Below, piece after piece: positions 1 through 64,000 of a stretch of 64,000 bases of DNA. A model generated the notes under the pieces. It was not told the origin of the DNA, searched no databases, and worked only from the letters and a program-made list of their open reading frames with translations. Positions within the stretch are counted from its first letter, which is position 1; each line of letters begins with the position of its first letter. The stretch covers positions 65,109 through 129,108 of the forward strand of contig JAGMAD010000003.1 of NCBI GenBank assembly GCA_023130975.1, read 5' to 3'. Origin of the DNA: Candidatus Parcubacteria bacterium (lineage in GTDB: Bacteria > Patescibacteriota > Minisyncoccia > Minisyncoccales > JAGMDC01). The position numbers were made by a program, and so were the translations under genes.

Positions 1-707
1 AAGATATAATGTCTGGTAAAGCAAGATTAGCCAATAACACAACCTCAAATGTATTTGAACTTCTTGCCAGACACGGAATTGACACTCACTTTATTAAAAG
101 GGCGGGACAGACAGCTTTCTTTGCTTATGAATGCGGTATGATTCCCGTTGAAGTAGTGGTGCGAAGGATTGCAACCGGAAGTTATCTCAAACGAAATCCA
201 AAGGTTGCGGATGGTACCATTTTTGACGAACTGGTAATGGAATTTTTTTACAAAGATGACGAGCTACATGACCCGATGATATGTATCTCTGAGATAGCTC
301 CTGAGGAGTGGCAATTACATAGAGCCGATCGGCCAATTGATTTTTCTGTCTACGTACCATATCAAAGCTTGAGTTATATCAAAACGATCGGTTCTCATTT
401 CACCTGGAAAGAAGCAGATTATATTGAAGAACAAGCTAAACAGATATTCCTAATTCTGGAAAAAGCCTGGAAAGCGTTAGGAATCACTCTTTTGGACTTC
501 AAGATAGAATTCGGCAGACGAAAAGACAATGGTAAAATTATAATCGCTGATGTAATTGACAACGATAGTTGGAGAGTTCGGACAAAAGATGGCAAACAAC
601 TTGATAAACAGGTCTATCGAGAAGGAGGAGAGCTGAAGGAAGTAAGCAACCTCTATGAGATTGTCTCAAATCTGACAAACCGATTTCCTACCCTGAATCT
701 TCAGTAG
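1..707 (+). CDS. purC: SAICAR synthase (phosphoribosylaminoimidazole-succinocarboxamide synthase), 5'-truncated by the window edge
   Basis: Translation shows PurC core blocks (SGKA..N, VEVVVRRIATGS, DELHDPMI, LLDFKIEFG, IADVIDNDSWR). The frame is open back to base 3. The usual N-terminal ~35 aa are absent. Confidence 0.85.
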   Translation, partial: DIMSGKARLANNTTSNVFELLARHGIDTHFIKRAGQTAFFAYECGMIPVEVVVRRIATGSYLKRNPKVADGTIFDELVMEFFYKDDELHDPMICISEIAPEEWQLHRADRPIDFSVYVPYQSLSYIKTIGSHFTWKEADYIEEQAKQIFLILEKAWKALGITLLDFKIEFGRRKDNGKIIIADVIDNDSWRVRTKDGKQLDKQVYREGGELKEVSNLYEIVSNLTNRFPTLNLQ

Positions 708-846
708 AGCCGGGACCCTCGGGAAATCAAATCAAAAAACAAAACAGCCGTCTTGGATTAGATAAAAATCTAATTCTCAAGGCGGATTTTTTTATTCTCA
801 TTGGAAGTTTCTATCTTTACATTATTTGTGATAAAATTAAAATAAC

Positions 847-1641
847 ATGAAAGAAGGAAAACTTTATATTGGAACATCGGGTTGGGTGTATTCTCATTGG
901 CAAGGGATTTTTTATCCTGAAGATTTATCAGGGAAAGATAAATTGAAATATTTTTCTCAACATTTCAAAACCACGGAAATAAATTATTCTTTTTATCATT
1001 TGCCAAAACCAACCACTTATCAAAACTGGTATAAACAAACCCCCAAAGATTTTATATTCAGTGTCAAAGCCAGTCGTTTTATTACCCACACCTGCCTTGC
1101 CGGCAGGCAGGTCAAACGATTAAAAGAGGTAAAAGACGCTTGGAGGCAATTTTTAGAGAATGCTTTAAATCTTAAAGAAAAACTTGGTCCTATTTTATTC
1201 CAATTTCCGCCGAACTTTTCTGCTACCGACGAGAATATGAAAAGACTGAAAGATTTTTTGATATTAACAGAAGCCCGAGACCCGACCTCGGGATTACAAT
1301 CCCGAGGTCGGGGCTCGGTCAAATATGCTTTTGAATTCCGTCATCAAACTTGGTGTGGTCAAAGGATATACAAGTTATTAAAAAAATATAATTGCGCCTG
1401 GGTTATTAGTGATTCACCTTCTTTTCCTAAAGCCGAAGAAATAACCGCTGACTTTATTTATATTAGAATGCACGGTTCCAAGATTTTGTTTTCTTCAAAA
1501 TATACAAATAAAGAATTAAAAAATTTAGCCCAGAAAATCAAAAAATGGCAAAAAGAAAACAAAGATGTTTATATTTATTTCAACAATGATGCCCTTGGCT
1601 ATGCTGTTGAAAATGCCAAACAGCTTTTAAATTATGTTTAA
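847..1641 (+). CDS. DUF72 (YecE-like) family protein
   Basis: GTSGWVYSHW N-terminus plus FQFPP and EFRH..W blocks typical of DUF72. Contains two GC-rich palindromic in-frame inserts. Confidence 0.85.
   Translation: MKEGKLYIGTSGWVYSHWQGIFYPEDLSGKDKLKYFSQHFKTTEINYSFYHLPKPTTYQNWYKQTPKDFIFSVKASRFITHTCLAGRQVKRLKEVKDAWRQFLENALNLKEKLGPILFQFPPNFSATDENMKRLKDFLILTEARDPTSGLQSRGRGSVKYAFEFRHQTWCGQRIYKLLKKYNCAWVISDSPSFPKAEEITADFIYIRMHGSKILFSSKYTNKELKNLAQKIKKWQKENKDVYIYFNNDALGYAVENAKQLLNYV
1090..1112. repeat. GC-rich palindrome CCTGCCTTGCCGGCAGGCAGG in frame in the DUF72 gene
   Basis: Encodes ..CLAGRQV.. within the ITH..KRL block. The same core (CCTGCCTGCCGGCAGGCAGG) occurs at 49569-49588 upstream of sufC. 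Confidence 0.8.
1273..1320. repeat. 48-nt GC-rich hairpin in frame in the DUF72 gene
   Basis: Arms GCCCGAGACCCGACCTCGGGA and TCCCGAGGTCGGGGCTCGGTC (19 of 21 positions complementary) with loop TTACAA. Encodes ARDPTSGLQSRGRGS. Confidence 0.85.
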
Positions 1642-2317
1642 ATCAATCAACAAAATTATAACAAGCTTAAGGCTTGATATATCGGAGATTAACTCCGTTA
1701 TCAAAATTTTAATTTTCTCTGACGTCTTACTTTTAACTGGTTTTGGTTTTTTTGAACCAATTTTTGCTATTTTTATTGTTGACAGGATCCAAGGAGGAAA
1801 CATTGAAGTGGCTGGCTTTGCTATGGCTGTTTATTGGCTCACAAAATCTATTGTTCAAATTCCTTTCGGCAGATATTTAGATAAAAATCACGGAGAGAAA
1901 GACGACTTACTTTTTATAATACTTGGTTTTGGGTTGGTGAGTATGGTGGCTTTTTCTTTTATTTTCGTTTCTCTCCCCTGGCATATTTATTTTCTTGAAG
2001 CGCTCTACGGCATAGGCATAGCTATGAATGTGGCTGGCTGGGGAGCTACTTTTACCAGACATATTGACAAAGGCAGGGAAGCATTTGAATGGAGTACTCG
2101 AAGTACTTTGGTAGGCATAGGAGCTGGCATAGCCGGTGCTTTGGGTGGAGTCATTGCTCATCAATTTGGATTTACAATATTATTTATTGGGGTAGGGATT
2201 TTCGCTCTTATGGGTGCGCTTTTGCCTCTCTTAATTTGGAAGGATGTTTTTCCAAAAAAGAAAATAGCTTTTAAAATTCCGAAAACAAAGATTGTTATTC
2301 ATTCATCAAAAGATTAG
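1634..2317 (+). CDS. Six-TM membrane protein, half-size MFS-like
   Basis: About six hydrophobic helices and a GRYLDKNHGEKD loop resembling an MFS cytoplasmic loop. ATG overlaps the upstream stop (ATGTTTAA). Confidence 0.55.
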   Translation: MFKSINKIITSLRLDISEINSVIKILIFSDVLLLTGFGFFEPIFAIFIVDRIQGGNIEVAGFAMAVYWLTKSIVQIPFGRYLDKNHGEKDDLLFIILGFGLVSMVAFSFIFVSLPWHIYFLEALYGIGIAMNVAGWGATFTRHIDKGREAFEWSTRSTLVGIGAGIAGALGGVIAHQFGFTILFIGVGIFALMGALLPLLIWKDVFPKKKIAFKIPKTKIVIHSSKD

Positions 2318-2322
2318 TAATT

Positions 2323-4089
2323 ATGAAAAATCAGGAATTAGCCAAAATATTTTATGAGATTGCTGATTTCTTAGAAATGGAAGAAATAGCATTTAAACCG
2401 TATGCTTATCAGAAAGCAGCTATTAGTTTAGACACTCTGGAAGAAGATGCGGCTGAGATTTATAAAAAAGGGGGATTAAAGGCATTGGAAAAGATTCCTG
2501 GAGTAGGCAAGAGTATTGCTGAAAAAATTGAGGAATATCTAAAGACCGGAAAAATTAAACATTATCAAGATTTGAAAAAGAAAATGCCAGTCCAGATAGA
2601 AGAGCTAACTGCTATTGAGGGAGTTGGACCAAAAACAGTAAAAGCACTTTACAAATCTCTGAAAATAAAAAATATAGAAGATTTAGAAAAAGCAGCTCGT
2701 GTTCACAAGATTAGGGGCCTGCCCGGTTTTCAAGAAAAAACAGAAAAAAATATCTTACAAGGAATTGCTTTTTTAAAAAGAAGCAAAGGTAGATTTTTAT
2801 TGGGAGAGATTTTACCCCAAGTTAAAGAAATTTTAGGACAATTAAAAACCCTAAAAGAAGTAGAGCAAATCAGTGTGGCTGGTTCAGTCAGGCGGATGAA
2901 AGAAACAATTGGTGATGTTGATATCTTAATTGTTTCCAAAAAACCAGACAAAGTAATGGATTTTTTTGTTTCTATGCCAGGAATTATAAAAGTTTGGGCA
3001 AAAGGTCCAACTCGTTCCTCAATAAGAGTAGAACAAGGTTTTGATATTGACCTGCGAGTAGTGGCTAAAAAAAGTTATGGTTCTGCCTTACAATATTTTA
3101 CTGGTTCCAAAGAACACAATATTGCCACTCGGCGTCTTGCTATAGAAAAGGGCTTAAAACTCAATGAATACGGGGTTTTTAAAAACAAAAAAATGATTGC
3201 TGGTTGGCGAGAGCCCGGAGTTTATCGAGCTATTGGTCTTGTTTGGATGCCGCCAGAACTAAGAGAAAATCAGGGAGAGATTGAGGCAGCTCTTCGCCAA
3301 GTTCAGGGTAAATTAAATGGTTTGCCCAAAATCATTGGTTATCAAGATATTAAAGGCGACCTTCATTGTCATTCTGATTGGGACGGCGGAAATAATTCTA
3401 TTGAAAAAATGGCAGAAGCAGCTCAACAAATGGACTATGAGTATTTGGGAATTACTGATCATACTAAGTTTTTAAGGATTGAGCAGGGATTAGATGAAAG
3501 ACAGTTGGCTCAACAGAGGAAAGAGATAGAAAAGATAAATGCCAAAATCCAAAATCCAAATTATTCCAAATCAAATCCAAAATCCAAATTTCAAATCCTT
3601 CAAGGATGCGAGGCTAATATTCTAAATGACGGTTCTATTGATATAAAAGACGAGGCATTAAAAAAACTGGATTATGCTATTGCTGGCATTCATTCCAGTT
3701 TTAAGATGCCTAAAGCAAAAATGACTGAGCGGATAATTAAGGCAATGAAAAATCCTTATATTAAAATCATTTCTCATCCAACAGGCAGAATTTTAAAAAA
3801 AAGAGATGAATATCAATGTGATTTTGAAAAGATTTTAAGAGCAGCAAAAACATTCGGAATAGTTTTAGAAATTAATTCCCAGCCCAGACGACTGGATTTA
3901 AATGACCAAAATATCAGAAGAGCAAAAGAAATGGGCATAAAAATGGTTATTAATACCGATGCTCATCATACAAGTCATTTAAGGTTTATGGATTTGGGTA
4001 TTGCCCAAGCCCGTCGGGGCTGGGCTGAAAAGAAAGATATAATAAATACACAGCCATTAGATAGATTATTAAAAAATTTTAAAAAATAA
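2323..4089 (+). CDS. polX: Family X DNA polymerase with C-terminal PHP domain
   Basis: HhH repeats (GVGKSIAEKI, GVGPKTV), pol-beta nucleotidyltransferase block GSVRR..ETIGDVDILI, and PHP motifs DLHCHSDWDGG and NTDAHH. Confidence 0.92.
   Translation: MKNQELAKIFYEIADFLEMEEIAFKPYAYQKAAISLDTLEEDAAEIYKKGGLKALEKIPGVGKSIAEKIEEYLKTGKIKHYQDLKKKMPVQIEELTAIEGVGPKTVKALYKSLKIKNIEDLEKAARVHKIRGLPGFQEKTEKNILQGIAFLKRSKGRFLLGEILPQVKEILGQLKTLKEVEQISVAGSVRRMKETIGDVDILIVSKKPDKVMDFFVSMPGIIKVWAKGPTRSSIRVEQGFDIDLRVVAKKSYGSALQYFTGSKEHNIATRRLAIEKGLKLNEYGVFKNKKMIAGWREPGVYRAIGLVWMPPELRENQGEIEAALRQVQGKLNGLPKIIGYQDIKGDLHCHSDWDGGNNSIEKMAEAAQQMDYEYLGITDHTKFLRIEQGLDERQLAQQRKEIEKINAKIQNPNYSKSNPKSKFQILQGCEANILNDGSIDIKDEALKKLDYAIAGIHSSFKMPKAKMTERIIKAMKNPYIKIISHPTGRILKKRDEYQCDFEKILRAAKTFGIVLEINSQPRRLDLNDQNIRRAKEMGIKMVINTDAHHTSHLRFMDLGIAQARRGWAEKKDIINTQPLDRLLKNFKK
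3541..3598 (+). repeat. In-frame AAATCC/CCAAA oligo-repeat in polX
   Basis: GCCAAAATCCAAAATCCAAATTATTCCAAATCAAATCCAAAATCCAAATTTCAAATCC, encoding AKIQNPNYSKSNPKSKFQI. Confidence 0.85.
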
Positions 4090-4126
4090 ATTTCAATTTT
4101 CGCTTTGTCATTCTGCATTTTGATTT

Positions 4127-4609
4127 TTGCATTTTGCATTTGACCGAGCGAAGCGAGGGAACGTGGCATTTGAAAAATCTGCCGGAGTAGTAATTTTTAG
4201 AAAAGAGAAAGGTAAAATTTATTACCTTCTTTTACATTATCCTTCTGGTTCAAGATCCCAAAAAGATTATTGGGACTTTTCCAAGGGCCATATTATAAAA
4301 GGAGAAAAACTCGAAGAGACAGCGAAAAGAGAAGCAAAAGAAGAAACAGGGATTAAAGATTTAAAATTTGTTGAAGGATTTAAAGAATGGATAAAGTATT
4401 TTTTTAAATTTAAAGGCGAGAATATCTTTAAGATAGTCACTTTCTACTTAGCTGAAACAAAAACAGAAGAAATAAAGATTTCTCCTGAACATATTGGTTT
4501 TCAGTGGCTACTATACGAGCAAGCAACAGAGCAGCTTAAATTTAAAAATGCCAAAGAAGTTCTCAAAAAAGCCAATAGTTTTATTAGAAAAAGTAGCATA
4601 ACAAATTAG
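4127..4609 (+). CDS. Nudix hydrolase
   Basis: Nudix box GHIIKGEKLEETAKREAKEETGI. The first 12 codons run through an intergenic repeat, so GTG at 4163 is an alternative start. Confidence 0.85.
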   Translation: MHFAFDRAKRGNVAFEKSAGVVIFRKEKGKIYYLLLHYPSGSRSQKDYWDFSKGHIIKGEKLEETAKREAKEETGIKDLKFVEGFKEWIKYFFKFKGENIFKIVTFYLAETKTEEIKISPEHIGFQWLLYEQATEQLKFKNAKEVLKKANSFIRKSSITN

Positions 4610-4731
4610 AGACTTGATATGTCAAAGCAAAGTTTGATATAATAAATCATAGATTTGATATATCAGACTAAAGTCTGTTATAGCAAGTCAGAGACTTGAT
4701 ATACCAAACCAAAGTTTGTTATAATAAAGAA
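4609..4731 (+). promoter_or_regulatory. Three tandem 41-bp units, each with TTGATA-N18-TATAAT/TATAGC and an internal small hairpin
   Basis: TTGATA occurs at 4614, 4655 and 4696, an exact 41-nt period. -10 boxes are TGaTATAAT (4635-4643), TATAGC (4679-4684) and TGtTATAAT (4717-4725). The spacer hairpin CA(A/G)AC..G(T/C)TG shows a compensatory A-T to G-C change in the middle unit. Confidence 0.6.
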
Positions 4732-4767
4732 AAGAAAATTGTAATTTAAAAAAAGAATAAAAAAGGG

Positions 4768-5049
4768 GTGATAAAATTGGACGAAAAAGGATTTTTAGTA
4801 GATATATATAAGTTACCTGTTGGTGCAGCGATAAAAAACATAGATATTGTATTCATACCTACAAAAAAAATAATAACAGATAAAGGAACGATAAGAGAAC
4901 TAAGACCAGAACATGCTGGTTCATTTCATTTCCCGAGTGCTACAGTAGAAGCAAACAACGGTAACAGACAGTTAACAAATAATGGAAAGATATTACTAGA
5001 TACAGGTAATGAGTATGTAAGGAGTTTTACTTGTTGTTTAAAAAAATAA
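4768..5049 (+). CDS. Hypothetical protein (93 aa)
   Basis: ORF only. Start is ambiguous (GTG 4768, or TTG 4777 after AAGGGG). Preceded by three promoter-like repeats and followed by a hairpin plus T-run. Confidence 0.5.
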   Translation: MIKLDEKGFLVDIYKLPVGAAIKNIDIVFIPTKKIITDKGTIRELRPEHAGSFHFPSATVEANNGNRQLTNNGKILLDTGNEYVRSFTCCLKK

Positions 5050-5053
5050 AAAA

Positions 5054-5087
5054 GCTCGATGAGTTATTCAGTCGAGCCTCTTTTTTT
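5054..5087. terminator. Bidirectional intrinsic terminator between the convergent 93-aa ORF and rplT
   Basis: GCTCGA-N12-TCGAGC flanked by an A-run and a T-run. Confidence 0.6.
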
Positions 5088-5104
5088 ATTCAAAAACGTG
5101 GATT

Positions 5105-5452
5105 TTACGATTTCACTTTCTCAACAATTTTTTTGAAAACTTCAGGATTTTTTTTAGCTAATTCTGATAAAATTTTTCTATCTAATTCAATTTTATTCTT
5201 TTTCAAACCAGCAATGAATTTGCTGTAAGAAATTCCTTGCTCGCGGCAAGCAGCATTAATTTGAATCTGCCAAAGCCGTCTGAAATTTCTCTTTTTAGTT
5301 CTTCTGTCTCTATAAGCATAAGACCAGGCATGAGCCAGTGCTTCTTTAGCTGCCTTATACTTTGATTTTCTTCCCCATTTAAAACCCTTAGCATGCTTTA
5401 ATATATTTTTTCTGCGCTTGTGGGCAGTTGTTCCTCTTTTTACTCTAGTCAT
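5105..5452 (-). CDS. rplT: 50S ribosomal protein L20
   Basis: MTRVKRGTTAHKRRKNILK... and YAYRDRR..KR.FR.LWI..INAA are the L20 signature. Lies in the infC-rpmI-rplT order. Confidence 0.95.
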   Translation of the reverse strand: MTRVKRGTTAHKRRKNILKHAKGFKWGRKSKYKAAKEALAHAWSYAYRDRRTKKRNFRRLWQIQINAACREQGISYSKFIAGLKKNKIELDRKILSELAKKNPEVFKKIVEKVKS

Positions 5453-5461
5453 AATCGCTTT

Positions 5462-5647
5462 CTACACTCTTAATAACTTTTTAAATTTTTTTGCTTCCCA
5501 CTTAGAAACCAGAACCCATTTTTTGGATTGCCTTCTTTTGTTCCCGCTTTTTTTTGCCAACTGGTGGTCCTGCCCGCATGGTCTTCGCAAAACCTTCCCA
5601 GTTTTAGTGATTTTAAACCTTTTTGTAATAGATTTTCTTGTTTTCAT
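5462..5647 (-). CDS. rpmI: 50S ribosomal protein L35
   Basis: MKTRKSITKRFKITKTGKV... is an L35-like basic protein sitting between infC and rplT. Confidence 0.9.
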   Translation of the reverse strand: MKTRKSITKRFKITKTGKVLRRPCGQDHQLAKKSGNKRRQSKKWVLVSKWEAKKFKKLLRV

Positions 5648-5651
5648 AGAA

Positions 5652-6164
5652 TTATTGTTTAGTAATTATCATTGTCAGTCCCCTTGGTTCTTTTTTTAAT
5701 TCCCTTTCTATTTTATAAGGAATAAGTTTTTTTAAAATTTCCAAAAATTTATTCATTTTTTCTCTGGCAAAACCTTGAAGAGCTTTTTCTCTTCCCCTTA
5801 ATCGCATTTCTATTCTTACTTTATTTCCTTGTTTCAAAAATTTTTCTGCCTGCTTAGCTCTTATTTCTAAATCATGAGGGGAAATGTTAAATCCTAATTT
5901 TATCCCTTTCATCTCTCCAATTTTTTGCTTTTGAGCTGATTTTCTTTCCTGCTTTTTTTCAGAATACTGGTATTTTCCATAATCCATTATTTTACAGACC
6001 GGTACTTCTAATTTCTCTGTAATCTGTATTAAATCTAAATTGCGCTCCCGAGCTATTTGGAGCGCTTTTTCCAATTTGAAAACCCCTAAATTTTTTCCAG
6101 TTTCATCAACTACTCTTACTTCCCTTGCTCGTATTCTATTATTGACTAATGCTCTTTTAAACAA
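5652..6164 (-). CDS. infC: Translation initiation factor IF-3 (TTG start)
   Basis: NNRIRAREVRVVDETG, NLDLIQI and PVCKIMDYGK blocks. The only in-frame start after an upstream TAA is TTG at 6164-6162. Confidence 0.92.
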   Translation of the reverse strand: MFKRALVNNRIRAREVRVVDETGKNLGVFKLEKALQIARERNLDLIQITEKLEVPVCKIMDYGKYQYSEKKQERKSAQKQKIGEMKGIKLGFNISPHDLEIRAKQAEKFLKQGNKVRIEMRLRGREKALQGFAREKMNKFLEILKKLIPYKIERELKKEPRGLTMIITKQ

Positions 6165-6183
6165 ATTATTTTATGTATAACAG

Positions 6184-6580
6184 TGGAAGTGAGGGCATCG
6201 AAGCCCTGTCCAGAAATTTTGCCAAAATATTTCTACAAATTTAGTCCATTTTATTTTTTCGGAATACTGAATAAAAAATGAACAAAATTTCAATATTCTT
6301 AGTTCCTATTTTTAAACAATCATCTGGAACAATATGATTGTCTGTCTCGATAATATGGCACCTTCTTTGTCTATCGAGAATTAATAAAGAAGATGGCATT
6401 ACGATTAAACGTAAGCAGGAGCTAAACTGGCTATACCTCCGCCAAAGGCATTGGTAAGAGCCGTTTTAGCTTTAGAAAATAAGCCATTGACACTTATTTT
6501 TTTTCTCAAAGTTTTGCGAGATTTGAGAAAACTCGACTTGCATACTTTAACTCAAATTTCTGTCGAGACCTGACACTCCC
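6184..6580 (-). ncRNA. ssrA: tmRNA (SsrA)
   Basis: On the minus strand, 5' GGGAGUG pairs with 3' CACUUCC (G3:U wobble) followed by discriminator A. T-arm is AGGGC-UUCGAUG-GCCCU. The 5' region GGGAGUGUCAGGUCUCGACAG parallels the canonical GGGGCUGAUUCUGGAUUCGACGG. An internal open frame ends ..GIASLAPAYV-UAA (TAA at 6407-6405). The gene is adjacent to smpB. The CCA is not fully encoded. Confidence 0.85.
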
Positions 6581-6583
6581 GTC

Positions 6584-7033
6584 TTAGGTTTTTTCTTTAA
6601 TAATTCTTTCTTTTTCTATTTCAAATTCTCTTTTTTTTATTTTTTCTCTTTTATCAATTTTCTTTTTGCCTTTTGCTAATCCAAATAATAATTTTATATT
6701 TCCTCTCTTAGTATACATCTTTAAGGGTATTAAAGTCAAGCCCTTTTGCTTTGATTTGCCGATTAAAGATTTAATTTCTGTTTTTCTCAAAAGTAATTTT
6801 CTGGAGCGTTCTGGACTATAATCAGATGGCGCGTTTTTTGGCTGATATGGCGGAATATTTGCGCCGATTAAAAATAATTCCTGATTTTTTATTACAACAT
6901 AGGAACCTTTCAAACCAATATGGCCAGTTTTAATCGCTTTTACTTCTTGTCCAATCAAAACAATCCCTGCTTCATAGGTTTCTAAAATTTCATAATCAAA
7001 ATATGCTTTTTTATTTTGCGCCAAAACTTTCAT
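6584..7033 (-). CDS. smpB: SsrA-binding protein SmpB
   Basis: MKVLAQNKKAYFDYEI..EAGIVL.G.EVK matches canonical SmpB N-termini. The longer ORF to 7069 adds 12 aa that run into an upstream inverted repeat. Confidence 0.9.
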   Translation of the reverse strand: MKVLAQNKKAYFDYEILETYEAGIVLIGQEVKAIKTGHIGLKGSYVVIKNQELFLIGANIPPYQPKNAPSDYSPERSRKLLLRKTEIKSLIGKSKQKGLTLIPLKMYTKRGNIKLLFGLAKGKKKIDKREKIKKREFEIEKERIIKEKT

Positions 7034-7046
7034 CAATTTCAGTTTA

Positions 7047-7117
7047 CCCCCACACCATAACAAAGACAAGAGGTTCTACAATTGATTGATAAGATTATTC
7101 TTTGTTTGGTGTGGGGG
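7047..7117. repeat. 19/20-bp inverted repeat upstream of smpB
   Basis: CCCCCACACCATAACAAAGA (7047-7066) and TCTTTGTTTGGTGTGGGGG (7099-7117), with one single-nt indel and a 32-nt spacer. Confidence 0.8.
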
Positions 7118-7190
7118 TTTAGCAATTCCAACTTCGGTTGACAAATATTAACTTATAGAATATCCTAAAAACAGGAGGCAAAAGTGAAAA

Positions 7191-7439
7191 ATGGCAGGAA
7201 AATTTCTAATATGGGTTAGTATCTTTTTAGGACTTGTATTGCTGATGATTTATAGCGTAGAGTTAACATGTGTAGTAGTATTAATAGGAGCAACAATATG
7301 TCTCGGCGTAGGAGAGATATATGGTCATTTTAAGTCGTACAAAGCATATAGTCGAGATTATGAGGCGAGTCAATTGACTGGTCGGATGACCTGTGGAATA
7401 GACCATAAAGGTCGTCCCACACATCGAATAATCTGGTAG
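7191..7439 (+). CDS. Hypothetical small membrane protein (82 aa)
   Basis: Two hydrophobic helices, AGGAGG upstream at 7173-7178 and a hairpin plus T-run downstream. Visibly less AT-rich than its neighbours. Confidence 0.55.
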   Translation: MAGKFLIWVSIFLGLVLLMIYSVELTCVVVLIGATICLGVGEIYGHFKSYKAYSRDYEASQLTGRMTCGIDHKGRPTHRIIW

Positions 7440-7474
7440 TAAGGTTCTTTCAAAACTAAAAATTAAAAAATTAT

Positions 7475-7507
7475 GGGTAATTCATTTCTACCCTCTTTTT
7501 TTTTGAG
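7475..7507 (+). terminator. Intrinsic terminator after the 82-aa ORF
   Basis: GGGTA-N9-TACCC followed by TCTTTTTTTTT. Confidence 0.6.
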
Positions 7508-7531
7508 TAAAAATAAGGTAAGATTTAATTA

Positions 7532-9181
7532 ATGGTTCGTGGAAAAATAAATAATTTAATAAAAAAAGCTATTAAAAACGCCCAAAAGGAAAAGGAATTG
7601 CCGAAGTTTAAGATTGATGAAGTTTCCATTGAACATCCGGAACAGGAAAAATATGGTGATTATTCTACCAATATTGCTATGCAGATTAGTAAAATTCTCA
7701 AGAAAGATCCAATGGAGATAGCAATAATATTAAGTGAAAAGTTAAAAATGAAAAGTGAAAAGTTTTTAGAAAAGATTGAAATAGTAGAGCCAGGATTTAT
7801 TAATTTTTTTATTTCCAAGGAATATTTACAAAAGCAAGTTTTAGATATTTTAAAAAAAGGAGAAAAATTTAGTGATTTAGACATTGGCAAAAAGAAAAAA
7901 ATTCAGATAGAATTTATTTCAGCAAATCCTACTGGTCCTTTAACTATTGGTAATGCCAGAGGGGGACCATTTGGCGATGTTTTAGGAAATATTTTTAAAA
8001 AAGCAGGATTCAAAATAGAGAAAGCGTATTATGTTAATGACTTTGGCAATCAGATTTTAGCTCTTGGCCATTCTGTTTTAAAAGATAAAGAAGCAGTTTA
8101 TAAAGGGAAATACATTGATGAACTTCATAAAAGAATACTTGCCCGCAGTAATACACGAAGTGTTTTGGGCGGGAAAGAAAAAGACCCATATAAAGCTGGG
8201 CAAAAAGCAGCAAAGATTATTATAGATGAAATAATTAAAAAGACAGTAAAGAAAATGGGAATTAAATACGATGAATGGTTTTGGGAAAGCCAGCTTCATA
8301 AAACTGGAAAAGTTGATGAAATAATAGAGTTTTTAAAAAAGAAAAAGCTAGTTTATAAAAAAGATGGAGCTTTATGGTTTAAATCATCAAAGTATGGTGA
8401 CAATAGAGACAGAGTATTAGTTAAACAAGATGGCTCAAAAACTTATTTAACTGGTGATATTGCTTATCATAGATATAAATTTGAAAAGAAAAAATTTAAT
8501 AAAGTGATAAATATTTGGGGAGCGGATCATTATGGAGATATTTCAGGATTGAAAGCTGGAACAGAAGCTCTGGGCCATAAAGATAAACTTGATATTATTC
8601 TTCATCAGTTTGTAACTATTTTAAGAAAAGGAGAAAAACAAAGGATGTCAAAAAGAAAAGGAGTTTATTTTACTATTAATGAGTTGCTTGATGAAATTAG
8701 TTCTGATGTAATGAGATTCTTTTTTCTCCAAAAATCTATAAATACACATTTGAATTTTGATATAGCATTAGCAAAAGAACAGTCAGAGAAGAATCCGGTT
8801 TATTATATTCAATACGCTTTCGCCAGAATACAGAGTATTCTGGCGAAAATCCCAAATCCCAAGTTCCAAATCCCAAATAAATCCCAAATCCCAAATCCCA
8901 AACTTGAATTATTAAAACATCCAAGTGAATTGAATTTAATTAAACAGCTTATTAAATTTCCGGAAGTTGTTGAAGATACTGCTAAAGATTATCAGGTTCA
9001 GCGATTGCCTCAATACGCTTTTGATTTAGCTGCTGCTTTTCACCAGTTCTATCGCGATTGCCGTGTTGTTTCAGAGGATGAGAATTTTAGCCAAGCTCGT
9101 TTAGCCCTGGCTTTAGCCACAAAAACTGTATTAAAAAGCGTTTTTGATTTAATGGGAATTTCTGCTCCCAAAAAAATGTAA
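7532..9181 (+). CDS. argS: Arginine--tRNA ligase
   Basis: Class I motifs (SANPTGPLTIGNARG as the HIGH region, MSKRKG) and NPVYYIQYAFARI near the C-terminus. Confidence 0.95.
   Translation: MVRGKINNLIKKAIKNAQKEKELPKFKIDEVSIEHPEQEKYGDYSTNIAMQISKILKKDPMEIAIILSEKLKMKSEKFLEKIEIVEPGFINFFISKEYLQKQVLDILKKGEKFSDLDIGKKKKIQIEFISANPTGPLTIGNARGGPFGDVLGNIFKKAGFKIEKAYYVNDFGNQILALGHSVLKDKEAVYKGKYIDELHKRILARSNTRSVLGGKEKDPYKAGQKAAKIIIDEIIKKTVKKMGIKYDEWFWESQLHKTGKVDEIIEFLKKKKLVYKKDGALWFKSSKYGDNRDRVLVKQDGSKTYLTGDIAYHRYKFEKKKFNKVINIWGADHYGDISGLKAGTEALGHKDKLDIILHQFVTILRKGEKQRMSKRKGVYFTINELLDEISSDVMRFFFLQKSINTHLNFDIALAKEQSEKNPVYYIQYAFARIQSILAKIPNPKFQIPNKSQIPNPKLELLKHPSELNLIKQLIKFPEVVEDTAKDYQVQRLPQYAFDLAAAFHQFYRDCRVVSEDENFSQARLALALATKTVLKSVFDLMGISAPKKM
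8843..8902 (+). repeat. In-frame AAATCCC oligo-repeat in argS
   Basis: GCGAAAATCCCAAATCCCAAGTTCCAAATCCCAAATAAATCCCAAATCCCAAATCCCAAAC, encoding AKIPNPKFQIPNKSQIPNPK. Confidence 0.85.
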
Positions 9182-9254
9182 GAACCTGCCTTTGGCAGAA
9201 CCTTGCTGTCTTCGGCAGTAAGAGCTTGAAAAATTTGTTGGAATTTAAATATAT

Positions 9255-12200
9255 ATGGACACAAATTTCCCTAACTTAGAAAAAAAGATTATAAAATTTT
9301 GGAAAGAGAACAGAATTTTTGAAAGATCAATTGAGCGACGCGAAAAAGCGCCTAATTTTGTTTTTTACGAAGGACCACCCTTTGCTAATGGCAAACCCGG
9401 TATTCATCATCTTTTGGCGCGGGCATTTAAGGATATGACTCTACGTTATAAAACAATGAGGGGTTATAAAGTAAAAAGGAAAGCTGGATGGGATACTCAT
9501 GGTTTACCGACTGAAATAGCCGCAGAAAAGGCATTAAAAATCAAAACGAAAAAAGACATAGAAAAAATTGGCATAGAGAAATTTATTAAGGAGTGTAGAA
9601 AAAATATCTTTACTTACAAAAAAGAATGGGAAAATTTCACTGAACGCATTGGTTTCTGGCTTGACATGGAAAATGCTTATATTACCTGTAGTAATAATTA
9701 TATTGAGTCGTTGTGGTGGATATTAAAACAGGTTTGGCAGAAAGGGCTTTTGTATCAGGATTATAAAGTGGTTCCTTATTGTCCGAGATGCGGAACATCG
9801 TTATCGTCCCACGAAGTAGCCCAGGGATACAAGAAAGTCAAAGAAAATTCAATTTATGTAAAGTTTCCTGTCAAAGGACAGAAGAATACTTATTTCTTGG
9901 TATGGACAACAACTCCTTGGACATTGCCAGGGAATGTGGCAATCGCAGTAAATTTGAAACCTACCTATGTCAAATTAAAGCTTAATAATGAATATCTGAT
10001 TTTAGCTAAACAGAGAATTAAGGATTGTGGAATAGAGGGAAAAATCACGAAAGAGTTTAAGAGAAAAGATTTGGTTGGATTGGAATATCAGCCCTTATAT
10101 AAAATTAAAATTAAGAAAGTCGGATTTCCTAAGGAAGTCCGACTTTCCGATGCTTATAAAATAATCCCTGCGGATTTTGTTTCCTTAGAAGAAGGAACAG
10201 GTTTAGTTCATATTGCACCTGCTTTTGGTGAAGATGATATGAATGTTAGTAAAGAAAATAATCTTCCTGTTTTAATAACAGTAGATGAACAAGGTAAAAT
10301 GAAAGCACCAAGTTATAAATGGAATAAGCTGTTTGTGAAAAATGCTGATCCGTTGATTATTGAAAATTTAAAAAAGAGAAAGCTGCTTTTCAAGGAAGAA
10401 TCGTATGAGCATGATTATCCTTTTTGCTGGAGATGTAAAACTCCTTTGATTTATTATGCTAAGAAGGCCTGGTTTATTGAGATGACCAAAATTAAAAAAG
10501 ATTTACTCAAAAATAACGAAAAGATAAACTGGGTTCCTAAACATTTAAAACAAGGCAGGTTCGGCGAATGGTTAAGGGAATTAAAAGATTGGGCTGTTTC
10601 CAGGGAAAGATATTGGGGCACACCCTTGCCTATCTGGAAATGTGAAAAATGCAGCCATCAGGAATTCATTGGTTCAAAAGAAGATATATTGAATCAAAAA
10701 TTTACTACTAATAAGTATTTTATTTTACGACATGGTGAATCAGAGTGTTCTAAAAAAGAAATAGGTGTTTCCAGCCCAGGAAAAGATTTATGTCCGTTGA
10801 CCAAAAAAGGAATGGCGCAAGTCCAGAAAGCCGCGCAGGAGTTAAAAAAAGAAAAAATAGATATTATTTTTTCTTCTGATTTATTGCGGACAAAACAAAC
10901 AGCGGAAATTGTTGGCAGAGCATTAGGTGTAAAAATAAAATACGACAAGCGGTTAAGGGAAATAAATTTTGGGATTTATGACAATAAATCGTTGAAACAA
11001 TGGAGGGGATTTTGGTTGGAAAGAAGCAATAGATTGAGAAAAAGACCTCCTTTAGGGGGAGAAAATTATACAAACGCAAAGAAAAGGATGTATAAATGTT
11101 TAAAAGATATTGATGAAAAATACAAAAGAAAAAAAATTTTAATAGTCAGCCATGGCGGCCCGATTTTAATGCTGTCGAGCGTAGTGAAAGGATTGTCCGA
11201 TGAAGAGATTACAAAACTCTTAAAAAGAGAACGAAAATTATTTCCAGTAGGGAAATGGCATAAAATAGATTTCAGGATTCTGCCTTACAATAAGCAGGGA
11301 GAATTGGATTTCCATAAGCCATATATTGATGAAGTAAAATTTAAATGTTCCAAGTGTGATAATTCAATGAAGCGAGTTTCAGAAGTGATTGATTGCTGGT
11401 TTGATTCTGGCGCAATGCCGTTTGCCCAATATCATTACCCTTTTGAAAACAAGAATCTAATTAACCCTTCGACAAGCTCAGGGCAAGTAAATCAATTTCC
11501 AGCAGATTTTATTTGCGAAGGAGTAGACCAAACTAGAGGTTGGTTTTACACTTTACTGGCTATTTCTACTTTGCTGGATTTGAGTCCGTCTTATAAAAAT
11601 GTCATTTCTTTGGGTCATGTTTTGGACGAAAAAGGGGAGAAAATGTCTAAATCAAAAGGAAATGTAGTTGATCCCTGGTATGTTATTGAAAAATATAGTT
11701 CAGATGCTGCTCGTTGGTATTTTTACACTATAAATCAGCCAGGTGATTCAAAACTTTTTACAGAGAAAGATGTAGATAATGCATTAAAGAAGTTTATTTT
11801 AACTTTTTGGAATATACATACTTTTTTTGAAACTTATGTTCCCAAAAAAGAATCTTTCAAATTTCAAGTTTTAAGTTCTAAGAATTTATTAGATAGATGG
11901 ATAATTTCTAAATTAAACAACTTGATTTTAGGAGTTTCTAAGAAATTGGATAATTATGATATTACTTCAGCTGCCAGAGATATAGAAGATTTTGTTATTA
12001 ATGATTTATCTCTATGGTATGTGAGGAGGTCCAGAAAAAGGTTTCAGAACCCTAAAACAAAAAAAGATTTTCAAGAAGCATCTGAGACCCTAAATTTTAT
12101 TTTATTAACTTTGAGTAAAGTAACAGCACCGTTTATTCCTTTTTTGAGTGAGGAAATATATCAAAAAGTCAAAAGTCAAAAGTTAAAAGTTAACAGTCAA

Positions 12201-12749
12201 AAGTCAACACATTTAGAGAAATGGCCAGAAGCAAATGAAAAATTAATAAATAAAAAGTTAGAAAAGAAAATGGAAATAGTTCGGGAGATTGTGGCACAAG
12301 GATTATCCCAAAGAGCAAAAGCAGGAATAAAAGTCCGCCAACCATTAAATAATTTTCAATTTTCAATTTTCAATTTTCAATTAGAAAAAGAATTATTAGA
12401 TTTGGTTAAAGAAGAGGTGAACGTAAAAGAAATTAGTTTTGGCAAGGAAACAAAGTTAGATACTAAAATTACGCCAAAGTTAAGGGAAGAAGGAATAGTC
12501 AGAGAAATTATTCGCAATACTCAAGAAATGCGTAAAAAAGCTGGTTATAAGCCAAAAGACAAAGTTTTAATCAGGTATACTGGAGATAAAGGGCTGAAGA
12601 AAATTTTAGAAAGAAATAAAAAGACAATTTTAAAAGAGATTGTAGTTAAAGACCTTTTAGAGGGTGATAGGCCGAAAAGAGTTTTTGATATTGAAAAAAC
12701 CTTTAAAATAGAAAACCAAGAACTCTGGTTGGGAATTAGAAAAATTTAA
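9255..12749 (+). CDS. ileS: Isoleucine--tRNA ligase (type 2) with embedded histidine-phosphatase domain
   Basis: PFANGKPGIHH (HIGH), KMSKSKGN, WTTTPWTLPGN, and zinc knuckles CPRCGT and CWRCKT. It is 1164 aa because of a 196-aa insert plus several short inserts. Confidence 0.95.
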   Translation: MDTNFPNLEKKIIKFWKENRIFERSIERREKAPNFVFYEGPPFANGKPGIHHLLARAFKDMTLRYKTMRGYKVKRKAGWDTHGLPTEIAAEKALKIKTKKDIEKIGIEKFIKECRKNIFTYKKEWENFTERIGFWLDMENAYITCSNNYIESLWWILKQVWQKGLLYQDYKVVPYCPRCGTSLSSHEVAQGYKKVKENSIYVKFPVKGQKNTYFLVWTTTPWTLPGNVAIAVNLKPTYVKLKLNNEYLILAKQRIKDCGIEGKITKEFKRKDLVGLEYQPLYKIKIKKVGFPKEVRLSDAYKIIPADFVSLEEGTGLVHIAPAFGEDDMNVSKENNLPVLITVDEQGKMKAPSYKWNKLFVKNADPLIIENLKKRKLLFKEESYEHDYPFCWRCKTPLIYYAKKAWFIEMTKIKKDLLKNNEKINWVPKHLKQGRFGEWLRELKDWAVSRERYWGTPLPIWKCEKCSHQEFIGSKEDILNQKFTTNKYFILRHGESECSKKEIGVSSPGKDLCPLTKKGMAQVQKAAQELKKEKIDIIFSSDLLRTKQTAEIVGRALGVKIKYDKRLREINFGIYDNKSLKQWRGFWLERSNRLRKRPPLGGENYTNAKKRMYKCLKDIDEKYKRKKILIVSHGGPILMLSSVVKGLSDEEITKLLKRERKLFPVGKWHKIDFRILPYNKQGELDFHKPYIDEVKFKCSKCDNSMKRVSEVIDCWFDSGAMPFAQYHYPFENKNLINPSTSSGQVNQFPADFICEGVDQTRGWFYTLLAISTLLDLSPSYKNVISLGHVLDEKGEKMSKSKGNVVDPWYVIEKYSSDAARWYFYTINQPGDSKLFTEKDVDNALKKFILTFWNIHTFFETYVPKKESFKFQVLSSKNLLDRWIISKLNNLILGVSKKLDNYDITSAARDIEDFVINDLSLWYVRRSRKRFQNPKTKKDFQEASETLNFILLTLSKVTAPFIPFLSEEIYQKVKSQKLKVNSQKSTHLEKWPEANEKLINKKLEKKMEIVREIVAQGLSQRAKAGIKVRQPLNNFQFSIFNFQLEKELLDLVKEEVNVKEISFGKETKLDTKITPKLREEGIVREIIRNTQEMRKKAGYKPKDKVLIRYTGDKGLKKILERNKKTILKEIVVKDLLEGDRPKRVFDIEKTFKIENQELWLGIRKI
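10115..10147. repeat. GAAGTCGGAYTTCC hairpin family, copy in ileS (in frame)
   Basis: GAAAGTCGGATTTCC-TAA-GGAAGTCCGACTTTC, encoding KVGFPKEVRLS. Confidence 0.85.
10713..11300 (+). other. Histidine phosphatase (PGAM-like, branch 1) domain inserted inside IleRS
   Basis: The insert contains LRHGES, SSDLLRTKQTA, REINFG and VSHGGPI in canonical order. It sits between IleRS blocks PIWKCEKC..FIGSKEDI and DFHKPYIDE..VIDCWFDSG. Confidence 0.85.
12164..12208 (+). repeat. In-frame AAAGTCA oligo-repeat in ileS
   Basis: AAAAGTCAAAAGTCAAAAGTTAAAAGTTAACAGTCAAAAGTCAAC, encoding KVKSQKLKVNSQKST. Confidence 0.8.
12351..12382 (+). repeat. In-frame (TTTTCAA)x4 repeat in ileS
   Basis: AATTTTCAATTTTCAATTTTCAATTTTCAATT, encoding NFQFSIFNFQL. 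The same heptamer occurs in the 39490-39535 intergenic region. Confidence 0.85.
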
Positions 12750-12754
12750 TTAAA

Positions 12755-13498
12755 ATGGCTATTCATTATAGGACAAAAGGTTTTTTTCTGAAAGAGGTTG
12801 ATAGGAGAGAATCAGATAAATTATTTGTAGTTTATACAAAGGATTTTGGGAAGTTGAAGATTTTAGGAAAAGCAATTAGAAAGATTAGATCAAAGCTAAG
12901 AAGTGGAGCAAGGGAGCTTTGTCTATCAGAAATTGAATTTATTCAAGGAAAAACTTATAAGACCTTGACTGATACTATTTTGATTGATAGCTTTCCAGAT
13001 ATAAGAAAAGATTTAGCAATTACAGAAACTGCTTTTCAAATTAATGATGCCTTGGATAGATTGGTCAAGGACGAAGAGAAAGACGATCAAATCTGGGAAT
13101 TATTAAATGAAACATTTGAAAAATTAAATAATTGTCAATTGTTAATAGTCAACAGTCAATTGTTATACCACTATTTTCTTTGGAATCTTTTTTCTTTTTT
13201 GGGCTACCAGCCAGAGCTTTATAAATGTTCATCTTGTGAAAAAGAATTAAAACCATTTCAATTATATTTCAGTCCAGAGCAAGGGGGAGTCGTTTGTAAT
13301 GTTTGCGCTCAGAGAATTAAAAAAGAGGATTCTTTGGAGAAATTAATAGAGATAAAGCCAGATGTTGTAAAAATTTTACGGCTTTTTCTTCAGAAAGATT
13401 GGTCTGTTTTATCAAAATTAAAAGTTGAAGAAAAAGATAAAGAGTTATTAGAAACAATTTCTGAAGATTATCTTTCTTTTGTTTTGGAAAATTCCTAG
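12755..13498 (+). CDS. recO: DNA repair protein RecO
   Basis: OB-fold-like N-terminus (GFFLKEVDRRESDKLFVVYTKDFGK) and a C4 zinc motif (CSSC..CNVC). Confidence 0.85.
   Translation: MAIHYRTKGFFLKEVDRRESDKLFVVYTKDFGKLKILGKAIRKIRSKLRSGARELCLSEIEFIQGKTYKTLTDTILIDSFPDIRKDLAITETAFQINDALDRLVKDEEKDDQIWELLNETFEKLNNCQLLIVNSQLLYHYFLWNLFSFLGYQPELYKCSSCEKELKPFQLYFSPEQGGVVCNVCAQRIKKEDSLEKLIEIKPDVVKILRLFLQKDWSVLSKLKVEEKDKELLETISEDYLSFVLENS
13131..13166 (+). repeat. In-frame GTCAAT/GTCAAC oligo-repeat in recO
   Basis: ATTGTCAATTGTTAATAGTCAACAGTCAATTGTTAT, encoding NCQLLIVNSQLL. Confidence 0.75.
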
Positions 13499-13518
13499 AA
13501 AACTGTTAAGATAAAAAG

Positions 13519-15204
13519 ATGAGAAACAAATTGATATTATTTTTAATATTTTTGAGTGTTCTTATAGGAATAACTGGTTTTTGGTATTACCAAAAAAATA
13601 TTTATTCAAAAGAAATTATAAAGTTAGAAATATTAGGCCCGGAACGAGTGGAAGCAGGTGAGGAAGTTGAATATATTGTTAAGTATAAAAATAATGGTGA
13701 TACCAGAGTGGAAGAGCCAAAACTGATTTTTGAATATCCAGAACATTCAATAACTGAAGATGGTTATTTAAGAGATGAGGTCGGACCTGAAAAGCTTGGT
13801 GAAGCAATTTATCCTGGCGAGGAGAAAACATTTCAATTTAAAGCCCGGCTGTTAGGAAAAGAAAAAGAAAATAAACAAGCTAAAGCAGTGTTAACCTATC
13901 GGCCTAAAAATTTAGAATCGCGGTATGAATCAAAAACCACCTTTACTTCTATTATTGAAAAGGTCCCTTTGACTTTTGAGTTTGATTTTCCTTCAAAAAT
14001 TGAATCAGACAAAGAAATAAAATTTCGGCTTAATTACTTTTCCTATATTGATTATCCACTTGCTGATTTAGGAATAAAAATTGAATATCCTTTTAACTTT
14101 GAATTTAAAAAATCTTCCCCTTCTGCTTTAGAAAATACCGAATGGTCAATTAATCTCTTAGATAAATCAGATGGAGGAAGGATTGAAATTACTGGCAAGG
14201 TTTCCGGTGATGTTGGAGAAAAGAAAATTTTTGAAGCCAGGATAGGTGTTTGGCAAAAAGGAGAATTTGTTTTATTAAAAGAAGCGTCTAAGGGCATAGA
14301 AATTATTGAACCATCTCTCTATATTTCTCAGCAGATTAATGGAAATCCTCAATATGTCGCTAATGCCGGCGACCTACTTCATTATGATGTTTTCTTTAAA
14401 AATATCGGAGAAAAGGCCTTAACCAATCTTTCTTTAGTAACAAAGTTAGAAGGGAAAATTTTTGACCTTGAGACCATAAAAACATTTGATGGTAATTTCG
14501 GGCCCGGAGACAATTCAATTATTTTTGACTGGAAAAAAGTTCCCAAGCTCCAGTTTTTAGATTCTCAAGAAGAGGGCAGAGTTGAGTTCTGGATAAATTT
14601 AAAAGACGACTGGCAAATGGATAATTTAGAAGATAAAAATCTGACAATAAAAAATAAAATTTATTTGTCTCAACAAGCCCGGGAAGAATTTATAACTAAA
14701 GTGAATTCAAAGTTAGTTGTTGAACAAAAAGGATATTTTCAAGACGAGGTCTTCGGCAATTCCGGACCAATTCCGCCAGAAGTTGGTAAAACTACCACTT
14801 ATACTATAATCTGGCAGATTCAGAATTATTACAATGATATCAAGAATGTAAGAGTGAAGGCAATTTTGCCTTCTAGAGTAAATTTAACTGGTAAAATTTT
14901 TCCAGAAGAGCAAAATGAAAAATTTGCTTTTGATTCCAGCTCCAGAGAAATTGTTTGGAGCATAGAAGCTTTACCCCCCACCACTTTTGCTACCAAAAGT
15001 GGTGGGGGGTCAACAATTGCTTTTCAGATTGCTTTTATGCCAAGTATTCATCAAACAGGACAAACTCCAGAAATTATTGGGGAGGTATCTATCTTTGCTG
15101 AAGATACCTGGACAGAAGAATTATTAGAGAGCAGTGATGAAAACATAGATACAACCCTGCCTGATGATGAAACTGTCATTGAACAACAGGGTATTATACA
15201 GTAA
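13519..15204 (+). CDS. Membrane-anchored surface protein with CARDB/DUF11-like beta repeats
   Basis: N-terminal TM helix followed by repeated modules (VEYIVKYKNNGDT, LHYDVFFKNIGEKAL, TYTIIWQIQN). The domain call is approximate. Confidence 0.7.
   Translation: MRNKLILFLIFLSVLIGITGFWYYQKNIYSKEIIKLEILGPERVEAGEEVEYIVKYKNNGDTRVEEPKLIFEYPEHSITEDGYLRDEVGPEKLGEAIYPGEEKTFQFKARLLGKEKENKQAKAVLTYRPKNLESRYESKTTFTSIIEKVPLTFEFDFPSKIESDKEIKFRLNYFSYIDYPLADLGIKIEYPFNFEFKKSSPSALENTEWSINLLDKSDGGRIEITGKVSGDVGEKKIFEARIGVWQKGEFVLLKEASKGIEIIEPSLYISQQINGNPQYVANAGDLLHYDVFFKNIGEKALTNLSLVTKLEGKIFDLETIKTFDGNFGPGDNSIIFDWKKVPKLQFLDSQEEGRVEFWINLKDDWQMDNLEDKNLTIKNKIYLSQQAREEFITKVNSKLVVEQKGYFQDEVFGNSGPIPPEVGKTTTYTIIWQIQNYYNDIKNVRVKAILPSRVNLTGKIFPEEQNEKFAFDSSSREIVWSIEALPPTTFATKSGGGSTIAFQIAFMPSIHQTGQTPEIIGEVSIFAEDTWTEELLESSDENIDTTLPDDETVIEQQGIIQ
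14974..15009. repeat. Perfect 15-bp-arm palindrome in frame in the 561-aa surface protein gene
   Basis: CCCCCCACCACTTTT-GCTACC-AAAAGTGGTGGGGGG, encoding PPTTFATKSGGG. Confidence 0.85.
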
Positions 15205-15216
15205 TTCTTTAGCTTT

Positions 15217-15286
15217 GAGAACAAAGTTTTTTGAACCGTTTCTCGCAAACCACGCTCGAACCCCACGGTTCTCAAAACTTGTTCTC
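15217..15286. repeat. Long imperfect hairpin downstream of the 561-aa gene
   Basis: GAGAACAAAGTTTTTTGAACCGT and ACGGTTCTCAAAACTTGTTCTC pair at about 20 positions around a 25-nt loop. Confidence 0.7.
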
Positions 15287-15315
15287 TGCGCATTATTAAT
15301 ATGCAGGATTTGAAC

Positions 15316-15394
15316 AAAAAACACAGGTCTGACCTGTGTAATATTTTTACTTACAAAAACCTAAAGGGCAGTTTAACCCTTTTTTATTTTTTTT
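15316..15394 (+). repeat. Left copy of the ~79-nt direct repeat (palindrome, then hairpin plus T-run)
   Basis: 44 nt (15316-15359) are identical to 28760-28803. This stretch includes the palindrome ACACAGGTC-T-GACCTGTGT. It is followed by TAAAGGG-N8-CCCTTTTTTATTTTTT with a different loop. Confidence 0.9.
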
Positions 15395-15402
15395 GCTATA
15401 AT
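15394..15402 (+). promoter_or_regulatory. Extended -10 promoter element (TGcTATAAT) for the giant-protein operon
   Basis: TGCTATAAT lies 17 nt upstream of ATG 15420. There is no SD in the short leader. Confidence 0.5.
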
Positions 15403-15419
15403 AAGTTAAACAAAGAATT

Positions 15420-18400
15420 ATGGAACAAGAATATATTTCTCTTAAAAAAACAGAGGAGATTTTGACGAAAAAGAAAAAACCTTATTCAAGGGCTTATTTG
15501 AGTTTGCTTGCCCGACAGGGAAAGTTAAAAGCAGTGAAGATTGGAGTAGAGTGGATGACAACTAAAAATTGGCTTAACCAATTTTTGGGAAATCGAAAGA
15601 AGTCAAAGCGTTTAAAGTGGCAGTTTAAACATTCAGAGGTGATTTTGCCGTTGTATTTTGGTTATGGGTTGAAAATTGCTTTGGTAAAGCTTTCAAATGA
15701 TACTTTAAATCTAACATCCAAGGTTTTCAAAAAGCATTGGCAGGAGGCAGTGGCGTTGGTTTTACTGGTGGTAATGGTGAGTTCTGGATTTTGGTTCTAT
15801 CCTACAAGAACGGTTCTCGGTGCAACTTATTATTTTGTCCAGACAGACTGGTCTGGCGGTTTAGATGGAGAAACTTATCCAGTACATCCGACTAACAAAA
15901 CTAATTGGACAAAATACAACGCCAAAGATTCTGAAACTATTGCCAGTACCGAACTTGCTTTAACCACCACTTCTGACTCCTGGACCCAGACCAGCAGCGC
16001 TGATTTTAACGCCGGGACACCGAATAGTGTTTCCATAAATGAAGGGGATGTAATCTTGGCAGCAGAGTCTTTTTCTTGGTCTGCCAAATCTGCCTGGGAT
16101 ACCCCTGATATCGGAGAATATTCTGTCCCAGCCTTTGCTGATTTAGATAATGATGGTGATTATGATTTGTTGATCGGGGAGAAGAATGGAATAAATTATG
16201 GTTATGAAAACACTGGTTCAATTACCAGCCCAACCTGGTCTGCCAAATCTGCCTGGGATGTTTCTGATGATGAAGTAAATGTCGCCCCAGCCTTTGCTGA
16301 TTTAGATAATGATAGCGACTATGATTTGTTAATTGGGGAGTATTATGGAGTAAGTTATGGTTATGAAAACACTGGTTCAATCACCAGCCCAACCTGGTCT
16401 GCCAAATCTGCCTGGGATACTCCTGATGTCGGAACTTGGAGTAGGCCAGTCTTTGCTGATTTAGATAATGATAGCGACTATGATTTGTTAATTGGGGAGT
16501 ATTATGGAGTAAGTTTTGGGTATGAAAACACTGGTTCAATTACCAGCCCAACCTGGTCTGCCAAATCTGCCTGGGATACCCCTGATATCGGAGAATATTC
16601 TGTCCCATCCTTTGCTGATTTAGATAATGATGGTGATTATGATTTGTTGATCGGGGAGTATTATGGAGTAAGTTTTGGTTATGAAAACACTGGTTCAATT
16701 ACCAGCCCAACCTGGTCTGCTAAATCTGCCTGGGATACTCCTGATATTGGGAGCAGTGCCGCCCCAGCCTTTGCTGATTTAGATAATGATGGCGACTATG
16801 ATTTGTTGATTGGGGAGGCTGGTGGAGTAAGTTTTGGGTATGAAAATGCGATTACTTATTATTCTCCCGGCGATCTTATTTCCTCCTCCCAGGACCTTGG
16901 CCAGCAATCTAATTTCACTACAATTCAATGGACTGAAAATCTACCTTCAAACACTGATTTGAAATTCCAAATAGCTACTAATAATGATAATGCAACATGG
17001 AATTTTATTGGCCCTGGTGGAACTGACGCTACTTATTACACTACTGCTTCAGGAGAGAACATCCATTCTTCTCATAATGAAGACCAATATGTGAAATACA
17101 AAGCATATTTATCTACTTCTGATACTTCAGTCACGCCGACTTTATCGGATATTACTATTAACTACGAATATTATCCTAGTTCAGCTAGTTTAACTTCTTC
17201 TCCTTACGATACCTCTGATGCAGCTAATGCTTTGAGTGATATTCAATGGACAGAGAGTTTAGCCAGTAATACAAACATCAAGTTTCAAATGAGAACTGCT
17301 CCAGATAGTTCTGGTTCTCCTGATTGGGCAAATGGTTCTGGCTGGTGCGGACCATCAACCTGCGCTGCCACTAAAGCTGATGATGATTATGCCTCTGATT
17401 ATTACGAGACAACTTCTGCTGGAGAGACCGCTAATTCTGTTCATTCCACTGGCGAGAACGATCAATGGTTTCAATACAAGGTCTGGCTGGTAACCACTGA
17501 TAACGTGTCTTTTCCAACTCTATCAGATGTTACTCTAACCTATGTGGTTAACGCGCCGCCGGAATTTAATCCTGATTATCCGAGCCCCAGCGCAGGAGGT
17601 GTTTCAGCTGTTCAAAATTCAGACGGAACAGTAACCATTAATTATTCTATTAGAGACCCGGATACTACTTCAGGTTCATCAACTCCTGGCTATATTACTC
17701 CTTCGTTTGAATACTGGAATGATTCTTCATGGGTAAGTTGCACCACAATGGCTTCAGGAGATACTGATAACAAAGCAGTTGAAGAAGTAAATTATATTGC
17801 TTATTCAGCTACCTGGTATGCTAAGACAGATTTTAATAGCCAATATATGAATAATACAGCTAAGATTAAGATAACCATTAATGACAATGAAGCAGCTAAT
17901 AACACTGCCAATCAAGAATCAGCCACCTTTACTTTAGATACAAAAGACCCTGTGCCAGGCACGCCTTCAATTTCAGTAGATCCCTCTCAAAGTCCTGCTG
18001 CCTTAACCATTTCTTGCTCAGATGATTTGCAATCTACTTTACAGATGAAAATAGGTTTGGCTTCAGATTTAAGTGATGCCACTTATGAAGATTATTCCAC
18101 TTCTTCGACCATATCTTTAGTAACCGACCCAGATACTGTTTATATCCAATTCAAAGACGAAAAAGGAAATACCTCTTCTATCGTCTCTGCGACCACCCCA
18201 GAAACGCCAAGCAGTATGATAATTAGAGATGTAACAAATTTAGATACAAGCGATTTTCAATTATTTATTGCTTGGAAAGTCATCGAGGTTCCAAGTCCTG
18301 GTTTTCAACAATATATCATTTTTCGTTCTACTGATGGGACTAATTATGCTCAATTAACCACCATTGATAATCGGCTATTGAATTATTATATGGATACGAG

Positions 18401-20846
18401 TTTAAGCAGCAGTAACACTTATTACTATAAAATTAGTTCCCAGGACTCTAATAATAATATTTCTTATTATTCTTCAGTAGTCAGCGATGTTCCCAATGGC
18501 CAAGGAGGAACAGATACAACCTCTCCAACCATTTCTAATATTGCCGATAGTGCTTTAACCACCAATTCGGTTACCATTACATGGACCACTGATGAGCTAT
18601 CAAATTCCTATGTTGACCATAATACTACTCCATCTGTTGATGGTTTAGTAGCCCAAGGAGTATTAACAATGACAGAGAGCCACTCTGTTACCACAACCGG
18701 CCTAAACCCTGGAACAACATATTATTACAGGGTAAGATCTGTTGACCCTTCAGGTAATGAAGGAACAGATGACAACAGCGGTTCATATTATACTTTTAAC
18801 ACTACTGCTGGTCCAATAATTTCCAATGTTTCTACTATTGAAGTTACTAATAATACTGCCAAAATTAATTGGACAACCAATGTTTCTGCTAATTCTTATG
18901 TTGTTTATTCAACTAATTCTGATATGTCTGATTTTTCAGAATATGGAACCACTGATTTAACTACTGCTCATTCCGTGACTATCTCCAGCTTAACTCAAGG
19001 AACCAAATACTATTACTATGTTAAATCAACTGATTCAGAATCAAATACTGCTTATGATAAAAATGTTGTTGATGGAGCGATAAACTATTATAATTTTACT
19101 ACTACTTCAGATAGCACAGGACCAGTTATTTCCAATGTTACAGCAGCAATAGTAAACGATACTGGAGCTACAATTACTTGGACTACCAATGAGAATGCTA
19201 CATCTCAAGTGATTTACGGAACATCAACCTCTTACGGTTCTGAAACAACAGAGGATACTACTCTAACCCTTCAGCATTCAGTCACTCTTTCTAGTTTAAC
19301 AAAAGCAACTACTTATTATTACAAAGTGATTTCCAAAGATGCTTCAGATAATCAAGCAGAAGATGATAATTCCGGGAACAGCTATAGTTTTACAACAACA
19401 AACGAACCAGGCGAAACAGTTTATGTGGGCGGCGGAGGCGGAGGAGGATGTTCTACAGATAGAAAAGCACCTATTATTTCCAACATTATTGTTTCTGATA
19501 TCACTTTTAGTTCAGTAACAATTTCTTGGAACACAAACGAGAAAGCTGATGCATTTGTGGAGTATGGAGAAACTACTGATTATGGCAGGATTGTTGGAGA
19601 TCCAGAAGAATCTAATAAGAATCATTCAGTAAACATATCTTCCTTGTCTTCAGGAACAACTTATCATTTTAAAATATTGGGCAAAGATAGTTCTGGAAAT
19701 CTTGGTTATTCAGAAGACCAGACCTTTGCTGCTCTAGGAACGAAAACAGAATTTATAGAAGAAGTTCCGGAAGAAGAAAAAGGATTGGTAGAAAAAGCAA
19801 TAGATATTCTTAAAACACTTAGCAATCCTCATTCTTTATCTTCAGTATCCAGTGCTTTGGAAGAATCAGCTTCAAGAGTAATCGGTGCTCCTTTAATTGT
19901 CGGCGAATATCCAAAAGTAGAGATAGGAAGCGATTGGGCAAAAATTAGCTGGGTTACTGATAAGAAAGCAAATAGTTTGGTGGCTTATGCTTCAGAGGAA
20001 GAATATGATTCGTTAAAGGATGAACCATATGTAATTGTTTCAGGCGATCCTGATGAAATGACCACGATACATATTATTAAGCTCAACAATCTCAAGCCAT
20101 CTACCCTATATCACTACCAGGTTCGTTCCAAAGCTACATTTGGTGATTTGGCAAAATCAGAAGACAAAACATTCACTACTTTAGGTCTAAAACAAGAAAT
20201 ATCAGATATTACTTTAGGAGAAATTACTGATTTTACAGCTACATTGTCTTGGAATACCACTATTCCTACTCAAACCTTAATTGAATACACTAATACAAGA
20301 ACAAATCAAACAGAAACAAAAAAAGATCCCTATTTTGTTAGGGACCATCGTTCTACCTTAACCGAATTAGAGGCAAGGACCGCTTATACGTTAAAAATAA
20401 AAGCCAAAGATGAAAAAGGAAAAGAGATTGTTTCTCCAATTCTAACTTTTTCTACTGGTGATGATATTGAACCGCCAGAAATTAGCCAAACCAGAACAGA
20501 AACAGCGCTTTCTTCAAAAGGAGACAGGGTTCAATGTATTATTTCCTGGCTGACTAATGAACCATCAACAACTCAGGTTTTTTATCAAAAAGGAGTGATG
20601 CCAGCTGAGGAAATGAGTTTCACTCCAAAGGATAATACTTTAACCAAAAAGCATATTGTGGTGATTACCAATTTCAGCCCAGGAACTGTTTACAGATTCT
20701 ATGTTGAATCAGAGGATTTTTCTGAAAACAAGGCTAAATCCAAGGACTATACTATTTTAACTTCCCAGAGAAGGGAAAGTATAATTCAAATGATAATTAG
20801 GAACTTTGAGCAGAGTTTTAGTTGGATGAAACAAATGAGGTTTTAG
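15420..20846 (+). CDS. Giant surface protein (1808 aa) with four parts in order: cytoplasmic HTH, one TM helix, five FG-GAP/VCBS-like repeats, and about seven or eight Fn3-like domains
   Basis: N-terminal excisionase/MerR-like HTH (..ARQGKLKAVKIGVEWMTTKNWLNQFL). TM helix at aa 108-127. FADLDNDGDYDLLIGE repeats. Repeated I(S/T)N..V....A.I.W.T......V.Y......Y modules. Confidence 0.85.
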   Translation: MEQEYISLKKTEEILTKKKKPYSRAYLSLLARQGKLKAVKIGVEWMTTKNWLNQFLGNRKKSKRLKWQFKHSEVILPLYFGYGLKIALVKLSNDTLNLTSKVFKKHWQEAVALVLLVVMVSSGFWFYPTRTVLGATYYFVQTDWSGGLDGETYPVHPTNKTNWTKYNAKDSETIASTELALTTTSDSWTQTSSADFNAGTPNSVSINEGDVILAAESFSWSAKSAWDTPDIGEYSVPAFADLDNDGDYDLLIGEKNGINYGYENTGSITSPTWSAKSAWDVSDDEVNVAPAFADLDNDSDYDLLIGEYYGVSYGYENTGSITSPTWSAKSAWDTPDVGTWSRPVFADLDNDSDYDLLIGEYYGVSFGYENTGSITSPTWSAKSAWDTPDIGEYSVPSFADLDNDGDYDLLIGEYYGVSFGYENTGSITSPTWSAKSAWDTPDIGSSAAPAFADLDNDGDYDLLIGEAGGVSFGYENAITYYSPGDLISSSQDLGQQSNFTTIQWTENLPSNTDLKFQIATNNDNATWNFIGPGGTDATYYTTASGENIHSSHNEDQYVKYKAYLSTSDTSVTPTLSDITINYEYYPSSASLTSSPYDTSDAANALSDIQWTESLASNTNIKFQMRTAPDSSGSPDWANGSGWCGPSTCAATKADDDYASDYYETTSAGETANSVHSTGENDQWFQYKVWLVTTDNVSFPTLSDVTLTYVVNAPPEFNPDYPSPSAGGVSAVQNSDGTVTINYSIRDPDTTSGSSTPGYITPSFEYWNDSSWVSCTTMASGDTDNKAVEEVNYIAYSATWYAKTDFNSQYMNNTAKIKITINDNEAANNTANQESATFTLDTKDPVPGTPSISVDPSQSPAALTISCSDDLQSTLQMKIGLASDLSDATYEDYSTSSTISLVTDPDTVYIQFKDEKGNTSSIVSATTPETPSSMIIRDVTNLDTSDFQLFIAWKVIEVPSPGFQQYIIFRSTDGTNYAQLTTIDNRLLNYYMDTSLSSSNTYYYKISSQDSNNNISYYSSVVSDVPNGQGGTDTTSPTISNIADSALTTNSVTITWTTDELSNSYVDHNTTPSVDGLVAQGVLTMTESHSVTTTGLNPGTTYYYRVRSVDPSGNEGTDDNSGSYYTFNTTAGPIISNVSTIEVTNNTAKINWTTNVSANSYVVYSTNSDMSDFSEYGTTDLTTAHSVTISSLTQGTKYYYYVKSTDSESNTAYDKNVVDGAINYYNFTTTSDSTGPVISNVTAAIVNDTGATITWTTNENATSQVIYGTSTSYGSETTEDTTLTLQHSVTLSSLTKATTYYYKVISKDASDNQAEDDNSGNSYSFTTTNEPGETVYVGGGGGGGCSTDRKAPIISNIIVSDITFSSVTISWNTNEKADAFVEYGETTDYGRIVGDPEESNKNHSVNISSLSSGTTYHFKILGKDSSGNLGYSEDQTFAALGTKTEFIEEVPEEEKGLVEKAIDILKTLSNPHSLSSVSSALEESASRVIGAPLIVGEYPKVEIGSDWAKISWVTDKKANSLVAYASEEEYDSLKDEPYVIVSGDPDEMTTIHIIKLNNLKPSTLYHYQVRSKATFGDLAKSEDKTFTTLGLKQEISDITLGEITDFTATLSWNTTIPTQTLIEYTNTRTNQTETKKDPYFVRDHRSTLTELEARTAYTLKIKAKDEKGKEIVSPILTFSTGDDIEPPEISQTRTETALSSKGDRVQCIISWLTNEPSTTQVFYQKGVMPAEEMSFTPKDNTLTKKHIVVITNFSPGTVYRFYVESEDFSENKAKSKDYTILTSQRRESIIQMIIRNFEQSFSWMKQMRF
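16077..16871 (+). repeat. Five tandem 159-nt (53-aa) FG-GAP-like coding repeats
   Basis: TGGTCTGCCAAATCTGCCTGGGAT recurs at 16077, 16236, 16395, 16554 and 16713, an exact 159-nt period. Units are highly similar at nucleotide level by eye. Confidence 0.95.
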
Positions 20847-20855
20847 AACATAGGT

Positions 20856-22169
20856 ATGGAATCTTTAATTAAAACCGAAAATCTATCTGTGATTTATAAT
20901 TTAGGCAAGAGTTCTGAATCTCCGGCAGTTTTAGACGTTAACATAGAAATTCAGCCAGGAGAATATATTATTTTCTATGGACCTTCTGGCTGTGGTAAAT
21001 CAACTCTGCTTTATTGCATTTCTGGAATGGAAACTCCTACCAAAGGAACCATTTATATTCAAGGACGAAACATAAGCACGCTTTTGCCGATAGAAATGGT
21101 GGAAATACGAAGATTATGGATAGGAATGATATTTCAGGCATATAATTTAATTCCTACCCTTAATGTTTTAGACAATGTGGTTTTACCTCATTTATTAGGT
21201 AATTTTCAAAAAGGAGAAACTTATTCAAAAGCAGATTACCTTCTTAAAAAATTTGGAATTTCAAACCTAAAATATCACTATCCTTTAGAATTATCAGGGG
21301 GCCAACAGCAAAGAACAGCTATTGTCAGAGCATTGATGTATGATTCCCAAATTTTATTAGCTGATGAGCCAGTAGGAAACTTGGATTCAGAATCAGCTAA
21401 AATAGTGATGGGACTTTTAGACGAGATAAATAAAGAAGAGAAAAAGACCATAATTTTAGTTACTCATGACCCTCAATTATTACATCATGCCCATAGAGTT
21501 TATCATATGAAGGATGGAAAAATAATTAGAGAGGTGGTCAATTCAGAGAGGACTCAAATAAAAAGAATAAAATCAAAAGAATTGGTTTCTTCTGAATTAA
21601 TAAAAATGGCAAGAATTTTTCCATATCTTTCAGAGATTCAGCTTCGGTCTAAGATATTAGCTCACTATCTTACAGAAAGTTTAGACATAGATAAGATGCA
21701 AAGGTTAGAGAAATTTAATGAAAAGTTTATTTTAGGACATATTACTGGAGAAAAATTTTATCAGCTTTTATATTTGCCTTATGAACAAGGAGGAATAGGT
21801 TTTTATGAACCCACTGCTGAAAAGTATAGAACAAAAATAAGAAAGGTTTTATCTCAAGCTAAATTTTTGAAACAAGAACTAGAAAGAGAGAATGAGGAAA
21901 GCGAAAAAGCGGTTAGAGAATTAGATAGGTCAGTGTATTTTTTAAGAACATCTCTTTTAGATGCTTATCAAGGACAAATTTCTTTTGAGCAATTAAAGAG
22001 ATTAGATAAATTTATTGAAGGAAGATTGCTTGGAAGTGTAGAAAGAAAGCGTTTTCAAATACTTCTGGACTTATCTCTGAAAGACGGAGGAGTAGGCCTA
22101 AACAGGGCGACAGCAAGGAAATTTACTAGGAAGTTAGAAATAATTCTTTCGCAAAGTAAAAAATTATGA
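20856..22169 (+). CDS. ABC transporter ATPase (MacB/LolD-like) with duplicated ~75-aa C-terminal domain
   Basis: Walker A GPSGCGKST, signature LSGGQQQR and Walker B ILLADEP. The C-terminal ~200 aa hold two similar units (..RLEKFNEKFILGHI..GGIGF..KYRTKIRKVLSQAK and ..RLDKFIEGRLLGSV..GGVGL..KFTRKLEIILSQSK). Confidence 0.9.
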   Translation: MESLIKTENLSVIYNLGKSSESPAVLDVNIEIQPGEYIIFYGPSGCGKSTLLYCISGMETPTKGTIYIQGRNISTLLPIEMVEIRRLWIGMIFQAYNLIPTLNVLDNVVLPHLLGNFQKGETYSKADYLLKKFGISNLKYHYPLELSGGQQQRTAIVRALMYDSQILLADEPVGNLDSESAKIVMGLLDEINKEEKKTIILVTHDPQLLHHAHRVYHMKDGKIIREVVNSERTQIKRIKSKELVSSELIKMARIFPYLSEIQLRSKILAHYLTESLDIDKMQRLEKFNEKFILGHITGEKFYQLLYLPYEQGGIGFYEPTAEKYRTKIRKVLSQAKFLKQELERENEESEKAVRELDRSVYFLRTSLLDAYQGQISFEQLKRLDKFIEGRLLGSVERKRFQILLDLSLKDGGVGLNRATARKFTRKLEIILSQSKKL

Positions 22170-22170
22170 T

Positions 22171-23367
22171 ATGAAATTTATTCATTTATTTAAATTATCT
22201 ACCAGAACCTTTAGAAGCAGGACCAGAAGGACTTTTCTGACCGTTTTTGGAGTTGCTATTGGGATTGGGGCAGTTTTGTTTTTAGTATCATTAGGTTATG
22301 GCCTGCAAAAAATGATGTTAGAGCAAATTACTACTTCTGAAGCATTGTTAACTTTAGACGTGACTTCTCCAAAAGCGGAAATAATTTCTTTAAGTCCTGA
22401 TATTACTAAAGAAATTTCTGAAATTGAAAACGTTGAAGAAGTTTCTCCTTTAATAGTTTTAGGAGGGCAGGTGACTCTGGGCGATTTAACTTCAGATACT
22501 TCAATTTTTAGTTGTTATCCTTCTTATTTTAGGTTGGGTGGAATTTTCCCAAGCAAAGGAGAATTTTTTGAAAAAGAAACAGAACAAAAGATTATTTTAT
22601 CTACTGCTTTACTGAAGACATTTGATTTGGAACCAAATCAGGCAATAGGGAAGAAAGTAAAATTCAGTTTATTCCTACCCAAAAAAACAGAAGAAGTGGA
22701 AGAAATAGAGATTATCCAAAGAGAAGAAGATTATTTAATTTCCGGGATTATTGAAGACAATATCACGCCTTTTGCTTATTTACCTTTAGGAACTTTAGAA
22801 GATTTAAATTTAGAAAATTTTTCTCAAGTGAAAGTAAAAGTTTCTAATTCACAATTTATAGAAGAGGTTAGGGATAAAATAATTTCTATGGGATTTTTGG
22901 TTTCTTCTTTATCTGAAACAGTAGACGAGGCAAACAAAATTTTTGGAGCAATAAAAATAATCTTGGCTGTTTTTGGACTGGTAGCTTTATTTGTAGCTGC
23001 TATTGGATTGGCAAACACTATGACAGTAGCATTATTAGAAAGAACTAACGAGATTGGTGTAATGAAAGCAATAGGCGGCGCAGATAAAGACATTGGAAGG
23101 ATGTTTTTAATCGAATCGTCTTTAATTGGTTTTTTTGGCGGTATAGGCGGAATTTTATTAGGACAGGGAGGAGCAATGGTTTTTAATGGAGGGTTGAATA
23201 TACTGGCTCAAAGTTTAGGAGGTCAAACAGTAGATATATTTTATTCTCCGTTATGGTTTTTATTATTCATTATTATTTTTGCCACCTTGGTCGGGTTCCT
23301 TAGCGGGTTTTTTCCAGCCAGAAAAGCAAGTAAAATGAATCCATTAGAAGCGCTGAGGTATAAATAA
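22171..23367 (+). CDS. ABC transporter permease, FtsX/MacB type
   Basis: One TM helix, a ~230-aa extracytoplasmic domain, then three TM helices. FtsX-type C-terminus (NTMTVALLERTNEIGVMKAIGG...PARKASKMNPLEALRY). Confidence 0.9.
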   Translation: MKFIHLFKLSTRTFRSRTRRTFLTVFGVAIGIGAVLFLVSLGYGLQKMMLEQITTSEALLTLDVTSPKAEIISLSPDITKEISEIENVEEVSPLIVLGGQVTLGDLTSDTSIFSCYPSYFRLGGIFPSKGEFFEKETEQKIILSTALLKTFDLEPNQAIGKKVKFSLFLPKKTEEVEEIEIIQREEDYLISGIIEDNITPFAYLPLGTLEDLNLENFSQVKVKVSNSQFIEEVRDKIISMGFLVSSLSETVDEANKIFGAIKIILAVFGLVALFVAAIGLANTMTVALLERTNEIGVMKAIGGADKDIGRMFLIESSLIGFFGGIGGILLGQGGAMVFNGGLNILAQSLGGQTVDIFYSPLWFLLFIIIFATLVGFLSGFFPARKASKMNPLEALRYK

Positions 23368-23604
23368 AATTAATTCTGTTTAAACTGTCACCTTAAACAG
23401 ATTTTAAACAGACAGGGAAGACAGATTTAGCCCTTTTTATTTTAGAAAAAACAAGATCAAATAAAACAATGGACGATTTAATGCAAAAAATTATATCTTT
23501 AAAGAGACACTATTTTAGCGGTGTTTTTTTAATTTTGCTTGTTGTATAATAAGAACATAGCAAAGCTATAACCTTGATTTCTCGCTTTGCTCGAAATTAA
23601 AATA

Positions 23605-26600
23605 ATGCTCATCTACGATATTATTCCTCCATCTAAAATAATTCAACGGAATTCAAGGAGAAAGAAAATTCGGGTTTTGAATATTTTAAAGCCAACTCTG
23701 TCTTTGTGGTTGATTGTTTTGTTAATTCTCCAGATTGCGGCTGGAGTTTTGTTTTTGCCTCCGATTGAGGAAGCTCAGGCAGATGGGGAGAACTGGCTTA
23801 CGGGTTGGAGTTATAGAAGGGCGATAACGATTAATAATACAGGAACTGCGATCAGTGAGGATTTCCAGGTTATAATAGATGATTTTGACACTGCTACCCT
23901 GGTTACCGCCAGTAAGATGCGCTCTGATGGTTATGATATTCGTTTTACTCGTTCTAATGGTTCAACAGTAATGCCTTATTGGGTAGAATCTGGAATGAAT
24001 ACTTCAACAACTGATATTTGGGTTAAGATAACCGCTGATTCTGGAGTGAGAATACCTAATGGTGATTCTACAATTTATATGTATTATGGCAAGTCTGATG
24101 AAACTACTGAAGCGAGCAATGGTTCCACCACTTTTGAGTTCTTTGATGATTTTGAAGGAGCAGGAGAAACAACAGCATTCTATCCTACTGGCTGGACTAA
24201 ATCAGGAAGCAATCCATTAAAAGATTTTGGAACTTCGCAGGCTTGGTTTGGTGCATGCTATAATGATTATGATAGCAAGTTCTATTTATATTTGCAGACT
24301 GATAGTCTCCCTAATAGTACTATTGAATGTTGGAGTTTTACAAAAGCTAATGCTGAAATACCCGCTAACTGGGTAAATGAAGGAACCATATATACTCTTT
24401 CGGAAGCATGGGAAGGAAGCTGGATTGAACCACACTCAGTTATTTTTGAGACTCAGGCAATGGCAGATTCGCGGCGAGATATAGAAGACCCTGGTGGAGC
24501 ACCACATTCAGGTTCAACCCGAAAATGGCGTTTGTATTATTGTGCAGATAGTGCCGGATATGAGACAGGATTTCTTTTGGCATCTGAAACAGATATGACG
24601 AGCTGGACAGCATATTCGGGCAACCCTGTATATGTAGAAAATACATACGGCTATCCTGACTGTAAAGCAGTTGTCTATAATGACGAAGTATGGATGGTTA
24701 TTGGAGAGTACACAAAAGGAGCAGGTTGTCTTGATGCATATTTCACTCATTCATCAAACGGTATTAACAACTGGACAGATGAATCCAGCATCGGTTGTGA
24801 GTGGCTTTTAGGGCAACCAATAACAGTTGGAAACGGAATGGTAACTTTCAAACACGAAAACAGCGATACCGAACTACACGAAGGATACACGGAAGACGGT
24901 GAAAGCATTAGTTTATATTCCAGTAATCCTATAATGACTGGTAGTGGTGCCGGTGCATACGACCAACGAATTGAATGGCTTGCAGTCGCACACACAAAAG
25001 ATTACACCTCTAAAATAGATGGATATTATTATCTCTGGTATATAGGACTTGGTGCTGATAGTTCACATCACCAAATGTGTCTCGCAAAAACGCAGACAGT
25101 TACACAAGAAACAATAAAAAATTTAGATACCAATAAGTGGACAAAAAAAGCGAATGCGGATGTCACAATAAGTAATGGTATTGCGACCTTAAAATCAAGT
25201 GATGCCAGTTCCAGTGGAATATACACAAAAGTATATAGTCACTCGGCTGATGGCGTTATCATAGAATATCAAGGGAAACGGGGCACATCAGCCTCGGGAA
25301 CTCGATTTGTTGGTTCAATGAGTGATGTTAATGCTATGCACAAAGGAGCAGGTGGGTTAGGATATTACGCTTTAAATCAAGGTGTAAAATGCTGGAATTA
25401 TGCAGGAACATCTAATTATCCAACTGGCACAATTGACAACATATTTTATGATATGACAACCTATCTGAAACCTACTGAAATAGTAATAACTGGAGCGGGA
25501 TTGACAGCTACGATTGCTAATACTTTGGCATCGTATCCCATTGGCGTTGGTATTCCTGATCAAGTAGGGTGGTACATGAAGAATTTCAGAGTCCGCAAAT
25601 ACGCCTCGCCCGAGCCGAGCGCGAGCGTTGGAAATGAAACAGCATTACCAACTATCCACTTTACCTCTGCCAGTTCCAGTGGAGCGGAATCAGTTACCCC
25701 GGCTCAATTGGAATTAAGTTTATCAGGTGCTTCTGGCCAGGATGTTACTGTTGACTATTCAGCAACAGGAGGAACAGCTTCTGGAAGCGGAACTGATTAT
25801 ACTTTGGCCAACGGCACCGCCACTATTACAGCCGGCAACACCACTACCACTGTTAACATCACTATTGTAAATGATTCATTAGATGAAACCAATGAAACCA
25901 TTGAAGTGACTGTTTCTAATCCTTCTAACGCCACCTTAGGAGCTAATACTGTTCACACCTATACTATTGAAGATGATGATGACGCGCCAAGCGTGTCCTT
26001 TACCAACACGCCATATAATCATGCTGAAACAGGTAGCCAAACCATTAGCGCAACTATTAGTTCGGTTTCAGGCAAAGAAGTTTCAGTGAATTATGCCAGT
26101 TCAGACAGCACAGCCACAGCTGGCAGCGACTATACTGCAACCAATGGAACCCTTACCTGGTCTATTAGCGAAACAGGCGAAAAAACCTTTAATGTAGTTA
26201 TTCTTGAAGATGATATAGATGAAGATAATGAAACAGTAAATCTTACTCTTTCCTCTCCGTCAAATTGCACCATCTCCGGTGTTAATCCGGTTTCTCTAAA
26301 TATTACTGACAATGACACAGCCGGTATCACGGTCAATCCAACCTCCGGCCTAACCACCACTGAAGCCGGAGGCGCGGCTGGGTTTACGATTGTCTTGGAT
26401 ACCCAGCCAACCGCTGATGTTAGTATTGGTCTTTCCAGTTCAGACACCAGCGAAGGAACTGTCTTGCCCGCTTCTTTAACTTTTACTTCGGGGAACTGGA
26501 GCGTTGAGCAGAATGTTACTGTTACTGGAGTAGATGATTCTGTAGATGACGCGGATATTGGTTACACCATTGTGACTGCGGCTGCTTCCTCAACTGACCC

Positions 26601-28389
26601 TAATTACAATAATTTGGACGCCAGCGATGTCTCAATAACTAATACTGATGATGACGAACCAGCGCCTTCTGGCGGTGGAGGCGGAATGCCGGCAGAATGG
26701 CATAATCCTCCTGCGCCGCCATCTCAAGGATTTAGTATTTTAATCAATGATGATGCTCAATTTACTAATATCCTAACTGTGACTCTTAATTTAAGAGGCG
26801 GTTCAGACGCTAAAAGAATGGCAATCTCTAATTTTTCTGATTTTAGAGATATTGGACAAGAATTATATAATACAACAAAAGAATGGAATTTGTGCAAGGG
26901 CAAAAAAGTTTGTGAAGAAAGAGAATATATTGTTTATGCTAAATTTTATACCCAATACGGCCAGCCCTCGCCAGTAGTTTTTGATAGTATTATCTACCAA
27001 AAGGAAAAAGTAGAGGAAGAAAAACCAATTATTATTAAGGTGCCAGAGGAAATCAAGAAAATTTCTGAGGAAGCCAAAAAGATTTCAGAAAAGGCAAAAG
27101 AGATTGTAAAAAAGATTGCTGAAGTTTTTAAACCCAAACCAATAGAAATTACCCAGCCAGAAATTCCCATTGAAGAATTAGTGCCAGAACAAACGCCTTT
27201 AGTATTCCAAAGTAAATATAATCTTTTAACTTATACTTTAGAAAATAAACCTTTTACAAAATTTACTTTAGCGCCTTTACCCAGGGAAATCAGGGTTTTG
27301 GCTCAAAAATTTCCAGAATTTGGAGAAACTTTGAAAAAAGTCGGCATTACTAAAATCACTGACATTGAGAAATTAAGAACTGTTAAATTAACTTTGCCAG
27401 GGTTGACTGAAAGAATGGGTTTGCCAACAACAAAAGTTGAACCGGGTAAATTGGCTTTACCTATTGGTGTTCCAATTGCTAATTTATCGCCGCAAATAAA
27501 AAAACAAATTCCTTCAGAAATCGTCTTTGCCAAAGGTGGCGGCGAATTGATTGATTTTAATATTACTTTAACTGTCAGTGAAAAAGGCGAACCAGAGCAA
27601 AAAATCACCACTATTTCAGGCAAGCCATTGCAATTAGTGGTTAAGCCGGAAAAGCCGGTAAAAAGCGTAAAAGGTTATCTTGTTTTCAAATCAAAAAAAC
27701 CTAGACCAAGTTCTTTCCAATTTCCATTGAATCGTTTAGCCGCTTCTTTAATATTCGCTAGCCCAGTTTTTGCTTATCCGCAAGAAAAGCCGGTCAGAAT
27801 TAAGGAAAGATTAGTGATGCTGGAATTTGAATATACTGATCCTGACAACGACGGGATTTACACTGCTGAAATCCAAGCGCCATTAGTTGAAGGCGAATAT
27901 GAAATTATTACAGTAATGGATTTTGAGGACCCGAGATTGGGCACGAAAGAAATTCGGCTGATTACTGTAGTTGACCCAGAAGGGTATGTTTTTGAAAAAT
28001 ACGGCGACAAAGAAACCCGCATTCCCGGAGCCATTGTTTCTATTTATTGGTTAAATCTTGAAACCAAACAATACGAATTATGGCCAGCCACAGAATATCA
28101 ACAGGAAAATCCCCAGATTACTAATGCTACTGGCAAGTACTCTTTTTTGGTGCCCGAAGGTTCTTATTGTCTCAAAGTTGAAGCACCAGGTTATCTTATT
28201 TATAATGGCAAGCCGTTTCAGGTTAAAGAAGGCAGCGGCGTTCATATTAACATTGAACTAAAAACCAAATATTGGTGGCTGAAAATTGTTGATTGGAAAA
28301 CTATACTTTTGATTTTGGTTATAATTTTATTGTTTTATAATTTTTATCGTGATAGAATACGTGAGAGAATCATGAAAAAAGAATCATAA
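23605..28389 (+). CDS. Giant surface protein (~1594 aa) with, in order, an N-terminal TM helix, DUF2341, a beta-propeller-like region, Calx-beta repeats, a CarboxypepD_reg-like domain and a C-terminal TM helix
   Basis: WSYRRAITINN...IYMYYGK is DUF2341-like. Two clear Calx-beta units (DYT..NGT.T...G.T...V.I.I..D...E.NET). C-terminal NATGKYSFLVPEGSYCLKVEAPGY followed by a hydrophobic tail. The ORF also opens at TTG 23587. Confidence 0.85.
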   Translation: MLIYDIIPPSKIIQRNSRRKKIRVLNILKPTLSLWLIVLLILQIAAGVLFLPPIEEAQADGENWLTGWSYRRAITINNTGTAISEDFQVIIDDFDTATLVTASKMRSDGYDIRFTRSNGSTVMPYWVESGMNTSTTDIWVKITADSGVRIPNGDSTIYMYYGKSDETTEASNGSTTFEFFDDFEGAGETTAFYPTGWTKSGSNPLKDFGTSQAWFGACYNDYDSKFYLYLQTDSLPNSTIECWSFTKANAEIPANWVNEGTIYTLSEAWEGSWIEPHSVIFETQAMADSRRDIEDPGGAPHSGSTRKWRLYYCADSAGYETGFLLASETDMTSWTAYSGNPVYVENTYGYPDCKAVVYNDEVWMVIGEYTKGAGCLDAYFTHSSNGINNWTDESSIGCEWLLGQPITVGNGMVTFKHENSDTELHEGYTEDGESISLYSSNPIMTGSGAGAYDQRIEWLAVAHTKDYTSKIDGYYYLWYIGLGADSSHHQMCLAKTQTVTQETIKNLDTNKWTKKANADVTISNGIATLKSSDASSSGIYTKVYSHSADGVIIEYQGKRGTSASGTRFVGSMSDVNAMHKGAGGLGYYALNQGVKCWNYAGTSNYPTGTIDNIFYDMTTYLKPTEIVITGAGLTATIANTLASYPIGVGIPDQVGWYMKNFRVRKYASPEPSASVGNETALPTIHFTSASSSGAESVTPAQLELSLSGASGQDVTVDYSATGGTASGSGTDYTLANGTATITAGNTTTTVNITIVNDSLDETNETIEVTVSNPSNATLGANTVHTYTIEDDDDAPSVSFTNTPYNHAETGSQTISATISSVSGKEVSVNYASSDSTATAGSDYTATNGTLTWSISETGEKTFNVVILEDDIDEDNETVNLTLSSPSNCTISGVNPVSLNITDNDTAGITVNPTSGLTTTEAGGAAGFTIVLDTQPTADVSIGLSSSDTSEGTVLPASLTFTSGNWSVEQNVTVTGVDDSVDDADIGYTIVTAAASSTDPNYNNLDASDVSITNTDDDEPAPSGGGGGMPAEWHNPPAPPSQGFSILINDDAQFTNILTVTLNLRGGSDAKRMAISNFSDFRDIGQELYNTTKEWNLCKGKKVCEEREYIVYAKFYTQYGQPSPVVFDSIIYQKEKVEEEKPIIIKVPEEIKKISEEAKKISEKAKEIVKKIAEVFKPKPIEITQPEIPIEELVPEQTPLVFQSKYNLLTYTLENKPFTKFTLAPLPREIRVLAQKFPEFGETLKKVGITKITDIEKLRTVKLTLPGLTERMGLPTTKVEPGKLALPIGVPIANLSPQIKKQIPSEIVFAKGGGELIDFNITLTVSEKGEPEQKITTISGKPLQLVVKPEKPVKSVKGYLVFKSKKPRPSSFQFPLNRLAASLIFASPVFAYPQEKPVRIKERLVMLEFEYTDPDNDGIYTAEIQAPLVEGEYEIITVMDFEDPRLGTKEIRLITVVDPEGYVFEKYGDKETRIPGAIVSIYWLNLETKQYELWPATEYQQENPQITNATGKYSFLVPEGSYCLKVEAPGYLIYNGKPFQVKEGSGVHINIELKTKYWWLKIVDWKTILLILVIILLFYNFYRDRIRERIMKKES

Positions 28390-28391
28390 AT

Positions 28392-28760
28392 ATGAATAAA
28401 TTAAAGACTATTTTCACAATCATTATTCTTGTTTTGTTAGTAGGCAATATATTTTTTGGTGTTAAATATTTTGCCGTTCAAAAAGAACTTCAGCAAACTC
28501 AAATCGCCTTGGAAACTCAAAAAACTAATGAAAAAGTTTTGGACTTTACAAAACTGTTTATTGAGAAAGTCCTAAAAGCAAAAACAGAAGTTGATTTTGA
28601 GACACGGCTGAAATTAGAAAATGCTGTAAGGAATTTAGACGATGAAGAAATTTTGGCTCAATGGCAAAAATTTACTGAAAGTGAAACTGAAAATGAAGCC
28701 CAAGAGGAAGTTAAAAATTTGTTAGAGATGTTAGTAAATAAAATTCACCCTGTTAAATAA
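28392..28760 (+). CDS. Membrane-anchored coiled-coil protein (122 aa)
   Basis: N-terminal TM helix then a charged helical region. Lies 2 nt after the upstream stop. Confidence 0.65.
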   Translation: MNKLKTIFTIIILVLLVGNIFFGVKYFAVQKELQQTQIALETQKTNEKVLDFTKLFIEKVLKAKTEVDFETRLKLENAVRNLDDEEILAQWQKFTESETENEAQEEVKNLLEMLVNKIHPVK

Positions 28761-28838
28761 AAAAACACAGGTCTGACCTGTGTAATATTTTTACTTACAA
28801 AAATTTAAAGGGTTATTTAGCCCTTTTTTATTTTTTTA
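28760..28838 (+). repeat. Right copy of the ~79-nt direct repeat
   Basis: See the left copy. This copy starts at the stop codon of the 28392..28760 gene and ends just before the glyQS -10 box. Confidence 0.9.
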
Positions 28839-28846
28839 TTAAAGTA

Positions 28847-28852
28847 TATAAT
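28847..28852 (+). promoter_or_regulatory. -10 box TATAAT upstream of glyQS
   Basis: The TATAAT ends 6 nt before ATG 28859. That implies either a leaderless transcript or use of ATG 28871 with GGAG. Confidence 0.45.
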
Positions 28853-28858
28853 AAAATA

Positions 28859-30253
28859 ATGGAGAATTTAATGGAAAAGATAGTGAGTCTTTGCAAAAGG
28901 CGGGGCTTTATTTTCCCTAGTTCTGAAATCTATGGCGGTTTTTCAAGTTGTTATGATTTCGGACCATTAGGGGTTGAGATGAAGAGAAACATTAAAAGGA
29001 TTTGGTGGGACGAAATGACAAAACTTCATGATAATATTACGGGATTAGACGCTGGTGTTTTAATGTCGTCAAAAGTTTGGCAAGCATCTGGCCATTTAGC
29101 TGCTGGGTTTGCTGATGAATTAGTTGAATGTAAGGAATGCCATAAGCGGTTTAAATTAGACGAAATCCGCCAGCCGGCGGAAAAATGTCCAGAGTGTGAT
29201 GGTGTATTAACCAAGCCAAGAAAATTTAATCTAATGATGAAAACATTTGTGGGGCCGGTTGAAAATGAAAGTTCTCTGACTTATTTAAGGCCGGAAACTT
29301 GCCAGGGGATTTATGTTAATTTTCTTAATGCAGCCAATTCTATGCGGATGAAAATTCCTTTTGGCATTGCCCAGATTGGTAAGGCATTTAGAAACGAAAT
29401 TACGCCTGGCAATTATATTTTTCGGATTCGGGAGTTTGAACAAATGGAAATGCAGTTTTTTGTTAATTCTTTAATTAACAAAAAACCGCGAAAGAAACGC
29501 GAAACTAAACGCGAAAGAAACGCGAAAAATTGGACTCCAGATGATTGGTTTGATTATTGGAAAGAAGAACGCTTGAAATGGTATTTGGACTTAGGGATAG
29601 AAAAAGACAATTTGAGAGCCGTAGAGATTCCTGAGAAAGAAAGGGCTCATTATGCTAAGAGACAAATAGATCTTGAATATCATTTTCCATTCGGATGGAA
29701 AGAAATTGAAGGAGTTCACAATCGAGGCGATTTTGATTTATCTAATCATTCAAAACATAGTGGTCAAGATTTATTATATTTTGACGAAGAGTCAAACAAA
29801 AAATACATTCCTCATATTATTGAAACATCGGTAGGGGTAGAGCGTATTTTATTAGCTTTTCTTTGTGAGTCATATACTGAAATAAAAGGAGGGAGGACAA
29901 AGACGACAAAGGCAGTAAAAGAAGTTGAATCAGTTTTGAAATTAGATAAAAGATTGACTCCAGTTAAAGTAGCAGTTTTGCCATTGGTTCGCAATAAGCC
30001 AAGGATAGTTAAAAAGGCAAAAGAAGTTTATCAATTATTAAAACCTCATTTTACTTGCCAATACGATGAACTTGGGTCAATTGGCCGCCGCTATCGCCGT
30101 CAGGACGAGACAGGGACATTTCTATGTTTAACCATAGATTTTGAAAGTTTAGAAAATGATGATTTAACTATCCGCAACCGCGACACTATGAAGCAAGAAA
30201 GAGTAAAAATAGAGGAACTTGTTGAAATAATAAAAAAGAAAATAAATGTATAA
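28859..30253 (+). CDS. glyQS: Glycine--tRNA ligase (alpha2 class II type)
   Basis: RRGFIFPSSEIYGG, LRPETCQG, FRNEITP and IETSVGVERI blocks. ATG 28871 (preceded by GGAG) is an alternative start. Confidence 0.93.
   Translation: MENLMEKIVSLCKRRGFIFPSSEIYGGFSSCYDFGPLGVEMKRNIKRIWWDEMTKLHDNITGLDAGVLMSSKVWQASGHLAAGFADELVECKECHKRFKLDEIRQPAEKCPECDGVLTKPRKFNLMMKTFVGPVENESSLTYLRPETCQGIYVNFLNAANSMRMKIPFGIAQIGKAFRNEITPGNYIFRIREFEQMEMQFFVNSLINKKPRKKRETKRERNAKNWTPDDWFDYWKEERLKWYLDLGIEKDNLRAVEIPEKERAHYAKRQIDLEYHFPFGWKEIEGVHNRGDFDLSNHSKHSGQDLLYFDEESNKKYIPHIIETSVGVERILLAFLCESYTEIKGGRTKTTKAVKEVESVLKLDKRLTPVKVAVLPLVRNKPRIVKKAKEVYQLLKPHFTCQYDELGSIGRRYRRQDETGTFLCLTIDFESLENDDLTIRNRDTMKQERVKIEELVEIIKKKINV
29166..29181. 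repeat. TCCGCCAGCYGGCGGA palindrome, copy in glyQS
   Basis: AAATCCGCCAGCCGGCGGAAAAA, read as I R Q P A E K. Confidence 0.75.
29487..29530 (+). repeat. In-frame (ACGCGAAA-like)x4 repeat in glyQS
   Basis: CGCGAAAGAAACGCGAAACTAAACGCGAAAGAAACGCGAAAAAT, encoding RKKRETKRERNAKN. Resembles the intergenic GCGAAAA repeats at 57529-57549. Confidence 0.8.
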
Positions 30254-31511
30254 AAAAACCACTCTCAAAAATGGATTACGGATTATTACTGTTCCAATGA
30301 AAAATACTCGGACAGTAACTGTTTTGGTTTTGGTCGGCGCTGGTTCAAAATATGAGACCAAAAATATCAATGGTATTTCTCATTTTCTGGAGCATATGTT
30401 TTTTAAGGGAACCGAAAAAAGGCCTAATAAATTAACAATTGCTGAAACCTTAGATAGAGTAGGAGGAATATATAACGCTTTTACTGGAAGAGAATATACT
30501 GGATATTTTGCTAAAGTCGATCTTAAACATTTTGAGTTAGCCATGGATTGGGTTTCAGATATATTTTTAAATTCAAAAATTGAAGAACAAGAAATAGACA
30601 AAGAAAGAGGAGTAATACTTGAAGAAATAAATATGTATTTAGATACCCCAATGCTTTATATTGAAGATCTTTGGGAAAAATTGCTTTATGGAAACCAGCC
30701 CGCAGGATGGCTCAATATCGGTAGAAAAAAAATTGTAAAAAAATTGAAAAGAGAGCAATTTTTAGATTATCTAAAATCTCATTATACCGCAAAAAACACG
30801 ATTGTCTGTTTAGCTGGGAATATAAATGCAAGAACAATAAAGGGAAAAATTCAAGATTATTTTAAAAACATAAGAACTGTCTCACCGAAACCGAAATTAA
30901 AAGTAGTTGAAAAACAAACTAAACCGCAATCTTTAGTTCATTTTAAGAAAACCGACCAAACTCATCTTGTTTTAGGAGCAAGAGGGTATAGCTTGCTTCA
31001 TCCAAAAAAATATGCTCAAGCGATATTAGCCACAATTTTGGGTGGCAATATGAGTTCTCGATTATTTATGTCTGTAAGAGAAGAAAAAGGGTTGGCTTAT
31101 TATATAAGAACCTCTTCCGAAAATTATACCGACACTGGATATTTGGCTACTTCTGCTGGAATTCGCAATAAAAAGGTAGAAGAGGCAATAACTCTGATTT
31201 TAAAAGAATATAAGGCAATGAAAAATAAAAAAATAAACAAAGCAGAACTCCAAAAGGCAAAAGATTATTTGAAAGGAACTTTAACTTTGTCTTTAGAATC
31301 TTCTGATGCTCAGGCTTCTTTTTATACTGGTCAAGAATTATTAACTGGGAAAATTTTAACTCCAGAGCAAGAATTTAAGAAAATTGACGAAATCACTGAA
31401 AATGATATTCTAAAAGTAGCAAAAGATATTTTTCAGCCAGAGAAACTAAATTTGGCTCTTATTGGGCCATTTAAAGAAAAGACAAAATTTGAGAAAATCC
31501 TTAAAATTTAA
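30246..31511 (+). CDS. M16 family zinc peptidase (pitrilysin-like)
   Basis: Inverted zinc motif HFLEHMFFKGT and two-lobed M16 length. Confidence 0.88.
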   Translation: MYKKTTLKNGLRIITVPMKNTRTVTVLVLVGAGSKYETKNINGISHFLEHMFFKGTEKRPNKLTIAETLDRVGGIYNAFTGREYTGYFAKVDLKHFELAMDWVSDIFLNSKIEEQEIDKERGVILEEINMYLDTPMLYIEDLWEKLLYGNQPAGWLNIGRKKIVKKLKREQFLDYLKSHYTAKNTIVCLAGNINARTIKGKIQDYFKNIRTVSPKPKLKVVEKQTKPQSLVHFKKTDQTHLVLGARGYSLLHPKKYAQAILATILGGNMSSRLFMSVREEKGLAYYIRTSSENYTDTGYLATSAGIRNKKVEEAITLILKEYKAMKNKKINKAELQKAKDYLKGTLTLSLESSDAQASFYTGQELLTGKILTPEQEFKKIDEITENDILKVAKDIFQPEKLNLALIGPFKEKTKFEKILKI

Positions 31512-31574
31512 CTATAAGAACCTTGATTCCTTCGGAAAAAAGAACCTTGTAATTTTTCACCAAAGTTCAAAATT

Positions 31575-32624
31575 ATGGACAATGAAAAAACATTAGATAT
31601 TAGCTGGGCCACAATTTTAAAAATTGCTGTAGCTGGTGTGGTTCTTTATTTCTTGTATTCAATCAGCGAATTTTTGGTCTGGTTTGCTTTTGCTTTTGTT
31701 ATTGCTATTCTTTTTGAGCCGGCAATTGGATGGTTAGGAAGAAGAAGAATCCCTCGTGTTTTAGCCGTGGTTTTTATCTATCTTTCAATCTTCGCCATTT
31801 TGAGTTTTTCTATTTATCTTTCCCTTCCTTATTTTATTTCCGAAGTCCAGTATTTTTCTGAGTATTTTCCTCAGATTTTTCCAGAGTACTTTGGAAAAAT
31901 TTCTCCTTTTTTTGAAAAAGTAGGTTTTGAATCATTCAAAAATCTGGAAACCTTTTTAACGACAATTCAGGGCAGTTTAGAAAAAATGGGGGGTAATATT
32001 TTTAGTGCTATTTTTGTTTTCTTTGGAGGAATTTTTAGCACTGTTTTTATTATTACCATTGCCATCTTTCTCTCTTTGGAAAGAAAAAACGTAGAAAAGG
32101 GCTTAACTCTTTTCTTTCCCAAAAAATATGAAGGATATCTCTTAAATGCCTGGATAAAATCACAGAAAAAAATTACTGGTTGGTTTTTCATGCGTATTAT
32201 TGGAGTTGCCTTTGTTGGGGTGAGTTCTTATATTGCTTTCTATCTTCTCAATGTAGAATATCCAATTTCTTTGGCTTTAATTGCCGGTATCTTTGACTTT
32301 GTTCCCATAATTGGACCATTTTTCGCTGCCATCATTGCCTTTTTTATAATTTCTATGGACAATTTATTAAAAGCAGTTTTTGTTTTAATAGCTTTTGGTC
32401 TTATTCAGCTTATTGAAAACACTATTCTTTTGCCGGTTCTTTCCAGAAAAGTTATAAAAGTTTCTCCGATTTTAGTTTTAGCTGCCCTTTTTATCGGCGG
32501 AAAATTCTGGGGACCATTGGGTGCCATTTTGGCTGTGCCATTAGCCGCAATCTTAATGGATTTTTTTAAGGACTTTTTAGAAAAACGAAAAGAGGAAGAG
32601 GAAGTAATATCACAAAATGAGTAA
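31575..32624 (+). CDS. AI-2E family transporter (UPF0118/PerM-like)
   Basis: About eight TM helices. The C-terminal block GPLGAILAVPLAAIL is typical of the family. Confidence 0.8.
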   Translation: MDNEKTLDISWATILKIAVAGVVLYFLYSISEFLVWFAFAFVIAILFEPAIGWLGRRRIPRVLAVVFIYLSIFAILSFSIYLSLPYFISEVQYFSEYFPQIFPEYFGKISPFFEKVGFESFKNLETFLTTIQGSLEKMGGNIFSAIFVFFGGIFSTVFIITIAIFLSLERKNVEKGLTLFFPKKYEGYLLNAWIKSQKKITGWFFMRIIGVAFVGVSSYIAFYLLNVEYPISLALIAGIFDFVPIIGPFFAAIIAFFIISMDNLLKAVFVLIAFGLIQLIENTILLPVLSRKVIKVSPILVLAALFIGGKFWGPLGAILAVPLAAILMDFFKDFLEKRKEEEEVISQNE

Positions 32625-32711
32625 ATTTAATTTGTTTTATTTGACTTTACATTTGGAAAAGATGTAGCAAGGCAACTCTTGATATATTACAACTCGTGTA
32701 TTATAATAAAA

Positions 32712-32924
32712 ATGATGACTACAACAATAATAAAAGAAAAAAGCACAATAAAAATTGGCAAAGAGCCAATGGTAATTTTGCCTTTGAAAAAGTGGGAGGA
32801 GATAGAAGAAATGCTTGAGGATTTTGAGGACATGATCAGGTTTAATAAGGCCTTTAAAGAAAGTCATGGAGAAAAAATGATTAGCTTAAAAGAATTGAAA
32901 AGAAAATATAGCTTAAAATCATAA
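32712..32924 (+). CDS. Type II antitoxin (Phd/YefM-like)
   Basis: Small acidic protein (..PMVILPLKKWEEIEEMLEDFED..). Its stop overlaps the toxin ATG (TAATG). The ORF also opens at 32679. Confidence 0.7.
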   Translation: MMTTTIIKEKSTIKIGKEPMVILPLKKWEEIEEMLEDFEDMIRFNKAFKESHGEKMISLKELKRKYSLKS

Positions 32925-33205
32925 TGTTTGAAGTTCAATTAACAAAACGGGCAGAAAGAGAGTTTGCCGAATTAGCAGATAATTTGAAACAGAAATTTTA
33001 TAAAGAATTTAAACGACTTTCAATAGACCCCTTTGGGCATCCACAGGTTAAAAAAGTTCAAGACACTGAATTTGGTTATCGCCTCCGCATTGGCCGGTGG
33101 CGTATTTTGTTTGCTCTTTTCTCGAAAGAGAAACGAATAGAAATTGTAGATATTTTTATAGAAAAAGGAAAAGACGACTATCGCAAAAGAAGAAAATTAT
33201 TATAA
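32924..33205 (+). CDS. Type II toxin, RelE/ParE superfamily
   Basis: ..GYRLRIGRWRILFALFSKEKRIEIVDI..R..DDY is a RelE/StbE-like core. 93 aa. Confidence 0.8.
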   Translation: MFEVQLTKRAEREFAELADNLKQKFYKEFKRLSIDPFGHPQVKKVQDTEFGYRLRIGRWRILFALFSKEKRIEIVDIFIEKGKDDYRKRRKLL

Positions 33206-33265
33206 TAAAAAAAAGGAGACAAAATTGCCTCCAAAAGATTTTTTAGGTATGACTTGTTCTTAGAT

Positions 33266-33457
33266 TTAGTTTACTACTTCCCAAAAATTTAAGATTGTAC
33301 TATTGCCTATCGGTACCGGCAGAGGTCCTTTTATTCTGCAATTTTGGCAATAACCCATTTTTATTCCTGCCAGAGATACAGATATTTCCATTTTACACCC
33401 ACAACTTGGGCAAATATTAGATGCAGTAGGTGTGATTTTACTTTTCTCTTTTTCCAT
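33266..33457 (-). CDS. Small zinc-ribbon protein
   Basis: CPSCGC...CQNC four-Cys ribbon. ATG 33457 lies ~10 nt after AGGGGG. The ORF also opens at GTG 33472. Confidence 0.55.
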   Translation of the reverse strand: MEKEKSKITPTASNICPSCGCKMEISVSLAGIKMGYCQNCRIKGPLPVPIGNSTILNFWEVVN

Positions 33458-33588
33458 TTTTTTCTTTTTCACCCCCTATGAAATTTTTTGAATACTAAAA
33501 TAAAATTAGCATATCCAAAAATTTATGTCAAATTTTTATAGAAAATGTAAATCATAGATTAACATCAAAGCAAAATTATGTTAAAATT

Positions 33589-33611
33589 AAAAGGAGGTGA
33601 AACCTCCTTTT
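33589..33611 (+). promoter_or_regulatory. Perfect 10-bp hairpin occluding the GGAGG upstream of the LAGLIDADG ORF
   Basis: AAAAGGAGGT-GAA-ACCTCCTTTT ends 6 nt before ATG 33618. Confidence 0.6.
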
Positions 33612-33617
33612 AAAATT

Positions 33618-34622
33618 ATGTCTTGTGTTCCAGTTTCTATTTCAAAAAATGAATTAAAGGATTTATATGAAAAGAAAAAATTAACTACATATGAAATAGC
33701 TGATATTTATTATTGCTGTCAGGGAACTATCTGGAAAAGACTAGAACAATATGGAATTAAACGTCTTCCTAATGGCAGAAGATCCTTTGTTATTTCTAAA
33801 TCTAAACTGAAAAACCTCTATATCAAACAACGACTTTCTAGTAGGAAGATAGCAAAAATATATGGATGTGCTTATTCGACTATAGATTACAAAATAAGAG
33901 AGTATGGGTTTCCAGTAAAAACTCTTGCAGTAGCACATATTACTACACTGCGCAAAAATTTCGATGAAAATAAAACAAATAAAGCTTATCTGATTGGTTT
34001 TGCAATGGGGGATTTGAGAGTAAGGAAGAAATATCCAAATAGTGAAACCATAAACGTTGATTGTGCATCTACTAAAGAAGAACAAATTAATCTTATTTCA
34101 GGATTATTTAAACCCTATGGGAGAGTTTGGGTTAGTAAACCAAATAAGAAAGGAGCCACTCAAATCGAATGTTCTTTAAATGATTCCTTCAATTTTTTAT
34201 TAAAAAAGCGAATTTTAATTGACCTTTGGATTATAAAAAATAAAAAATATTTTTCGGCATTTCTTGCAGGATTTACTGATGCTGAAGGATGTATTTCTAT
34301 TACTAATAAAGAGTTAGCTTTTTATTCTTTGGGGAATTACAATAGTCAGCTTTTATCACAGATTCGAAACCAACTTCTAGAAATTGGGATAGAAAGTCCC
34401 AAACTAACTGAGGGAAAAACCAAAGGATATGTTGGAAGGGAAGGATATGCGAACAATCAAAACTATTGGTCGCTGCGTCTTAACAGAAAAATTCATTTAT
34501 TAAAACTTTTTGATTTAATTGATCCTTATTTAAAACATCCTACAAGAATTAAGGGTATTAAAAGAGCAAAGCAAAATATTAAATTGCGAAATATAAAATT
34601 TGGTAATCTTAAAATGAATTAA
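33618..34622 (+). mobile_element. Free-standing LAGLIDADG homing endonuclease with two N-terminal HTH modules
   Basis: Two LAGLIDADG-type motifs (LIGFAMGDLRV, FLAGFTDAEGCISI). Duplicated N-terminal module L(K)xLYxKxxL(S/T)xxxIAxIY.C...TI...(L/I).(Q/E)YG. No intein junction residues. The ORF also opens at GTG 33597. Confidence 0.8.
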
Positions 34623-34633
34623 TTTTGATTATT

Positions 34634-36055
34634 ATGAAAAAATCTTTCTTTATTTCTACGGCTATTGATTATCCTACCGAACAGGGGCATCTTGGCCATG
34701 CTTTAGAAAAAGTGCAAGCAGATGTTATTGCGAGATATAAAAGACTTCAAGGTATTGATGTCCATTTTAGCGCAGGAACAGACGAGCATGGGCTTAAAAT
34801 TCAAAGACGTGCTCAAAAAGCAGACAAAAAACCGCAAGAATTTGTGGATGAAATGAGTAAATATTTTAAAAATCTATGGAAAATATTAAACATCTCAAAT
34901 AATGATTTTATTAGGACTACCGAGAAAAGACATATAAAAGTTGTTCAAGAAATTATTAAGAAAATTTACAAGAAAGGTGATATTTATAAAGGAAAATATA
35001 AAGGATTATATTGTGTAGATTGCGAGAGTTATTATTTACCAAAAGATTTAGAAAATGGAAAATGTCCAATTCACAAGAAACCAGTAGAGTTGATAGAAGA
35101 AGAGACATATTTTTTTAGAATGAGTAAATACCAAAAACAACTTCAAGATTATATTAAAAAAAATAAAAATTTTATTATTCCTGTAGGTAAAAGAAACGAA
35201 ATCTTAAACCGGCTAAAAGAGCCCTTACAGGATTTAAGTATTTCTAGAAAAACAGTTCTATGGGGAATTCCATTACCTTTTGATAAAAAACTTTCTCTTT
35301 TTGTTTGGGTAGATGCTTTATGTAATTATCTAACTACGATTGGTTATCCCAATAATAAATCTAAAAAATTTTGGCCTGCTGATGTCCATATTATAGGAAA
35401 AGATATCGTTTGGCATCACACCGTAATTTGGAGCAGTTTATTATCGTCTTTAAAATTGCCTTTGCCAAAAACTATATTTGTTCACGGTTTTATCACATCT
35501 GGCGGTCAAAAAATGTCAAAAAGTTTGGGCAATGTGGTTGACCCATTTGTGTTAGTTGAAAAATACGGGACTGATGCTGTTAGGTATTTTCTTTTGCGAG
35601 AAATTCCGCCAACTGAAGATGGTGACTTTACCTATCAGAAGTTTGAGCAAAGATACAACTCAGACCTTGCGGCTGGAATTGGTAATTTGGTGGCAAGAGT
35701 AATAACGCTTGCGAAAAATTCCAAATTCCAAATTCCAAATTCCAAACAAATTCCAAATTCAAAATTCCAAACAGCAGTAAATAAAACATGGGGAAATTAT
35801 GAAAAAGCGTTGGACAATTTTAAATTTAACGAAGCCCTGAGAGAAATTTGGAAATTAATTAGCTTTTGCGACCGCTATATTGAAAAAGAGAGACCTTGGG
35901 AAAAGTCCAAGCATCAAGAACAAACAATCAAGAATCTATTATTTGCCTTAAGAAATATAGCTGAAATGTTAGAGCCGTTTTTGCCAGAAACATCAGAGAA
36001 TATATTAAAACAGATTAAAACAAAAAAAAGCAAACCACTTTTCCCTAGAATTTAA
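34634..36055 (+). CDS. metG: Methionine--tRNA ligase (short form)
   Basis: AIDYPTEQGHLGH (HIGH region), KMSKSLGN, and zinc knuckle CVDCESYY..CPIHKK. The ORF also opens at TTG 34625. Confidence 0.93.
   Translation: MKKSFFISTAIDYPTEQGHLGHALEKVQADVIARYKRLQGIDVHFSAGTDEHGLKIQRRAQKADKKPQEFVDEMSKYFKNLWKILNISNNDFIRTTEKRHIKVVQEIIKKIYKKGDIYKGKYKGLYCVDCESYYLPKDLENGKCPIHKKPVELIEEETYFFRMSKYQKQLQDYIKKNKNFIIPVGKRNEILNRLKEPLQDLSISRKTVLWGIPLPFDKKLSLFVWVDALCNYLTTIGYPNNKSKKFWPADVHIIGKDIVWHHTVIWSSLLSSLKLPLPKTIFVHGFITSGGQKMSKSLGNVVDPFVLVEKYGTDAVRYFLLREIPPTEDGDFTYQKFEQRYNSDLAAGIGNLVARVITLAKNSKFQIPNSKQIPNSKFQTAVNKTWGNYEKALDNFKFNEALREIWKLISFCDRYIEKERPWEKSKHQEQTIKNLLFALRNIAEMLEPFLPETSENILKQIKTKKSKPLFPRI
35711..35772 (+). 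repeat. In-frame AAATTCC oligo-repeat in metG
   Basis: GCGAAAAATTCCAAATTCCAAATTCCAAATTCCAAACAAATTCCAAATTCAAAATTCCAAAC, encoding AKNSKFQIPNSKQIPNSKFQ. Confidence 0.85.
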
Positions 36056-36058
36056 TTT

Positions 36059-36904
36059 ATGTTGTTTGATACTCACGCTCATCTTAATTTTGCTGTTTTT
36101 GACAAGGATAGGAAAGAAATGATTAAAAAATGCTTGGAAAATAATGTTTGGATGATAAATATAGGAACAAATTATGAGACCTCAAAAAAAGCAGTTGAAA
36201 TTGCGGGAAAATATAATGAAGGGGTTTATGCGGCAATTGGACTTCATCCCATAAATTTAGAGACAAATCTGATGAAACAAAAGTTTGATGAGAATGAAGG
36301 CGGCCGGTTTGAAAAAGAATTTAATTATGGAAAGTACAAAAAGCTTGCCTTAAGTTCTAAAAAGATTGTTGCTATTGGTGAAATCGGCTTGGATTATTGG
36401 CGAAAACCCAAGACAAAGAAAAAACTAGCAGAATTTAAAAATAAACAAAAAAATTTACTTTTACAAGAAATTAAATTAGCGCAGGAATTAGAATTGCCCA
36501 TAATCTTTCACTGCCGAATGGCTCACGACGACCTGATAAAAATATTACAATACAAAGAAGTCGGACTTCCTAAAGGAAGTCCGACTTCTAAAAAAGCCGT
36601 AATTCATTGCTTTACTGGAACTTGGGAGCAGTCAGAAAAATTTTTAGAAATGGGATTTTATTTGGGTTTTAATGGGATTGTTTTTAAATTAGACCTTGAT
36701 GAAATAATTAAGAAAACACCCCTGAATAGGATTTTAATAGAAACAGATTGCCCTTTTTTAACTCCCCCAAATTTCAATGAAGAAAAAAATAATCCTTTAG
36801 GTGTAAAATTCGTTGCTGAACATATTGCTAAAATTAGAAATCTCCCTCTTGAAAAAATAGCTGAAATTACCAGCACAAACGCTAAAACACTTTTTAAGAT
36901 TTAA
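36059..36904 (+). CDS. tatD: TatD family metal-dependent hydrolase
   Basis: MLFDTHAHLNF, GEIGLDY, IFHCR, HCFTG and ETDCPFL blocks. Confidence 0.9.
   Translation: MLFDTHAHLNFAVFDKDRKEMIKKCLENNVWMINIGTNYETSKKAVEIAGKYNEGVYAAIGLHPINLETNLMKQKFDENEGGRFEKEFNYGKYKKLALSSKKIVAIGEIGLDYWRKPKTKKKLAEFKNKQKNLLLQEIKLAQELELPIIFHCRMAHDDLIKILQYKEVGLPKGSPTSKKAVIHCFTGTWEQSEKFLEMGFYLGFNGIVFKLDLDEIIKKTPLNRILIETDCPFLTPPNFNEEKNNPLGVKFVAEHIAKIRNLPLEKIAEITSTNAKTLFKI
36556..36589. repeat. GAAGTCGGAYTTCC hairpin family, copy in tatD (in frame)
   Basis: AGAAGTCGGACTTCC-TAAA-GGAAGTCCGACTTCT with perfect 15-bp arms, encoding EVGLPKGSPTS. Confidence 0.9.
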
Positions 36905-36910
36905 AATTTC

Positions 36911-36955
36911 AAAACCCGACCTTAAAATTGTAATCAAGGTCGGGTTTTTTACTTT
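36911..36955 (+). terminator. Intrinsic terminator after tatD
   Basis: AAAACCCGACCTT-N13-AAGGTCGGGTTTT followed by a T-run. Confidence 0.8.
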
Positions 36956-37006
36956 TCTTTTTCGTTTGAAAGAAACCAATCTTCGTGATAAGATAAAATA
37001 TTATTT

Positions 37007-39484
37007 ATGGAAAAATACGAACCACAAAAAATTGAGCCAAAATGGCCCCGAAAAAATTTTTCGAAGAAAAATTTAACGGGGCAAGCAAAAAATTATAATC
37101 CACAACGAATAGAAAAGAAATGGCAAGAGATTTGGGAAAAACAGAAACTTTATCAAGCTCAAGATTTTTCCAAGAGACCTAAAAAATACATTTTAATTGA
37201 GTTTCCTTATCCTTCAGGAGAGGGACTTCATGTTGGCCATTTAAGACCTTATACTGCTTTAGATGCTGTGGCTAGAAAAAAAAGAATGGAGGGTTTTAAT
37301 GTTTTATTTCCCATTGGTTGGGATGCTTTTGGTCTGCCAACTGAAAATTTTGCTTTAAGAACCGGTATTCATCCTCAAAAAGCAACTAAAAAAAATATCG
37401 CCAATTTTAAGAGACAATTTAAAAATTTAGGTCTTTCTTTTGATTGGAACCGGGAAATCAATACCACTGACCCAAAATATTACAAATGGACTCAAAGGAT
37501 TTTCCTTCAGCTTTTTAAAAAGGGCTTGGCTTATCAAGCAGAAATACCAATAAATTGGTGTCCTTCCTGTAAAATTGGCTTAGCTAATGAAGAAGTGATT
37601 TCCGGCAAGTGCGAGCGCTGTGGTACTCAAGTAGAGAAAAAAATAAAAAAGCAATGGATGTTAAAAATTACTAAATACGCTGATCGGCTGATAGATGATT
37701 TAGAGAAGGTTGATTATTTAGAGAAAATTAAAACCCAGCAGATAAATTGGATTGGCAGAAGTTATGGCACAGAAATTGATTTTAAAATTGAAAATTCTCA
37801 AGACATAATAAAAGTTTTTACTACTAGAACTGACACTATTTTCGGGGTGACGGCTGTTGTTTTGGCTCCGGAACATCCCTTGGTTGAGAAGTTAGTTACA
37901 AATGACAATAAGGAGAAAGTAATTAGTTATATTGAACAATCAAAGAAAAAAAGTGATTTTGAAAGAACAGAATTAAAAAAAGAGAAAACAGGGGTTTTTA
38001 CTGGTTCTTATTGTTTTAATCCCGTTAATAATGAGAAAATTCCTATTTGGGTAGGGGATTATATAGTGGCAACTTATGGAGGAGGGGCAGTAATGGTAGT
38101 TCCCGCTCATGACAAACGAGATTTTAATTTTGCCAAAAAATATGGATTAGAAATTAGAGAAGTTATTTCGGGTGGAGATATCTTCAAGGAAGCATTTGTT
38201 GATTACGGGATTTTGATTAATTCTGGAGAATTTAATGGTTTATCTTCTGAAAAAGCGATTGAAAAAATTACTGATTGGTTAGAAAAAAATAGATTGGCTA
38301 AAAAAACAGTTCACTACAAATTAAGGGACTGGGTTTTCTCTAGACAGCATTATTGGGGAGAACCAATGCCTATTATTCATTGTGAAAAATGCGGCGCAGT
38401 TCCAGTGCCGGAAAAGGATTTACCAATTGAGCTTCCTTATATTGAAAAATATCAGCCAACAGGCACTGGTGAATCGCCTCTGGCAAAAATTACTGAGTGG
38501 GTACAGGTCAAATGTCCAAAATGCAAGGGACCAGCTAAAAGAGAGACAGACACTATGCCTAACTGGGCCGGTTCTTCTTGGTATTTTATGCGCTATACTG
38601 ATCCCTATAATGATAAATCATTAGCTGATTCCAAAAAATTAGAATACTGGCTGCCAGTAGATTGGTATAATGGCGGAATGGAGCACACAACTTTGCATCT
38701 TCTGTATTCTCGTTTCTGGTATAAATTTCTTTTTGATATTGGCATTGCTCCTCAGGCAGAACCCTATGCTCGAAGGACTTCTCATGGTATAGTTTTAGCC
38801 GAAGATGGAAGAAAAATGTCAAAGTCATTTGATAATGTAGTTAATCCTGATGATATTATTCAAGAATACGGGGCAGATACTTTGAGGGTTTATGAGCTGT
38901 TTATGGGTCCATTTGGTCAGGCAATTGTCTGGAGCACTAAAGGAGTGAAGGGTGTTTATCGATTTTTAGAAAGAGTTTGGAAATTGAGTTTGGAATGTTC
39001 TAAAAATGAGAAAAGCAGTCCCAAAATAATAAGAGCGATTCATCAACTTAATAAAAAAATAGATGAGGATTTAGAAACAACAAAATTCAATACCATCATC
39101 GCTGGTTTTATGAAATTTGTAAATTTAGGGTTGGAAAATAAAAAAGAAGTTGGCAAAGATACAATTGAAAAAATGTTGATTTTGCTTTCTCCTTTTGCTC
39201 CCCATATTTCAGAAGAACTCTGGCAAAAATTGGGTTATAAAGCAAGCATTTTTAAAGAAAAATGGCCAAAATATGATCCGAAACTCGTAAAAGAAGAAAA
39301 AATCTTTTTAATTATCCAGATTAATGGGAGAATGCGCGACAAAATAGAAGTTGAAACAGACATTTCAGAAGAAGAAGCCAAAAAATTGACATTAGAGAGA
39401 GAAAAAGTTAAAAAATGGATAAAGGGCAAACCAGTAAAAAAGACCATATTTGTGAAGGAAAAGCTAATTAATATTGTGGTCTAA
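37007..39484 (+). CDS. leuS: Leucine--tRNA ligase
   Basis: PYPSGEGLHVGH (HIGH region), KMSKSFDN, and CP1 zinc CPSC..CERCG. The N-terminal motif is duplicated around a hairpin insert. Confidence 0.95.
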   Translation: MEKYEPQKIEPKWPRKNFSKKNLTGQAKNYNPQRIEKKWQEIWEKQKLYQAQDFSKRPKKYILIEFPYPSGEGLHVGHLRPYTALDAVARKKRMEGFNVLFPIGWDAFGLPTENFALRTGIHPQKATKKNIANFKRQFKNLGLSFDWNREINTTDPKYYKWTQRIFLQLFKKGLAYQAEIPINWCPSCKIGLANEEVISGKCERCGTQVEKKIKKQWMLKITKYADRLIDDLEKVDYLEKIKTQQINWIGRSYGTEIDFKIENSQDIIKVFTTRTDTIFGVTAVVLAPEHPLVEKLVTNDNKEKVISYIEQSKKKSDFERTELKKEKTGVFTGSYCFNPVNNEKIPIWVGDYIVATYGGGAVMVVPAHDKRDFNFAKKYGLEIREVISGGDIFKEAFVDYGILINSGEFNGLSSEKAIEKITDWLEKNRLAKKTVHYKLRDWVFSRQHYWGEPMPIIHCEKCGAVPVPEKDLPIELPYIEKYQPTGTGESPLAKITEWVQVKCPKCKGPAKRETDTMPNWAGSSWYFMRYTDPYNDKSLADSKKLEYWLPVDWYNGGMEHTTLHLLYSRFWYKFLFDIGIAPQAEPYARRTSHGIVLAEDGRKMSKSFDNVVNPDDIIQEYGADTLRVYELFMGPFGQAIVWSTKGVKGVYRFLERVWKLSLECSKNEKSSPKIIRAIHQLNKKIDEDLETTKFNTIIAGFMKFVNLGLENKKEVGKDTIEKMLILLSPFAPHISEELWQKLGYKASIFKEKWPKYDPKLVKEEKIFLIIQINGRMRDKIEVETDISEEEAKKLTLEREKVKKWIKGKPVKKTIFVKEKLINIVV
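37045..37082. repeat. GCCCCG...CGGGGC hairpin element in frame at the leuS 5' end
   Basis: GCCCCGAAAAAATTTTTCGAAGAAAAATTTAACGGGGC followed by AAGC. Its right end AAAAATTT(C)TAACGGGGCAAGCAA is shared with 45838-45862. Confidence 0.75.
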
Positions 39485-39621
39485 GATAAAAAACTATCGT
39501 TAAAATTTTCAATTTTCATTAAATTTTCAATGAATCAATTTTCAATTAAGAATTAGAAATTTAATAGAAATTAGAAATTAAAAATTAGAAATTTGAGCGA
39601 AGCCCGTTAGGGCAAGCGAAC
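39485..39621. repeat. Intergenic composite upstream of glmS: TTTTCAA repeats, then TTAGAAA repeats, then a GAGCGAAGC..GGCAAGCGAAC module
   Basis: TTTTCAA occurs about four times, then AATTAGAAAT about four times, then GAGCGAAGCCCGTTAGGGCAAGCGAAC ending 4 nt before the ATG. A similar order (TTTTGCA repeats, then GACCGAGCGAAGCGAGGGAACG) occurs at 4100-4165 upstream of the Nudix gene. Confidence 0.75.
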
Positions 39622-39625
39622 ATTT

Positions 39626-41440
39626 ATGTGCGGTATAGTCGGCTACATTGGTAAAAAAGATAATCCTCAAATTGGCCTGAGTGCCTTGAAACGTTTGGAA
39701 TATAGGGGATATGATTCTGCTGGAATGGCTGTTTTTAATCCTGAAAAACAGGAGATTTTTTGCTTAAAGGCAAAAGGCAAAATCAGTGAACTTGAGAGAA
39801 AGTTTTATTCAGCACCTTTTAGTGGTAGTCCATTTATTTTTCATACTCGCTGGGCAACGCATGGCGAGGCAAGTGAAATAAATGCGCATCCACATTGGGA
39901 CTGCCAAAAAAACATTTTTTTGGTTCATAATGGAATAATTGAAAACTATCAGGAATTAAAAGAAAAGTTAGAAAAAGAAGGTCACAAGTTTCAGTCAGAA
40001 ACAGATACGGAAGTTCTCTGTCATTTAATTGAGAAGTATTTTCAGGGCAATCTTGAGGAAGCAGTGAGACAGGCATTAAAAGAAGTTAGAGGCACTTATG
40101 GAATTGCTGTTATCTCTAAAAAGGACCCTCAAAAGATTGTGGCAGCAAAGTTGGGTTCGCCTCTAATTTTAGGAATAAATCAGGACGAGTTTTTGATAGC
40201 TTCTGACCCTGCGGCTATTGTTTCTCATACCAGACAGGTCATTACTTTGGATGATAATGAAATCGCTGTTTTGTCCCCAAATAATTTTTTTATATTAAAA
40301 GAAAAGCCAATTGAAAAAATTGAATGGGATGCAGGAGAAGCACAGAAGCAGGGATTTTCCCATTTTATGTTAAAAGAAATAATGGAGCAACCGGAAAGCA
40401 TTGAGACACCTTTAAGAGGAAGATTAATAATTGATCAAGGGTTGGCAAAATTAGGAGGTTTAGAACCAGTAAAAGAGAGATTAAAGGGAATTGAGCGATT
40501 AAATATTGTTGCTTGCGGAACAGCTCGTCACGCTTGTTTGGTAGGCGAGTATATGCTGGAGGAATATACTGGAATTCCAGTAGAAGTAGAGGCTAGCTCG
40601 GAATTTAGGTATAGAAAACAAATTTTAGATAAAAAGACAGCAGTTTTGGCTGTTTCTCAATCAGGAGAGACAGCAGATACCTTGGAAGCAATCAAAGAAG
40701 CCAAAGAAAAAGGAATAATGTGTCTCGGGGTTGTCAATGTGGTAGGTTCAACCATTTCCAGGGAGACAGACGCAGGAATTTATAATCATGCTGGTCCAGA
40801 AATAGGGGTTGCCTCAACTAAAGCATTTACTTCTCAACTTACAGTTCTTGCTCTTTTAACCTTGTTTTTAGGCAGGCAGAGAGAAATGAGTTTAGTGATG
40901 GGTCAGAGGATTGCTAAAGAACTTTTACGTATTCCTGAATTGATGAGAGAAGTGCTGAAAAGCGAAGCCCAAGTAAAAGAATTAGCCCAAAAATATAAAG
41001 ATTTTAATAATCTGATGTATATTGGTCGGAAGTATAATTACCCTATCGCCCGGGAAGGAGCACATAAAATTAAGGAAATCGCTTATGTTCATGCTGAGGG
41101 AATGCGTGCGGGAGAACTTAAACATTGTGAACTTGCTTTGATTGATGAAAATTTTCCCACAATAGCTATCTGTCCTTCTGACTCGGTTTATGATAAAATG
41201 AAAAATGCAATGGAGGAAATTAAGGCAAGGCAGGGAAAGATTTTAGCTGTGGCTACTGAGGGAAACAATGAAATAAAAAATTTAGTTGATGATGTTATTT
41301 ATATTCCAAAAACTTTAGAAATGTTAACTCCAATTTTATCAGTAGTTCCATTACAACTTTTTGCTTATTATGTGGGAGTTCTACGGGGTTATGATGTAGA
41401 TCATCCAAAAAATTTAGCAAAGGCGGTCACGGTAGAGTAA
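39626..41440 (+). CDS. glmS: Glutamine--fructose-6-phosphate aminotransferase
   Basis: MCGIVGYIG Ntn-Cys start, two SIS domains and a C-terminal ..LAKAVTVE. Confidence 0.95.
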   Translation: MCGIVGYIGKKDNPQIGLSALKRLEYRGYDSAGMAVFNPEKQEIFCLKAKGKISELERKFYSAPFSGSPFIFHTRWATHGEASEINAHPHWDCQKNIFLVHNGIIENYQELKEKLEKEGHKFQSETDTEVLCHLIEKYFQGNLEEAVRQALKEVRGTYGIAVISKKDPQKIVAAKLGSPLILGINQDEFLIASDPAAIVSHTRQVITLDDNEIAVLSPNNFFILKEKPIEKIEWDAGEAQKQGFSHFMLKEIMEQPESIETPLRGRLIIDQGLAKLGGLEPVKERLKGIERLNIVACGTARHACLVGEYMLEEYTGIPVEVEASSEFRYRKQILDKKTAVLAVSQSGETADTLEAIKEAKEKGIMCLGVVNVVGSTISRETDAGIYNHAGPEIGVASTKAFTSQLTVLALLTLFLGRQREMSLVMGQRIAKELLRIPELMREVLKSEAQVKELAQKYKDFNNLMYIGRKYNYPIAREGAHKIKEIAYVHAEGMRAGELKHCELALIDENFPTIAICPSDSVYDKMKNAMEEIKARQGKILAVATEGNNEIKNLVDDVIYIPKTLEMLTPILSVVPLQLFAYYVGVLRGYDVDHPKNLAKAVTVE

Positions 41441-41535
41441 TCCAATCATATCAACATTCAAACATACCAACATTTTAACAAAATTTAAATTCAAAATGTT
41501 AAAATGTTTAGATGTTAAAATGTTAGAATAAATTT
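41441..41535. repeat. Intergenic imperfect inverted repeat built from CAACAT / ATGTTA oligo-repeats
   Basis: The left arm ..TCAACATTCAAACATACCAACATTTTAAC and right arm GTTAAAATGTTTAGATGTTAAAATGTTAG are approximately complementary. Confidence 0.7.
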
Positions 41536-42081
41536 ATGACCAATCTTTTTAAAGACATTCCAGCTGGCGACAATTCGCCAGAAGAAATTAATGTAGTGGT
41601 GGATATTCCTAAAGGTTGCGCTAATAAGTATGAATACGACGAGGAAAAGGAATGTTTTAAATTAGACAGGGTGAATTATTCACCAATGTTTTATCCTTGT
41701 GATTACGGTTTTATTCCACAGACCCATTCAGAGGATGGCGATGCATTAGATGTTCTTCTTCTAACTACTTATCCTACTTTTTCGGGTTGTGTTGTTAAAG
41801 CCAGACCAATTGGAATGATTTTAATGAAAGACGAGGCAGGGAATGATGATAAAATTGTTGCTGTTCCAGTAGAAAAAGTTGATCCACGATTTAAGGAGAT
41901 TCAAGATATAGATGATGTACCCGAACATCTTAGAAAAGAAATAAAAATTTATTTAGAGGATTATAAAAAATTAGAACCGGAAAAATATGAGCACGTGAAG
42001 GTAGGAAAATTTCAAGGAAAAGAAAAAGCCTTAGAGATTATTAAAAAAGCAATTGAGGCGTATAAGACAAATAATAAATAG
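41536..42081 (+). CDS. ppa: Inorganic pyrophosphatase (family I)
   Basis: VVVDIPKG..NKYEYD, YPCDYGFIPQT and DGDALDVL blocks. Confidence 0.93.
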   Translation: MTNLFKDIPAGDNSPEEINVVVDIPKGCANKYEYDEEKECFKLDRVNYSPMFYPCDYGFIPQTHSEDGDALDVLLLTTYPTFSGCVVKARPIGMILMKDEAGNDDKIVAVPVEKVDPRFKEIQDIDDVPEHLRKEIKIYLEDYKKLEPEKYEHVKVGKFQGKEKALEIIKKAIEAYKTNNK

Positions 42082-43785
42082 ATGTTTGAAAATATTTTAG
42101 AAAAAGAAAACAAAAAAGTTTTCCTTTTAGGAAACGAGGCAATAGTAAGAGGCGCTTTGGAAGCAGGCGTCCAGTTTGTTTCTACTTATCCCGGGACACC
42201 GGCTTCAGAAATAGGGAATAGCTTTTATGAAATTCAAAATTCAAATCCGCCAGCTGGCGGAAAAATTAAAAGCTTTTATTTTGAATTTTCTGTGAATGAA
42301 AAAGTGGCGATAGAAGCAGCAGGAGGTGCTTCTTTTTCTGGTTTACGTTCTTTGGTAGCTATGAAAAATTTTGGTTTGAATGTTGCTTCTGATTTTTTAC
42401 TTCCTCTGGTTTATTCCGGTGTTAAAGGAGGAATGGTCATCCTGTCAGCAGATGATCCTTCCTGTCATAGTTCAGCTCAGTCCGAAGAGAATACTCGGGC
42501 TTTTGCTTCTTTAGCGCATATTCCTATTCTTGAGCCATCAACACCGCAGGAATGTAAGGACTTTGTAAAATTTGCTTTTGATTTGTCTGAAAAATTCCAA
42601 ATTCCAGTAATGATTCGGGAAACCACCCGAGTAGCCCACCAAAGCGCTCCAGTAAAATTATCTAATATCCAATATCTAAAATCTAATATCCAGTTTATTA
42701 AAGACCATAAGAAGTTTGTGACAATGCCGCCAAGAGTTTTGGAAATGCACCAAGAGCTGTTGGAGAAGATTGAAAAAATCAGAGATTTTTCCGAGATAAG
42801 TAAATTAAATTCAATATTTAGAAGTCGGACTTCCGCTGGAAGTCCGACTTCTCGTAAATTAGGTATTATTACTTCAGGTGTGTCTTATCTCTATGTAATG
42901 GAAGCTTTAAAAGAATTAAATTTAGATATCCCGGTTTTGAAATTGGGCTTTTTTTATCCTTTACCAGAAGAAAAAATTAAGAAGTTTATTAATCCGCCAA
43001 CTGGCGCATTAAAAAAAGTCCTGATAGTAGAAGAATTAGAACCCTATTTAGAAAATGAAGTAATGAGATTAGCAAAAGAAGTTAACTGTAAATTAAAAAT
43101 CGTGGGCAAGGAGTTAATCCCAGAAGTTGGTGAATTAAAACCAGAAATTGTAACTTCGGCTATCGCCAAATTCACAAATAAAAAACATCCAACATTAAAC
43201 ATCCAACATCCAACATCTATTCCAAAACGTCATCCACAGCTTTGCCCTGGTTGTCCTTATTGGTTTGTTTTTAACGGTGTAAAGAAAGCCACTAAAGATA
43301 TGGATATTATTTTCGGCGGTGATATTGGCTGTTATATGTTAGCCGGATTTTCTCCTCATAATATTCAGGATTATCTTTATTGTATGGGTTCTTCAATTGG
43401 TATCGCCCATGGAATTAAGAAAGCTGCTCCGCCGGATGGCGGACAAAAACTTATTACTTTTATTGGTGATTCAACTTTTTTTCATTCTGGCATTCCAGCT
43501 TTAATTAATACTGTTTTTAACAAGTCAAATCCATTAATAATTATTATGAATAATTCCACTACTGCTATGACTGGCCATCAACCTCATCCGTCTGCACCAG
43601 CTGAACCTGACGGAATAGAGATTGAAAGTATTGTTAAGGCCTGTGGGGTCAAGAATTTAAGAACGATTGACCCAGCCAAGCAGGAAGAATTTGTAAAAAC
43701 AATCAAGGAGTTTTTAAAGAAAGATGAAGTTTCAGTAATCATTGCTCGCCATCCCTGCATATTTGTGAAAAAACAAAAAGGTTAA
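42082..43785 (+). CDS. iorA: Indolepyruvate:ferredoxin oxidoreductase alpha subunit (no C-terminal ferredoxin domain visible)
   Basis: LLGNEAIVRGALEAGVQFVSTYPGTPASEI and the TPP region CPGCPYW..GDIGCY..GDSTFFHSG. Confidence 0.85.
   Translation: MFENILEKENKKVFLLGNEAIVRGALEAGVQFVSTYPGTPASEIGNSFYEIQNSNPPAGGKIKSFYFEFSVNEKVAIEAAGGASFSGLRSLVAMKNFGLNVASDFLLPLVYSGVKGGMVILSADDPSCHSSAQSEENTRAFASLAHIPILEPSTPQECKDFVKFAFDLSEKFQIPVMIRETTRVAHQSAPVKLSNIQYLKSNIQFIKDHKKFVTMPPRVLEMHQELLEKIEKIRDFSEISKLNSIFRSRTSAGSPTSRKLGIITSGVSYLYVMEALKELNLDIPVLKLGFFYPLPEEKIKKFINPPTGALKKVLIVEELEPYLENEVMRLAKEVNCKLKIVGKELIPEVGELKPEIVTSAIAKFTNKKHPTLNIQHPTSIPKRHPQLCPGCPYWFVFNGVKKATKDMDIIFGGDIGCYMLAGFSPHNIQDYLYCMGSSIGIAHGIKKAAPPDGGQKLITFIGDSTFFHSGIPALINTVFNKSNPLIIIMNNSTTAMTGHQPHPSAPAEPDGIEIESIVKACGVKNLRTIDPAKQEEFVKTIKEFLKKDEVSVIIARHPCIFVKKQKG
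42246..42261. repeat. TCCGCCAGCTGGCGGA palindrome, copy in iorA
   Basis: AAATCCGCCAGCTGGCGGAAAAA, read as N P P A G G K. Degenerate relatives lie at 42991-43006 and 43428-43445. Confidence 0.8.
42661..42692 (+). repeat. In-frame TCTAATATCC oligo-repeat in iorA
   Basis: TCTAATATCCAATATCTAAAATCTAATATCCA, encoding SNIQYLKSNIQ. Confidence 0.75.
42820..42852. repeat. GAAGTCGGAYTTCC hairpin family, copy in iorA (in frame, shifted register)
   Basis: AGAAGTCGGACTTCC-GCT-GGAAGTCCGACTTCT with perfect 15-bp arms, encoding RSRTSAGSPTS. Confidence 0.9.
43185..43218 (+). repeat. In-frame CATCCAA/CAACAT oligo-repeat in iorA
   Basis: ACATCCAACATTAAACATCCAACATCCAACATCT, encoding HPTLNIQHPTS. Related to the CAACAT repeats in the 41447-41475 intergenic region. 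Confidence 0.8.
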
Positions 43786-43793
43786 AATTTTAG

Positions 43794-43826
43794 GGAAGTC
43801 GGATTTCCAAAGGAAATCTGACTTCC
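43794..43826. repeat. GAAGTCGGAYTTCC hairpin family, intergenic copy (iorA-iorB spacer)
   Basis: GGAAGTCGGATTTCC-AAA-GGAAATCTGACTTCC, with one G-T pair. Confidence 0.85.
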
Positions 43827-43833
43827 AAGCATT

Positions 43834-44424
43834 ATGACAAACAAAAAAGAATTTAACATAGTGATTGTTGGCACTGGGGGACAGGGTTTGATTACCCTGC
43901 TACAGATTTTAGCTGAAGCGGCTTTAATAGAAGGTTATGATATAAAAACCTCGGAACTTCATGGTTTGTCTCAAAGAGGAGGTTCAGTAGAGGTTCATAT
44001 TAGATTTGGCCAGGAGATATTTTCGCCTTTGGTTGCTCAAGGAAGAGCTGATTTAATTTTGGCATTAGAAATACAAGAATCCCTGAAAGGAATTTATTTT
44101 AGCAATCCTAAAACATTTTTTTTAATAAACAAATTTTTTGTTCCAATTTTAGGAGAAAAATTATTAGAAGAAAGTGATATTTTAAAAGAGCTTAAAAAAA
44201 ACAGCAAGAATATAGTTTTAATTCCAGCAGCTGATATTTGTCAAAAAGAGCTTGGCAAAAATGTAGTAGCAGGCGTTTATTTACTGAGTTATGCTTCTCA
44301 CAAGAAAATTATTCCCTTAAAGCCAAATTCTATTTTAAAAGCAATGGAAAAAGTAGTTCCGAAAAAATATTTTGCCTTAAATAAAAAAACTTTTGAATTA
44401 GCTAAAAAATATGGCAAAGATTGA
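43834..44424 (+). CDS. iorB: Indolepyruvate:ferredoxin oxidoreductase beta subunit
   Basis: IVIVGTGGQGLITL..SELHGLSQRGGSVEVHIRFG. Confidence 0.85.
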   Translation: MTNKKEFNIVIVGTGGQGLITLLQILAEAALIEGYDIKTSELHGLSQRGGSVEVHIRFGQEIFSPLVAQGRADLILALEIQESLKGIYFSNPKTFFLINKFFVPILGEKLLEESDILKELKKNSKNIVLIPAADICQKELGKNVVAGVYLLSYASHKKIIPLKPNSILKAMEKVVPKKYFALNKKTFELAKKYGKD

Positions 44425-45751
44425 TCCATATATTTTTAGGGCTTACGACATCAGGGGAATTTATCCTACTCGAATAAATGAGGAATTTGCTTATAAGCTT
44501 GGTAAATCCTTTGCAACCCTTAACCCAGGAAAAATTGTGGTTGGCAGAGATTGTAGAATTGGAGGAGAATCTCTAAAAAAGGAATTAGTTAAAGGATTGA
44601 CTGAAAGTGGCGCTGAAGTAATTGATATTGGAATTATTCCTACTCCATTAGTGATCTTTTCAATCGGTTATTACAATTTTGATGGAGGGATTTCTATTAC
44701 TGCCAGCCATAATCCAAAAGAATATCAAGGTTTTTTACTTTATAATAAAGAAGGCGTAGGAATTGGGAAAGAAAACGGATTAGAAGAAATCAAAGAATTA
44801 ATTCACTCTGAAAAATTTAAAGAAGGCAGAGGTCTTGTCAAGGAAAAAACTGTTTTAGAGGATTATATCAATTTTATATCTAAGAAAATCACTTTAAGAG
44901 AAACAAATAAAAAAATTGTTATTGATTGCGGTAATGGTGTAATTTCTACTGTTTTATTTGGGTTGTTAGATGGATTTAATATAAAATATTATCCTTTATT
45001 TTGTGAATTAGATGGAAATTTTCCTAATAGAGAACCTGAGCCGAAAAAGGACAACTTGCAGGACTTACAAAAAAAGGTGATTGCCCAAAAAGCAGATTGT
45101 GGTTTTGCCTATGACGCAGACGCTGACAGGATTGTTGCTGTAGATGAGAATGGAAAAATCCTTAATCCCGCACAATTATTCAGTATCTTAATTAAAAGTT
45201 ATTTAGAAAATAAAAAAGAAAAGGTTATTCATGATTCTTTAAGTTCAAGCGCAATAGATGAAATAATTAAATATTATAAAGGATTGCCTATTGGCTGTAG
45301 AGTGGGACATGTTTTTATTCAGAAAAAACTTTTAGAATCTAATGCAGTAATAGGGGGAGAAATTTCTGGCCACTATTTTTTTAGAGAAATTTTTGGTGCA
45401 GATGACGCTGCTTTTGCAACCTTGAAAGTTTTAGAATATTTAGAAAAGAAAAAAATAAAATTATCAGAAGCATATAAAGATGTTCCAAACTATTATTTTA
45501 ATTCTATGAGGGTTAAGACAAGAGAAAAAGATAAATTTAAGTTTATAGAAGATTTAACGTCTAAGTTTAAAAAAAAATATAAATTAGATTGTTTAGATGG
45601 GGTGAAAATAATTCTTAAGGATTCTTGGGCATTATTTAGAGCATCTAATACAGACCCTAAAATTTCTATTGCCTATGAATCAAAAACAAAACAAGAATTT
45701 AAAAAATTAGAAAAATTTGTTTATAAAATTGTAAAAAGAATTCCTAAATAA
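44411..45751 (+). CDS. Phosphomannomutase/phosphoglucosamine mutase family enzyme
   Basis: Active-site loop TASHNPKEYQGF, metal loop FAYDADADR, and GGEISGHYFF. Confidence 0.88.
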   Translation: MAKIDPYIFRAYDIRGIYPTRINEEFAYKLGKSFATLNPGKIVVGRDCRIGGESLKKELVKGLTESGAEVIDIGIIPTPLVIFSIGYYNFDGGISITASHNPKEYQGFLLYNKEGVGIGKENGLEEIKELIHSEKFKEGRGLVKEKTVLEDYINFISKKITLRETNKKIVIDCGNGVISTVLFGLLDGFNIKYYPLFCELDGNFPNREPEPKKDNLQDLQKKVIAQKADCGFAYDADADRIVAVDENGKILNPAQLFSILIKSYLENKKEKVIHDSLSSSAIDEIIKYYKGLPIGCRVGHVFIQKKLLESNAVIGGEISGHYFFREIFGADDAAFATLKVLEYLEKKKIKLSEAYKDVPNYYFNSMRVKTREKDKFKFIEDLTSKFKKKYKLDCLDGVKIILKDSWALFRASNTDPKISIAYESKTKQEFKKLEKFVYKIVKRIPK

Positions 45752-45787
45752 GTAATTTAAATGGCTTTAAAAAATAAAATTTCTCAA

Positions 45788-45856
45788 GCCCCGTTAGAAA
45801 TTTTCAATAGCGGAGCATTTCAAAAATACATATGAATCAAAAATTTCTAACGGGGC
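45788..45856. repeat. 17-bp perfect inverted repeat enclosing the start codon of the GlmU-like gene
   Basis: GCCCCGTTAGAAATTTT (45788-45804) and AAAATTTCTAACGGGGC (45840-45856). The ATG at 45832 lies in the 35-nt loop. Confidence 0.85.
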
Positions 45857-46989
45857 AAGCAATAATTTTAGCTGCTGGTAAGGGAACAAGGATTGAGCCA
45901 CTTACCTTGACCAAGCCAAAACCTCTTTTGAGGATTTGCGGCAGAACTATTCTTGAACATAATTTAGAGCAATTAGATGGATTAGTAAAAGAAGTGATTT
46001 TGGTCATCGGATATAAAGGAGAGATGATAAAAAAACTTATTGGCAGTGATTATAAAAGTTTGAAAATAAAATATGTCTGGCAAAAAAATGCCTTAGGAAC
46101 CGGAGATGCTGCTAAAAAAGTTGTTTCTCTATTAAAAGACAAATTTTTACTTTTATACGGTGATGATTTATATAACAAAGAAGATATTAAAAAATGCTTA
46201 AAAAAATTTCCTTCTATTTCATTAAAAAAAGTAAAAGAACCGTCGGCTTTTGGCCAGGTATTAATAAAAAAAAATTTAGTTAAGGAATTAAAGGAAAAAC
46301 CAAAGAAAAACATAAGTAATTTAGTTAATACCGGAGTTTATTTTTTGGATAAAAACATTTTTCATTTTAAAATAAAAAAATCGTCTCGCAACGAATACGA
46401 ATTTACTGATTTTATTAAAGAATTTATCAAAAAAGAAAGGCTATATTTTTCTTTGGCTGAAGGATGGATTCCTTTGCCCTATGCTTGGAATCTTCTTGAT
46501 GCAAATGAGTATTTATTAAAAACGACAAAAAAGAATGTAATAATAGAAAAAGGGAGCATAATAAAGAGCGGAACCTATATTGAAGGACCTGTTTATATTG
46601 GTAGGAATTGTCAAATTGGGCCGAATTGTTATTTAAGAAAATATACTTCTATTGGAGACGATTGCCATATTGGTCAGGCAGTAGAAATAAAAAACTCTAT
46701 TATTGGAGAAAATACAAAAATTGCTCATTTGAGTTATGTTGCTGATTCTATCATTGGAGATAATTGTAATTTTGGGGCTGGTACAATTACGGCCAATCTA
46801 AGGCATGATTATGATAATGTAAAAACAATGGTTAAAGGAAAATTAATAGATACTAAAAGAAGAAAATTCGGTACTATTTTCGGTGATAATGTTAAGACAG
46901 GAGTAGGGACTTTAATTTATCCGGGTAGAAAAATTTGGTCTGGAAAATTTACCAGACCCGGAGAAATAATTAAAAAAGATATAATATGA
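45832..46989 (+). CDS. Sugar-1-phosphate nucleotidyltransferase with left-handed beta-helix acetyltransferase domain (GlmU-like)
   Basis: N-terminal AIILAAGKGTRIEPLT..KPKPLL. The C-terminal region has hexapeptide repeats (IGDDCHIG, IIGENTKI, IIGDNCNFG). Confidence 0.85.
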   Translation: MNQKFLTGQAIILAAGKGTRIEPLTLTKPKPLLRICGRTILEHNLEQLDGLVKEVILVIGYKGEMIKKLIGSDYKSLKIKYVWQKNALGTGDAAKKVVSLLKDKFLLLYGDDLYNKEDIKKCLKKFPSISLKKVKEPSAFGQVLIKKNLVKELKEKPKKNISNLVNTGVYFLDKNIFHFKIKKSSRNEYEFTDFIKEFIKKERLYFSLAEGWIPLPYAWNLLDANEYLLKTTKKNVIIEKGSIIKSGTYIEGPVYIGRNCQIGPNCYLRKYTSIGDDCHIGQAVEIKNSIIGENTKIAHLSYVADSIIGDNCNFGAGTITANLRHDYDNVKTMVKGKLIDTKRRKFGTIFGDNVKTGVGTLIYPGRKIWSGKFTRPGEIIKKDII

Positions 46990-47921
46990 ATCAAAAACAA
47001 TACGATTTAATAATAATTGGCGGGGGACCGGCAGGGATGGCAGCAGGAATTTATGGGGCAAGAGAAAATCTTGATATTCTTTTAATTACTAAAGATTTTG
47101 GCGGACAGATTAAAAGAAAATCAATAGAAATTGAGAATTATCCTGGATTTAAGAAAATTTCCGGTCAAAAATTAATTCAGAGATTTGAGAGTCATTTAAA
47201 GAAATTTAAAATACCAACCATCATAAATAAAGTAGTAAAAATCAAAAAACAAGGAAAGATTTTTTCTGTTTTAACTGAAAACAAACAACAATTTAAATCG
47301 TATTCAATTATTATTGCTTCTGGGGCTGATCCAAGGCCATTAGAAGTTAAAGGAGAAAAAGAATTAATAGGCCGCGGTGTCAGTTACTGCGTGACCTGCG
47401 ATGGACCATTATATAAAAACAAAACAGTAGCTGTTATTGGTGGAGGCAATGCTGGTTTTGAGGCAGCCATTTTTTTAAGCAGGATTGCGGAAAAGATTTA
47501 TATTTTAGAATATGGTTCAGAGGTAAAGACTGACGAAATTAATCAAAAGAGAGCCAAAAGAGCTAAAAATATTGAAGTTATCACCAATGCCGGATTAAAA
47601 GAGATAAAAGGGAAAAATTTTGTGGAATCAATAACTTATGAAGATAATAAAACAAAAGATTTAGAAACTTTAAAGGTAAATGGTGTTTTTATTGAAATCG
47701 GAACCATCCCAGCCACTGGTTTTGTAAAGGGATTAGTGGAGTTTAATAAAATAGATGAAATAATTATTGATGCCAAAACAGGAGAAACAAAAATTCCTGG
47801 CCTTTTTGCTGCTGGTGATATTACTGATGAAAACTATAAACAGATTGTTATTGCTGCTGGCCAAGGAGCAAAAGCTGTCTTATCAGCTTCGCGATATTTA
47901 CAAAAATTAAAAGATAATTAG
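46986..47921 (+). CDS. trxB: Thioredoxin-disulfide reductase
   Basis: GGGPAGMAAGIY FAD motif, redox CVTCDG, GGGNAGFEAA NADPH motif, and GLFAAGD. Confidence 0.93.
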   Translation: MNQKQYDLIIIGGGPAGMAAGIYGARENLDILLITKDFGGQIKRKSIEIENYPGFKKISGQKLIQRFESHLKKFKIPTIINKVVKIKKQGKIFSVLTENKQQFKSYSIIIASGADPRPLEVKGEKELIGRGVSYCVTCDGPLYKNKTVAVIGGGNAGFEAAIFLSRIAEKIYILEYGSEVKTDEINQKRAKRAKNIEVITNAGLKEIKGKNFVESITYEDNKTKDLETLKVNGVFIEIGTIPATGFVKGLVEFNKIDEIIIDAKTGETKIPGLFAAGDITDENYKQIVIAAGQGAKAVLSASRYLQKLKDN

Positions 47922-47967
47922 AAAGGTCGTAAATAAAATTTTAAAAAATTATATTTAAAATAAAAAT

Positions 47968-48234
47968 ATGAAGGTTTTAAAAATCGGTGAAAAAGGATGC
48001 GAGGATTGTGAAACAATGGTGCCACGTTGGCAAGAAATTGAAAAAGAATATCCTTGGTTAAAAACAGAATACATTGAAAGAGATGAACATCCAGAGATTG
48101 TGGAAAAATACAATCTTTTAGCTATTCCCAGTTTTATCTTCCTTAATAAAAATGGCGAGGAGATTTTAAGATTTTCCAAGATAGTAGAAAAGGATGTTTT
48201 GATAAAGGCAATTTTGGAAAACAAGGACAGATAA
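47968..48234 (+). CDS. Small thioredoxin-fold protein (CEDC motif)
   Basis: 88 aa with a CxxC motif near the N-terminus and ..AIPSFIF.. as the cis-Pro region. Preferred over the antisense ORF 47955..48224 on operon context. Confidence 0.65.
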   Translation: MKVLKIGEKGCEDCETMVPRWQEIEKEYPWLKTEYIERDEHPEIVEKYNLLAIPSFIFLNKNGEEILRFSKIVEKDVLIKAILENKDR

Positions 48235-48236
48235 AA

Positions 48237-48689
48237 ATGACAAAAAATATCATTATTATATTTTGTTTTGGGATTGTAATTATCGCCATTGTTGCTGGTT
48301 ATTTAGTTTACGCAAACCAAAATCCAAGCCCAAGCCCGGCTCCTAATCAAAACAAAGTTAATTTAGAACTCCTTGTTTTAGATAGGGAAGGAAGGATATC
48401 CTTAGATGCTTGTTCGGAACGAGGACTTTCTAATAAAATTATACTTTTAGAATCAAAACATTGCAGAGCTTGTAAGGTTGTTGTTCCGAGATTACAAGAA
48501 ATTGAAAGAGAATTAGGGCCGGAAATTATTTATTTAGATTTATCTAAAGAAGAGGATCGAAATAGGGCTAAAGAATTTAAAATTTGGCCTAAATGGACGC
48601 CTACTGTTTTAATAGGTTGTGATGTTCTTATTGGCGCTTATTCTAAAGAAAAATATAAAGAGGTAATAGAAAATTTTTTAAGTCATTGA
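48237..48689 (+). CDS. Membrane-anchored thioredoxin-fold protein (CRAC motif)
   Basis: N-terminal TM helix followed by a Trx-like domain with HCRACKVVVP. Confidence 0.65.
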   Translation: MTKNIIIIFCFGIVIIAIVAGYLVYANQNPSPSPAPNQNKVNLELLVLDREGRISLDACSERGLSNKIILLESKHCRACKVVVPRLQEIERELGPEIIYLDLSKEEDRNRAKEFKIWPKWTPTVLIGCDVLIGAYSKEKYKEVIENFLSH

Positions 48690-48699
48690 AAATTAAACT

Positions 48700-49530
48700 A
48701 TGGAAAACAAAAAAATTATTATTGCTGTTTTGATTATTATAGGACTGATAGGTCTTTTTTTCTTAGCTAAAGAGGCCTCGCCAGAAAGCTTTAGAGAGCT
48801 CGGTTTAAGTTTATCTTTGCCCTGGTTTACTTTTATTATTGCTATTATTGATGGTTTTAATCCCTGTACTTTATGGGTTTTGACTTTTTTACTTGTTTTA
48901 CTAATTTCTGTATCTGAAAGCAGAAAAAGGATATTTATTGTTGGTTTAACTTTTGTAGCAGTTATTTTTATTGTTTATCTTATGTTTATGGCTGCCTGGT
49001 TAAACGTATTTCGTTATATAGGATTTATTGATCCATTAAGAATAATGATTGCCAGCGTAGCTTTGATTGCTGGAGCGATTAATTGTAAGGAATTCTTTGC
49101 TTTTAGAAAAGGTATAACCTTAATGATACAAGAAAAACATAAACCCCTTTTAATGCAAAAGATAGAAAAAATGAAAGAGGTTATAAAATACGGCTCTTTG
49201 CCGGGCTTAATCACAGCTTCTGTTGTCCTGGCTCTATTTTCTTCTTTAGTGGAACTGCCCTGTACTGCTGGCTGGCCTATAATTTATACTGGTGTATTAT
49301 CAGCAAAGGTCTTTGAAGGAACTATTTCCTATTATATTTATTTATTATTTTATAACCTTATTTACATCATACCTCTTAGCGCAGTGATATTATTGTTCGG
49401 CTGGTTTTTTAAAGGAAAGAAAATTACAAAAACACAGACGCAGGCAATAAAACTTATTGGCGGAGTAATAATGATTGCCTTGGGAATAATTTTATTAGTC
49501 AATCCAGAATTATTGATGTTGATGGAGTAA
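48700..49530 (+). CDS. CcdA/DsbD-like thiol-disulfide transmembrane electron carrier
   Basis: Polytopic membrane protein with two intramembrane Cys motifs (GFNPCTLWV, LVELPCTAGWP). Confidence 0.65.
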   Translation: MENKKIIIAVLIIIGLIGLFFLAKEASPESFRELGLSLSLPWFTFIIAIIDGFNPCTLWVLTFLLVLLISVSESRKRIFIVGLTFVAVIFIVYLMFMAAWLNVFRYIGFIDPLRIMIASVALIAGAINCKEFFAFRKGITLMIQEKHKPLLMQKIEKMKEVIKYGSLPGLITASVVLALFSSLVELPCTAGWPIIYTGVLSAKVFEGTISYYIYLLFYNLIYIIPLSAVILLFGWFFKGKKITKTQTQAIKLIGGVIMIALGIILLVNPELLMLME

Positions 49531-49534
49531 AATG

Positions 49535-49660
49535 AACTACCCCGCCCTAAAGGGCGAGGTATCCCTGCCTGCCTGCCGGCAGGCAGGCCTTCAGGCGAGT
49601 TCTTTCAGCGGCTTTCATTTCCGCCGCAAGCGGCGGGATATTGCTGCCGCCGAAATAAAC
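49535..49660. repeat. GC-rich cluster of three or more palindromes (REP/BIME-like) between the CcdA-like gene and sufC
   Basis: CCCCGCCC-TAAA-GGGCGAGG, CCTGCCTGCC|GGCAGGCAGG, and TCCGCCGC-AA-GCGGCGGGA with an alternative partner GCTGCCGCCG. There is a strong local GC contrast. Confidence 0.8.
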
Positions 49661-49666
49661 TATATT

Positions 49667-50383
49667 ATGCTTTTAGAAATTAAAAATTTAAAAGTAGGCG
49701 TAAAAGGAAAAGAGATATTGAAATACATTAATTTAAATATAAAAAAGGGGGAGATACAAGCTCTTCTTGGTCCCAATGCCAGTGGGAAATCCACCCTTGC
49801 CCAAGTTATTTTGGGCAATCCAAAATATAAAATTACTGAAGGCAGTATTTTTTTTAATAAAAAAAATATTACCAAACTTTCTCCAGACAAACGAGTTAAA
49901 CTAGGAATTGCTTTGAGTTGGCAAAATCCACCAGTCATAAAAGGAGTCAAACTATCTCAATTATTAAAAGAAATTTCAATGTTTAGAGGTTCGGCCTCTA
50001 AACATTTTAACTATGAGAAACAACTATTAGAGAGAGAGGTAAATGTAGATTTTTCCGGCGGAGAGAAAAAAATGTCAGAATTATTACAGGTTTTAACCCT
50101 TGAACCTAAACTGGTAATTTTTGATGAGATTGATTCTGGTTTGGATTTAAAACGGCTGGGAGAAGTATCAGAGATAATAAAAAAAGAACTGCTCGCTAAA
50201 AAAGTTTCAATTTTATTAATTACTCACTCTGGAGAGATTTTAAAATTCTTAAAACCGAATATTACTAATGTAATGGTCGCTGGAAAAATTATTTGTAAAG
50301 AAAAAGATTATAAAAAGGTTTTAAAAACCATTAAAAAATATGGCTATGAAAAATGTAAAAAATGTCGCAGACCGAGCATATAA
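49667..50383 (+). CDS. sufC: Fe-S cluster assembly ATPase SufC
   Basis: MLLEIKNLKV.., GPNASGKSTLAQVILGNPKY, FSGGEKKMSE and FDEIDSGLD. The 45 upstream in-frame codons (from 49532) lie in a GC-rich palindrome cluster and are unlikely to be coding. Confidence 0.88.
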   Translation: MLLEIKNLKVGVKGKEILKYINLNIKKGEIQALLGPNASGKSTLAQVILGNPKYKITEGSIFFNKKNITKLSPDKRVKLGIALSWQNPPVIKGVKLSQLLKEISMFRGSASKHFNYEKQLLEREVNVDFSGGEKKMSELLQVLTLEPKLVIFDEIDSGLDLKRLGEVSEIIKKELLAKKVSILLITHSGEILKFLKPNITNVMVAGKIICKEKDYKKVLKTIKKYGYEKCKKCRRPSI

Positions 50384-51287
50384 GAAGTTATATGCTCCGG
50401 TAGATTATTATCAGATAAATAATCAAATTCCAGAAATTTGTGAGTTGAAGGGAATAGAAATTCTACCTTCTAAATTGGCTTGGGAAAGATATAGCTGGAC
50501 CAAAAAATATTTTTCAAAAAAGCCAAAAAGCGGCTATTTTATTTGGGTTAAAGAACAACCTAAATCAGCACTTTTTACTTGTATAAGCATAGCCAACAAA
50601 AACATAAGACAGGAGCTTCAAAACCTTTTAGTTGTAGAAAAGGATTTGAAAGTAGAACTTCAAGGAGCCTGTAATGTTTTAAAAAAGAATTTAGCTGGAA
50701 TTCATCAGACACAAGGAAAAATTATTTTAAAGCAAGGTTCTGTTCTCAAATATAATCACATTCATTCCTGGGGCGATAGAGATATTATAGAACCAGATTA
50801 TGAATTTTTTTTAGAGAAAAAAGCAAAAATAGATTATAATTATAAAATTTTGTCTTCTCCTAAATTACTAAAAACAAAAACCTTGATTACTCTTTTGGAA
50901 AATTCTTCTGCTAATATTAATATTGTAGGAAATTTCTCTAAAACAAAAGCAGAAATTAGAGAAAGTTTAATTCTAAAAGAAAGAGGTGCTTCAGGAATAG
51001 TAAAGCTTAGATTGGTGGGAAGCAAAAATAGTGAAATTACTGCTCATTCTCAAATAAAAGCTCAAGCTGAAAGCAAAGGTCATTTGGATTGCCAAGGACT
51101 GCTAATTGACAAGACGGCTAAAATTTCTTTAATTCCAGAATTGATTTGTGAAAACAAAAAAGCCCAAATTACTCATGAGGCATCTATTGGAAAAATCTCA
51201 GAAGAGGAATTAAGTTATTTAAGAACGCGTGGCTTAAACGAAAAAGAAGCTATTAATTTAATTGTTAATGGATTTTTAGAAAATTAA
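50340..51287 (+). CDS. Fe-S cluster assembly scaffold protein SufB/SufD family
   Basis: C-terminal ITHEASIGKISEEELSYLRTRGLNEKEAINLIVNGF matches the SufB/D signature. Overlaps sufC by 44 nt. Confidence 0.8.
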   Translation: MAMKNVKNVADRAYKKLYAPVDYYQINNQIPEICELKGIEILPSKLAWERYSWTKKYFSKKPKSGYFIWVKEQPKSALFTCISIANKNIRQELQNLLVVEKDLKVELQGACNVLKKNLAGIHQTQGKIILKQGSVLKYNHIHSWGDRDIIEPDYEFFLEKKAKIDYNYKILSSPKLLKTKTLITLLENSSANINIVGNFSKTKAEIRESLILKERGASGIVKLRLVGSKNSEITAHSQIKAQAESKGHLDCQGLLIDKTAKISLIPELICENKKAQITHEASIGKISEEELSYLRTRGLNEKEAINLIVNGFLEN

Positions 51288-51289
51288 TT

Positions 51290-51877
51290 ATGGATGTTGA
51301 AAAAATAGAAAAAGAACTAAGAAAAATAAAGGATGAAGTTTTACGATGCCAAAAATGTGTGCTTTATCAAACTCGAACTTATCCAGTTATTGGAGAAGGC
51401 AATCACCAAGCAAAAATAGTATTTATTGGCGAAGCGCCCGGTGAATCAGAAGACAAAACCGGTCGGCCTTTTTGCGGAGCAGCTGGTAAAGTTTTGGATG
51501 AGCTTTTAAATTCTGCTGGAATTGAGAGAACAGATGTCTATATTTGTAATATTCTCAAATGCCGTCCGCCGGAAAATCGCAATCCTAAAATAGAAGAGAT
51601 AGAGGCCTGTACTCCTTATCTTCTAAAACAAATTGAAATTATAAAACCCAAAGTAATCTGCACTTTGGGTAATTTTTCCACTGCTTTTATTTTTGAAAAA
51701 TACGGCCTGAAAGATAAAATTGAGGGGATAAGTAAAATTCATGGAAATGTTTTTGAGGCAAAAACTCTATTTGGTTCTCTAAAAATCATTCCTCTCTATC
51801 ATCCAGCAGCTGCCACCTACAATCCCAATATGAAAGAAACTCTCAAAAAAGATTTCCAAATCCTTAAGAAAATTTAA
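51290..51877 (+). CDS. udg: Uracil-DNA glycosylase, family 4
   Basis: C..C..........GEG......FIGEAPG..ED..G.PF.G.AG pattern (CQKCVLYQTR..GEGNHQAKIVFIGEAPGESEDKTGRPFCGAAG). Confidence 0.9.
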   Translation: MDVEKIEKELRKIKDEVLRCQKCVLYQTRTYPVIGEGNHQAKIVFIGEAPGESEDKTGRPFCGAAGKVLDELLNSAGIERTDVYICNILKCRPPENRNPKIEEIEACTPYLLKQIEIIKPKVICTLGNFSTAFIFEKYGLKDKIEGISKIHGNVFEAKTLFGSLKIIPLYHPAAATYNPNMKETLKKDFQILKKI

Positions 51878-52050
51878 CAGGAACTGTTTAAAGTGGAAGT
51901 TTAAACAGTAGTTTAAAGGCGAAGTCGCATTCTGGATATTTCGCAAAGATTCACCTTATATTTATTTGCCCGACTCATTTCTTTTTGATAAGATTAGATT
52001 AGAAAGTAGGAAATGTCCATAGAAAAATATCAATAAGAGGAAAAACAGAA

Positions 52051-52749
52051 ATGATGACAAAAAAGAAAATTATTTCATTATTAGGATTAGACAAACCAAT
52101 AAATAAAAAATGGATTCTTTCAATAATATTAATAATATTGAGCCCTTTTATTTTATTTGGTCTATTATTTGGTCTATTACGGATCTATGATTCAGTTTAT
52201 CTCATTTATATTGACTACTTGCCTGTACCGGAATATCAGAAAAGAACCGAGCCAATAAACATTTGGTCTCTTTGTGAAAAGATCAAAGATAGCCAATCAC
52301 AGGAATTATGTTTTACCATAGTAAAAGAAAAAGATTTTGAGAAGTGTTTAGATTTGGTAAGTGAAGTAAAAAAGTATTCCTCAGAAAATTATCCCTGGTA
52401 TGATTTCCCTTTTTATTCTTCGCCTCGCTACAATTATTTTCCCGGAGGAGTAGAAAGAATGATTAGGGAAGGCAAAAATTATGATTCTGATTGGTGGTGT
52501 AGAGAAATTTACTTTCCTTATGTTTACGTTGAGGAAGATTATTATTTTTGTCGAGCCTTTTTAGAAAATCCTCACTTTTGCAGTAAAATACTCTATTCAA
52601 TAGGACCATCTAAGAAGATATGTTACCAAGATGCCGCCTTTGTCTGGGAAGATCCTTTATTATGTCAAAAAGCTGAATATCCGGACTTTTGTTATCTTCG
52701 CATAGTGCTAAAATATTTGGAAACTCAAGAAAAAAAGATGATTAAATAA
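52051..52749 (+). CDS. Hypothetical Cys-rich membrane-anchored protein (232 aa)
   Basis: ORF with an N-terminal TM helix and many Cys, Tyr and Trp residues. No recognisable motif. Confidence 0.6.
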   Translation: MMTKKKIISLLGLDKPINKKWILSIILIILSPFILFGLLFGLLRIYDSVYLIYIDYLPVPEYQKRTEPINIWSLCEKIKDSQSQELCFTIVKEKDFEKCLDLVSEVKKYSSENYPWYDFPFYSSPRYNYFPGGVERMIREGKNYDSDWWCREIYFPYVYVEEDYYFCRAFLENPHFCSKILYSIGPSKKICYQDAAFVWEDPLLCQKAEYPDFCYLRIVLKYLETQEKKMIK

Positions 52750-52757
52750 AAAAAATA

Positions 52758-52800
52758 GGGTTATGGAATTTTTAAGGAATTCCATAACCCTTTCTGTTTT
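52758..52800. terminator. Bidirectional terminator between convergent hypothetical genes
   Basis: GGGTTATGGAATT-TTTAAGG-AATTCCATAACCC flanked by an A-run and a T-run. Confidence 0.8.
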
Positions 52801-52832
52801 TATTTCTTTTGCAGTTTTTGGGGATTTTTAGC

Positions 52833-53264
52833 TCAATCCCACATCCACCCGTCGTCAAAGCTTATGGTTGTTACCCGTCTTGTTGTGTCATATCGCCAAC
52901 AGTGAAATAGAATTTCCGTGGCTACTGTTTCTCGAGAGCGCCATTGGTATGGCCAGGATTTTCCGGTCTGACTTTCCCACGAATCAATTGTCCAATATGA
53001 CAATGCCCAGGCACCATTCCAATATTTTCCAACACTGTCTCCTTCTGATGTTAATTTAATTCGCACTCCGCCATTATCCTCGTCGAGCCATGGAGGTCCA
53101 GCAGGAGTTATATCCTGAAAGTATATACTGGCTGGATATGGCGGTGTTTCTGCTTGAACTAGCATTACAGTTGTGCTTATCGCTAATACGACTAACATTG
53201 CTATCACCACAGAGATTACTTTCTTTTTGGTATTCATTTTTTCTTTTTTCTCCTTTTCGTTCAA
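52833..53264 (-). CDS. Hypothetical secreted Trp-rich protein (143 aa)
   Basis: Signal/anchor helix ending ..VQA then a Trp/Gly-rich domain. Visibly higher GC than its neighbours. GGAG lies upstream of the ATG. Confidence 0.6.
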   Translation of the reverse strand: MNEKEKKEKMNTKKKVISVVIAMLVVLAISTTVMLVQAETPPYPASIYFQDITPAGPPWLDEDNGGVRIKLTSEGDSVGKYWNGAWALSYWTIDSWESQTGKSWPYQWRSRETVATEILFHCWRYDTTRRVTTISFDDGWMWD

Positions 53265-53293
53265 CGGCTATCCAAGGTTCTCATTATTCTGGT

Positions 53294-53361
53294 ATCTCGG
53301 ATAACCTAATTTATCTACCAAGTTTCTGATATTTTGACAAACAAATTAGGATATCCGAGAT
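53294..53361. promoter_or_regulatory. 19-bp inverted repeat flanking a promoter-like TTGTCA-N17-TAGATA (minus strand) upstream of the 143-aa gene
   Basis: Arms ATCTCGGATAACCTAATTT (53294-53312) and AAATTAGGATATCCGAGAT (53343-53361) with one mismatch. The 30-nt spacer carries the -35 and most of the -10 on the minus strand. Confidence 0.55.
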
Positions 53362-53453
53362 TCATTCAATCCATATTTTTTTTGGAAAGAACTATCACTG
53401 AAAAAGTTCTATTTTCTTTTTATCAAAATTTAGAAATCTTGTTAAACCAACAG

Positions 53454-55508
53454 TTAAAAGTTTTCTCTTTTGTAATCACACTCTTTATTAGAACATTTCA
53501 CTTGGCCTTTTTTTGTTTGGACTAAAAGAGAACCGCATTCAGGACATTTCTCATTAATTGGTTTGTCCCAGAGAGCAAAATCACATTTTGGATATTGATT
53601 GCAGGCATAAAATGTTTTTCCTTTTTTAGTTCTTTTTTCAACAATTTCTCCTTTGCTGCATTTAGGACATTTTATATTCAAGGACGGTCTTTCCAATGGT
53701 TTGATGTATCTGCATTTTGGAAAGTTAGAACAGGCATAAAATTTCCCGAATCTGCTCATTTTTTTTACTAAAGGCGAACCGCATTCAGGACATTTTTCAT
53801 TTGTTTCTTCTTCAGCAATTTCTTTTTTATCTATTTCTTTTTCTTTCACTTTCAAGTTTTTTTCAAAAGGTTCGTAGAATTCTTTTATTACCGGAACCCA
53901 TTTTCTCTTGCCTTCAGCTATTTCATCTAAATCCTTTTCCATTTCTGCTGTGAATTTTATATCTACAATATTAGGAAAATGTTTGACTAAAAGGTCATTA
54001 ACTAAAATTCCTATTTCAGTCGGCTGAAATTTTTTGTTTTCATTTTTCTGAACATAATTTCTTTCCTGAATTGTAGAAATTGTGGGCGCATAAGTTGAAG
54101 GTCTGCCAATGCCGTTTTCTTCCAGGACCTTAATCAAACTGGCTTCAGTATATCTGCCTGGTGGTTGGGTAAAATGTTGCGAAGAAATAAGTTTTAAGAG
54201 TTCTAAAATCTCGTTGCCTTCCAGCAATGGCAGTTCTGTTTCTTCAAATTTTATAGGATAGATTTTCAAAAAACCGTCAAATTTTAGAGTTTGACCCGAA
54301 ACTCTAAAAATATAGTTCTTGGCAGATATATTAATAGTCGTGGAATCAAAACAGGCTTGTGCCATTTGACAAGCAATAAATCTCCGCCAAATTAAATCAT
54401 AAAGACGGAACTGGTTATCATCTAACTTTTCTTTAATCTTTATTTTGTCTGGTTCTTTATCAGGATAAGCAGGTCTTATAGCTTCGTGGGCTTCTTGGGC
54501 GCCTTTTGCTTTTGTTTTGTATTTCTTCAAAAATCCAGCCCAATATTCTTTTCCAAGATTATCAATGATAAATTTTCTGGCTGCAAACAAAGACATTTCA
54601 GATAGATTTAACGAATCAGTTCTATGATAGGTAATAAGTCCTTTTTCATAGAGACCTTGTGCAGTTCTCATTGTTAATTTTGCTGGCCAGCGCAATCTTT
54701 TCCAGGATTCTTGCTGTAAAGTGGAAGTAGTAAAAGGAGGCAAAGGATTTCTTTTTATTTCTTTTTTTTCAATATTGACGACTTTGTATTCCGCACCTTT
54801 TAAGTCCTTAACAATCTTTTCCGCCTCATTTTTTGTTTTAATTCCCAGTTTCGGAATTACTTTATTATCTTTTTTAATAAGTTTTGCCAAAAATTCATTT
54901 TTCGCGTTGCTTTCGCGTGATTGAAGCAAAGCTTCAATCAGCCAGTATTCTTCTGGCTTGAAATTTTCAATTTCTCTCTCCCGCTCCACTATCAGTCGCA
55001 CTGTTACTGATTGGACTCTTCCAGCAGATAATCCTCGGGCAACTTTTTTCCATAAAAGAGGGGATAGTTTATAGCCGACTAAACGGTCTAAAACTCTTCT
55101 TGCTTGCTGAGCATTAAATAAACTTATATCAATATCACGAGGATTTTTTAGTGCTTCTTCAATCGCTTGTTTAGTTATTTCGTGAAAGACAATCCTCTGA
55201 TGTTTTTTACCATTTAAATTTAAAATTTGACTTAGATGATAAGCGATTGCTTCTCCTTCTCTATCTTCGTCAGTAGCCAAGATAAGCAGGTCTGCTTTTT
55301 GAGATTCTTTTTTAAGCAAAGAGACAACCTTTCTTGACTTTAAAGGAATAACATATTTCGGTTTAAAATCGTTTTCTATATCAATTCCTAATTCGCTTTT
55401 TGGTAAATCACGAATGTGTCCGTAAGAAGACAACACCTTGTATTCGGAGCTTAAGAATGATTGAATTGTTTTTGATTTCGTTGGGCTCTCTACTAAAATT
55501 AAGTTCAT
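53454..55508 (-). CDS. topA: DNA topoisomerase I
   Basis: MNLILVESPTKSKTI (Toprim), ATDEDREGEAI, active-site region ITYHRTDS, and three C-terminal C4 zinc ribbons. Confidence 0.95.
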   Translation of the reverse strand: MNLILVESPTKSKTIQSFLSSEYKVLSSYGHIRDLPKSELGIDIENDFKPKYVIPLKSRKVVSLLKKESQKADLLILATDEDREGEAIAYHLSQILNLNGKKHQRIVFHEITKQAIEEALKNPRDIDISLFNAQQARRVLDRLVGYKLSPLLWKKVARGLSAGRVQSVTVRLIVEREREIENFKPEEYWLIEALLQSRESNAKNEFLAKLIKKDNKVIPKLGIKTKNEAEKIVKDLKGAEYKVVNIEKKEIKRNPLPPFTTSTLQQESWKRLRWPAKLTMRTAQGLYEKGLITYHRTDSLNLSEMSLFAARKFIIDNLGKEYWAGFLKKYKTKAKGAQEAHEAIRPAYPDKEPDKIKIKEKLDDNQFRLYDLIWRRFIACQMAQACFDSTTINISAKNYIFRVSGQTLKFDGFLKIYPIKFEETELPLLEGNEILELLKLISSQHFTQPPGRYTEASLIKVLEENGIGRPSTYAPTISTIQERNYVQKNENKKFQPTEIGILVNDLLVKHFPNIVDIKFTAEMEKDLDEIAEGKRKWVPVIKEFYEPFEKNLKVKEKEIDKKEIAEEETNEKCPECGSPLVKKMSRFGKFYACSNFPKCRYIKPLERPSLNIKCPKCSKGEIVEKRTKKGKTFYACNQYPKCDFALWDKPINEKCPECGSLLVQTKKGQVKCSNKECDYKRENF

Positions 55509-55514
55509 AAAAAT

Positions 55515-56405
55515 TTAGCGCAATAGAGCGAAGATATTTCTCCCTAAATCCCTTACTTTGTTTTTTATTTCCAAATTAGAAAGAGTGCTTGCTACTTTGG
55601 CTGGACTAAGTTTTGTTCTTTCAATTATTTTATCAATATACAATGCTTGTTGCGATAAAGCAATCAAAACGAGTTTTTCTGCTTCATTTTCTCCTTTAAT
55701 CTCGGGTTTAAAATTGCTGTGGCTGTTGATGTCAAACATCAACAGCTCTGGGTTTAATTCTTTTAGAATGTCTTGGGCGTTTTCTACTAGCTTTGCGCCT
55801 CGTTTAATTAGAAAATGGCAGCCTTTAGAATTCCGGGAGTAAATAGAACCAGGCAGAGCAAAAACTTTTCTTCCCTGCTTCCTTGCCCATTCAGCAGTAA
55901 TTAAAGCGCCGGATTTTTCTTTTGCCTCCACAACTAAAATACCCAGACATAAGCCAGAAATTATCCGATTTCTATTTGGAAAACTAAAATTAGAACCGGG
56001 AGTTCCAGAAGGATATTCAGAAATTAAAAGGCCGTTGTTTTCTAAAACTTTTTCTACTATTTTTAAATTTGATTGGGGATAAATAGTTTTTTCATCTAAG
56101 CCGGTTCCTAAAACAGCGATTGTTCGTTTTTCTCTTTCTAAGACCCCTAAATGGGCAAAAGTATCAATTCCTTGAGCAAAACCGCTGACAATGGTTAAGC
56201 CAGCTTCACTTAAATCACCAGCGATTTCTAAAGCTGCTTGCTTTCCATAAGAAGAACACATTCTGGTGCCAACAATTCCAAAACAGGGTTCTTCAGCAAT
56301 TATTTTTCCTCTGTAATAAAGAACCTCTGGCGCATTTTTAATCTCTTTTAATCGCTTCGGATAATCTTTATCCTCAATTGAAATGGTTTTTATCTCGTCA
56401 GTCAT
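55515..56405 (-). CDS. dprA: DNA processing protein DprA (Smf)
   Basis: GIVGTRMCSSYG, VSGFAQGIDTFAH and LPGSIYSRNSKGCH blocks. Confidence 0.9.
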   Translation of the reverse strand: MTDEIKTISIEDKDYPKRLKEIKNAPEVLYYRGKIIAEEPCFGIVGTRMCSSYGKQAALEIAGDLSEAGLTIVSGFAQGIDTFAHLGVLEREKRTIAVLGTGLDEKTIYPQSNLKIVEKVLENNGLLISEYPSGTPGSNFSFPNRNRIISGLCLGILVVEAKEKSGALITAEWARKQGRKVFALPGSIYSRNSKGCHFLIKRGAKLVENAQDILKELNPELLMFDINSHSNFKPEIKGENEAEKLVLIALSQQALYIDKIIERTKLSPAKVASTLSNLEIKNKVRDLGRNIFALLR

Positions 56406-56517
56406 TTTTTAATTTAACACTATTTCCAAAATTTGACAAAAATTTGATAGTATAGTATGATTGGATTGTAAATTAACAGTAGAATATGGAAAAATTTAGG
56501 AGGTGAAAAGAGAAAAA

Positions 56518-56835
56518 ATGGTGAATAAAAGTTATGGATATGGATTAGTAGCTTTGTCATTTTTGCGTTTTGAAAAGGCGCGAGTAGAAATTGATTACGC
56601 AAAAAGCAGAAATTCCGCAGTAGATATCAGTTTTCAATTAGTGCATTATGACAGTGGATATGAGATAAGACGCTACGTTTTGAAGCTCAAACAGCACCCA
56701 GAAATTTTAGATGTCAAAAAATGTCCCTTGCATATTGATTTAAAAGTGAAGACAAGGGGTTTAAGTTTTGAAGCGGCAAAACGGAAGTGTCTTGATGTTA
56801 TAGCAGGAGCATTAAACGCAGAAGAAACCTTTTAA
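56518..56835 (+). CDS. Hypothetical protein (105-110 aa)
   Basis: ORF only. GTG 56503 overlaps a GGAGG and ATG 56518 is the alternative start. A hairpin plus T-run follows. Confidence 0.5.
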   Translation: MVNKSYGYGLVALSFLRFEKARVEIDYAKSRNSAVDISFQLVHYDSGYEIRRYVLKLKQHPEILDVKKCPLHIDLKVKTRGLSFEAAKRKCLDVIAGALNAEETF

Positions 56836-56934
56836 TATTTTTATGGGGAGTTTCAGATTGAAACTACTCCATTTTTTATTTGAATTTTTGGCGTACGTCA
56901 AAAATTCAAATTACTATTCTCTGTTCTTTGCTCA

Positions 56935-57501
56935 CTAATTATATTTTCCCATTGTCTTTTCTATTCCTTGTTTTGTTGCGAACTCAATCGCCTGGCAGGT
57001 TTTTTGCACAGTTCCTTCTATAACTTTTTCTTCTTCTTTTGTAAATTTTTTCAAAACAAAATTCTCAATATTTTGAATTCCCAGTTTTTTATTTTTAATT
57101 CCGACTCTAAAACGAGCAAAGTTTTTCGTTCCCAATTCATCAATAATAGATTGGACTCCTTTATGTCCGGCTGAACCACGATTTTGAACAATTTTCATTT
57201 TACCTAATTCTAAATCAATGTCATCATGAACCACCCACAATTCTTGTCTCTTGTCTCTTGTCTCTTGTTTCATAGTTTTAACTGCCTTACCTGATTCATT
57301 CATAAAGGTTTGTGGCTCGGCCAAGATTATCTTTTTAGCATTTATAATTCCCTCTGAAATTTCTGCCTTGAATTTCTTTTTTAATTGCCAATCAGAAAAA
57401 CCGTGAATTTTCTGAAATTCATCTAAGACCATAAATCCGACATTATGCCGGGTTTTTTTATATTTTTCTCCGGGATTGCCAAGACCAACAATTAAAATCA
57501 T
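56935..57501 (-). CDS. pth: Peptidyl-tRNA hydrolase
   Basis: MILIVGLGNPG..Y..TRHNVGF, and HDDIDL..G..K....GS.GHKG. Confidence 0.93.
   Translation of the reverse strand: MILIVGLGNPGEKYKKTRHNVGFMVLDEFQKIHGFSDWQLKKKFKAEISEGIINAKKIILAEPQTFMNESGKAVKTMKQETRDKRQELWVVHDDIDLELGKMKIVQNRGSAGHKGVQSIIDELGTKNFARFRVGIKNKKLGIQNIENFVLKKFTKEEEKVIEGTVQKTCQAIEFATKQGIEKTMGKYN
57242..57268 (-). repeat. In-frame (TCTTGTC)x3 repeat in pth (minus-strand gene)
   Basis: The plus strand reads TCTTGTCTCTTGTCTCTTGTCTCTTGT. It encodes KQETRDKRQE, just before the conserved WVVHDDIDL block. Confidence 0.8.
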
Positions 57502-57516
57502 AGATTTTAATTAAGT

Positions 57517-57635
57517 GTAAAATGTAAAGCGAAAAGCGAAAAGCGAAAAACAACAACTAAAAATTCAAAATAAAGAATAGTATTTTAAGTTTTACGCTTT
57601 TGTTTTACGTTTTAAGTTTTACGCTTTGCGTTTTC
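57517..57635. repeat. Intergenic imperfect inverted repeat built from GCGAAAA / TTTTACG oligo-repeats (pth-lepB divergent spacer)
   Basis: The left arm carries AAAGCGAAAAGCGAAAAGCGAAAAA. The right arm carries GTTTTACGCTTTTGTTTTACGTTTTAAGTTTTACGCTTTGCGTTTTC. Confidence 0.7.
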
Positions 57636-57647
57636 ATTATACCACTC

Positions 57648-57675
57648 TTGCCCTATTTGAGAAACTTGCTATAAT
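57648..57675 (+). promoter_or_regulatory. Promoter TTGCCC-N16-TGcTATAAT upstream of lepB
   Basis: The -10 ends 8 nt before ATG 57684, which implies a near-leaderless mRNA. Confidence 0.5.
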
Positions 57676-57683
57676 AGACACAT

Positions 57684-58238
57684 ATGAGAATTTTAAATGG
57701 GGTATTGTCGTTTATCTGGGAGATATCTAAAATTGTTATTATTGCTTTACTGATAGTAATTCCTATCCGCTATTTTATATTCCAGCCCTTTTTTGTAAAG
57801 GGTCAAAGTATGGAGCCGAATTTTCACAACGGTGATTATTTGATTATTGATGAAATATCTTATCGTTTTTCTGCTCCTGAAAGGGGAGAAATAGTAGTTT
57901 TCAAATATCCGAATAATCCTTCCCAACGTTATATTAAAAGAATTATTGGTTTGCCGGGAGAAACAATAAAAATAGAAGATAATAAAGTAAGTATTTTGAA
58001 CGACAACTATGAATTTGTACTGGATGAATCAAACTATCTTTCTGACTTTATACAAACGCCAGGAGATATTGTATTTCCATTAGGAGAAAATGAATATTTT
58101 GTTTTAGGGGATAACAGAACTGCTTCTTTTGATTCCCGGAAATGGGGCGCTTTATCAGAAGAAGATATTATAGGAAGAGTGTTTTTTAGAGCTTGGCCAA
58201 TGAGCGTCTTAGCCAAAATTGAAGCACCGGAATACTAA
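57684..58238 (+). CDS. lepB: Signal peptidase I
   Basis: GQSMEPNF (Ser box), YIKRIIGLPGE (Lys box) and GDNRTASFDSR. Confidence 0.92.
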   Translation: MRILNGVLSFIWEISKIVIIALLIVIPIRYFIFQPFFVKGQSMEPNFHNGDYLIIDEISYRFSAPERGEIVVFKYPNNPSQRYIKRIIGLPGETIKIEDNKVSILNDNYEFVLDESNYLSDFIQTPGDIVFPLGENEYFVLGDNRTASFDSRKWGALSEEDIIGRVFFRAWPMSVLAKIEAPEY

Positions 58239-58267
58239 CAATCATTTATCATTGATGACTGATCATT

Positions 58268-59548
58268 ATGAAGAAGTCGAAATTTCAAACTTTAACAGGA
58301 ATGCATGATATTTTAGCTGACAGGCAAAAGTATTTTCAAAAAATTTATAATACAGCTAAAGATATCGCTGACTTTTATGGTTTTGAAAAAATTGATACGC
58401 CAATAATTGAACAGGCAGAACTTTTTGAAAAAGGAACTGGTTTAGCTACTGATATTGTTCAGAAAGAGATGTATAGCTTTAGAACCAAAGGAGGGGATTG
58501 GGTAACCTTAAGACCAGATGGAACCCCTTCCATTGTCAGGGCCTATATTGAACATGGCATGCAGTCCCTTCCTCAACCAGTAAAGCTTTGGTACTCTGGT
58601 CCTTTTTTCCGGCATGAACGTCCACAAGCTGGCCGTTATAGACAGTTTCATCATATTGGTTTTGAGATATTAGGCGAGAAAAATTCAGTCATTGATGCTC
58701 AAATCATTCAAGTTTTCTATAATATTTTAAAGGAATTAAAGATTAAGGATATAATAATAGAGATAAACAGTATCGGAGATTCCCACTGCCGGTCCTATTA
58801 CAAAAAATTGTTAGTAAGTTATTTGAAAAATCGAGAGAGTTTGCTGTGTTCTAATTGTAGAAAGCGGCTTAGAGAAAATCCTTTAAGAGTTTTAGATTGT
58901 AAAGAAGAGAGATGCAAGAAAGTAGTCAGTCAAGCACCTCAGATGATTGACCATCTCTGCGATGAGTGTAATCAGCACTTTAAAGAAGTTTTAGAATTTT
59001 TAGATGATATGGAGCTTCCTTATAATCTTAGTCCATATTTAGTTAGAGGTCTTGACTATTATACTAAAACCGTTTTTGAAATATATCAAGACACAGAAGA
59101 AGGTAGAAAGCAGGGCTCTTTAGCAGGTGGAGGAAGATATGATAGATTGGTTAAACTTTTAGGAGGAAGAGATGTACCAGCTTGTGGTGCTGCTTTAGGG
59201 GTAGAAAGAGTAATGAATGTAATGGAAAATATAGGAGTTCGGCTTCCTCAATCTTCTTCTCCCCGAGTTTTCTTAGCCCAATTAGGCACTCTTTCCAAGC
59301 AAAAGAGTTTGAAACTTTTTGAGGAGTTCAGAAAAGCTAAAATTCCAATAGCTGAATCGTTTAGCAAAGATTCTTTAAAAAGCCAGTTAAGAATAGCTGA
59401 TAAAATAGGAGTGGATTATACTTTAATCCTTGGTCAGAAAGAGGTTTTTGAAGGCATAATAATCTTAAGAGAGATGAAAACAGGGAAGCAGGAAACCGTG
59501 AAGATAGATAAAATAATTAATACAATGAGTAAAAAACTTAGGAAATAA
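58268..59548 (+). CDS. hisS: Histidine--tRNA ligase
   Basis: G..D......LRPDGT, FRHERPQAGRYRQF and GGGRYD class II motifs. Confidence 0.95.
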   Translation: MKKSKFQTLTGMHDILADRQKYFQKIYNTAKDIADFYGFEKIDTPIIEQAELFEKGTGLATDIVQKEMYSFRTKGGDWVTLRPDGTPSIVRAYIEHGMQSLPQPVKLWYSGPFFRHERPQAGRYRQFHHIGFEILGEKNSVIDAQIIQVFYNILKELKIKDIIIEINSIGDSHCRSYYKKLLVSYLKNRESLLCSNCRKRLRENPLRVLDCKEERCKKVVSQAPQMIDHLCDECNQHFKEVLEFLDDMELPYNLSPYLVRGLDYYTKTVFEIYQDTEEGRKQGSLAGGGRYDRLVKLLGGRDVPACGAALGVERVMNVMENIGVRLPQSSSPRVFLAQLGTLSKQKSLKLFEEFRKAKIPIAESFSKDSLKSQLRIADKIGVDYTLILGQKEVFEGIIILREMKTGKQETVKIDKIINTMSKKLRK

Positions 59549-59549
59549 T

Positions 59550-59906
59550 ATGGCTTGTCTTTTTTGTCAAATTATAAATAAAGAGATACCAGCTGATATA
59601 ATCTATGAGGATGAAAAATTTGTAGTTTTCAAGGATATTAAACCAAAAGCTCCTATTCATCTCTTAATTCTTCCTAAGAAACATATTCCTTCTGTTCAGC
59701 ATTTGGAATTAGAAGATAAAGAGCTGATAGGAGAATTATTTTTTCTTGCCAAAAAAATAGCTCAAGAAAGAGACATTGCTGAAAAGGGCTATAAATTGGT
59801 CTTTAATGTAGGAAGAGGAGGAGGGCAAGTAATAGAACATCTCCATTTACATTTAATCGCTGGCTGGAAAACGGCTCAGGAAAGAGATATTCCTGGAATG
59901 CCATAA
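59550..59906 (+). CDS. HIT family (HinT-like) nucleotide hydrolase
   Basis: CLFCQII N-terminus and histidine triad HLHLHLIAG. Confidence 0.9.
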   Translation: MACLFCQIINKEIPADIIYEDEKFVVFKDIKPKAPIHLLILPKKHIPSVQHLELEDKELIGELFFLAKKIAQERDIAEKGYKLVFNVGRGGGQVIEHLHLHLIAGWKTAQERDIPGMP

Positions 59907-59944
59907 AAAAGTTAAAAGTTAAAAATGAAAAATTTTAGAGAAAT

Positions 59945-60163
59945 ATGAGTATTCAAATAAAGAAACAACCTAGAGAAAACTCTCAATCTTTGACCAGACG
60001 CTTTTCCAGAAGGATTCAGCAAAGCGGGATTTTGCGTCGGGCAAAGAAGGCTAGATTCAGAGAAGAAACAAAAAGCAAACAATTAAAGAAAAGAGCGGCT
60101 TTAAGGAAAGAAGAATTAAAAAAGGAATACGAAGAGTTAAGAAAACTTGGTAAAGTAAAGTAA
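59945..60163 (+). CDS. rpsU: 30S ribosomal protein S21
   Basis: Small basic protein with L.RRF.R....SGIL...K...F.E.KSK..KK.AALRK pattern. Confidence 0.75.
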   Translation: MSIQIKKQPRENSQSLTRRFSRRIQQSGILRRAKKARFREETKSKQLKKRAALRKEELKKEYEELRKLGKVK

Positions 60164-60183
60164 ACTATCAAGACAGTAAACAT

Positions 60184-60654
60184 ATGATTGAGATTAATAA
60201 TTTGACAACTAATCCAGTAGATGAGGAATTTTTGAGAAAAAGTGCTAAAATAGTGTTAGATGGCGAATCCGCCAGCTGGCGGATGGCGGAGCGGAAAAAG
60301 GATGTTGATTTATCTATTGCTTTTGTAGGACAGGGAAGAATGAGAGAAATCAATAAAAGATACCGGGGCAAAAATCGCGTTACTGATGTTTTGAGTTTTC
60401 CAGAATCCAAGGTTTTATTACAAAAATTTAAAGTAGGTCCTTCTCAAAAAATTCAGGGCTTAGGGGAAATAATCATTTGTCTGCGTGAAGTTAAAAAGAA
60501 TGCTAAAAAATTTAGTTCTTCCTTTGAAAAAGAATTAAATAAGGTTTTAATTCATGGAATTCTACATTTGTTAGGATACGACCATGAGAAGGGCGAAGAG
60601 AAGGCAGAGGAGATGGAAGAAAAAGAAAAATATTATTTGTCAAAAGTTTTTTAG
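60184..60654 (+). CDS. ybeY: rRNA maturation endoribonuclease YbeY
   Basis: TDVLSFP and the zinc motif HGILHLLGYDHE. Confidence 0.92.
   Translation: MIEINNLTTNPVDEEFLRKSAKIVLDGESASWRMAERKKDVDLSIAFVGQGRMREINKRYRGKNRVTDVLSFPESKVLLQKFKVGPSQKIQGLGEIIICLREVKKNAKKFSSSFEKELNKVLIHGILHLLGYDHEKGEEKAEEMEEKEKYYLSKVF
60268..60283. repeat. TCCGCCAGCTGGCGGA palindrome, copy in ybeY
   Basis: GAATCCGCCAGCTGGCGGATGGCGGAGCGG, read as E S A S W R M A E R. Confidence 0.8.
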
Positions 60655-60660
60655 TTTTTT

Positions 60661-61884
60661 ATGGCAAAAAATCATTTTATCACTGGTTTAGATATAGGAA
60701 CTGGTTCTATCAAGGGTTTAACTGTTTTAAAGAAACAAGATTCTCCAAATTTTGAAGTTTTAGGCAGGTCGGAGAAGTTTTCTTTGGGAATTAGAAGGGG
60801 AGTAATCGTTGATCCTGAAACAGTTTCTAAAAACATTCGCTGGGTGATAAATCAGCTTGAAAATGAATCCGGACAGAAAATTAACGATGTTTACGTTAAT
60901 TTAGGCGGAAGCCATATTTTTTGTACCCCTTCTCATGGTACGGTGGTTGTTTCTCGGGCTGACCAGAAAATTTCTAAAGAAGATATTGATAGAGTGCTTC
61001 AATCAGCTCAAGCATTTTCTTTACCTTTAAATAAGGAAATTATTGAAATTTTCCCTAAAGAATTTATTGTTGATGGAGAAAGAGGAATAAAACAGGTTGA
61101 AGGAATGAAAGGTGTAAAGTTAGAAGTAGATGCCCTGGCACTTTGCGCCTTCACTCCTTATTTCAATAATTCAACTAAGGCAGTTTTAAATTCAGATATT
61201 CAAATCGGAGACATTTTTCCTTCTGCTTTAGCTTCAGCCAAAGCAGTTCTCACTCCCCATCAAAAAGAGTTAGGAGTAGTTTTAATAGATATTGGTGCTG
61301 GTACTACCTCATTAGCCGTTTTTCAAGAAGGAAATTTAATTCATACCGCTGTTTTTCCGATTGGTTCTGCTCATATTACACAGGACATTGCTATTGGATT
61401 ACAGACGGATATTGATATTGCTGAAAAAATAAAAAAGCAATTTGGCACTTGCATTTTAAACGGTAGCGGAAGCAATAAAAAAGAGAAAATTTTAGCATCG
61501 CAGAATTCTCCTTTAGTATTTTCCCGCAAAATGCTGACTAAAATTATTGAAGCAAGGGTTTCGGAAATTTTTAATTTAGTTCAAAAAGAAATAAAAAAGA
61601 TTACTCCCCAGCCTCTGCTTCCGGCTGGTCTTGTTTTAACTGGCGGCGGGGCAAAAATGCCCAGGATTATAGAACTGGCTAAAAAAGAATTAAAACTTCC
61701 AGCTCGGCGGGGATTTCCTCAAGAATTTTCAGAAATAGAAGAGGATCCTTCTTTAAGTGCTGTCTGCGGTTTGGTATTAGAAGGAGCAGATTGGTCTAAA
61801 GAGCCAGGTTTTTCCGGCTTCAGCGCTGCTGGCAAAGGCATTCTCGGAAAACTCAAAAAAATATTTAAAGTTTTTATACCATGA
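60661..61884 (+). CDS. ftsA: Cell division protein FtsA
   Basis: Actin-fold blocks GLDIGTGSIKG, IDIGAGTTSLAV and LTGGGAKMP, plus a C-terminal amphipathic helix GILGKLKKIFKVF. Confidence 0.92.
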   Translation: MAKNHFITGLDIGTGSIKGLTVLKKQDSPNFEVLGRSEKFSLGIRRGVIVDPETVSKNIRWVINQLENESGQKINDVYVNLGGSHIFCTPSHGTVVVSRADQKISKEDIDRVLQSAQAFSLPLNKEIIEIFPKEFIVDGERGIKQVEGMKGVKLEVDALALCAFTPYFNNSTKAVLNSDIQIGDIFPSALASAKAVLTPHQKELGVVLIDIGAGTTSLAVFQEGNLIHTAVFPIGSAHITQDIAIGLQTDIDIAEKIKKQFGTCILNGSGSNKKEKILASQNSPLVFSRKMLTKIIEARVSEIFNLVQKEIKKITPQPLLPAGLVLTGGGAKMPRIIELAKKELKLPARRGFPQEFSEIEEDPSLSAVCGLVLEGADWSKEPGFSGFSAAGKGILGKLKKIFKVFIP

Positions 61885-62822
61885 AAACACAAGCTAAAAT
61901 AAAAGTAATAGGGGTTGGTGGATCTGGCTCTAATGCTGTTTCCAGAATGATGAAATGTAAAATTCAGGGTATTGATTTAATTGCCCTGAACGCTGATGCC
62001 CAAGATTTAAACCATACTTTTGCTCATCAGAAAATTCGTATTGGCCGGCAGACAACTAAAGGTTTGGGTACTGGTATGAATCCAGAAATAGGCAGAAAAG
62101 CAGCTGAAGAAAATAGAGAAGAGATTGAAAGAATTTTGAAAGGTTCAGATATGATTTTTATTACTTGTGGACTTGGCGGCGGTTGCGGCTCCGGCGCTTC
62201 TTCAGTGGTAGCGGAAATTGCTAAAAAGCAAGGGGCTTTGACTATTGCTGTGGTTACCAAGCCATTTTCTTTTGAGGGCAATCAACGTCAGGCAATAGCA
62301 GAAAAGGCCTTGAAAAATTTAAGAGACAAAGTAGATACTCTGCTTATTATTCCCAATGACAAAATTCTTTCTTTGATTGATAAAGAAACAACTTTACTTT
62401 CTGCTTTTTGGGCTTGCGACGAAGTCCTTAGAGAGGCAGTTCAGGGAATTTCCGATTTAATTGTTTTTCCCGGTATTATCAATGTTGATTTCGCTGACTT
62501 AAAAGCTATTATGAAAAACTCTGGTCCTGCTTTGTTCGGCATTGGTTATGGAAAGGGAGAAAACAGAATAGAAGAAGCAGTGAACCAAGCCATTAATTCT
62601 CCTTTGCTTGATTTTTCAATCCAAGGAGCGAAAGGACTTTTATTTAACGTCAGTGGAGGAAAAGATATTAGCCTAGACGAGGTAAGGCACATTGCCAATA
62701 TTATTACCAAAAATACTAGTCCCAGAGCAAAAATAATTTTTGGCGCTGTTCAGGATAAAAATTTGACTAAAGAAGAAATTAAAATAACTGTTATTGCTAC
62801 TGGGTTTAATAATAATGATTGA
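61881..62822 (+). CDS. ftsZ: Cell division GTPase FtsZ (core only, no C-terminal linker or tail)
   Basis: IKVIGVGGSGSNAV, GLGGGCGSGAS (tubulin signature variant), NADAQDL and ITVIATGF. The stop comes 5 codons after the last core strand. Confidence 0.92.
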   Translation: MKTQAKIKVIGVGGSGSNAVSRMMKCKIQGIDLIALNADAQDLNHTFAHQKIRIGRQTTKGLGTGMNPEIGRKAAEENREEIERILKGSDMIFITCGLGGGCGSGASSVVAEIAKKQGALTIAVVTKPFSFEGNQRQAIAEKALKNLRDKVDTLLIIPNDKILSLIDKETTLLSAFWACDEVLREAVQGISDLIVFPGIINVDFADLKAIMKNSGPALFGIGYGKGENRIEEAVNQAINSPLLDFSIQGAKGLLFNVSGGKDISLDEVRHIANIITKNTSPRAKIIFGAVQDKNLTKEEIKITVIATGFNNND

Positions 62823-63135
62823 TTTAAATGACCAAAATTTTCAAGGAGAAGTGCTTAATGGCGATAATGACAAGCCATTTTTAGTTGATTTTTGGACAAA
62901 TTGGTGCGTTCCATGCAAAGTTATTGCTCCTTTTATAGAAAAAATTGCTGAAGATTATAGAGACAAGATAAAAGTTGGCAGGCTTAACGTGGACGAATCC
63001 AAACAAACGGCTATTACTTACGGAATTGAAGCCATTCCTACTTTAATTATTTTTAAACAAGGCCAAATAGTAGATAAAGTAATTGGCGTAGTGCCTTATC
63101 AGGTCTTGATTCAAAAAATAGAACAACATATTTAA
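62815..63135 (+). CDS. trxA: Thioredoxin
   Basis: FWTNWCVPCK active site and IPTLIIFK. The ATG overlaps the ftsZ stop (ATGATTGA). The ORF also opens at TTG 62794. Confidence 0.9.
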   Translation: MIDLNDQNFQGEVLNGDNDKPFLVDFWTNWCVPCKVIAPFIEKIAEDYRDKIKVGRLNVDESKQTAITYGIEAIPTLIIFKQGQIVDKVIGVVPYQVLIQKIEQHI

Positions 63136-63206
63136 AATTTTTGAAATACTTTTGTCTGTAAAGATATCACATATATCACGACCGTAGCATATCTGACACA
63201 ATTTTT

Positions 63207-63476
63207 ATGAACAATGACCCAGTAGAAAATTTAATAGAGGATTATAAAAAATACGCTGAAGAGAATGGACTTAAATTAAATCCTGATAAAAAAATAATAG
63301 AAGTTTTAATCAAAAAATTATTAGAAAATGAGGAAAAGTACGGTGAAAAATACTGTCCCTGCAGATTCATTACTGGTGATTGTGAGAAAGATAAAAAAAA
63401 GATTTGCCCCTGTGTTTTTATGGATTCTGAAATAAAAAAACAAGGTCATTGTCATTGCAGTTTATTTGTAAAATGA
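63207..63476 (+). CDS. Ferredoxin:thioredoxin reductase catalytic-subunit homologue
   Basis: CPC..(14)..CPC..(13)..CHC.LF cysteine pattern (KYCPCRF, ICPCVFM, GHCHCSLF). Confidence 0.8.
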   Translation: MNNDPVENLIEDYKKYAEENGLKLNPDKKIIEVLIKKLLENEEKYGEKYCPCRFITGDCEKDKKKICPCVFMDSEIKKQGHCHCSLFVK

Positions 63477-64000
63477 GAAAAATCAGAGGGCTAATTTTAT
63501 TTTCCGGCGGTTTGGATTCAATTTTAGCAGCAAAGATTTTAATGGAACAGAAAATTAAGTTAAAAGGAATAACTTTCAAAAGTTATTTTTTTAATGAAGA
63601 GCAAGCGAAAAAAGCTGCCAAACAAATTAAATTGCCGCTAAAAATTATTGATTTTTCAAAAGAGCATCTAAAAATAGTCAAAAGTCCAAAATATGGTTAT
63701 GGAAAAGCAATAAATCCCTGCATTGACTGTCATATTCTGATGTTAAAAACCGCTAAGAGGATTATGAAAAAAGAAAAGTTTGATTTTATTATTACTGGCG
63801 ATGTTTTAGGAGAAAGACCAATGTCTCAAAACAAACAGGCATTAGGACTGATAAAAAAAGAATCTAAGTTAGGCGGATATTTATTGCAGCCACTTTCAGC
63901 AAAATTATTGAAAGAAACTATTCCAGAAAAATTGGGCTGGGTAAATAGAAAAGAACTTTTTGACATTTCCGGCCGTTCTAGAAAAAAACAGATTGCCTTG
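63473..64000 (+). CDS. PP-loop ATP pyrophosphatase of the ThiI/MnmA-like tRNA-thiolation type, 3'-truncated by the window edge
   Basis: The ATG overlaps the upstream stop (ATGA). SGGLDS PP-loop, NPCIDCH and ITGDVLGERPMSQ. The frame is open to base 64000. Not in the ORF track because it has no stop. Confidence 0.7.
   Translation, partial: MRKIRGLILFSGGLDSILAAKILMEQKIKLKGITFKSYFFNEEQAKKAAKQIKLPLKIIDFSKEHLKIVKSPKYGYGKAINPCIDCHILMLKTAKRIMKKEKFDFIITGDVLGERPMSQNKQALGLIKKESKLGGYLLQPLSAKLLKETIPEKLGWVNRKELFDISGRSRKKQIAL

Follow-up and report, generated by a model that had tools for sequence, protein, structure and literature searches.

Translated heptanucleotide arrays in polX, argS and metG of a Candidatus Parcubacteria bacterium and their relation to a composite CCAAAT-type repeat arm

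Introduction

The over-representation of heptamer repeats in bacteria has been known for years. Among the described systems, the closest in kind to the tracts analysed here are the STRR-type heptamer repeats of heterocystous cyanobacteria (PMC2670836), which share with them 7-nt tandem units at many dispersed loci and form hairpins between genes, as do the intergenic arrays of the window. The GGGNATC repeats of Xanthomonas and Nostoc (PMC4692102) resemble ours in consisting of a G-tract plus 4 nt (GGGATTT complements AAATCCC) and in being dispersed, mostly intergenic, near ORF ends and scarce between divergent genes. The TAACTGA repeats of Beggiatoaceae, Cyanobacteria and Bacteroidetes (PMC4679880) are likewise directly repeated heptamers, and their occurrence in different phyla is patchy, which suggests horizontal spread without an evident mechanism; they contain stops in all forward frames and so are essentially kept out of ORFs, where a few copies lie at tolerated positions. 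REP/REPIN sequences, which are very small dispersed repeats (PMC3116915), share with our repeats a length below 100 nt, multiple copies, non-coding status and proximity to gene 3' ends, and they form hairpins, as many pan-bacterial copies of the composite element also do. Two further systems resemble ours in lying within ORFs, namely the contingency-locus SSRs of Haemophilus influenzae (PMC2651432), whose in-ORF unit is not divisible by 3, and the Borg tandem repeats (PMC9879509), which are recently formed, rapidly evolving nucleotide repeats that add low-complexity, probably disordered segments to proteins.

The repeats analysed here differ from each of these systems. In contrast to STRR, they occur in Parcubacteria at ~33% GC, their main units are AAATYCC and not canonical STRR units, and the arrays sit in essential protein genes, where they are translated in frame; we found no STRR description of a fixed cross-phylum order of variant units like that of the CCAAAT arm. 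Compared with the GGGNATC repeats, they show neither a four-unit preference nor canonical G4, the metG and polX units mostly having GG only. Unlike TAACTGA, the CCAAAT units are stop-free in both orientations and lie inside core domains of housekeeping proteins. The differences from REP/REPIN are that there is no linked RAYT or transposase among 476 neighbouring ORFs, that the arms do not co-vary, and that many phyla are involved instead of one genus. Borg repeats inside ORFs reportedly have unit lengths divisible by 3, whereas here a 7-nt unit is read in all three frames by turns and the tracts are degenerate, old and length-stable. Contingency loci, finally, differ from our essential housekeeping hosts with degenerate units and orthologue-conserved length; we found no length polymorphism in unit steps for the argS tract among four assemblies.

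We analysed a stretch of 64,000 nt (hereafter the window) of Candidatus Parcubacteria bacterium (GCA_023130975.1, contig JAGMAD010000003.1, positions 65,109 to 129,108, forward strand). The host, a tiny, groundwater-type bacterium, has a Parcubacteria genome with a GC content of ~33%. A sequence-only reading of the window had described CCAAAT-type repeats in polX, argS and metG as a single family with a shared left junction, and had suggested a common insertion or expansion mechanism.

Results

Three CCAAAT-type tracts are translated in frame

The three host genes lie on the + strand: polX (2323–4089) encodes a family X DNA polymerase with a PHP domain (588 aa; Pfam HHH_8, DNA_pol_B_thumb and PHP; homologues), argS (7532–9181) an arginine--tRNA ligase (549 aa; Pfam Arg_tRNA_synt_N, tRNA-synt_1d and DALR_1), of which an identical protein is on record as arginine--tRNA ligase of Candidatus Parcubacteria bacterium, and metG (34625–36055) a methionine--tRNA ligase (476 aa; Pfam tRNA-synt_1g and Anticodon_1; homologues). 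All three tracts that the sequence-only reading had located are present, and they are in frame, since their offsets from the ORF starts at 2323, 7532 and 34625 are divisible by 3. GCCAAAA lies at 3541, GCGAAAA at 8843 and GCGAAAAA at 35711, and each of these is followed, as that reading had it, by 55–60 nt of AAATCC/AAATCCC/AAATTCC-type units; the tracts encode AKIQNPNYSKSNPKSKFQIL, AKIPNPKFQIPNKSQIPNPK and AKNSKFQIPNSKQIPNSKFQ, respectively, which agrees with the PN(P/S)K(F)QI-type low-complexity translation proposed for them.

The argS tract (8846–8902, + strand) consists of AAAATCCC AAATCCC AAGTTCC AAATCCC, then AAAT, then AAATCCC AAATCCC AAATCCC AAAC, and encodes IPNPKFQIPNKSQIPNPK (ArgRS aa 439–457). 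The metG tract (35714–35772, + strand) consists of AAAAATTCC AAATTCC AAATTCC AAATTCC, then AAAC, then AAATTCC AAATTC AAAATTCC AAAC, and encodes NSKFQIPNSKQIPNSKFQ (MetRS aa ~364–382). The heptamer-like tract of polX (3544–3598, + strand) is irregular, reading AAAATCC AAAATCC AAATTATTCC AAATC AAATCC AAAATCC AAATTTC AAATCC, and encodes IQNPNYSKSNPKSKFQI between the polymerase and PHP parts. TRF assigned period 7 to all three, with 7.3–8.4 copies and 77–84% matches; lag-7 identity was 0.72–0.75 in the argS and metG tracts and 0.58 in the polX tract. The pattern CCAAATYCCAAA, with at most 1 mismatch, had 15 matches, all inside the three tracts, compared with 3.2 ± 1.8 in shuffles. The argS gene including its tract was recovered with 100% DNA identity on 3 further contigs (ENA and Logan assemblies, at least 3 samples), and for PolX, 3 contigs are on record with the identical protein.

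Period-7 tracts are in excess throughout the window

The three tracts are not a set apart: in all, the window has 15 period-7 tracts, which are composed of a wide variety of units, where Markov-2 simulations gave an expectation of 0.1. Other periods from 4 to 13 were represented by 0–2 tracts each, and period 14, a multiple of 7, by 5. The relatives L002, L003, L005 and L006 show the same period-7 excess. Eleven of the 15 tracts fall inside ORFs (7 ORFs). Those of other units comprise a second argS tract (7731–7765, + strand; AAGTGAA-type, LSEKLKMKSEKF), which is another lineage-variable hot spot; three ileS tracts on the + strand at 11852–11884, 12158–12210 (AAAAGTC) and 12344–12389 (AATTTTC), the second being a +7-aa insertion relative to relatives; a recO tract (13129–13160, + strand; AATTGTC); two tracts in the ORF of a TPP-dependent enzyme (+ strand; 42656–42694, TATCTAA-type, and 43183–43221, AAACATC); and a pth tract (57236–57278, − strand; TCTTGTC on the + strand, AGAGACA-type on the sense strand). 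At the site of the first ileS tract, the Wolfebacteria IleRS L103 has a CCAAAT-type array. Stop-codon avoidance was rejected as a sufficient reason for the units of the three tracts being alike, as ~49% of composition-weighted heptamers are stop-free.

The intergenic tracts of the window are two-arm hairpins: (AATTTTC)n with (AGAAATT)n upstream of glmS (39504–39593; 28-nt arms, 79% complementary), a repeat-built hairpin downstream of glmS (41453–41524; 28-nt arms, 82% complementary), and (AAAGCGA)n with (CGCTTTT)-type units in the gap that separates pth from the next gene (57511–57634). In polX, argS and metG, by comparison, the tract is a single arm within the ORF, with no convincing reverse-complement partner arm 3' of any of them; the sole inverted match pairs 35736–35759 with 35845–35868 (75% complementary), in conserved MetRS coding sequence.

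The tracts occupy variable loops and are kept by orthologues

The argS and metG inserts had been placed in a variable linker of the anticodon-binding helices, and alignments and AF2 models bear this out: the linkers are hypervariable and lineage-specific. In the models, the ArgRS tract forms loop 439–463 between helices 422–438 and 464–474 (pLDDT block means 56–72), the 3FNR alignment giving a net gain of ~6 aa at the loop, and the MetRS tract forms loop 365–378 between helices 337–364 and 379–397, with low pLDDT. The left junction GC(C/G)AAAA is indeed common to all three genes, but it is conserved host coding sequence, with the motifs ILAK/ILRK in ArgRS, TLAK in MetRS and N-x-K/R in PolX. 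The ArgRS and MetRS sites are homologous (hhalign probability 91.9%), and since their junction is where a helix shared by these paralogous class I domains ends, it is neither an element end nor a target site. On the right-hand side, the last AAAC of the argS tract overlaps conserved host Lys-Leu codons, and the conserved flank K-F-Q-I-L of polX is encoded by AAATTTC AAATCCT.

A reading of the tracts as recent insertions does not hold, as orthologues at 70–83% protein identity keep their length and register. This applies to the argS orthologue L006 and to the metG orthologues L254, L255 and L256, which also keep the architecture, with the variant units AATGACC in L254 and AAGCCAC in L256. Because orthologues down to ~70% identity retain length and register, the tracts are old and stable. 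Tract identity between orthologues is 0.75–0.91, against a family baseline of ~0.70; we dropped this conservation as a sign of constraint, because any two family members are ~70% identical. Closer relatives carry different sequences at the ArgRS site, namely AATTATC units in L002 (81%) and a GC-rich nested hairpin in L003 (77%), so turnover does occur there, and given this turnover independent gains at the site may have taken place. GC-rich mini-hairpins nested in the heptamer tracts of relatives recall the SDRs of Elhai, which were reportedly described in 2008 as nested in heptamer repeats. Relatives have wholly different peptides or short linkers at the ArgRS, MetRS and PolX sites, and many of them show either no insert or a +7-aa state at the polX site.

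The argS and metG tracts match a composite arm found across phyla

One architecture, 4 units + AAAY + 3 units + AAAC, is common to the tracts of argS and metG and to the orthologous tract of L006. Their similarity peaks lie at lags 25 and 32; the polX tract peaks at lag 28, not at 25 or 32. An arm profile matched argS at 8840–8908 (E = 3.8e-10, 36.2 bits), metG at 35710–35771 (E = 6.8e-10, 35.4 bits) and polX weakly (10.3 bits, E = 0.048), matches that are partly by construction, as the profile was built from sequences picked with a pattern already holding AAATYCC-AAAC. The proposal of one repeat family in three genes thus stands for argS and metG, which match one arm, and not for polX, with its weak match and other internal periodicity. 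Unit-order permutations scored at least as high as the real sequence in 3/500 cases for argS and 0/500 for metG, in a test that handles composition and unit content and only partly controls the bias from the selecting motif. Perfect arrays reached only 20–29 bits on the arm profile, and 10 of the 120 loci in a set selected with (AAATYCC)3 scored at least 35 bits.

The composite consensus is approximately AAATTCC AAATyC CAAGCACC AAATyCC AAAC AAATTCC AATGACC AAAATTCC AAAC, that is, ~4 units of which the last but one is an AAG variant, AAAY, ~3 units and AAAC, and the argS and metG tracts both follow this order. The composite pattern was found, with a conserved arm, at 120 or more metagenome loci, whose GC ranges between 0.29 and 0.70, and also in genomes from many phyla, with the same architecture and variant units in unrelated phyla. 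AAGCACC and AATGACC, 2–3 substitutions off the main units, show ~280-fold and 55-fold enrichment with arrays in several phyla, and CAAGCACCAAAT is ~280-fold enriched within 70 nt of arrays. AATGACC, which occurs in the composite element and in L254 but is absent from the tracts of the window, corresponds by reverse complementation to a rotated TTGGTCA, which we take to be STRR2. A downstream reverse-complement arm pairs with the motif in 72 of 119 composite copies, and there are several contigs with 2 copies. Of the pan-bacterial element, 83% is intergenic, mostly adjoining 3' ends of genes, with 3 of 69 in divergent promoter regions compared with a background of 16%.

In-frame sense arrays were found elsewhere in SecA, TrmD (two lineages), IleRS, MetH (twice), PriA, UvrA, a P-type ATPase and a GT4 glycosyltransferase; arrays in ORFs are in sense orientation in ~29/39 cases. 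ORF calls in high-GC contigs, made by a simple caller, are unreliable. Isolate genomes hold arrays too, including a complete Flavobacterium chromosome. In other MAGs, several arrays lie at contig ends, and some form hairpins followed by T-runs. Among the 476 ORFs neighbouring 152 loci, there was no recurrent protein family and no linked transposase, and carriage by phages or plasmids was rejected, the composite lying on only 4 viral contigs and plasmid matches being weak and partial. No description of the CCAAAT arm family was found in the literature on heptanucleotide repeats in Patescibacteria/CPR, on the unit sequences or on the encoded peptides, and the repeat family of argS and metG is apparently previously undescribed.

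Discussion

With moderate confidence, we interpret the tracts as translated heptamer arrays, those of argS and metG being old inherited copies of one composite arm and that of polX a local expansion, probably seeded by host K-F-Q-I-L codons that resemble two units. The lineage has a genome-wide excess of heptanucleotide tandem arrays, which between genes take the form of paired hairpin-forming arms; within genes they would persist only as single arms in sense orientation, confined to surface loops tolerating any hydrophilic peptide. The arms of argS and metG would be vertically inherited, old copies of a conserved composite repeat widespread in bacteria. They share a structural place, the loop that follows helix 1 of the class I anticodon-binding domain, where they replace the natural ~12-residue linker and are read as a disordered IPNPKFQ-type peptide. 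The analysis demonstrates the excess of period 7, the match to the family, the placement in loops, the conservation among orthologues and the host origin of the junction. Each arm may have entered its loop once, in ancient times, as a pre-formed array that was copied or inserted and not grown unit by unit through slippage; as we recovered neither empty sites nor target-site duplications nor a mobilising gene, insertion of a pre-formed arm is what we infer. Since then the tracts would have been carried along as near-neutral passengers, tolerated only where the net length is divisible by 3 and the sense reading is hydrophilic and free of stops.

A broader proposal, which we regard as possible though doubtful, is that a hitherto undescribed CCAAAT arm of ~60–70 nt whose heptamer words follow a fixed order either is horizontally transferred among more than 10 bacterial phyla (29% to 70% GC) without a linked transposase, or is the array-type site of a near-universal single-strand nucleic-acid-binding protein, and that it lodges in frame in essential genes of gene-dense CPR genomes, to be carried for long as a translated loop.

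Independent in-situ replication slippage in each permissive loop, with the likeness across genes and phyla being convergent, appears unlikely to us. Lys (AAA) codons would seed A-rich heptamers, the frame would allow only ±21-nt or 3-nt changes, and loss of one codon from a 9-unit array would yield a 4-nt partial unit, so that 7 − 3 = 4 accounts for the partial units. The arrays of many unrelated units at many genome sites agree with this, as do the other units that relatives hold at the same sites, the +7-aa (21-nt) changes in PolX and IleRS, the merging of the polX tract into unit-like host K-F-Q-I-L codons, and the lack of a mobilising gene among the 476 neighbouring ORFs and of a target duplication. 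However, permuted unit orders seldom match the real score, the variant units AAGCACC and AATGACC accompany arrays in several phyla, with variants also in MetRS orthologues, and AT-rich arrays in genomes of 60–70% GC are hard to obtain from local sequence. The preference of the sequence-only reading for a common mechanism over independent slippage survives in part: simple slippage does not predict the higher-order architecture of argS and metG, and the reading needs revision as regards polX and the host-encoded junction.

Quite unlikely, in our judgement, is that the tracts are nucleic-acid elements selected at the DNA or mRNA level that modulate transcription or translation of the host genes. 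They could act as C-rich, G-poor CCAAAU sites with 7-nt spacing for a protein that binds single strands, for example a cold-shock protein (Y-box CCAAT/ATTGG) or Rho (rut-like), or else as an i-motif or a G-quadruplex-forming stretch of the template strand. Such a role would fit the conservation of the arm sequence across GC 0.29 to 0.70, the position of the element next to gene 3' ends and its avoidance of divergent promoter regions, the hairpins followed by T-runs in some arrays, and the exactly kept length of orthologous tracts; binding of one cold-shock protein per heptamer has been discussed (MacGregor 2015, PMC4679880), and GGGNATC heptamer arrays form G4 (Rehm 2015, PMC4692102). A strand-specific RNA role is, however, opposed by the orientation of single arms relative to the adjacent upstream gene (27:27), and structural selection on hairpins was rejected, arms within an element being no more complementary to each other (0.713) than to the arms of other elements (0.697; p = 0.24). 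Close relatives swap the tract for unrelated units and retain the gene. No G4 motif (at least four G3 tracts, loops of at most 7 nt) occurs in the window, including both strands of the three tracts, and there is no four-unit preference, with exact runs falling monotonically (75, 41, 8 and 4 for 3, 4, 5 and 6 units). Rfam gave no match to a known RNA family: 10 loci searched at the gathering threshold yielded one unrelated tRNA match only, and 12 loci searched in permissive mode yielded sub-threshold miRNA-like hairpins only.

We consider it improbable that the encoded P/N/K/Q-rich flexible loop is itself selected as a protein feature, for tRNA binding or for partner or host interaction in episymbiotic bacteria, with the DNA periodicity being merely how the loop arose. 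In class I enzymes, the anticodon-binding-domain loop lies close to the tRNA-binding place, and Lys-rich loops could contact RNA; the preference for sense orientation in ORFs and the conserved loop length among orthologues would also fit. Against this, the same peptides occur in the unrelated SecA, TrmD, MetH, PriA, UvrA and glycosyltransferase, these sites hold wholly different peptides, or short linkers, in relatives, pLDDT is low, and the sense bias is explained equally well by the hydrophobic antisense reading GIWDLGF. An assembly or binning artefact, with low-complexity repeats misjoined into genes, is effectively refuted: although metagenome assemblies are often broken or mis-joined at repeats and several arrays sit at contig ends in other MAGs, the cross-assembly comparison, which covers argS alone, found identical DNA in four assemblies, which come from two pipelines and at least 3 samples. 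Moreover, no reading frame is disrupted, orthologues sequenced in other studies carry tracts at this site too, and isolate genomes contain arrays as well.

A composite family that is defined by sequence and trackable across phyla makes the choice between spread and convergence testable. Heptamer repeats are not restricted to intergenic DNA: in the reduced, gene-dense Patescibacteria, they are heritable, translated parts of essential enzymes, among them aminoacyl-tRNA synthetases, SecA, TrmD and PolX. For CPR annotation and phylogenomics this is a warning, as low-complexity loops of marker proteins stem from nucleotide repeats, and such repeat-derived loops recur at homologous sites of paralogues; both alignments and claims of "lineage-specific insertions" can be misled by them. 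If the family is mobile or protein-bound, it would represent a new kind of very small genetic element.

Three in-frame tracts within a period-7 excess

The three tracts of this Candidatus Parcubacteria bacterium (CPR/Patescibacteria) start on the forward strand at GCCAAAA (3541) in polX, which encodes a PolX with a PHP domain (ORF 2323-4089), at GCGAAAA (8843) in argS (ArgRS, ORF 7532-9181) and at GCGAAAAA (35711) in metG (MetRS, ORF 34625-36055), where the sequence-only reading had placed them, and the AAATCC/AAATCCC/AAATTCC-type units after each start extend over 55-60 nt. Since their offsets from the ORF starts are divisible by 3, the tracts are translated, as that reading had held (predicted peptides AKIQNPNYSKSNPKSKFQIL, AKIPNPKFQIPNKSQIPNPK and AKNSKFQIPNSKQIPNSKFQ for polX, argS and metG, respectively). 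Window matches to CCAAATYCCAAA with at most 1 mismatch number 15, none of them outside the three tracts (3.2 ± 1.8 in shuffles). In a cross-assembly DNA comparison limited to argS, the gene including its tract, whose possible absence from independent assemblies had been raised earlier, was present and 100% identical on three further contigs (at least 3 samples, two assembly pipelines), with no tract length polymorphism among the compared contigs.

The tracts are part of a genome-wide heptamer phenomenon. Among short periods, 7 alone is over-represented in the window, apart from its multiple 14 (5 tracts): we identified 15 period-7 tracts, whereas the remaining periods between 4 and 13 have 0-2 each; Markov-2 simulations (n = 50) yielded 0.1 period-7 tracts on average (maximum 1). 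The excess is likewise seen in syntenic loci of relatives with 91%, 81%, 77% and 73% ArgRS identity, and the window units are varied (AAGTGAA, AAAAGTC, AATTTTC, AATTGTC, AAACATC, TATCTAA and AGAGACA). Eleven tracts are intragenic, spread over seven ORFs, and include a second argS tract; ileS has three, the gene for a TPP-dependent enzyme has two, and recO and pth have one each. Intergenic tracts (39504-39593, 41453-41524 and 57511-57634) are two-arm hairpins.

Perfect hairpins of ~32 nt (GAAGTCGGAyTTCC-TAAr-GGAAGTCCGACTTC; 15-bp stem; −23 to −27 kcal/mol) form another family in the window, at 10115-10147 (ileS), 36556-36589 (ORF 36059-36904) and 43794-43826 (intergenic); the motif also matches 42821-42838, within ORF 42082-43785. 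The intragenic copies are in frame, and the one in ileS adds 11 residues compared to the 77% relative (locus L003). Two GC-rich perfect intragenic hairpins, 1275-1318 (ORF 847-1641) and 14973-15010 (ORF 13519-15204), with stems of 17-19 bp (−39 and −33 kcal/mol), translate to RDPTSGLQSRGRG and LPPTTFATKSGGG; in a genome of 33% GC, they resemble additional mini-elements that are read in frame. Residues 489-654 encoded by ileS (9255-12749) are a complete His_Phos_1 (histidine-phosphatase) domain inserted inside the IleRS catalytic domain, an arrangement that relatives (L003) and an IleRS from Wolfebacteria (L103) share. A 159-nt tandem repeat at 16077-16846 (4.8 copies, 86% matches; ORF 15420-20846, 1808 residues), apparently an ordinary repeat at the protein level, has a consensus coding for DNDGDYDLLIGEYYG-like segments.

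Host loops and the shared junction

Among 120 ArgRS homologues, the tract site is flanked by conserved QYAxARIxSIL(A/R)K before and LxLLxHPSEL after, with linkers of 16-44 residues; lag 7 is the most frequent linker periodicity (42/120), with many differing heptad peptides, and just 10 of the 120 linkers are of the CCAAAT type. Compared to the solved Campylobacter enzyme (3FNR), the window ArgRS shows a net gain of ~6 residues at the tract, which, judging from the alignments, took over a natural ~12-residue linker and is not a 20-residue insertion. In the ArgRS AlphaFold model (mean pLDDT 87.6), the tract lies in a low-confidence loop (439-463) flanked by helices 422-438 and 464-474. The MetRS site resembles that of ArgRS, with a loop (365-378) flanked by helices 337-364 and 379-397 in a model that is poor overall but has a well-predicted C-terminal domain. 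Alignments and predicted loops thus agree with the earlier placement of both tracts in variable linkers. At the PolX site, many relatives are without an insert, and relatives are mostly in a seven-residue periodic state (e.g., SKFQIQN-SKFRILQ).

When the ArgRS and MetRS families were aligned profile to profile (probability 91.9%, E = 6.9 × 10−7), YAFARIQSILAK fell opposite LVARVITLAK, which indicates that the starting points of the two tracts are homologous, in class I domains that are paralogous. The Ala-Lys junction, previously attributed to the inserts, is indeed present at all sites, but the alignments identify it as the conserved helix end preceding the tract, that is, host sequence and not repeat-borne; homologous helix ends would account for the shared GCGAAA without an element end. 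In metG, 35845-35868 (GAAATTTGGAAATTAATT), which encodes the conserved MetRS E-I-W-K-L-I, is 75% complementary to tract part 35736-35759; pairing in the mRNA is conceivable, and the complementarity is probably due to chance.

A pan-bacterial family of CCAAAT arrays

The argS and metG tracts parse alike (4 units, a 4-nt partial, AAAT or AAAC, 3 units and AAAC) and are most self-similar at lags 25 and 32, as is the orthologous ArgRS tract of the 73% relative (L006), whereas the polX tract departs from this architecture (lag 28). The common mechanism proposed earlier for all three tracts is partly supported, by the architecture of argS and metG; the different polX tract and the host-encoded junction do not add support. 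The shared architecture suggests that a pre-formed arm, an ordered array of CCAAAT-type units, was inserted or copied; independent slippage remains a rival explanation.

In one genome per species, (AAATYCC)3 had at least 120 matches (chance estimate ~2-6), those listed falling in Acidobacteriota, Bacteroidota (cultured Flavobacterium and Salinimicrobium among them), Planctomycetota, Chloroflexota, Cyanobacteria (with Oscillatoria PCC 10802), Omnitrophota, Verrucomicrobiota, Desulfobacterota, Campylobacterota and others, with 12 in Patescibacteria; many host genomes are at 60-70% GC. Around the arrays among these listed matches, units-AAAC-units recurs (AAAC in 11/17 four-nt interruptions), variant units are the same as in the shared architecture, and CAAGCACCAAAT and CCAATGACC are enriched ~280-fold and ~55-fold, respectively, within 70 nt.

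The 19-mer CAAGCACCAAATYCCAAAC had at least 120 metagenome contig matches (GC 0.29 to 0.70), in a conserved arm, (T)AAATTCC AAATyC CAAGCACC AAATyCC AAAC AAATTCC AATGACC AAAATTCC AAAC, after which the composite usually continues with a loop and then an arm in reverse complement; in 72 of 119 listed cases the motif paired with the downstream arm in the minimum-energy fold (median span ~170 nt). Among the matches listed, 156/189 arm matches lay outside ORFs, 69 classifiable elements lay between tandem (50), convergent (16) or divergent (3) genes (background share of divergent gaps, 16%), and single arms pointed equally often either way with respect to the upstream gene (27:27). Arms were not significantly more complementary within an element than to arms of other elements (0.713 vs. 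0.697, p = 0.24), so the arm seems to be the basic unit. No recurrent protein family was found among 476 neighbouring ORFs, an Rfam search of element loci matched no family, and composites on viral contigs were rare (4 loci). A nucleic-acid function of the tracts, involving Csp, Rho or non-B DNA, remains a further rival. Two-arm elements at metagenome loci such as L127, L129, L138 and L140 often have GC-rich stem-loops of species-specific sequence on both flanks (CCCGCATCAC...GTGATGCGGG on either side in L140) and sometimes contain an inner terminator-like hairpin, the nested palindromes reaching ~190 nt.

An arm profile (88 positions, from 116 arms picked by a motif already including AAATYCC-AAAC) matched argS at 8840-8908 (E = 3.8 × 10−10, 36.2 bits), metG at 35710-35771 (E = 6.8 × 10−10, 35.4 bits) and polX at 3535-3609 (E = 0.048, 10.3 bits). 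Equal-length perfect arrays scored 20.0 and 28.6 bits, and among 120 listed loci picked by (AAATYCC)3 alone, 16 reached at least 30 bits and 10 at least 35 bits. Permutation of unit order gave 19.5 ± 5.8 for argS (real score 36.8, reached in 3/500), 17.9 ± 4.6 for metG (35.4, 0/500) and 3.1 ± 1.9 for polX (9.9, 0/500).

Sense-strand CCAAAT arrays also occur in genes for SecA (L063, Nealsonbacteria), P-type ATPase (L084, Woesebacteria), IleRS (L103, Wolfebacteria), MetH (L113, Aequorivita; L082, an epsilonproteobacterium), PriA (L064, Planctomycetota), UvrA (L061), a GT4 glycosyltransferase (L087) and TrmD (L036:712-1488, Saccharibacteria; L057:4675-5376, Parcubacteria). The two TrmD arrays, each from a MAG, share a site after EPI(F/L)(K/R)AV and make a second case in which arrays of different lineages recur at a single permissive site. 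Among the matches listed, ~29/39 arrays in ORFs are sense, a bias that fits the hydrophilic KSQIPNP/KFQIPNS reading vs. the hydrophobic antisense GIWDLGF; a protein-level role of the tracts likewise remains a rival.

Age and turnover

The 81-nt L006 linker has the length and register of the window linker with diverged units, and its two 25-mers are identical to one another. The metG architecture is kept in MetRS orthologues at 83%, 80% and 70% identity, with variant units (AATGACC in L254, AAGCCAC in L256). Orthologue tract vs. gene-average identities (0.81/0.83, 0.80/0.82, 0.91/0.76 and 0.75/0.70; mostly gap-free) are no proof of constraint, given the family baseline of ~0.70. The argS tract has AAATCCG units interrupted by a 37-nt GC-rich nested insert in the 91% relative (L005), AATTATC units in L002 and a nested GC-rich hairpin in L003, so that turnover occurs alongside retention. 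GC-rich hairpin-like inserts (~26-37 nt) are nested in relatives' tracts at argS site 2 (L005:4546-4656 and L003) and site 1 (L006), adding peptides such as RSGLPEGLHPKSE. Elhai reportedly described, in 2008, Nostoc small dispersed repeats nested in heptamer repeats, which these argS inserts recall.

Interpretation

In the best-supported account, the tracts of argS and metG are old and belong, as single arms, to the pan-bacterial family of CCAAAT composites, occupying a homologous loop of two paralogous enzymes; the polX tract is probably a local expansion of host codons AAATTTC AAATCCT (K-F-Q-I-L). Bacteria are known to have an excess of heptamer SSRs (Mrazek 2007, as cited in PMC4692102), and the described GGGNATC (PMC4692102) and TAACTGA (PMC4679880) arrays are mostly intergenic; our literature search found no account of Patescibacteria heptamer repeats, the CCAAAT composite or the encoded peptides. 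On the same account, heptamer arrays would be generated or acquired at a high rate in this lineage, as in cyanobacteria and a number of further groups, and in its gene-dense genome arrays would last only where harmless, as intergenic hairpins or in permissive surface loops.

Follow-up and report, generated by a model that had tools for sequence, protein, structure and literature searches.

Tandem 7-nt repeats in spacers and, in frame, in essential genes of Candidatus Parcubacteria

The stretch of DNA analyzed here (the window; 64,000 nucleotides) comes from a metagenome-assembled genome of Candidatus Parcubacteria with 33% GC. It contains about 14 clear arrays in which a 7-nt unit is tandemly repeated, and 10 of them are in frame within polX, argS (2), ileS (2), recO, metG, iorA (2), and pth. 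These arrays and the other repeats of the window are collected in Table 1.

Table 1. Heptamer arrays and other small repeats of the window (coordinates are window positions; strand and method where applicable)
Position	Strand	Location	Repeat	Remarks	Method
3537-3588	+	polX	(AAAATCC) x7.3	in frame; 77% identity, with indels	TRF
4104-4141		between polX and Nudix gene	(TTTGCAT) x5.3	overlaps predicted TTG start of Nudix gene	
7732-7763	+	argS	(AAGTGAA) x4.6	in frame	TRF
8847-8902	+	argS	(AAATCCC) x8.4	in frame; one 3-4-nt phase break; peptide KIPNPKFQIPNKSQIPNPK	TRF
10112-10148	+	ileS	33-nt hairpin nano-element (AGAAGTCGGAYTTCC-N3-4-GGAAGTCCGACTTYY)	in frame	
11854-11883	+	ileS	(TTTCAAR)	weak, decayed heptamer array	
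12164-12207	+	ileS	(AAAAGTC) x6.3	in frame; 89% identity; peptide QKVKSQKLKVNSQKS	TRF
12351-12382	+	ileS	(AATTTTC) x4.6	in frame; 100% perfect; peptide NFQFSIFNFQ	TRF
13130-13163	+	recO	(AATTGTC) x4.9	in frame; peptide NNCQLLIVNSQLL	TRF
29487-29527	+	glyQS	CGCGAAAGAAA	in frame; period 11-12, not heptamer	TRF
35716-35771	+	metG	(AAATTCC) x8.4	in frame; peptide NSKFQIPNSKQIPNSKFQ	TRF
36553-36592		tatD	33-nt hairpin copy		
39504-39593		leuS-glmS spacer	(AATTTTC)n, then (AATTAGA)n	fills spacer	TRF
41442-41529		glmS-ppa spacer	(CAACATNN)n + inverted complement (AAAATGTT)n	period 8; predicted hairpin	
42659-42690	+	iorA	(TATCTAA/CAATATC) x4.6	in frame	TRF
42817-42855		iorA	33-nt hairpin copy		
43183-43217	+	iorA	(AAACATC) x5.0	in frame; peptide KHPTLNIQHPTS	TRF
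43791-43829		intergenic	33-nt hairpin copy		
57242-57268	-	pth	(AAGAGAC) x3.9, on coding strand	in frame; 100% perfect; peptide KQETRDKRQE	TRF
57526-57627		pth-lepB divergent spacer	(AAAGCGA) x3.4 + inverted (TTTTACG/TTTTAAG)n	predicted long joint hairpin	
59907-59924		intergenic, directly after HIT-family gene	(AAAAGTT) x2.6		

Runs of exact self-match at lag 7, 12 nt or longer, occur 8 times in the window. None appear in 30 dinucleotide-shuffled versions, and the window has none at any other period between 2 and 24. Counted as near-exact windows, period 7 gives 9 and the other periods 0-1 each, except the harmonic 14. With 3-8 copies of a short head-to-tail unit, longer than expected by chance, the period-7 arrays have the form of simple sequence repeats (SSRs, or microsatellites). 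The initial annotation had described in-frame heptamer repeats in conserved genes that mirror those of intergenic spacers. This observation of 7-nt tandem repeats in essential genes is real, and it is confirmed in part. The unit of the perfect ileS array (AATTTTC, equivalent to TTTTCAA) does recur in the leuS-glmS spacer at 39504-39547, and the further in-frame cases it had named (ileS 12164, recO, both iorA arrays, and pth) are all period-7 arrays inside intact ORFs; the polX, argS, and metG arrays come in addition to its list. Two of the likenesses it drew proved weaker than claimed: the glyQS repeat has only a GCGAAA core in common with the pth-lepB spacer repeat at 57526-57549, and the spacer repeat at 41442-41474 (given as 41447-41475), which had been likened to iorA, has a period of 8 and shares only a CAACAT core with the iorA unit. 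That nearly every long housekeeping gene has such an insert was overstated: by our own count, based on the ORFs of the window and its TRF list, a clear array is present in 5 of about 26 ORFs that reach 300 aa or more, and is absent from leuS, hisS, glmS, topA, ftsA, and ftsZ. The arrays in genes occupy a few recurring variable protein sites in a minority of genes, and some of them are not insertions but replace a segment of equal length.

Comparison with related genomes gave exact differences of three units at three sites. The ileS 12164 array is exactly 21 nt (7 aa) longer than in the sister genomes L169, L078, and L004, with 23 residues instead of 16 between SEEIY and S(V/T)HL. The recO gene of L169/P0148 is shorter by exactly 21 nt (7 aa) and has only ATTGTCAATTGTTA (1.9 copies), a retained proto-repeat that represents a local seed; in L078, (CCTGTTT)n of equal length is found at this site. 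The argS 8847 array exceeds by 21 nt that of L169, where (AATTATC) x4.5 occupies the site; related arrays are present there in L004, L009, L042, L127, and L031, and relative to PDB 3fnr the array adds 6 aa. Whole-unit copy changes between relatives are typical of SSRs, and because the arrays grow or shrink in three-unit steps of 21 nt, or 7 aa, the reading frame is kept. Single-unit copy changes between relatives were not observed at the compared arrays.

At some other sites the length is constant and the unit changes. The site orthologous to argS 7732 is a 32-nt segment of equal length with a different period-7 unit in L169, and a period-8 array in L078. The ileS 12351 linker has the same length in relatives and carries other heptamer units in several of them (AAATGAA in L078, AAGAATT in L005/L008, AAAAATC in L036, and AAAGCTC in L038); a strong lag-7 signal was detected at this linker in 8 of 86 species, compared with 14 of 2408 control segments. 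The decayed array at ileS 11854 corresponds to a degenerate (AAAGCTC)n array in L166/L169 and, in L078, to an (AAAGCTC)n array interrupted by a palindromic element. The metG segment aligns without gaps to PDB 2csx, in which the matching segment is normal, and arrays are found at its site in L016, L098, and L099; the polX site also carries an array in L016. In the iorA 42659 array, TAA would fall in frame just once, and at that position the sequence has CAA. The pth array is identical in the sister genome L165, with flanks about 80% identical; in a structural model (pLDDT 90.7) it falls on loop 82-86 and the end of helix 70-81.

The same period prevails across the clade. Across 132 related loci (2.2 Mb), tandem repeats have 7 as their dominant period in both coding and intergenic DNA (141 and 32 arrays, about 80% coding); an earlier 1.5-Mb subset has 79 period-7 arrays, compared with 0 after shuffling. 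Since the enrichment is seen in coding and non-coding DNA alike, the bias is mutational, not translational. The coding arrays carry marks of selection. Their density is 68.5 per Mb, 3.3-fold lower than the 228 per Mb of spacers, and their reading frames are stop-free. On the sense strand, A outnumbers T in 115 of them and T outnumbers A in 13, a split that is 36 to 3 among units stop-free in both orientations. Their length is quantized, with a peak at 30-34 nt (82 of 141; about 32 nt) and a second at 49-56 nt (about 53 nt, i.e., +21), whereas intergenic spans are flat from 24 to 94 nt (Fisher p = 0.01). Perfect arrays make up 26 of the 141. A 7-aa peptide period results from three identical heptamers, each read in another frame, which places the origin of the repeats in the DNA and not in the protein. 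The arrays could in principle be selected protein features, 7-residue peptide repeats that provide linkers of a flexible or disordered kind, a role proposed for the amino-acid tandem repeats of Borg elements, and their placement in variable, probably exposed segments and the A- and C-enriched sense strand, like that of Borg in-ORF repeats (PMC9879509), would agree with this. However, a peptide repeat needs a DNA period of 21 nt, and here the period is 7, with identical units (identity up to 100%) in three frames; period 7 is also dominant in spacers, peptides at one site are wholly different between species, and the NFQFSIF array of ileS is hydrophobic. This reading, including that of selected heptad repeats, is already disfavored, and we regard it as very improbable. 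Assembly or sequencing artefacts can practically be dismissed: while two apparent truncation, length, or frameshift variants proved to be scaffold N-gaps, identical arrays occur in independent assemblies and samples, the ORFs remain open, and the pattern is repeated in more than 100 independent genome and metagenome assemblies.

The array units are AT-rich and diverse, and identical units are common to arrays 14-fold above the null; AAATTCC, AAATCCC, and AAAATCC are enriched 61-, 51-, and 31-fold over genomic 7-mer frequency. Coding and intergenic arrays have identical units in 1 of 64 pairs within genomes (1.6%) and in 1.3% between genomes, both about 10-fold over the composition null of 0.12%. 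Genes and spacers thus share units beyond chance, as the initial annotation had suspected, but since identity within genomes equals that between them, this reflects a limited unit repertoire of the whole clade and not genes copying the spacers of this genome. Arrays are unchanged between genomes 94-98% identical, and their units are replaced between genomes at about 80-90% identity. The same variable protein sites carry arrays in several species with differing units, which points to repeated homogenization. At the population or strain level, neither protein clusters nor the 94-98% identical pairs showed copy-number variants, although these data are too thin to expect any. The earlier idea of a genome-wide process that makes repeats irrespective of coding status, with selection keeping the frames open, is partly supported and largely right; the process extends to the whole clade and is specific to period 7 rather than generic.

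Taking these results together, we consider it probable that the arrays are slippage-type heptanucleotide microsatellites, on which genes impose a filter of frame and of peptide tolerance. The process behind them would act on the DNA throughout Parcubacteria genomes, be of the slippage type, and intrinsically favor steps of 7 nt. It would start from a short local proto-repeat of about 11-12 nt, consisting of one unit and a 4-5-nt partial copy, which then expands. In spacers any number of units may be added, while in genes only three-unit changes (21 nt, or 7 codons, with the unit read once per frame) would survive. Survival in genes would also require a unit without an in-frame stop, a tolerable peptide from the sense strand (A-rich, hydrophilic), and a variable surface segment as the protein site. 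An established array would remain slippage-prone, and repeated contraction and re-expansion would homogenize it; such concerted evolution would explain why one site carries different units in many species. The enrichment, the spread across the clade, the marks of selection, the 21-nt differences, the recO seed, and the recurring sites with changing units are all observed, whereas polymerase slippage as the generating step and any reason for a 7-nt step are inferred.

Some findings speak against slippage in its simple form. The units deviate from a random draw of the 7-mers present locally, so that a sequence preference or added selection is needed. By our own estimate, the density of arrays at hot spots (an ileS site of 45 nt has one in about 9% of species) is about 10-fold over that of spacers, and tolerance alone is therefore insufficient as an explanation. 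Replacement at equal length requires compensating deletions, the pth array does not differ at all between two genomes (100% identity) despite a divergence of about 20% in its flanks, and no polymerase or repair gene is tied to the 7-nt step. It is conceivable, though rather unlikely, that Parcubacteria have an active, sequence-biased generator or homogenizer of heptamers, which keeps overwriting a fixed set of permissive loops in essential proteins from a preferred AAAWYCN repertoire and builds inverted, hairpin-forming arrays in spacers. It could stem from one specific polymerase of replication or repair, or from a templated process. If this were true, it would be a clade-specific mutational engine and not generic slippage, and the periodicity might have a function at the nucleic-acid level.

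Another possibility, which we judge unlikely, is that small mobile or templated insertions deliver pre-formed blocks of about 21-32 nt of a limited unit family (AAAWYCN) through a sequence-biased enzyme or through gene conversion between arrays; the arrays would then be analogous to in-frame palindromic nano-elements. Such insertions would account for the occurrence of the same units in unrelated genes and species far above composition and 7-mer nulls, for the stereotyped array length of about 32 nt, for a unit identity of 4.1% within genomes against 1.4% between them (permutation p = 0.016), and for the fact that the same loops also take up GC-rich palindromes and the dispersed hairpin element of 33 nt. 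Against them, conserved flanks or target duplications of the heptamer arrays were not found, flank likenesses being native gene sequence; many different units are present among the 141 coding arrays, the unit at one site differs between sister genomes, and the short recO allele already holds a local seed, from which the array is derivable by +21 nt. An assignment of the heptamer arrays to mobile nano-elements (RPE-like or REP/MITE-like) was rejected, as they have neither shared flanks nor palindromy.

Selection of the periodicity at the nucleic-acid level seems quite improbable to us. The arrays would in this case be DNA or RNA binding sites or structural elements, for example targets of an RNA- or ssDNA-binding protein or hairpin arms, and the copies in genes would be kept for that role. 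The persistence of arrays at their sites despite a change of unit, the pth array without synonymous change, the presence of an inverted partner for 8 of the 32 intergenic arrays against 1 of the 141 coding ones, the folding of window spacers at z of about -5 (glmS-ppa, -5.3; pth-lepB, -5.0), and the regulatory role proposed for Beggiatoaceae TAACTGA repeats (PMC4679880) are all compatible with it. However, the arrays have no common motif, their host genes are unrelated housekeeping genes, inverted partners are missing from coding arrays, and any one site is without an array in most relatives (the ileS linker, for instance, in 78 of 86). Spacer arrays are moreover swapped wholesale between sister genomes; those of the pth-lepB spacer are missing in L165, which has AAACAT/ATGTTT arrays instead.

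Long SSRs reportedly occur chiefly in the large genomes of free-living bacteria. The present arrays resemble prokaryotic long SSRs in the over-representation of tandem 7-nt units relative to other periods, but they differ in their small-genome Parcubacteria host, in their location mostly in genes, including those for essential aminoacyl-tRNA synthetases, and in keeping frame by three-unit steps. In many prokaryotes, long SSRs have been described as being most often heptanucleotides, slippage tied to the approximately 7-nt polymerase contact has been proposed, and among SSRs of 5-11 nt those in genes were found to have mostly multiple-of-three units (Mrazek, Guo and Shah 2007, as related in PMC4679880 and PMC4692102). 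The GGGNATC/GGGGAYT repeats of Xanthomonas and Nostoc (PMC4692102) and cyanobacterial STRR are also heptameric, vary in copy number between relatives, and sometimes form inverted pairs, but our arrays do not belong with these mainly intergenic heptamers, since their units are AT-rich and diverse and they are mostly coding. The TAACTGA repeats of Beggiatoaceae, Cyanobacteria, and Bacteroidetes (PMC4679880) are likewise heptamers in spacers and, rarely, in ORFs, where stop codons limit their orientation and tolerant protein parts their placement; they have a single unit, mostly directly upstream of start codons, and their in-ORF copies lie at protein termini or in hypothetical proteins, whereas ours lie in internal loops of conserved enzymes. 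With Borg tandem repeats (PMC9879509) our arrays share the presence in spacers and ORFs, A-enrichment, partial-repeat flanks, fast evolution, and conserved hot spots. However, Borg in-ORF units are all divisible by three and almost never shared, while here a small repertoire of 7-nt units recurs and a 7-aa period arises only via three frames, which sets the arrays apart from Borg-type amino-acid tandem repeats. Phase-variation contingency loci, where a unit that is no multiple of three switches a surface or virulence gene by frameshift, were also rejected: the host genes are essential housekeeping genes with intact frames, and out-of-frame alleles were not seen.

Low-complexity inserts in housekeeping proteins of Plasmodium falciparum and the Rickettsia palindromic elements show that AT-rich or reduced genomes tolerate DNA-level repeats translated in surface loops. 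The former are codon-level (Asn/Lys) runs and the latter dispersed palindromes of 100-150 nt; neither is known to have a 7-nt period. The present arrays show that a unit that is not a multiple of three can persist in essential genes, given three-unit changes and openness in all three frames. The arrays offer a natural case in which mutation bias (the 7-nt step) and selection (frame, stops, peptide chemistry, and structural tolerance) would jointly shape protein loops, a mutational quirk by which surface loops in conserved proteins are rewritten time and again. Many odd lineage-specific peptides in proteins of candidate-phyla-radiation (CPR) bacteria (such as FQIPNSK, KSQIPNP, and KIKNQKS), which hamper alignment, phylogeny, and annotation, would be explained in this way. 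Arrays that are fixed in site and turn over in unit also provide a tractable system for the concerted evolution of microsatellites, and they bear on the old question of why 7 nt is favored as the long-SSR unit in prokaryotes.

Of additional interest, the arrays and the palindromic nano-elements co-located with them are markers of permissive insertion sites in conserved enzymes. The 33-nt hairpin, a separate element with one dispersed palindromic consensus and defined ends, forms a second class of small repeats in the same permissive loops as the heptamer arrays, and GC-rich palindromes likewise enter these loops.

The window (33% GC, densely coding, on a 284,771-bp contig of a metagenome-assembled Candidatus Parcubacteria genome) carries tandem arrays of 7-nt units in genes and in spacers (see table). 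It has 8 exact self-match runs of 12 nt or more at lag 7, while every other lag from 2 to 24 gives 0, and 30 dinucleotide-preserving shuffles of the window also gave 0 exact runs. In a mismatch-tolerant scan, period 7 accounts for 9 regions, its harmonic 14 for 5, and all other periods for 0-1; TRF reports 25 period-7 rows in the 64 kb. Since period 7 alone is enriched, the phenomenon is specifically heptameric rather than a general excess of short repeats. The window proteins match MCK4453904-48 exactly, and we consider it extremely improbable that the arrays are an artefact. The gene names IleS, RecO, GlyRS, IorA and Pth given in the initial annotation were borne out by Pfam, which also assigns the array hosts PolX, ArgS and MetG as well as TatD; LeuS and GlmS could be confirmed too, the latter through its listed domains. 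The two repeats noticed in ileS are indeed arrays, and both lie inside an intact 1164-aa ORF. The same annotation had placed an insert in nearly every long housekeeping gene; by our count, however, a clear array is present in only 5 of about 26 ORFs of at least 300 aa, and the window ORF and TRF lists hold no clear array for leuS, hisS, glmS, topA, ftsA or ftsZ.

Positions of heptamer arrays, other small repeats and neighbouring features (window positions unless a related locus is named)
Feature	Host or place	Position	Strand	Source or remark
Heptamer array	polX	3537-3588		TRF
Heptamer arrays	argS	7732-7763; 8847-8902		TRF
Heptamer array	ileS	12164-12207		TRF; (AAAAGTC) x6.3
Heptamer array	ileS	12351-12382		TRF; perfect (AATTTTC) x4.6
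Heptamer array	recO	13130-13163		TRF
Heptamer array	metG	35716-35771		TRF
Heptamer arrays	iorA	42659-42690; 43183-43217		TRF
Heptamer array	pth	57242-57268	minus	TRF
Heptamer arrays	spacers	4104-4141; 39504-39593; 57526-57627; 59907-59924		TRF
33-nt hairpin element		10112-10148; 36553-36592; 42817-42855; 43791-43829		
14-nt palindrome		29163-29186; 42243-42266; 60265-60288		AAAT flanks
GACCCGACCTCGGGTCTGCAGACCCGAGGTCGG-like element	DUF72 ORF	847-1641		peptide EARDPTSGLQSRGRGS
GACCCGACCTCGGGTCTGCAGACCCGAGGTCGG-like element	IleS of related loci	L168 9520-9620; L169 5350-5400		
Segments splitting arrays	ileS and argS of L078	8881-9018; 6032-6118		
Long imperfect hairpin	glmS-ppa spacer	41441-41535		z = -5.3
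Long imperfect hairpin	pth-lepB spacer	57510-57640		z = -5.0
41-nt repeat	spacer downstream of Nudix gene	4598-4735		x3.2
159-nt repeat	1808-aa putative surface protein	16077-16846		x4.8, 86% identity
78-nt dispersed repeat	intergenic	15316-15393; 28760-28837		92% identical
LAGLIDADG-like ORF	immediately upstream of metG	33597-34622		PF14528, E = 1.5e-8

The heptamer excess is a clade-wide property. Our sample comprised 160 loci centred on IleS and taken from genomes and metagenomes of Parcubacteria/Paceibacteria (IleS identity 40-69%), with stop-to-stop ORFs of at least 80 aa as gene models. The first 1.51 Mb of these contained 79 period-7 arrays by TRF, against 0 in the shuffle. In the 132 loci (2.20 Mb) left once redundant ones were removed, the period-7 arrays with a score of at least 40 comprised 141 coding and 32 intergenic ones plus 4 at edges, figures that count arrays and not origins, because arrays at orthologous sites are not independent events. 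The runner-up at this score was period 12 (79 coding and 11 intergenic arrays), and periods 3 and 6 were essentially absent; at a score of at least 50, the coding arrays numbered 72 for period 7 and 24 for period 21. In this census, split by coding status and run on the related loci, period 7 dominates both classes; since it dominates spacers too, the period bias comes from mutation rather than from coding.

The coding copies bear signatures of selection in their density, span quantisation, stop avoidance and strand composition. In the 132 loci, ORFs have 68.5 arrays per Mb and spacers 228. Of the 141 coding arrays, 82 span 30-34 nt, the main peak, and a second peak lies 21 nt higher, at 49-56 nt, whereas intergenic spans are even over 24-94 nt, 10 of 32 falling within 30-34 nt (Fisher p = 0.01 vs coding). 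Over each 21 nt of a heptamer repeat the unit passes through all three reading frames, so units must be stop-free; in the iorA array at 42659, whose consensus contains TAA, the sole in-frame copy reads CAA. The sense strand has A>T in 115 coding arrays and A<T in 13, and for units that are stop-free in both orientations the ratio is still 36 to 3. This bias is also found in minus-strand genes such as pth, so that it follows the gene rather than the replication strand. Since the 7-aa peptide period amounts to three identical heptamers, it reflects a DNA-level event, and selection for the peptide repeat itself is very improbable. A search of a synthetic (KFQIPNS)x6 against 5.8 billion proteins gave 17 matches, all tiny hypothetical ORFs, and is uninformative because short in-protein arrays cannot reach significance.

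Local 7-mers do not contribute to the array units at random. Over their coding-DNA frequency, AAATTCC (8 arrays) is enriched 61-fold, AAATCCC 51-fold, AAATCTC 37-fold and AAAATCC 31-fold, and two coding arrays have an identical unit in 1.45% of pairs against 0.10% expected (4.1% within and 1.4% between genomes; permutation p = 0.016). The TC-then-A pattern may come in part from stop avoidance, with C safely linking a T run to an A run; the strength of the unit preference is only partly explained. Repeats in conserved genes had been said to mirror those of the spacers. Coding and intergenic arrays have the same unit in 1 of 64 pairs within a genome, presumably the window's own AATTTTC pair, and in 1.3% of pairs between genomes, where the composition null is 0.12%; the sharing therefore exceeds chance, but it is not specific to this genome. 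Being above the null and equal within and between genomes, it points to a common, limited, clade-wide repertoire for genes and spacers. Two of the likenesses first drawn proved looser than claimed: the glyQS repeat, compared with the GCGAAAA repeats, has a period of 11-12 and shares only the hexamer core GCGAAA, and the repeat at 41442-41474, compared with one in iorA, has a period of 8 and shares only the core CAACAT.

Closer sisters were found through Pth/RecO homologues at about 80% identity, namely loci L165 and L166 (GCA_023131895.1) and L168/L169; the metagenome scan gave no IleS relative closer than 69%. Comparison with sister genomes revealed three-unit differences at three sites. In L169, recO reads ...GATTGTCAATTGTTATAC..., which includes 1.9 copies of ATTGTCA, and the window is exactly 21 nt longer, with 5 copies (28 vs 21 aa in the compared stretch; the RecO protein has 247 aa, and its relative P0148 240 aa). 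The ileS 12164 site is likewise exactly 21 nt (7 aa) longer than in L169, L078 and L004, and the orthologous site of L078 has a single unit copy (TCAAAAG). At argS 8847 the window again has 21 nt more than L169, which carries a different array there, (AATTATC) x4.5. The modal coding span of about 32 nt could correspond to an 11-nt proto-repeat plus 21 nt. The recurrence of the same units and the stereotyped array length would also suit mobile or templated insertion of pre-formed arrays; however, defined ends are absent and recO retains a local seed, and we regard such insertion as rather unlikely. Strain-level length variants were not found in 90%-identity clusters of eight host proteins, and among the matches listed, indels between near-identical locus pairs included no heptamer-unit change. 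Two apparent variants, a shorter IorA (P0007) and a split IleS in L168, were rejected as a scaffold N-gap and an N-gap at a GC-rich palindrome, respectively.

The arrays occupy fixed sites at which the unit changes. Aligning 66 IleS proteins places every one of the 20 arrays in one of about six gap-rich regions, where column occupancy is 0.19-0.53 vs 0.94 overall. At the RQPL linker, the site of the ileS 12351 array, the unit is AATTTTC in the window, AAATGAA in L078, AAGAATT in L005/L008/L064, AAAAATC in L036/L040, AAAGCTC in L038 and AAATTCC in L098 (all related loci); strong lag-7 periodicity is found there in 8 of 86 species vs 14 of 2408 control segments. Across species, arrays of differing units also recur at sites in argS (ARIxSILxK), metG (GNLVARVxTLA), polX (EIxKIN), ileS (YVKF, APAFGEDD and TY..LDKWIIS) and pth. 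Genomes that are 94-98% identical have unchanged arrays, and at 80-90% identity the orthologous site often has an array of a different unit, equal in length or differing by 21 nt. Perfect arrays make up 26 of the 141 coding ones. This behavior fits concerted evolution, in which arrays contract and re-expand faster than point mutations decay them and more slowly than strains diverge. An exception is the pth array: its 29 nt are 100% identical between the window and L165 and its flanks are about 20% diverged, a pattern that would require the array to evolve as one 7-nt unit or to be under constraint. Turnover is faster in spacers: the arrays at 57526-57627 are absent from L165, replaced by AAACAT/ATGTTT arrays. 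The persistence of arrays at sites could also reflect selection of the periodicity at the DNA or RNA level, all the more as spacer arrays form inverted pairs and long hairpins (fold z about -5), with an inverted partner for 8 of 32 intergenic arrays (25%, clade-wide) vs 1 of 141 coding arrays. The arrays have no common motif, however, and most relatives lack an array at any given site; such selection is distinctly unlikely.

From the structural comparisons, the argS 8847 array makes the loop that follows the ARI helix 6 aa longer than in C. jejuni ArgRS (3fnr). For metG and pth, the array peptides match ordinary segments of 2csx and 7y52 in gap-free alignments; these arrays overwrote a segment of equal length. 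In the Pth model (pLDDT 90.7), the array is predicted to form the end of helix 70-81 and the loop 82-86, the lowest-confidence block; the RecO model (pLDDT 47) is too poor for placing the array. The two longest arrays, AAATCCC of argS (8843) and AAATTCC of metG (35711), both begin directly after Leu-Ala-Lys codons (CTG/CTT GCG AAA) at a helix end, which is probably coincidence or seeding from the A-run of the Lys codon.

We propose that the arrays are probably heptanucleotide microsatellites. A slippage-type process that prefers 7 nt would make them; in genes they would be filtered by reading frame (steps of three units), by stop codons, by the chemistry of the peptide and by structural tolerance; and recurrent contraction and expansion would maintain their periodicity. 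Which enzyme generates the arrays, and why in steps of 7 nt, we can only infer; the sole existing proposal for the period, as relayed in PMC4679880 and PMC4692102, is a polymerase contact of about 7 nt (Mrazek et al. 2007). Four known systems come closest: the prokaryotic heptanucleotide long SSRs; the G-rich heptamers of Xanthomonas and Nostoc, which are under-represented in genes; the TAACTGA repeats, which mostly precede start codons and, where they lie in ORFs, are confined to the ends of proteins; and Borg tandem repeats. The Borg repeats likewise are A-rich and have hot spots and partial copies at their flanks, but their in-ORF units are all divisible by three, whereas here the unit is 7 nt. 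New here are the hosts, a clade of small-genome CPR bacteria; the fact that arrays lie predominantly within essential housekeeping genes; the length quantisation by 21 nt; and fixed sites with unit turnover. No account of heptamer repeats from CPR or Patescibacteria was found in the searchable literature. Other candidates were set aside. What look like common flanks of arrays (families D13 and D15) are native conserved gene sequence and not element ends; no rotation or strand of the units matches the telomere-like TTTAGGG; and as for programmed frameshifting, introns or inteins, the ORFs run through the arrays without interruption and with continued homology.

Not only heptamers but small DNA repeats in general use the variable loops as landing pads. 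One of them, a 33-nt perfect hairpin nano-element, AGAAGTCGGACTTCC-N3-4-GGAAGTCCGACTTCT (dG -23 to -27 kcal/mol), has three in-frame copies, in IleS (KKVGFPKEVRLSD), TatD (KEVGLPKGSPTSKK) and IorA (RSRTSAGSPTSRK), and a fourth in the iorA-iorB spacer; its half-sites give 8 matches vs 0.55 expected, and the IleS copy is a 13-aa insert relative to L078 and L004. The CCGCCAGCTGGCGG palindrome and a GC-rich 'RDPTSGLQTRGR' element are further small repeats of these loops. The 14-nt palindrome CCGCCAGC(T/C)GGCGG is an in-frame dispersed mini-palindrome of GlyRS, IorA ('NPPAGGK') and a YbeY-like ORF. Related genomes translate the GC-rich palindromic GACCCGACCTCGGGTCTGCAGACCCGAGGTCGG-like element as 'RDPTSGLQ(S/T)RGR' in different proteins, and it caused the break (N-gap) in the L168 assembly. 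In L078, the closest GTDB relative, unrelated segments split the ileS and argS heptamer arrays; the ileS one is a GC-rich, palindrome-like element, and both are nested insertions in the same loops.

Of additional note are several neighbouring features. In the co-directional glmS-ppa and divergent pth-lepB spacers, a short-period array is followed by its inverted complement. IleS (window 9255-12749) contains a complete histidine-phosphatase domain in its catalytic core (aa 489-654; PF00300, E = 1e-37), a fusion that appears conserved in the group because nearly all fetched IleS loci match the full 1164-aa query. The LAGLIDADG homing-endonuclease-like ORF is free-standing, with no intron or intein context evident. 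The 159-nt tandem repeat, which encodes FG-GAP-like repeats, is an ordinary in-frame domain repeat with no relation to the heptamers. Each unit of the 41-nt tandem repeat has a small inverted repeat (CAAAGTTTG / GACTTGAT-like). The 78-nt dispersed repeat, with the hairpin CACAGGTCTGACCTGTG, a second stem and then a T run, lies downstream of two genes and probably serves both as a shared terminator module.

Follow-up and report, generated by a model that had tools for sequence, protein, structure and literature searches.

Why should the same short hairpin lie in frame within three conserved enzymes of one bacterial genome, and once more between two genes? The question is raised by a 64-kb stretch of DNA from a Candidatus Parcubacteria bacterium (hereinafter, the window), in which four copies share the general form GGAAGTCGGAYTTCC-loop-GGAARTCYGACTTCC and in which the first-pass annotation recognized a pattern that fits a mobile or templated palindromic element of very small size, similar to REPs or MITEs and permitted only at sites that keep the reading frame open. 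The evidence described below makes it quite probable that the hairpin belongs to a REP/REPIN-like family associated with a Patescibacteria-wide clade of RAYT-like Y1/HUH transposases, the copies of which survive in frame within essential genes.

The first copy (10115..10147, 33 nt, GAAAGTCGGATTTCC-TAA-GGAAGTCCGACTTTC), in which the sole arm mismatch is a G-T pair, is in frame within ileS (9255..12749, forward strand; 1164 aa, with the Pfam domains tRNA-synt_1 and Anticodon_1 and an alignment to a PDB structure) and yields the peptide KKVGFPKEVRLS in conceptual translation. The second (36556..36589, 34 nt, AGAAGTCGGACTTCC-TAAA-GGAAGTCCGACTTCT), which is the copy originally flagged, has a 4-nt loop and perfect 15-bp arms and resides in frame in tatD (36059..36904, forward strand; 281 aa, covering positions 1-253 of the 253 positions of the Pfam profile TatD_DNase), where it corresponds to KEVGLPKGSPTS; the identical database protein (P0001) is named TatD family hydrolase of Candidatus Parcubacteria bacterium. 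The third (42820..42852, 33 nt, AGAAGTCGGACTTCC-GCT-GGAAGTCCGACTTCT), also with perfect arms, is read as RSRTSAGSPTS within iorA (42082..43785, forward strand; 567 aa, Pfam POR_N and TPP_enzyme_C), and its GCT loop is a whole in-frame codon, so that TAA in the same place would be a stop. The fourth (43794..43826, 33 nt, GGAAGTCGGATTTCC-AAA-GGAAATCTGACTTCC), which contains one G-T pair and represents the GGATTTCC/GGAAATC variant of the arm, occupies the 48-nt spacer between iorA and iorB (43834..44424, forward strand; Pfam POR, gamma-type subunit). Three of the four copies are thus intragenic. Re-reading of the sequence upheld the first-pass annotation with regard to the number and coordinates of the copies, the 15-bp arms (perfect in two copies and with one G-T pair in the other two), the translated registers and the replacement of TAA by GCT, and the Pfam domains support its identification of the host genes.

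Matches to the arm are far more numerous in the window than expected: a 14-mer of the arm, with at most two mismatches allowed, is found 15 times compared to 0.57 by chance, and this count was reached in 0 of 100 shuffles. Each of the four copies is predicted to fold in single-stranded DNA into a 15-bp hairpin of -13.3 to -16.9 kcal/mol (z = -5.5 to -9.0). None of the window copies is followed by a run of T, and at the gathering threshold the only Rfam match in the window is tmRNA, with none at the hairpins.

Each 15-nt arm is itself a palindrome (GGAAGTC-S-GACTTCC), and the hairpin is therefore a doublet that consists of two tandem 15-mer REP-like units with complementary centers. The palindromy of the arms was not part of the original description. 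The 15-mer contains no stop codon in any of the six frames. In the full form, the unit carries outer arms, CAAT-N4-5-[15-mer]-N4-5-ATTG; the loop between the two units of a doublet measures 3-6 nt, resulting in hairpins of 33-36 nt; doublets occur in both G-first and C-first forms, and solo single-arm units exist as well. The CAAT...ATTG outer motif is common to the different repeat types, and a CAAT stands upstream of the hairpin in those REP units that were inspected next to transposase genes (see below); among the 115 distinct doublets that were collected, CAAY is present 3-5 nt upstream in 24, and the CAAT/ATTG outer arms are retained in only about 20%. In the window, putative CAAT tags, which could represent the outer-arm motif of the full-length unit, are located on the forward strand 4 nt upstream of copy 2 (36548..36551) and 4 nt upstream of copy 3 (42812..42815), the latter with a partial ATTA mirror downstream. 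No GTAG or CGTC tag adjoins the units.

A search for the arms in public genomes and metagenomes revealed enrichment well beyond the window copies. The doublet pattern was detected at 47 loci in species-representative genomes, against approximately 0.1 expected by our own arithmetic, and at 103 in metagenomes; removal of duplicates left the 115 distinct doublets, almost all of them from Patescibacteria of many classes. At least 59 of these 115 are located well within ORFs that span 250 aa or more, in unrelated housekeeping genes and in all three frames (25, 20 and 14), and 25 are clearly intergenic. Identical 38-nt variants were identified in the genes for an FtsK-like protein, RecG, TopA, LeuS, L3, trigger factor and GatB of different genomes. 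Several other sources of such a distribution were considered and discarded: phages as carriers between lineages gained no support, as viral contigs contain no doublets and the 97 solo 15-mers there are close to the chance level; CRISPR was rejected given the irregular spacing and the single copy at most loci; and origin from a conserved RNA was considered because 16S rRNA contains GAAGTCGGAATCGC, with only 9 bases in common, which we judge a coincidence. The chance that the hairpin was introduced during sequencing or assembly, for example from a hairpin adaptor or at a chimeric junction, appears negligible: the repeat is a short perfect palindrome, and AAGTCGGA also starts MGI/BGI adaptors, but the copies come from assemblies of many independent projects, differ from one another by point changes and in the loop, and are embedded in frames that stay open for hundreds of codons on either side; the sequence is also encoded at a conserved position inside a transposase ORF.

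The sequence is nearly invariant across many classes and across genomes of 30-66% GC, although this near-invariance is in part an artefact of the exact-pattern search, as relaxed searches turn up many variants. Such constancy could suggest a motif selected by the host site by site, for instance one that is bound by a dimeric DNA-binding protein, that serves as a signal for DNA uptake, or that acts in RNA as a stabilizer or attenuator; the arm has the palindromic form typical of dimer sites, the end of copy 4 is 7 nt away from the iorB start codon, and REPs have acquired host roles in other organisms (PMC3733652). We nevertheless regard this explanation as unlikely because the copies occupy positions without homology to one another in a variety of unrelated genes and have no counterpart in close orthologues, the hairpins lack the following T run, the invariance is partly due to the search itself, and the repeat type follows the neighboring transposase gene. 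Co-option of individual copies would be compatible with a REP/REPIN-like origin of the family.

The insertion of the repeats into otherwise conserved proteins is apparent from comparison of the host proteins with their orthologues. A HMMER alignment of IleS with Thermus thermophilus IleS (1ILE) shows an exact 11-residue gap at copy 1, the peptide of copy 2 falls in a gap relative to T. maritima TatD (1J6O), and the IorA insert is missing from an 80%-identical IorA (P0241) as well as from every more distant homologue that was aligned. In the structural model of TatD (mean pLDDT 86), the insert maps to a coil between the helix 156-164 and the strand 180-183, and the model contains a single stretch of at least three residues that score below 50 in pLDDT, namely 171-175. 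A search for an empty site in nearly identical sequence, which would fix the boundaries of an insertion, recovered none; these boundaries matter most for the 34-nt copies, which need two extra bases to stay in frame.

Once in place, the copies retain the complementarity of their arms. In a set of 145 doublets, we counted 235 deviations from the consensus but only 105 mismatches between the arms, and 21 variant doublets have perfectly complementary arms, e.g., GGATGTCAGATATCC/GGATATCTGACATCC. Furthermore, at one locus the loop is inverted between two strains (CGG in L068 and CCG in L150), and the TatD loop that contains copy 2 holds other REP forms in relatives, with different palindromes in different lineages. 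Taken by themselves, the compensatory changes, the loop inversion and the diverse palindromes in the TatD loop are what would be expected if template switching (quasi-palindrome correction) generated palindromes in place, in tolerant loops, without any transposition. This scenario is very improbable as the source of the family given that genes with no relationship to one another, in genomes that are likewise unrelated, could not acquire the same 15-mer or identical 38-nt variants in this way, and the presence of this unit on the flanks of transposase genes is left unexplained; template switching may, however, help to keep the arms matched in existing copies.

The REP/REPIN-like interpretation draws on the transposase genes that are associated with the repeats in related genomes. 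In agreement with the first-pass annotation, neither a RAYT-like Y1 transposase nor any other transposase, including those of the DDE type, is encoded in the 64-kb window, and none was found in about 9 kb on each side, where there are no further hairpin copies either. In related genomes, homologues of an IS200-like Y1/HUH transposase were detected at six places that had been selected by the hairpin (L031/L128, L049/L132, L102, L090, L064/L026). At L031, the gene, a Y1_Tnp according to Pfam (28.8 bits, above the cut-off), lies between flanking solo units, and the flanking 15-mer is the same as that in the arms of the window copies. The transposase has more than 7000 relatives, with names from Wolfebacteria, Liptonbacteria, Brennerbacteria and Nealsonbacteria, and the HUH motif and the catalytic tyrosine are conserved in the family. 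The single NCBIfam match is the REP-associated tyrosine transposase NF047646 (E about 1e-10), at 42 bits versus a cut-off of 80, which suggests a distant relative of the curated RAYTs. In a Foldseek search of the PDB, the top match is 4ER8, the E. coli RAYT in complex with a REP hairpin, obtained with a query model of mediocre quality (pLDDT 65); the sequence profile of the transposase found no relative in the PDB, so that the link to RAYT and IS608 comes from fold comparison.

The association of these genes with the repeats is physical. Palindromic repeats are present close to the ORF in 13 RAYT-like genes, 8 of which had been picked by protein identity alone; the repeats are on both sides in 11 cases and at one end only in two (L258 and L102). 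The transposase genes sit among housekeeping genes, and of all transposases only the Y1/HUH enzyme was found repeatedly in the vicinity of the units. At least seven repeat types can be distinguished, which vary by lineage and co-vary with the transposase gene: the GGAAGTCSGACTTCC type flanks the genes of L031, L151 and L154, and GAAATCSGATTTC, a compensatory variant of GGAAGTCSGACTTCC, flanks the gene of L049. The association between repeat and gene is correlative in nature. A fixed orientation of the flanking units, as judged by the central base, was considered and found inconsistent, with G then C in L151, G then G in L154 and C then G in L031.

These observations also bear on the two halves of the original proposal. 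Under the MITE alternative, the 15-nt arms would be terminal inverted repeats of an element moved by a DDE-type transposase, which would suit two inverted arms in a very short, multicopy element. However, direct repeats of 2, 3, 4 and 5 nt flank 11, 1, 1 and 0 copies, respectively, compared to 9.7, 2.5, 0.9 and 0.1 expected from shuffled pairs, that is, at the chance rate, and MITEs are therefore unsupported; moreover, units with a single arm also occur on their own, and it is in this form that they accompany the transposase genes, and the recurrent neighbor is a Y1/HUH enzyme, with no DDE transposase in the window. MITE-type mobility thus appears highly unlikely, whereas the REP side of the proposal gains support from the 115 doublets, the orthologues that lack the insert and the RAYT-like genes.

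A mechanism for a REP/REPIN-like family of this kind can be outlined. Two REP-type units with complementary centers would form one hairpin, in a REPIN-like build; the enzyme would recognize the folded hairpin in single-stranded DNA, by analogy with the E. coli RAYT and IS608 TnpA, cut at the foot of the hairpin, probably at the CAAT tag, and then rejoin the ends. Such cutting and rejoining would copy or move the units without target duplication, the absence of which is expected for chemistry of the IS200/IS605 type. Because the genomes are almost entirely coding, new copies would land mostly in genes, and the survivors would be those that bring in no stop codon, preserve the frame and lie in surface loops that tolerate them, to be translated as inserts of 11-12 residues.

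REP/REPIN-RAYT systems have been described in E. coli and Pseudomonas (PMC3116915, PMC5581495, PMC3479197). The features in common include short palindromic units (15 to about 30 nt) in many dispersed copies, with frequent inverted doublets that form one hairpin, a Y1/HUH gene that is flanked by cognate units (here, in related genomes), covariation of the repeat type with the transposase lineage, and the absence of target duplication. The differences are as follows: the unit and the doublet are much smaller here, and the spacer of 3-6 nt is far shorter than in the described REPINs, hence a whole hairpin of only 33-36 nt; the outer motif is CAAT/ATTG instead of the GTAG tag; half or more of the doublets sit in frame within genes rather than outside them; the transposase, in the cases examined, mostly carries its own repeat inside the ORF; and the hosts are Patescibacteria. 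Three traits are unusual for a REP/REPIN-like family: the small size, a location that is intragenic in most cases, and the presence of a repeat within the gene of the transposase. A literature search that paired RAYT or REPIN with Patescibacteria or the candidate phyla radiation gave no paper with both among the matches listed, and searching for the exact arm sequences returned no paper.

Palindromic repeats inside genes are known among the GTAG/CGTC REPs and as the Rickettsia palindromic elements (RPE) (PMC3733652 and references therein). These repeats likewise occur in frame, as singles and dimers, in conserved proteins, among them those of replication, repair and translation, and encode short extra peptides in presumably functional proteins. 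RPE-1, however, is about 100-150 bp long and has no known transposase, whereas the hairpins analyzed here are 33-34 nt and unrelated in sequence and host; the GTAG/CGTC REPs differ in their tags, and their intragenic copies are a minority in the respective species but the majority here. The present family spans a whole radiation instead of one genus. With the IS200/IS605 elements (IS608, ISDra2), the family shares the enzyme superfamily (HUH and catalytic tyrosine), the recognition of single-stranded DNA hairpins, posited here by analogy, and the lack of target duplication; in those elements, the transposase gene and the ends move as one multicopy unit, whereas the dispersed copies here are bare hairpins. 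The flanking TCAA/TTGAT-like motifs resemble the cleavage and target sites of IS200/IS605. Suyama, Lathe and Bork in 2005 reportedly described palindromic repeats with coding potential in Methanocaldococcus jannaschii, very short and tolerated in frame in protein-coding genes; that host is an archaeon, the sequence is unrelated to the hairpin analyzed here, and we know of no reported link to a transposase.

By definition REPs are extragenic, and most work on them concerns Proteobacteria. The genomes of Patescibacteria, at about 1 Mb, are almost devoid of intergenic space, so that most surviving copies would be translated inserts in essential enzymes. The hairpin family would account for some of the numerous short and peculiar insertions that proteins of this radiation contain, and its copies provide a natural map of insertion-tolerant loops. 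For annotators and phylogeneticists they are also a warning, in that the inserted segments are not homologous residues.

Of the 10 transposase ORFs examined, 7 also encode an internal copy of the cognate repeat, which occupies a conserved position of the ORF; a repeat that lies inside the transposase gene and changes in step with the dispersed copies gives direct access to the co-evolution of a RAYT and its REP. It is conceivable, if rather doubtful, that the internal REP is functional, being translated as QSKEVGLPKIE or, for other repeat types, an equivalent peptide and serving either in autoregulation, through a hairpin or a binding site, or as the resident master copy of the family, and that the internal copies, along with host copies at fixed sites such as the TatD loop, are rewritten to the current repeat type through transposase-mediated replacement at the conserved CAAT target. 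If true, the system would drive the in-frame insertion of peptides into essential proteins throughout the radiation.

The first-pass annotation had placed four copies of a 33-34-nt hairpin in the window, with the coding copies read in two different registers, and both the positions and the registers were borne out. Copy 1 (10115-10147, GAAAGTCGGATTTCC-TAA-GGAAGTCCGACTTTC) lies in the IleS ORF (9255-12749), copy 2 (36556-36589, AGAAGTCGGACTTCC-TAAA-GGAAGTCCGACTTCT) in that of TatD (36059-36904), copy 3 (42820-42852, AGAAGTCGGACTTCC-GCT-GGAAGTCCGACTTCT) in that of IorA (42082-43785) and copy 4 (43794-43826, GGAAGTCGGATTTCC-AAA-GGAAATCTGACTTCC) ahead of the IorB start at 43834; the arms are perfect in copies 2 and 3 and contain one G-T pair in copies 1 and 4. 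Missed in the first reading was that the arm is a palindrome on its own, GGAAGTC-S-GACTTCC, so that each hairpin consists of two 15-mers with complementary central bases (such a pair is termed a doublet and a single unit a solo). The 14-mer arm has 15 matches in the window with at most 2 mismatches, against 0.57 expected, a count reached in 0 of 100 shuffles, and each of the four, taken as single-stranded DNA, forms the complete 15-bp hairpin, with folding energies of -13.3 to -16.9 kcal/mol and z-scores between -5.5 and -9.0. A CAAT motif is present upstream of copies 2 and 3.

The three coding copies in the window are inserted into conserved proteins at tolerant loops, and full-length domain matches are kept in all three hosts (IleS, TatD and IorA). 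When IleS is aligned with the T. thermophilus enzyme (1ILE; HMMER), an exact 11-residue gap, corresponding to the 33 nt of the hairpin, faces ikkvgfpkevr; the IorA segment is absent from P0241, the closest cluster representative (80% identity), and from every more distant homologue aligned; and the TatD segment sits in a gap of the alignment with T. maritima TatD. In the AlphaFold model of TatD (mean pLDDT 86), the insert occupies a coil that joins helix 156-164 to strand 180-183, and residues 171-175 in this coil are the only run of at least three residues with pLDDT below 50. The open frames suggest that the in-frame inserts are translated. No near-identical sequence with an empty site was recovered.

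The TatD surface loop (36545-36600) is a hot spot at which sequence is inserted or replaced. The window protein carries a G-first doublet here (named for the central base of the first unit), the homologue P0003 (70% identity) a C-first doublet of the same family, EVRLPAGSRTS (locus L159, 688-721), and the homologue P0002 (71-72% identity; gene at 10001-10813 of L160, a contig from a relative) a solo palindrome of a different REP type, AAGGAGGTTCAACCTCCTT. The loop of P0004, known from its peptide alone (EVQPPEGGQTSE), resembles a doublet of the AAGGAGGTTCAACCTCCTT type. Still other odd peptides occupy this loop in further relatives.

Beyond the window, the family is dispersed. A scan for the exact pattern AGTCGGAYTTCC-N2-6-GGAARTCYGACT found 47 loci among species-representative genomes and 103 among contigs from metagenomes, with about 0.1 matches in 596 Gb expected by chance (an arithmetic estimate); once duplicates were removed, 115 distinct doublets remained, in loci of 30 to 66% GC. 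Nearly every named genome that bears them belongs to the Patescibacteria, across numerous classes (Giovannoni-, Lipton-, Nealson-, Vogel-, Sung-, Jorgensen-, Doudna- and Tagabacteria, and MAGs labelled Saccharibacteria); MAGs with the labels Omnitrophota, Atribacteria and Thermoflexales contribute one doublet each. In viral contigs, the scan found zero doublets and 97 solo 15-mers, approximately the chance level. Fifty-nine of the 115 doublets lie deep within ORFs of 250 aa or longer, 25 are crossed by no 120-aa ORF and 31 are of ambiguous context. By inspection, the 15-mer contains no stop codon in any of the six frames, and the intragenic doublets, with loops of 3, 4 or 6 nt, use all three reading frames (EVGLP, 25; GSRTS, 20; KSDF, 14). 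One 38-nt variant, translated as LEVGLPSGSPTS, occurs unchanged in the genes for an FtsK-like protein, RecG, TopA, LeuS, ribosomal protein L3 and GatB in different genomes, and this same DNA variant in the trigger factor gene reads KEVGLPLGSPTS from the opposite strand; the segments have been inserted and do not represent conserved residues. Judging from the genome architecture, most insertions would hit genes because coding density is very high, and selection would retain only in-frame, stop-free copies in loops. The clearly intergenic doublets (25 of 115, 22%) amount to about twice the share of non-coding DNA that would be expected in genomes of this kind by our own estimate, which fits such a selective filter.

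A relaxed search yielded 145 doublets, in which 235 arm positions differ from the consensus as against 105 arm-to-arm mismatches, the latter including three chance pairs with 7-9 mismatches. The arms are perfectly complementary in 21 variant doublets, and compensated pairs include GGATGTCAGATATCC/GGATATCTGACATCC, CGAGGTCTGACCTCC/GGAGGTCAGACCTCG and GGAGGTTTAACCTCC/GGAGGTTAAACCTCC; the hairpin pairing is maintained across the family. One locus recovered from two metagenomes (L068 7584-7616 and L150 378-410) has identical arms and flanks and an inverted 3-nt loop (CGG vs CCG), which indicates recombination between the arms.

Solo 15-mers also occur, and the palindrome is often extended on both sides, as TCAAT-N4-[15-mer]-N4-ATTGA. 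On contig L031 (30% GC), they follow several genes and lie on both sides of a 238-aa ORF with the motifs YHIYNRG, NHFHL (the HUH motif) and GxLFQGKYK (the tyrosine motif), which matches Y1_Tnp (IS200-like) above the Pfam cut-off. Homologues of this transposase were found by tblastn at the hairpin-selected loci L049/L132, L102, L090 and L064/L026, and none was found in the window; the window and the 9 kb on either side of it contain no transposase. The database contains more than 7000 relatives at E 1e-10 or better; the matches listed are 58-71% identical and bear names that place them in Wolfe-, Lipton-, Brenner- and Nealsonbacteria and the Parcubacteria group. The sole NCBIfam match is NF047646, REP-associated tyrosine transposase (RAYT), at 42 bits against an equivalog cut-off of 80. 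A sequence profile detected no PDB relative, and the best Foldseek PDB match of the transposase model (pLDDT 65) is 4ER8 (E = 5.6e-5), a complex of the E. coli RAYT with a REP hairpin, with IS608 TnpA and ISDra2 TnpA ranking after it.

The Y1/HUH transposase gene is associated with the repeats both physically and by co-variation. Eight further transposase loci were fetched by protein identity alone and are therefore not hairpin-selected; together with L031, L049, L090, L026 and L102, they make up 13 genes, and in every one (13/13) palindromic repeats lie no more than about 60 nt from the ORF, at both ends in 11 and, in L258 and L102, seen at one end only. The flanking repeat varies with lineage: GGAAGTCSGACTTCC in L031, L151 and L154, its compensatory variant GAAATCSGATTTC in L049, CTTACGAGGCTWAGCCTCGTAAG in L152 and L259, CTTACGAGGTTSAACCTCGTAAG in L153, CTATYGACTTACGAAGTCRATAG in L155, CTATCGAAGCTWAGCTTCGATAG in L156, ATTGAGGTTTAACCTCAAT in L258, CCTAGGTCAGACCTAGG in L090 and a GC-rich 18-mer in L026. 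The repeat types examined closely have CAAT before the hairpin and ATTG on the mirror side, and there is no GTAG or CGTC tag; of the 115 doublets, 24 have CAAY 3-5 nt upstream and 24 have RTTG downstream. The first-pass annotation had interpreted the hairpin as a tiny mobile or templated palindromic element, REP- or MITE-like, and this is supported in its REP/REPIN-RAYT form. Direct repeats flank the doublets at the chance rate and there is no target duplication, which speaks against a DDE-type MITE and agrees with chemistry of the IS200/IS605 type.

The transposase family also carries the repeat within its own gene. A conserved segment with the consensus peptide QSKEVGLPKIER, at one fixed position in the ORF, is encoded by a full-length repeat unit (e.g., TCTCAATTTAAGGAAGTCGGACTTCCTAAAATTGAGA in L031), which is of the same type as the flanking copies in 7 of the 10 genes examined: L031 (5316-5330), L151 (10180-10194), L152 (about 10186-10218), L153 (about 10180-10205), L154, L155 and L259. 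The segment reads KEVGLPK in L031, L151 and L154, YEAKPRK or YEAKPHK in L152 and L259, YEVQPRK in L153 and IDLRSQY in L155, and is diverged in L049, L156 and L258; in the transposase model it falls in a low-confidence loop (residues 57-66). No description of a repeat internal to the transposase ORF was found in the RAYT literature searched. This feature is most simply explained by short-range gene conversion with the flanking copies, and a putative role in autoregulation or as a master copy is possible.

If it works as E. coli RAYT and IS608 TnpA do (PMC3479197, PMC6006769), the transposase would bind the folded unit in single-stranded DNA and cut at the hairpin foot, probably at CAAT, and rejoining would produce new copies and dimers. 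REP/REPIN-RAYT (PMC3116915, PMC5581495) is the closest known system; what sets this family apart is how small it is, along with its tag, its mostly intragenic location, its host range and its distant transposase clade with the internal repeat. Intragenic REPs and the Rickettsia palindromic elements provide precedents for in-frame palindromic inserts (PMC3733652).

The L031 contig, labelled Atribacteria, looks like a mobile-element-rich region: it encodes a group II intron-type reverse transcriptase/maturase (295-1542, minus strand) with an in-frame doublet near the C-terminus, KKSDFLRKSDFL, along with GIY-YIG, HicAB and Cas2-like/PaaX proteins.

In the window, the catalytic domain of IleS (1164 aa) is split into two halves by a complete histidine-phosphatase domain (His_Phos_1, with the RHG motif; 10719-11216, residues 489-654). 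The IleS of the L160 relative (1109 aa) contains the matching domain, which rules out misassembly and indicates a conserved fusion. Further GC-rich in-frame palindromes, unrelated in sequence to the hairpin described here, occur in a DUF72 protein (1275-1318), a DUF7619 protein (14970-15013), IorA (42262-42275 and 42989-43012) and the beginning of an ABC ATPase (49538-49588); several families of coding palindromes seem to be present in the window. The two in IorA read NPPAGGK and INPPTGALK, and the latter is an insert of 4 residues that every aligned IorA homologue lacks. A palindrome at 33582-33618 (TTAAAAGGAGGT-GAA-ACCTCCTTTTAA), which resembles the GGAGGTTSAACCTCC-type unit, overlaps the start of a 341-aa LAGLIDADG_3 ORF (33597-34622) directly upstream of a 476-aa ORF (34625-36055), a tRNA-synt_1g-type aminoacyl-tRNA synthetase by synteny with L160. 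The sole Rfam match in the window is a tmRNA gene adjoining smpB (6181-6580, minus strand; RF00023, 120.8 bits). Seven nt past the tatD stop codon, a 15-bp hairpin followed by T residues (36911-36948, AAAACCCGACCTTAA-N8-TCAAGGTCGGGTTTT) is probably the tatD terminator, and its core, CCCGACCT, is found again in the palindrome at 1275-1318.
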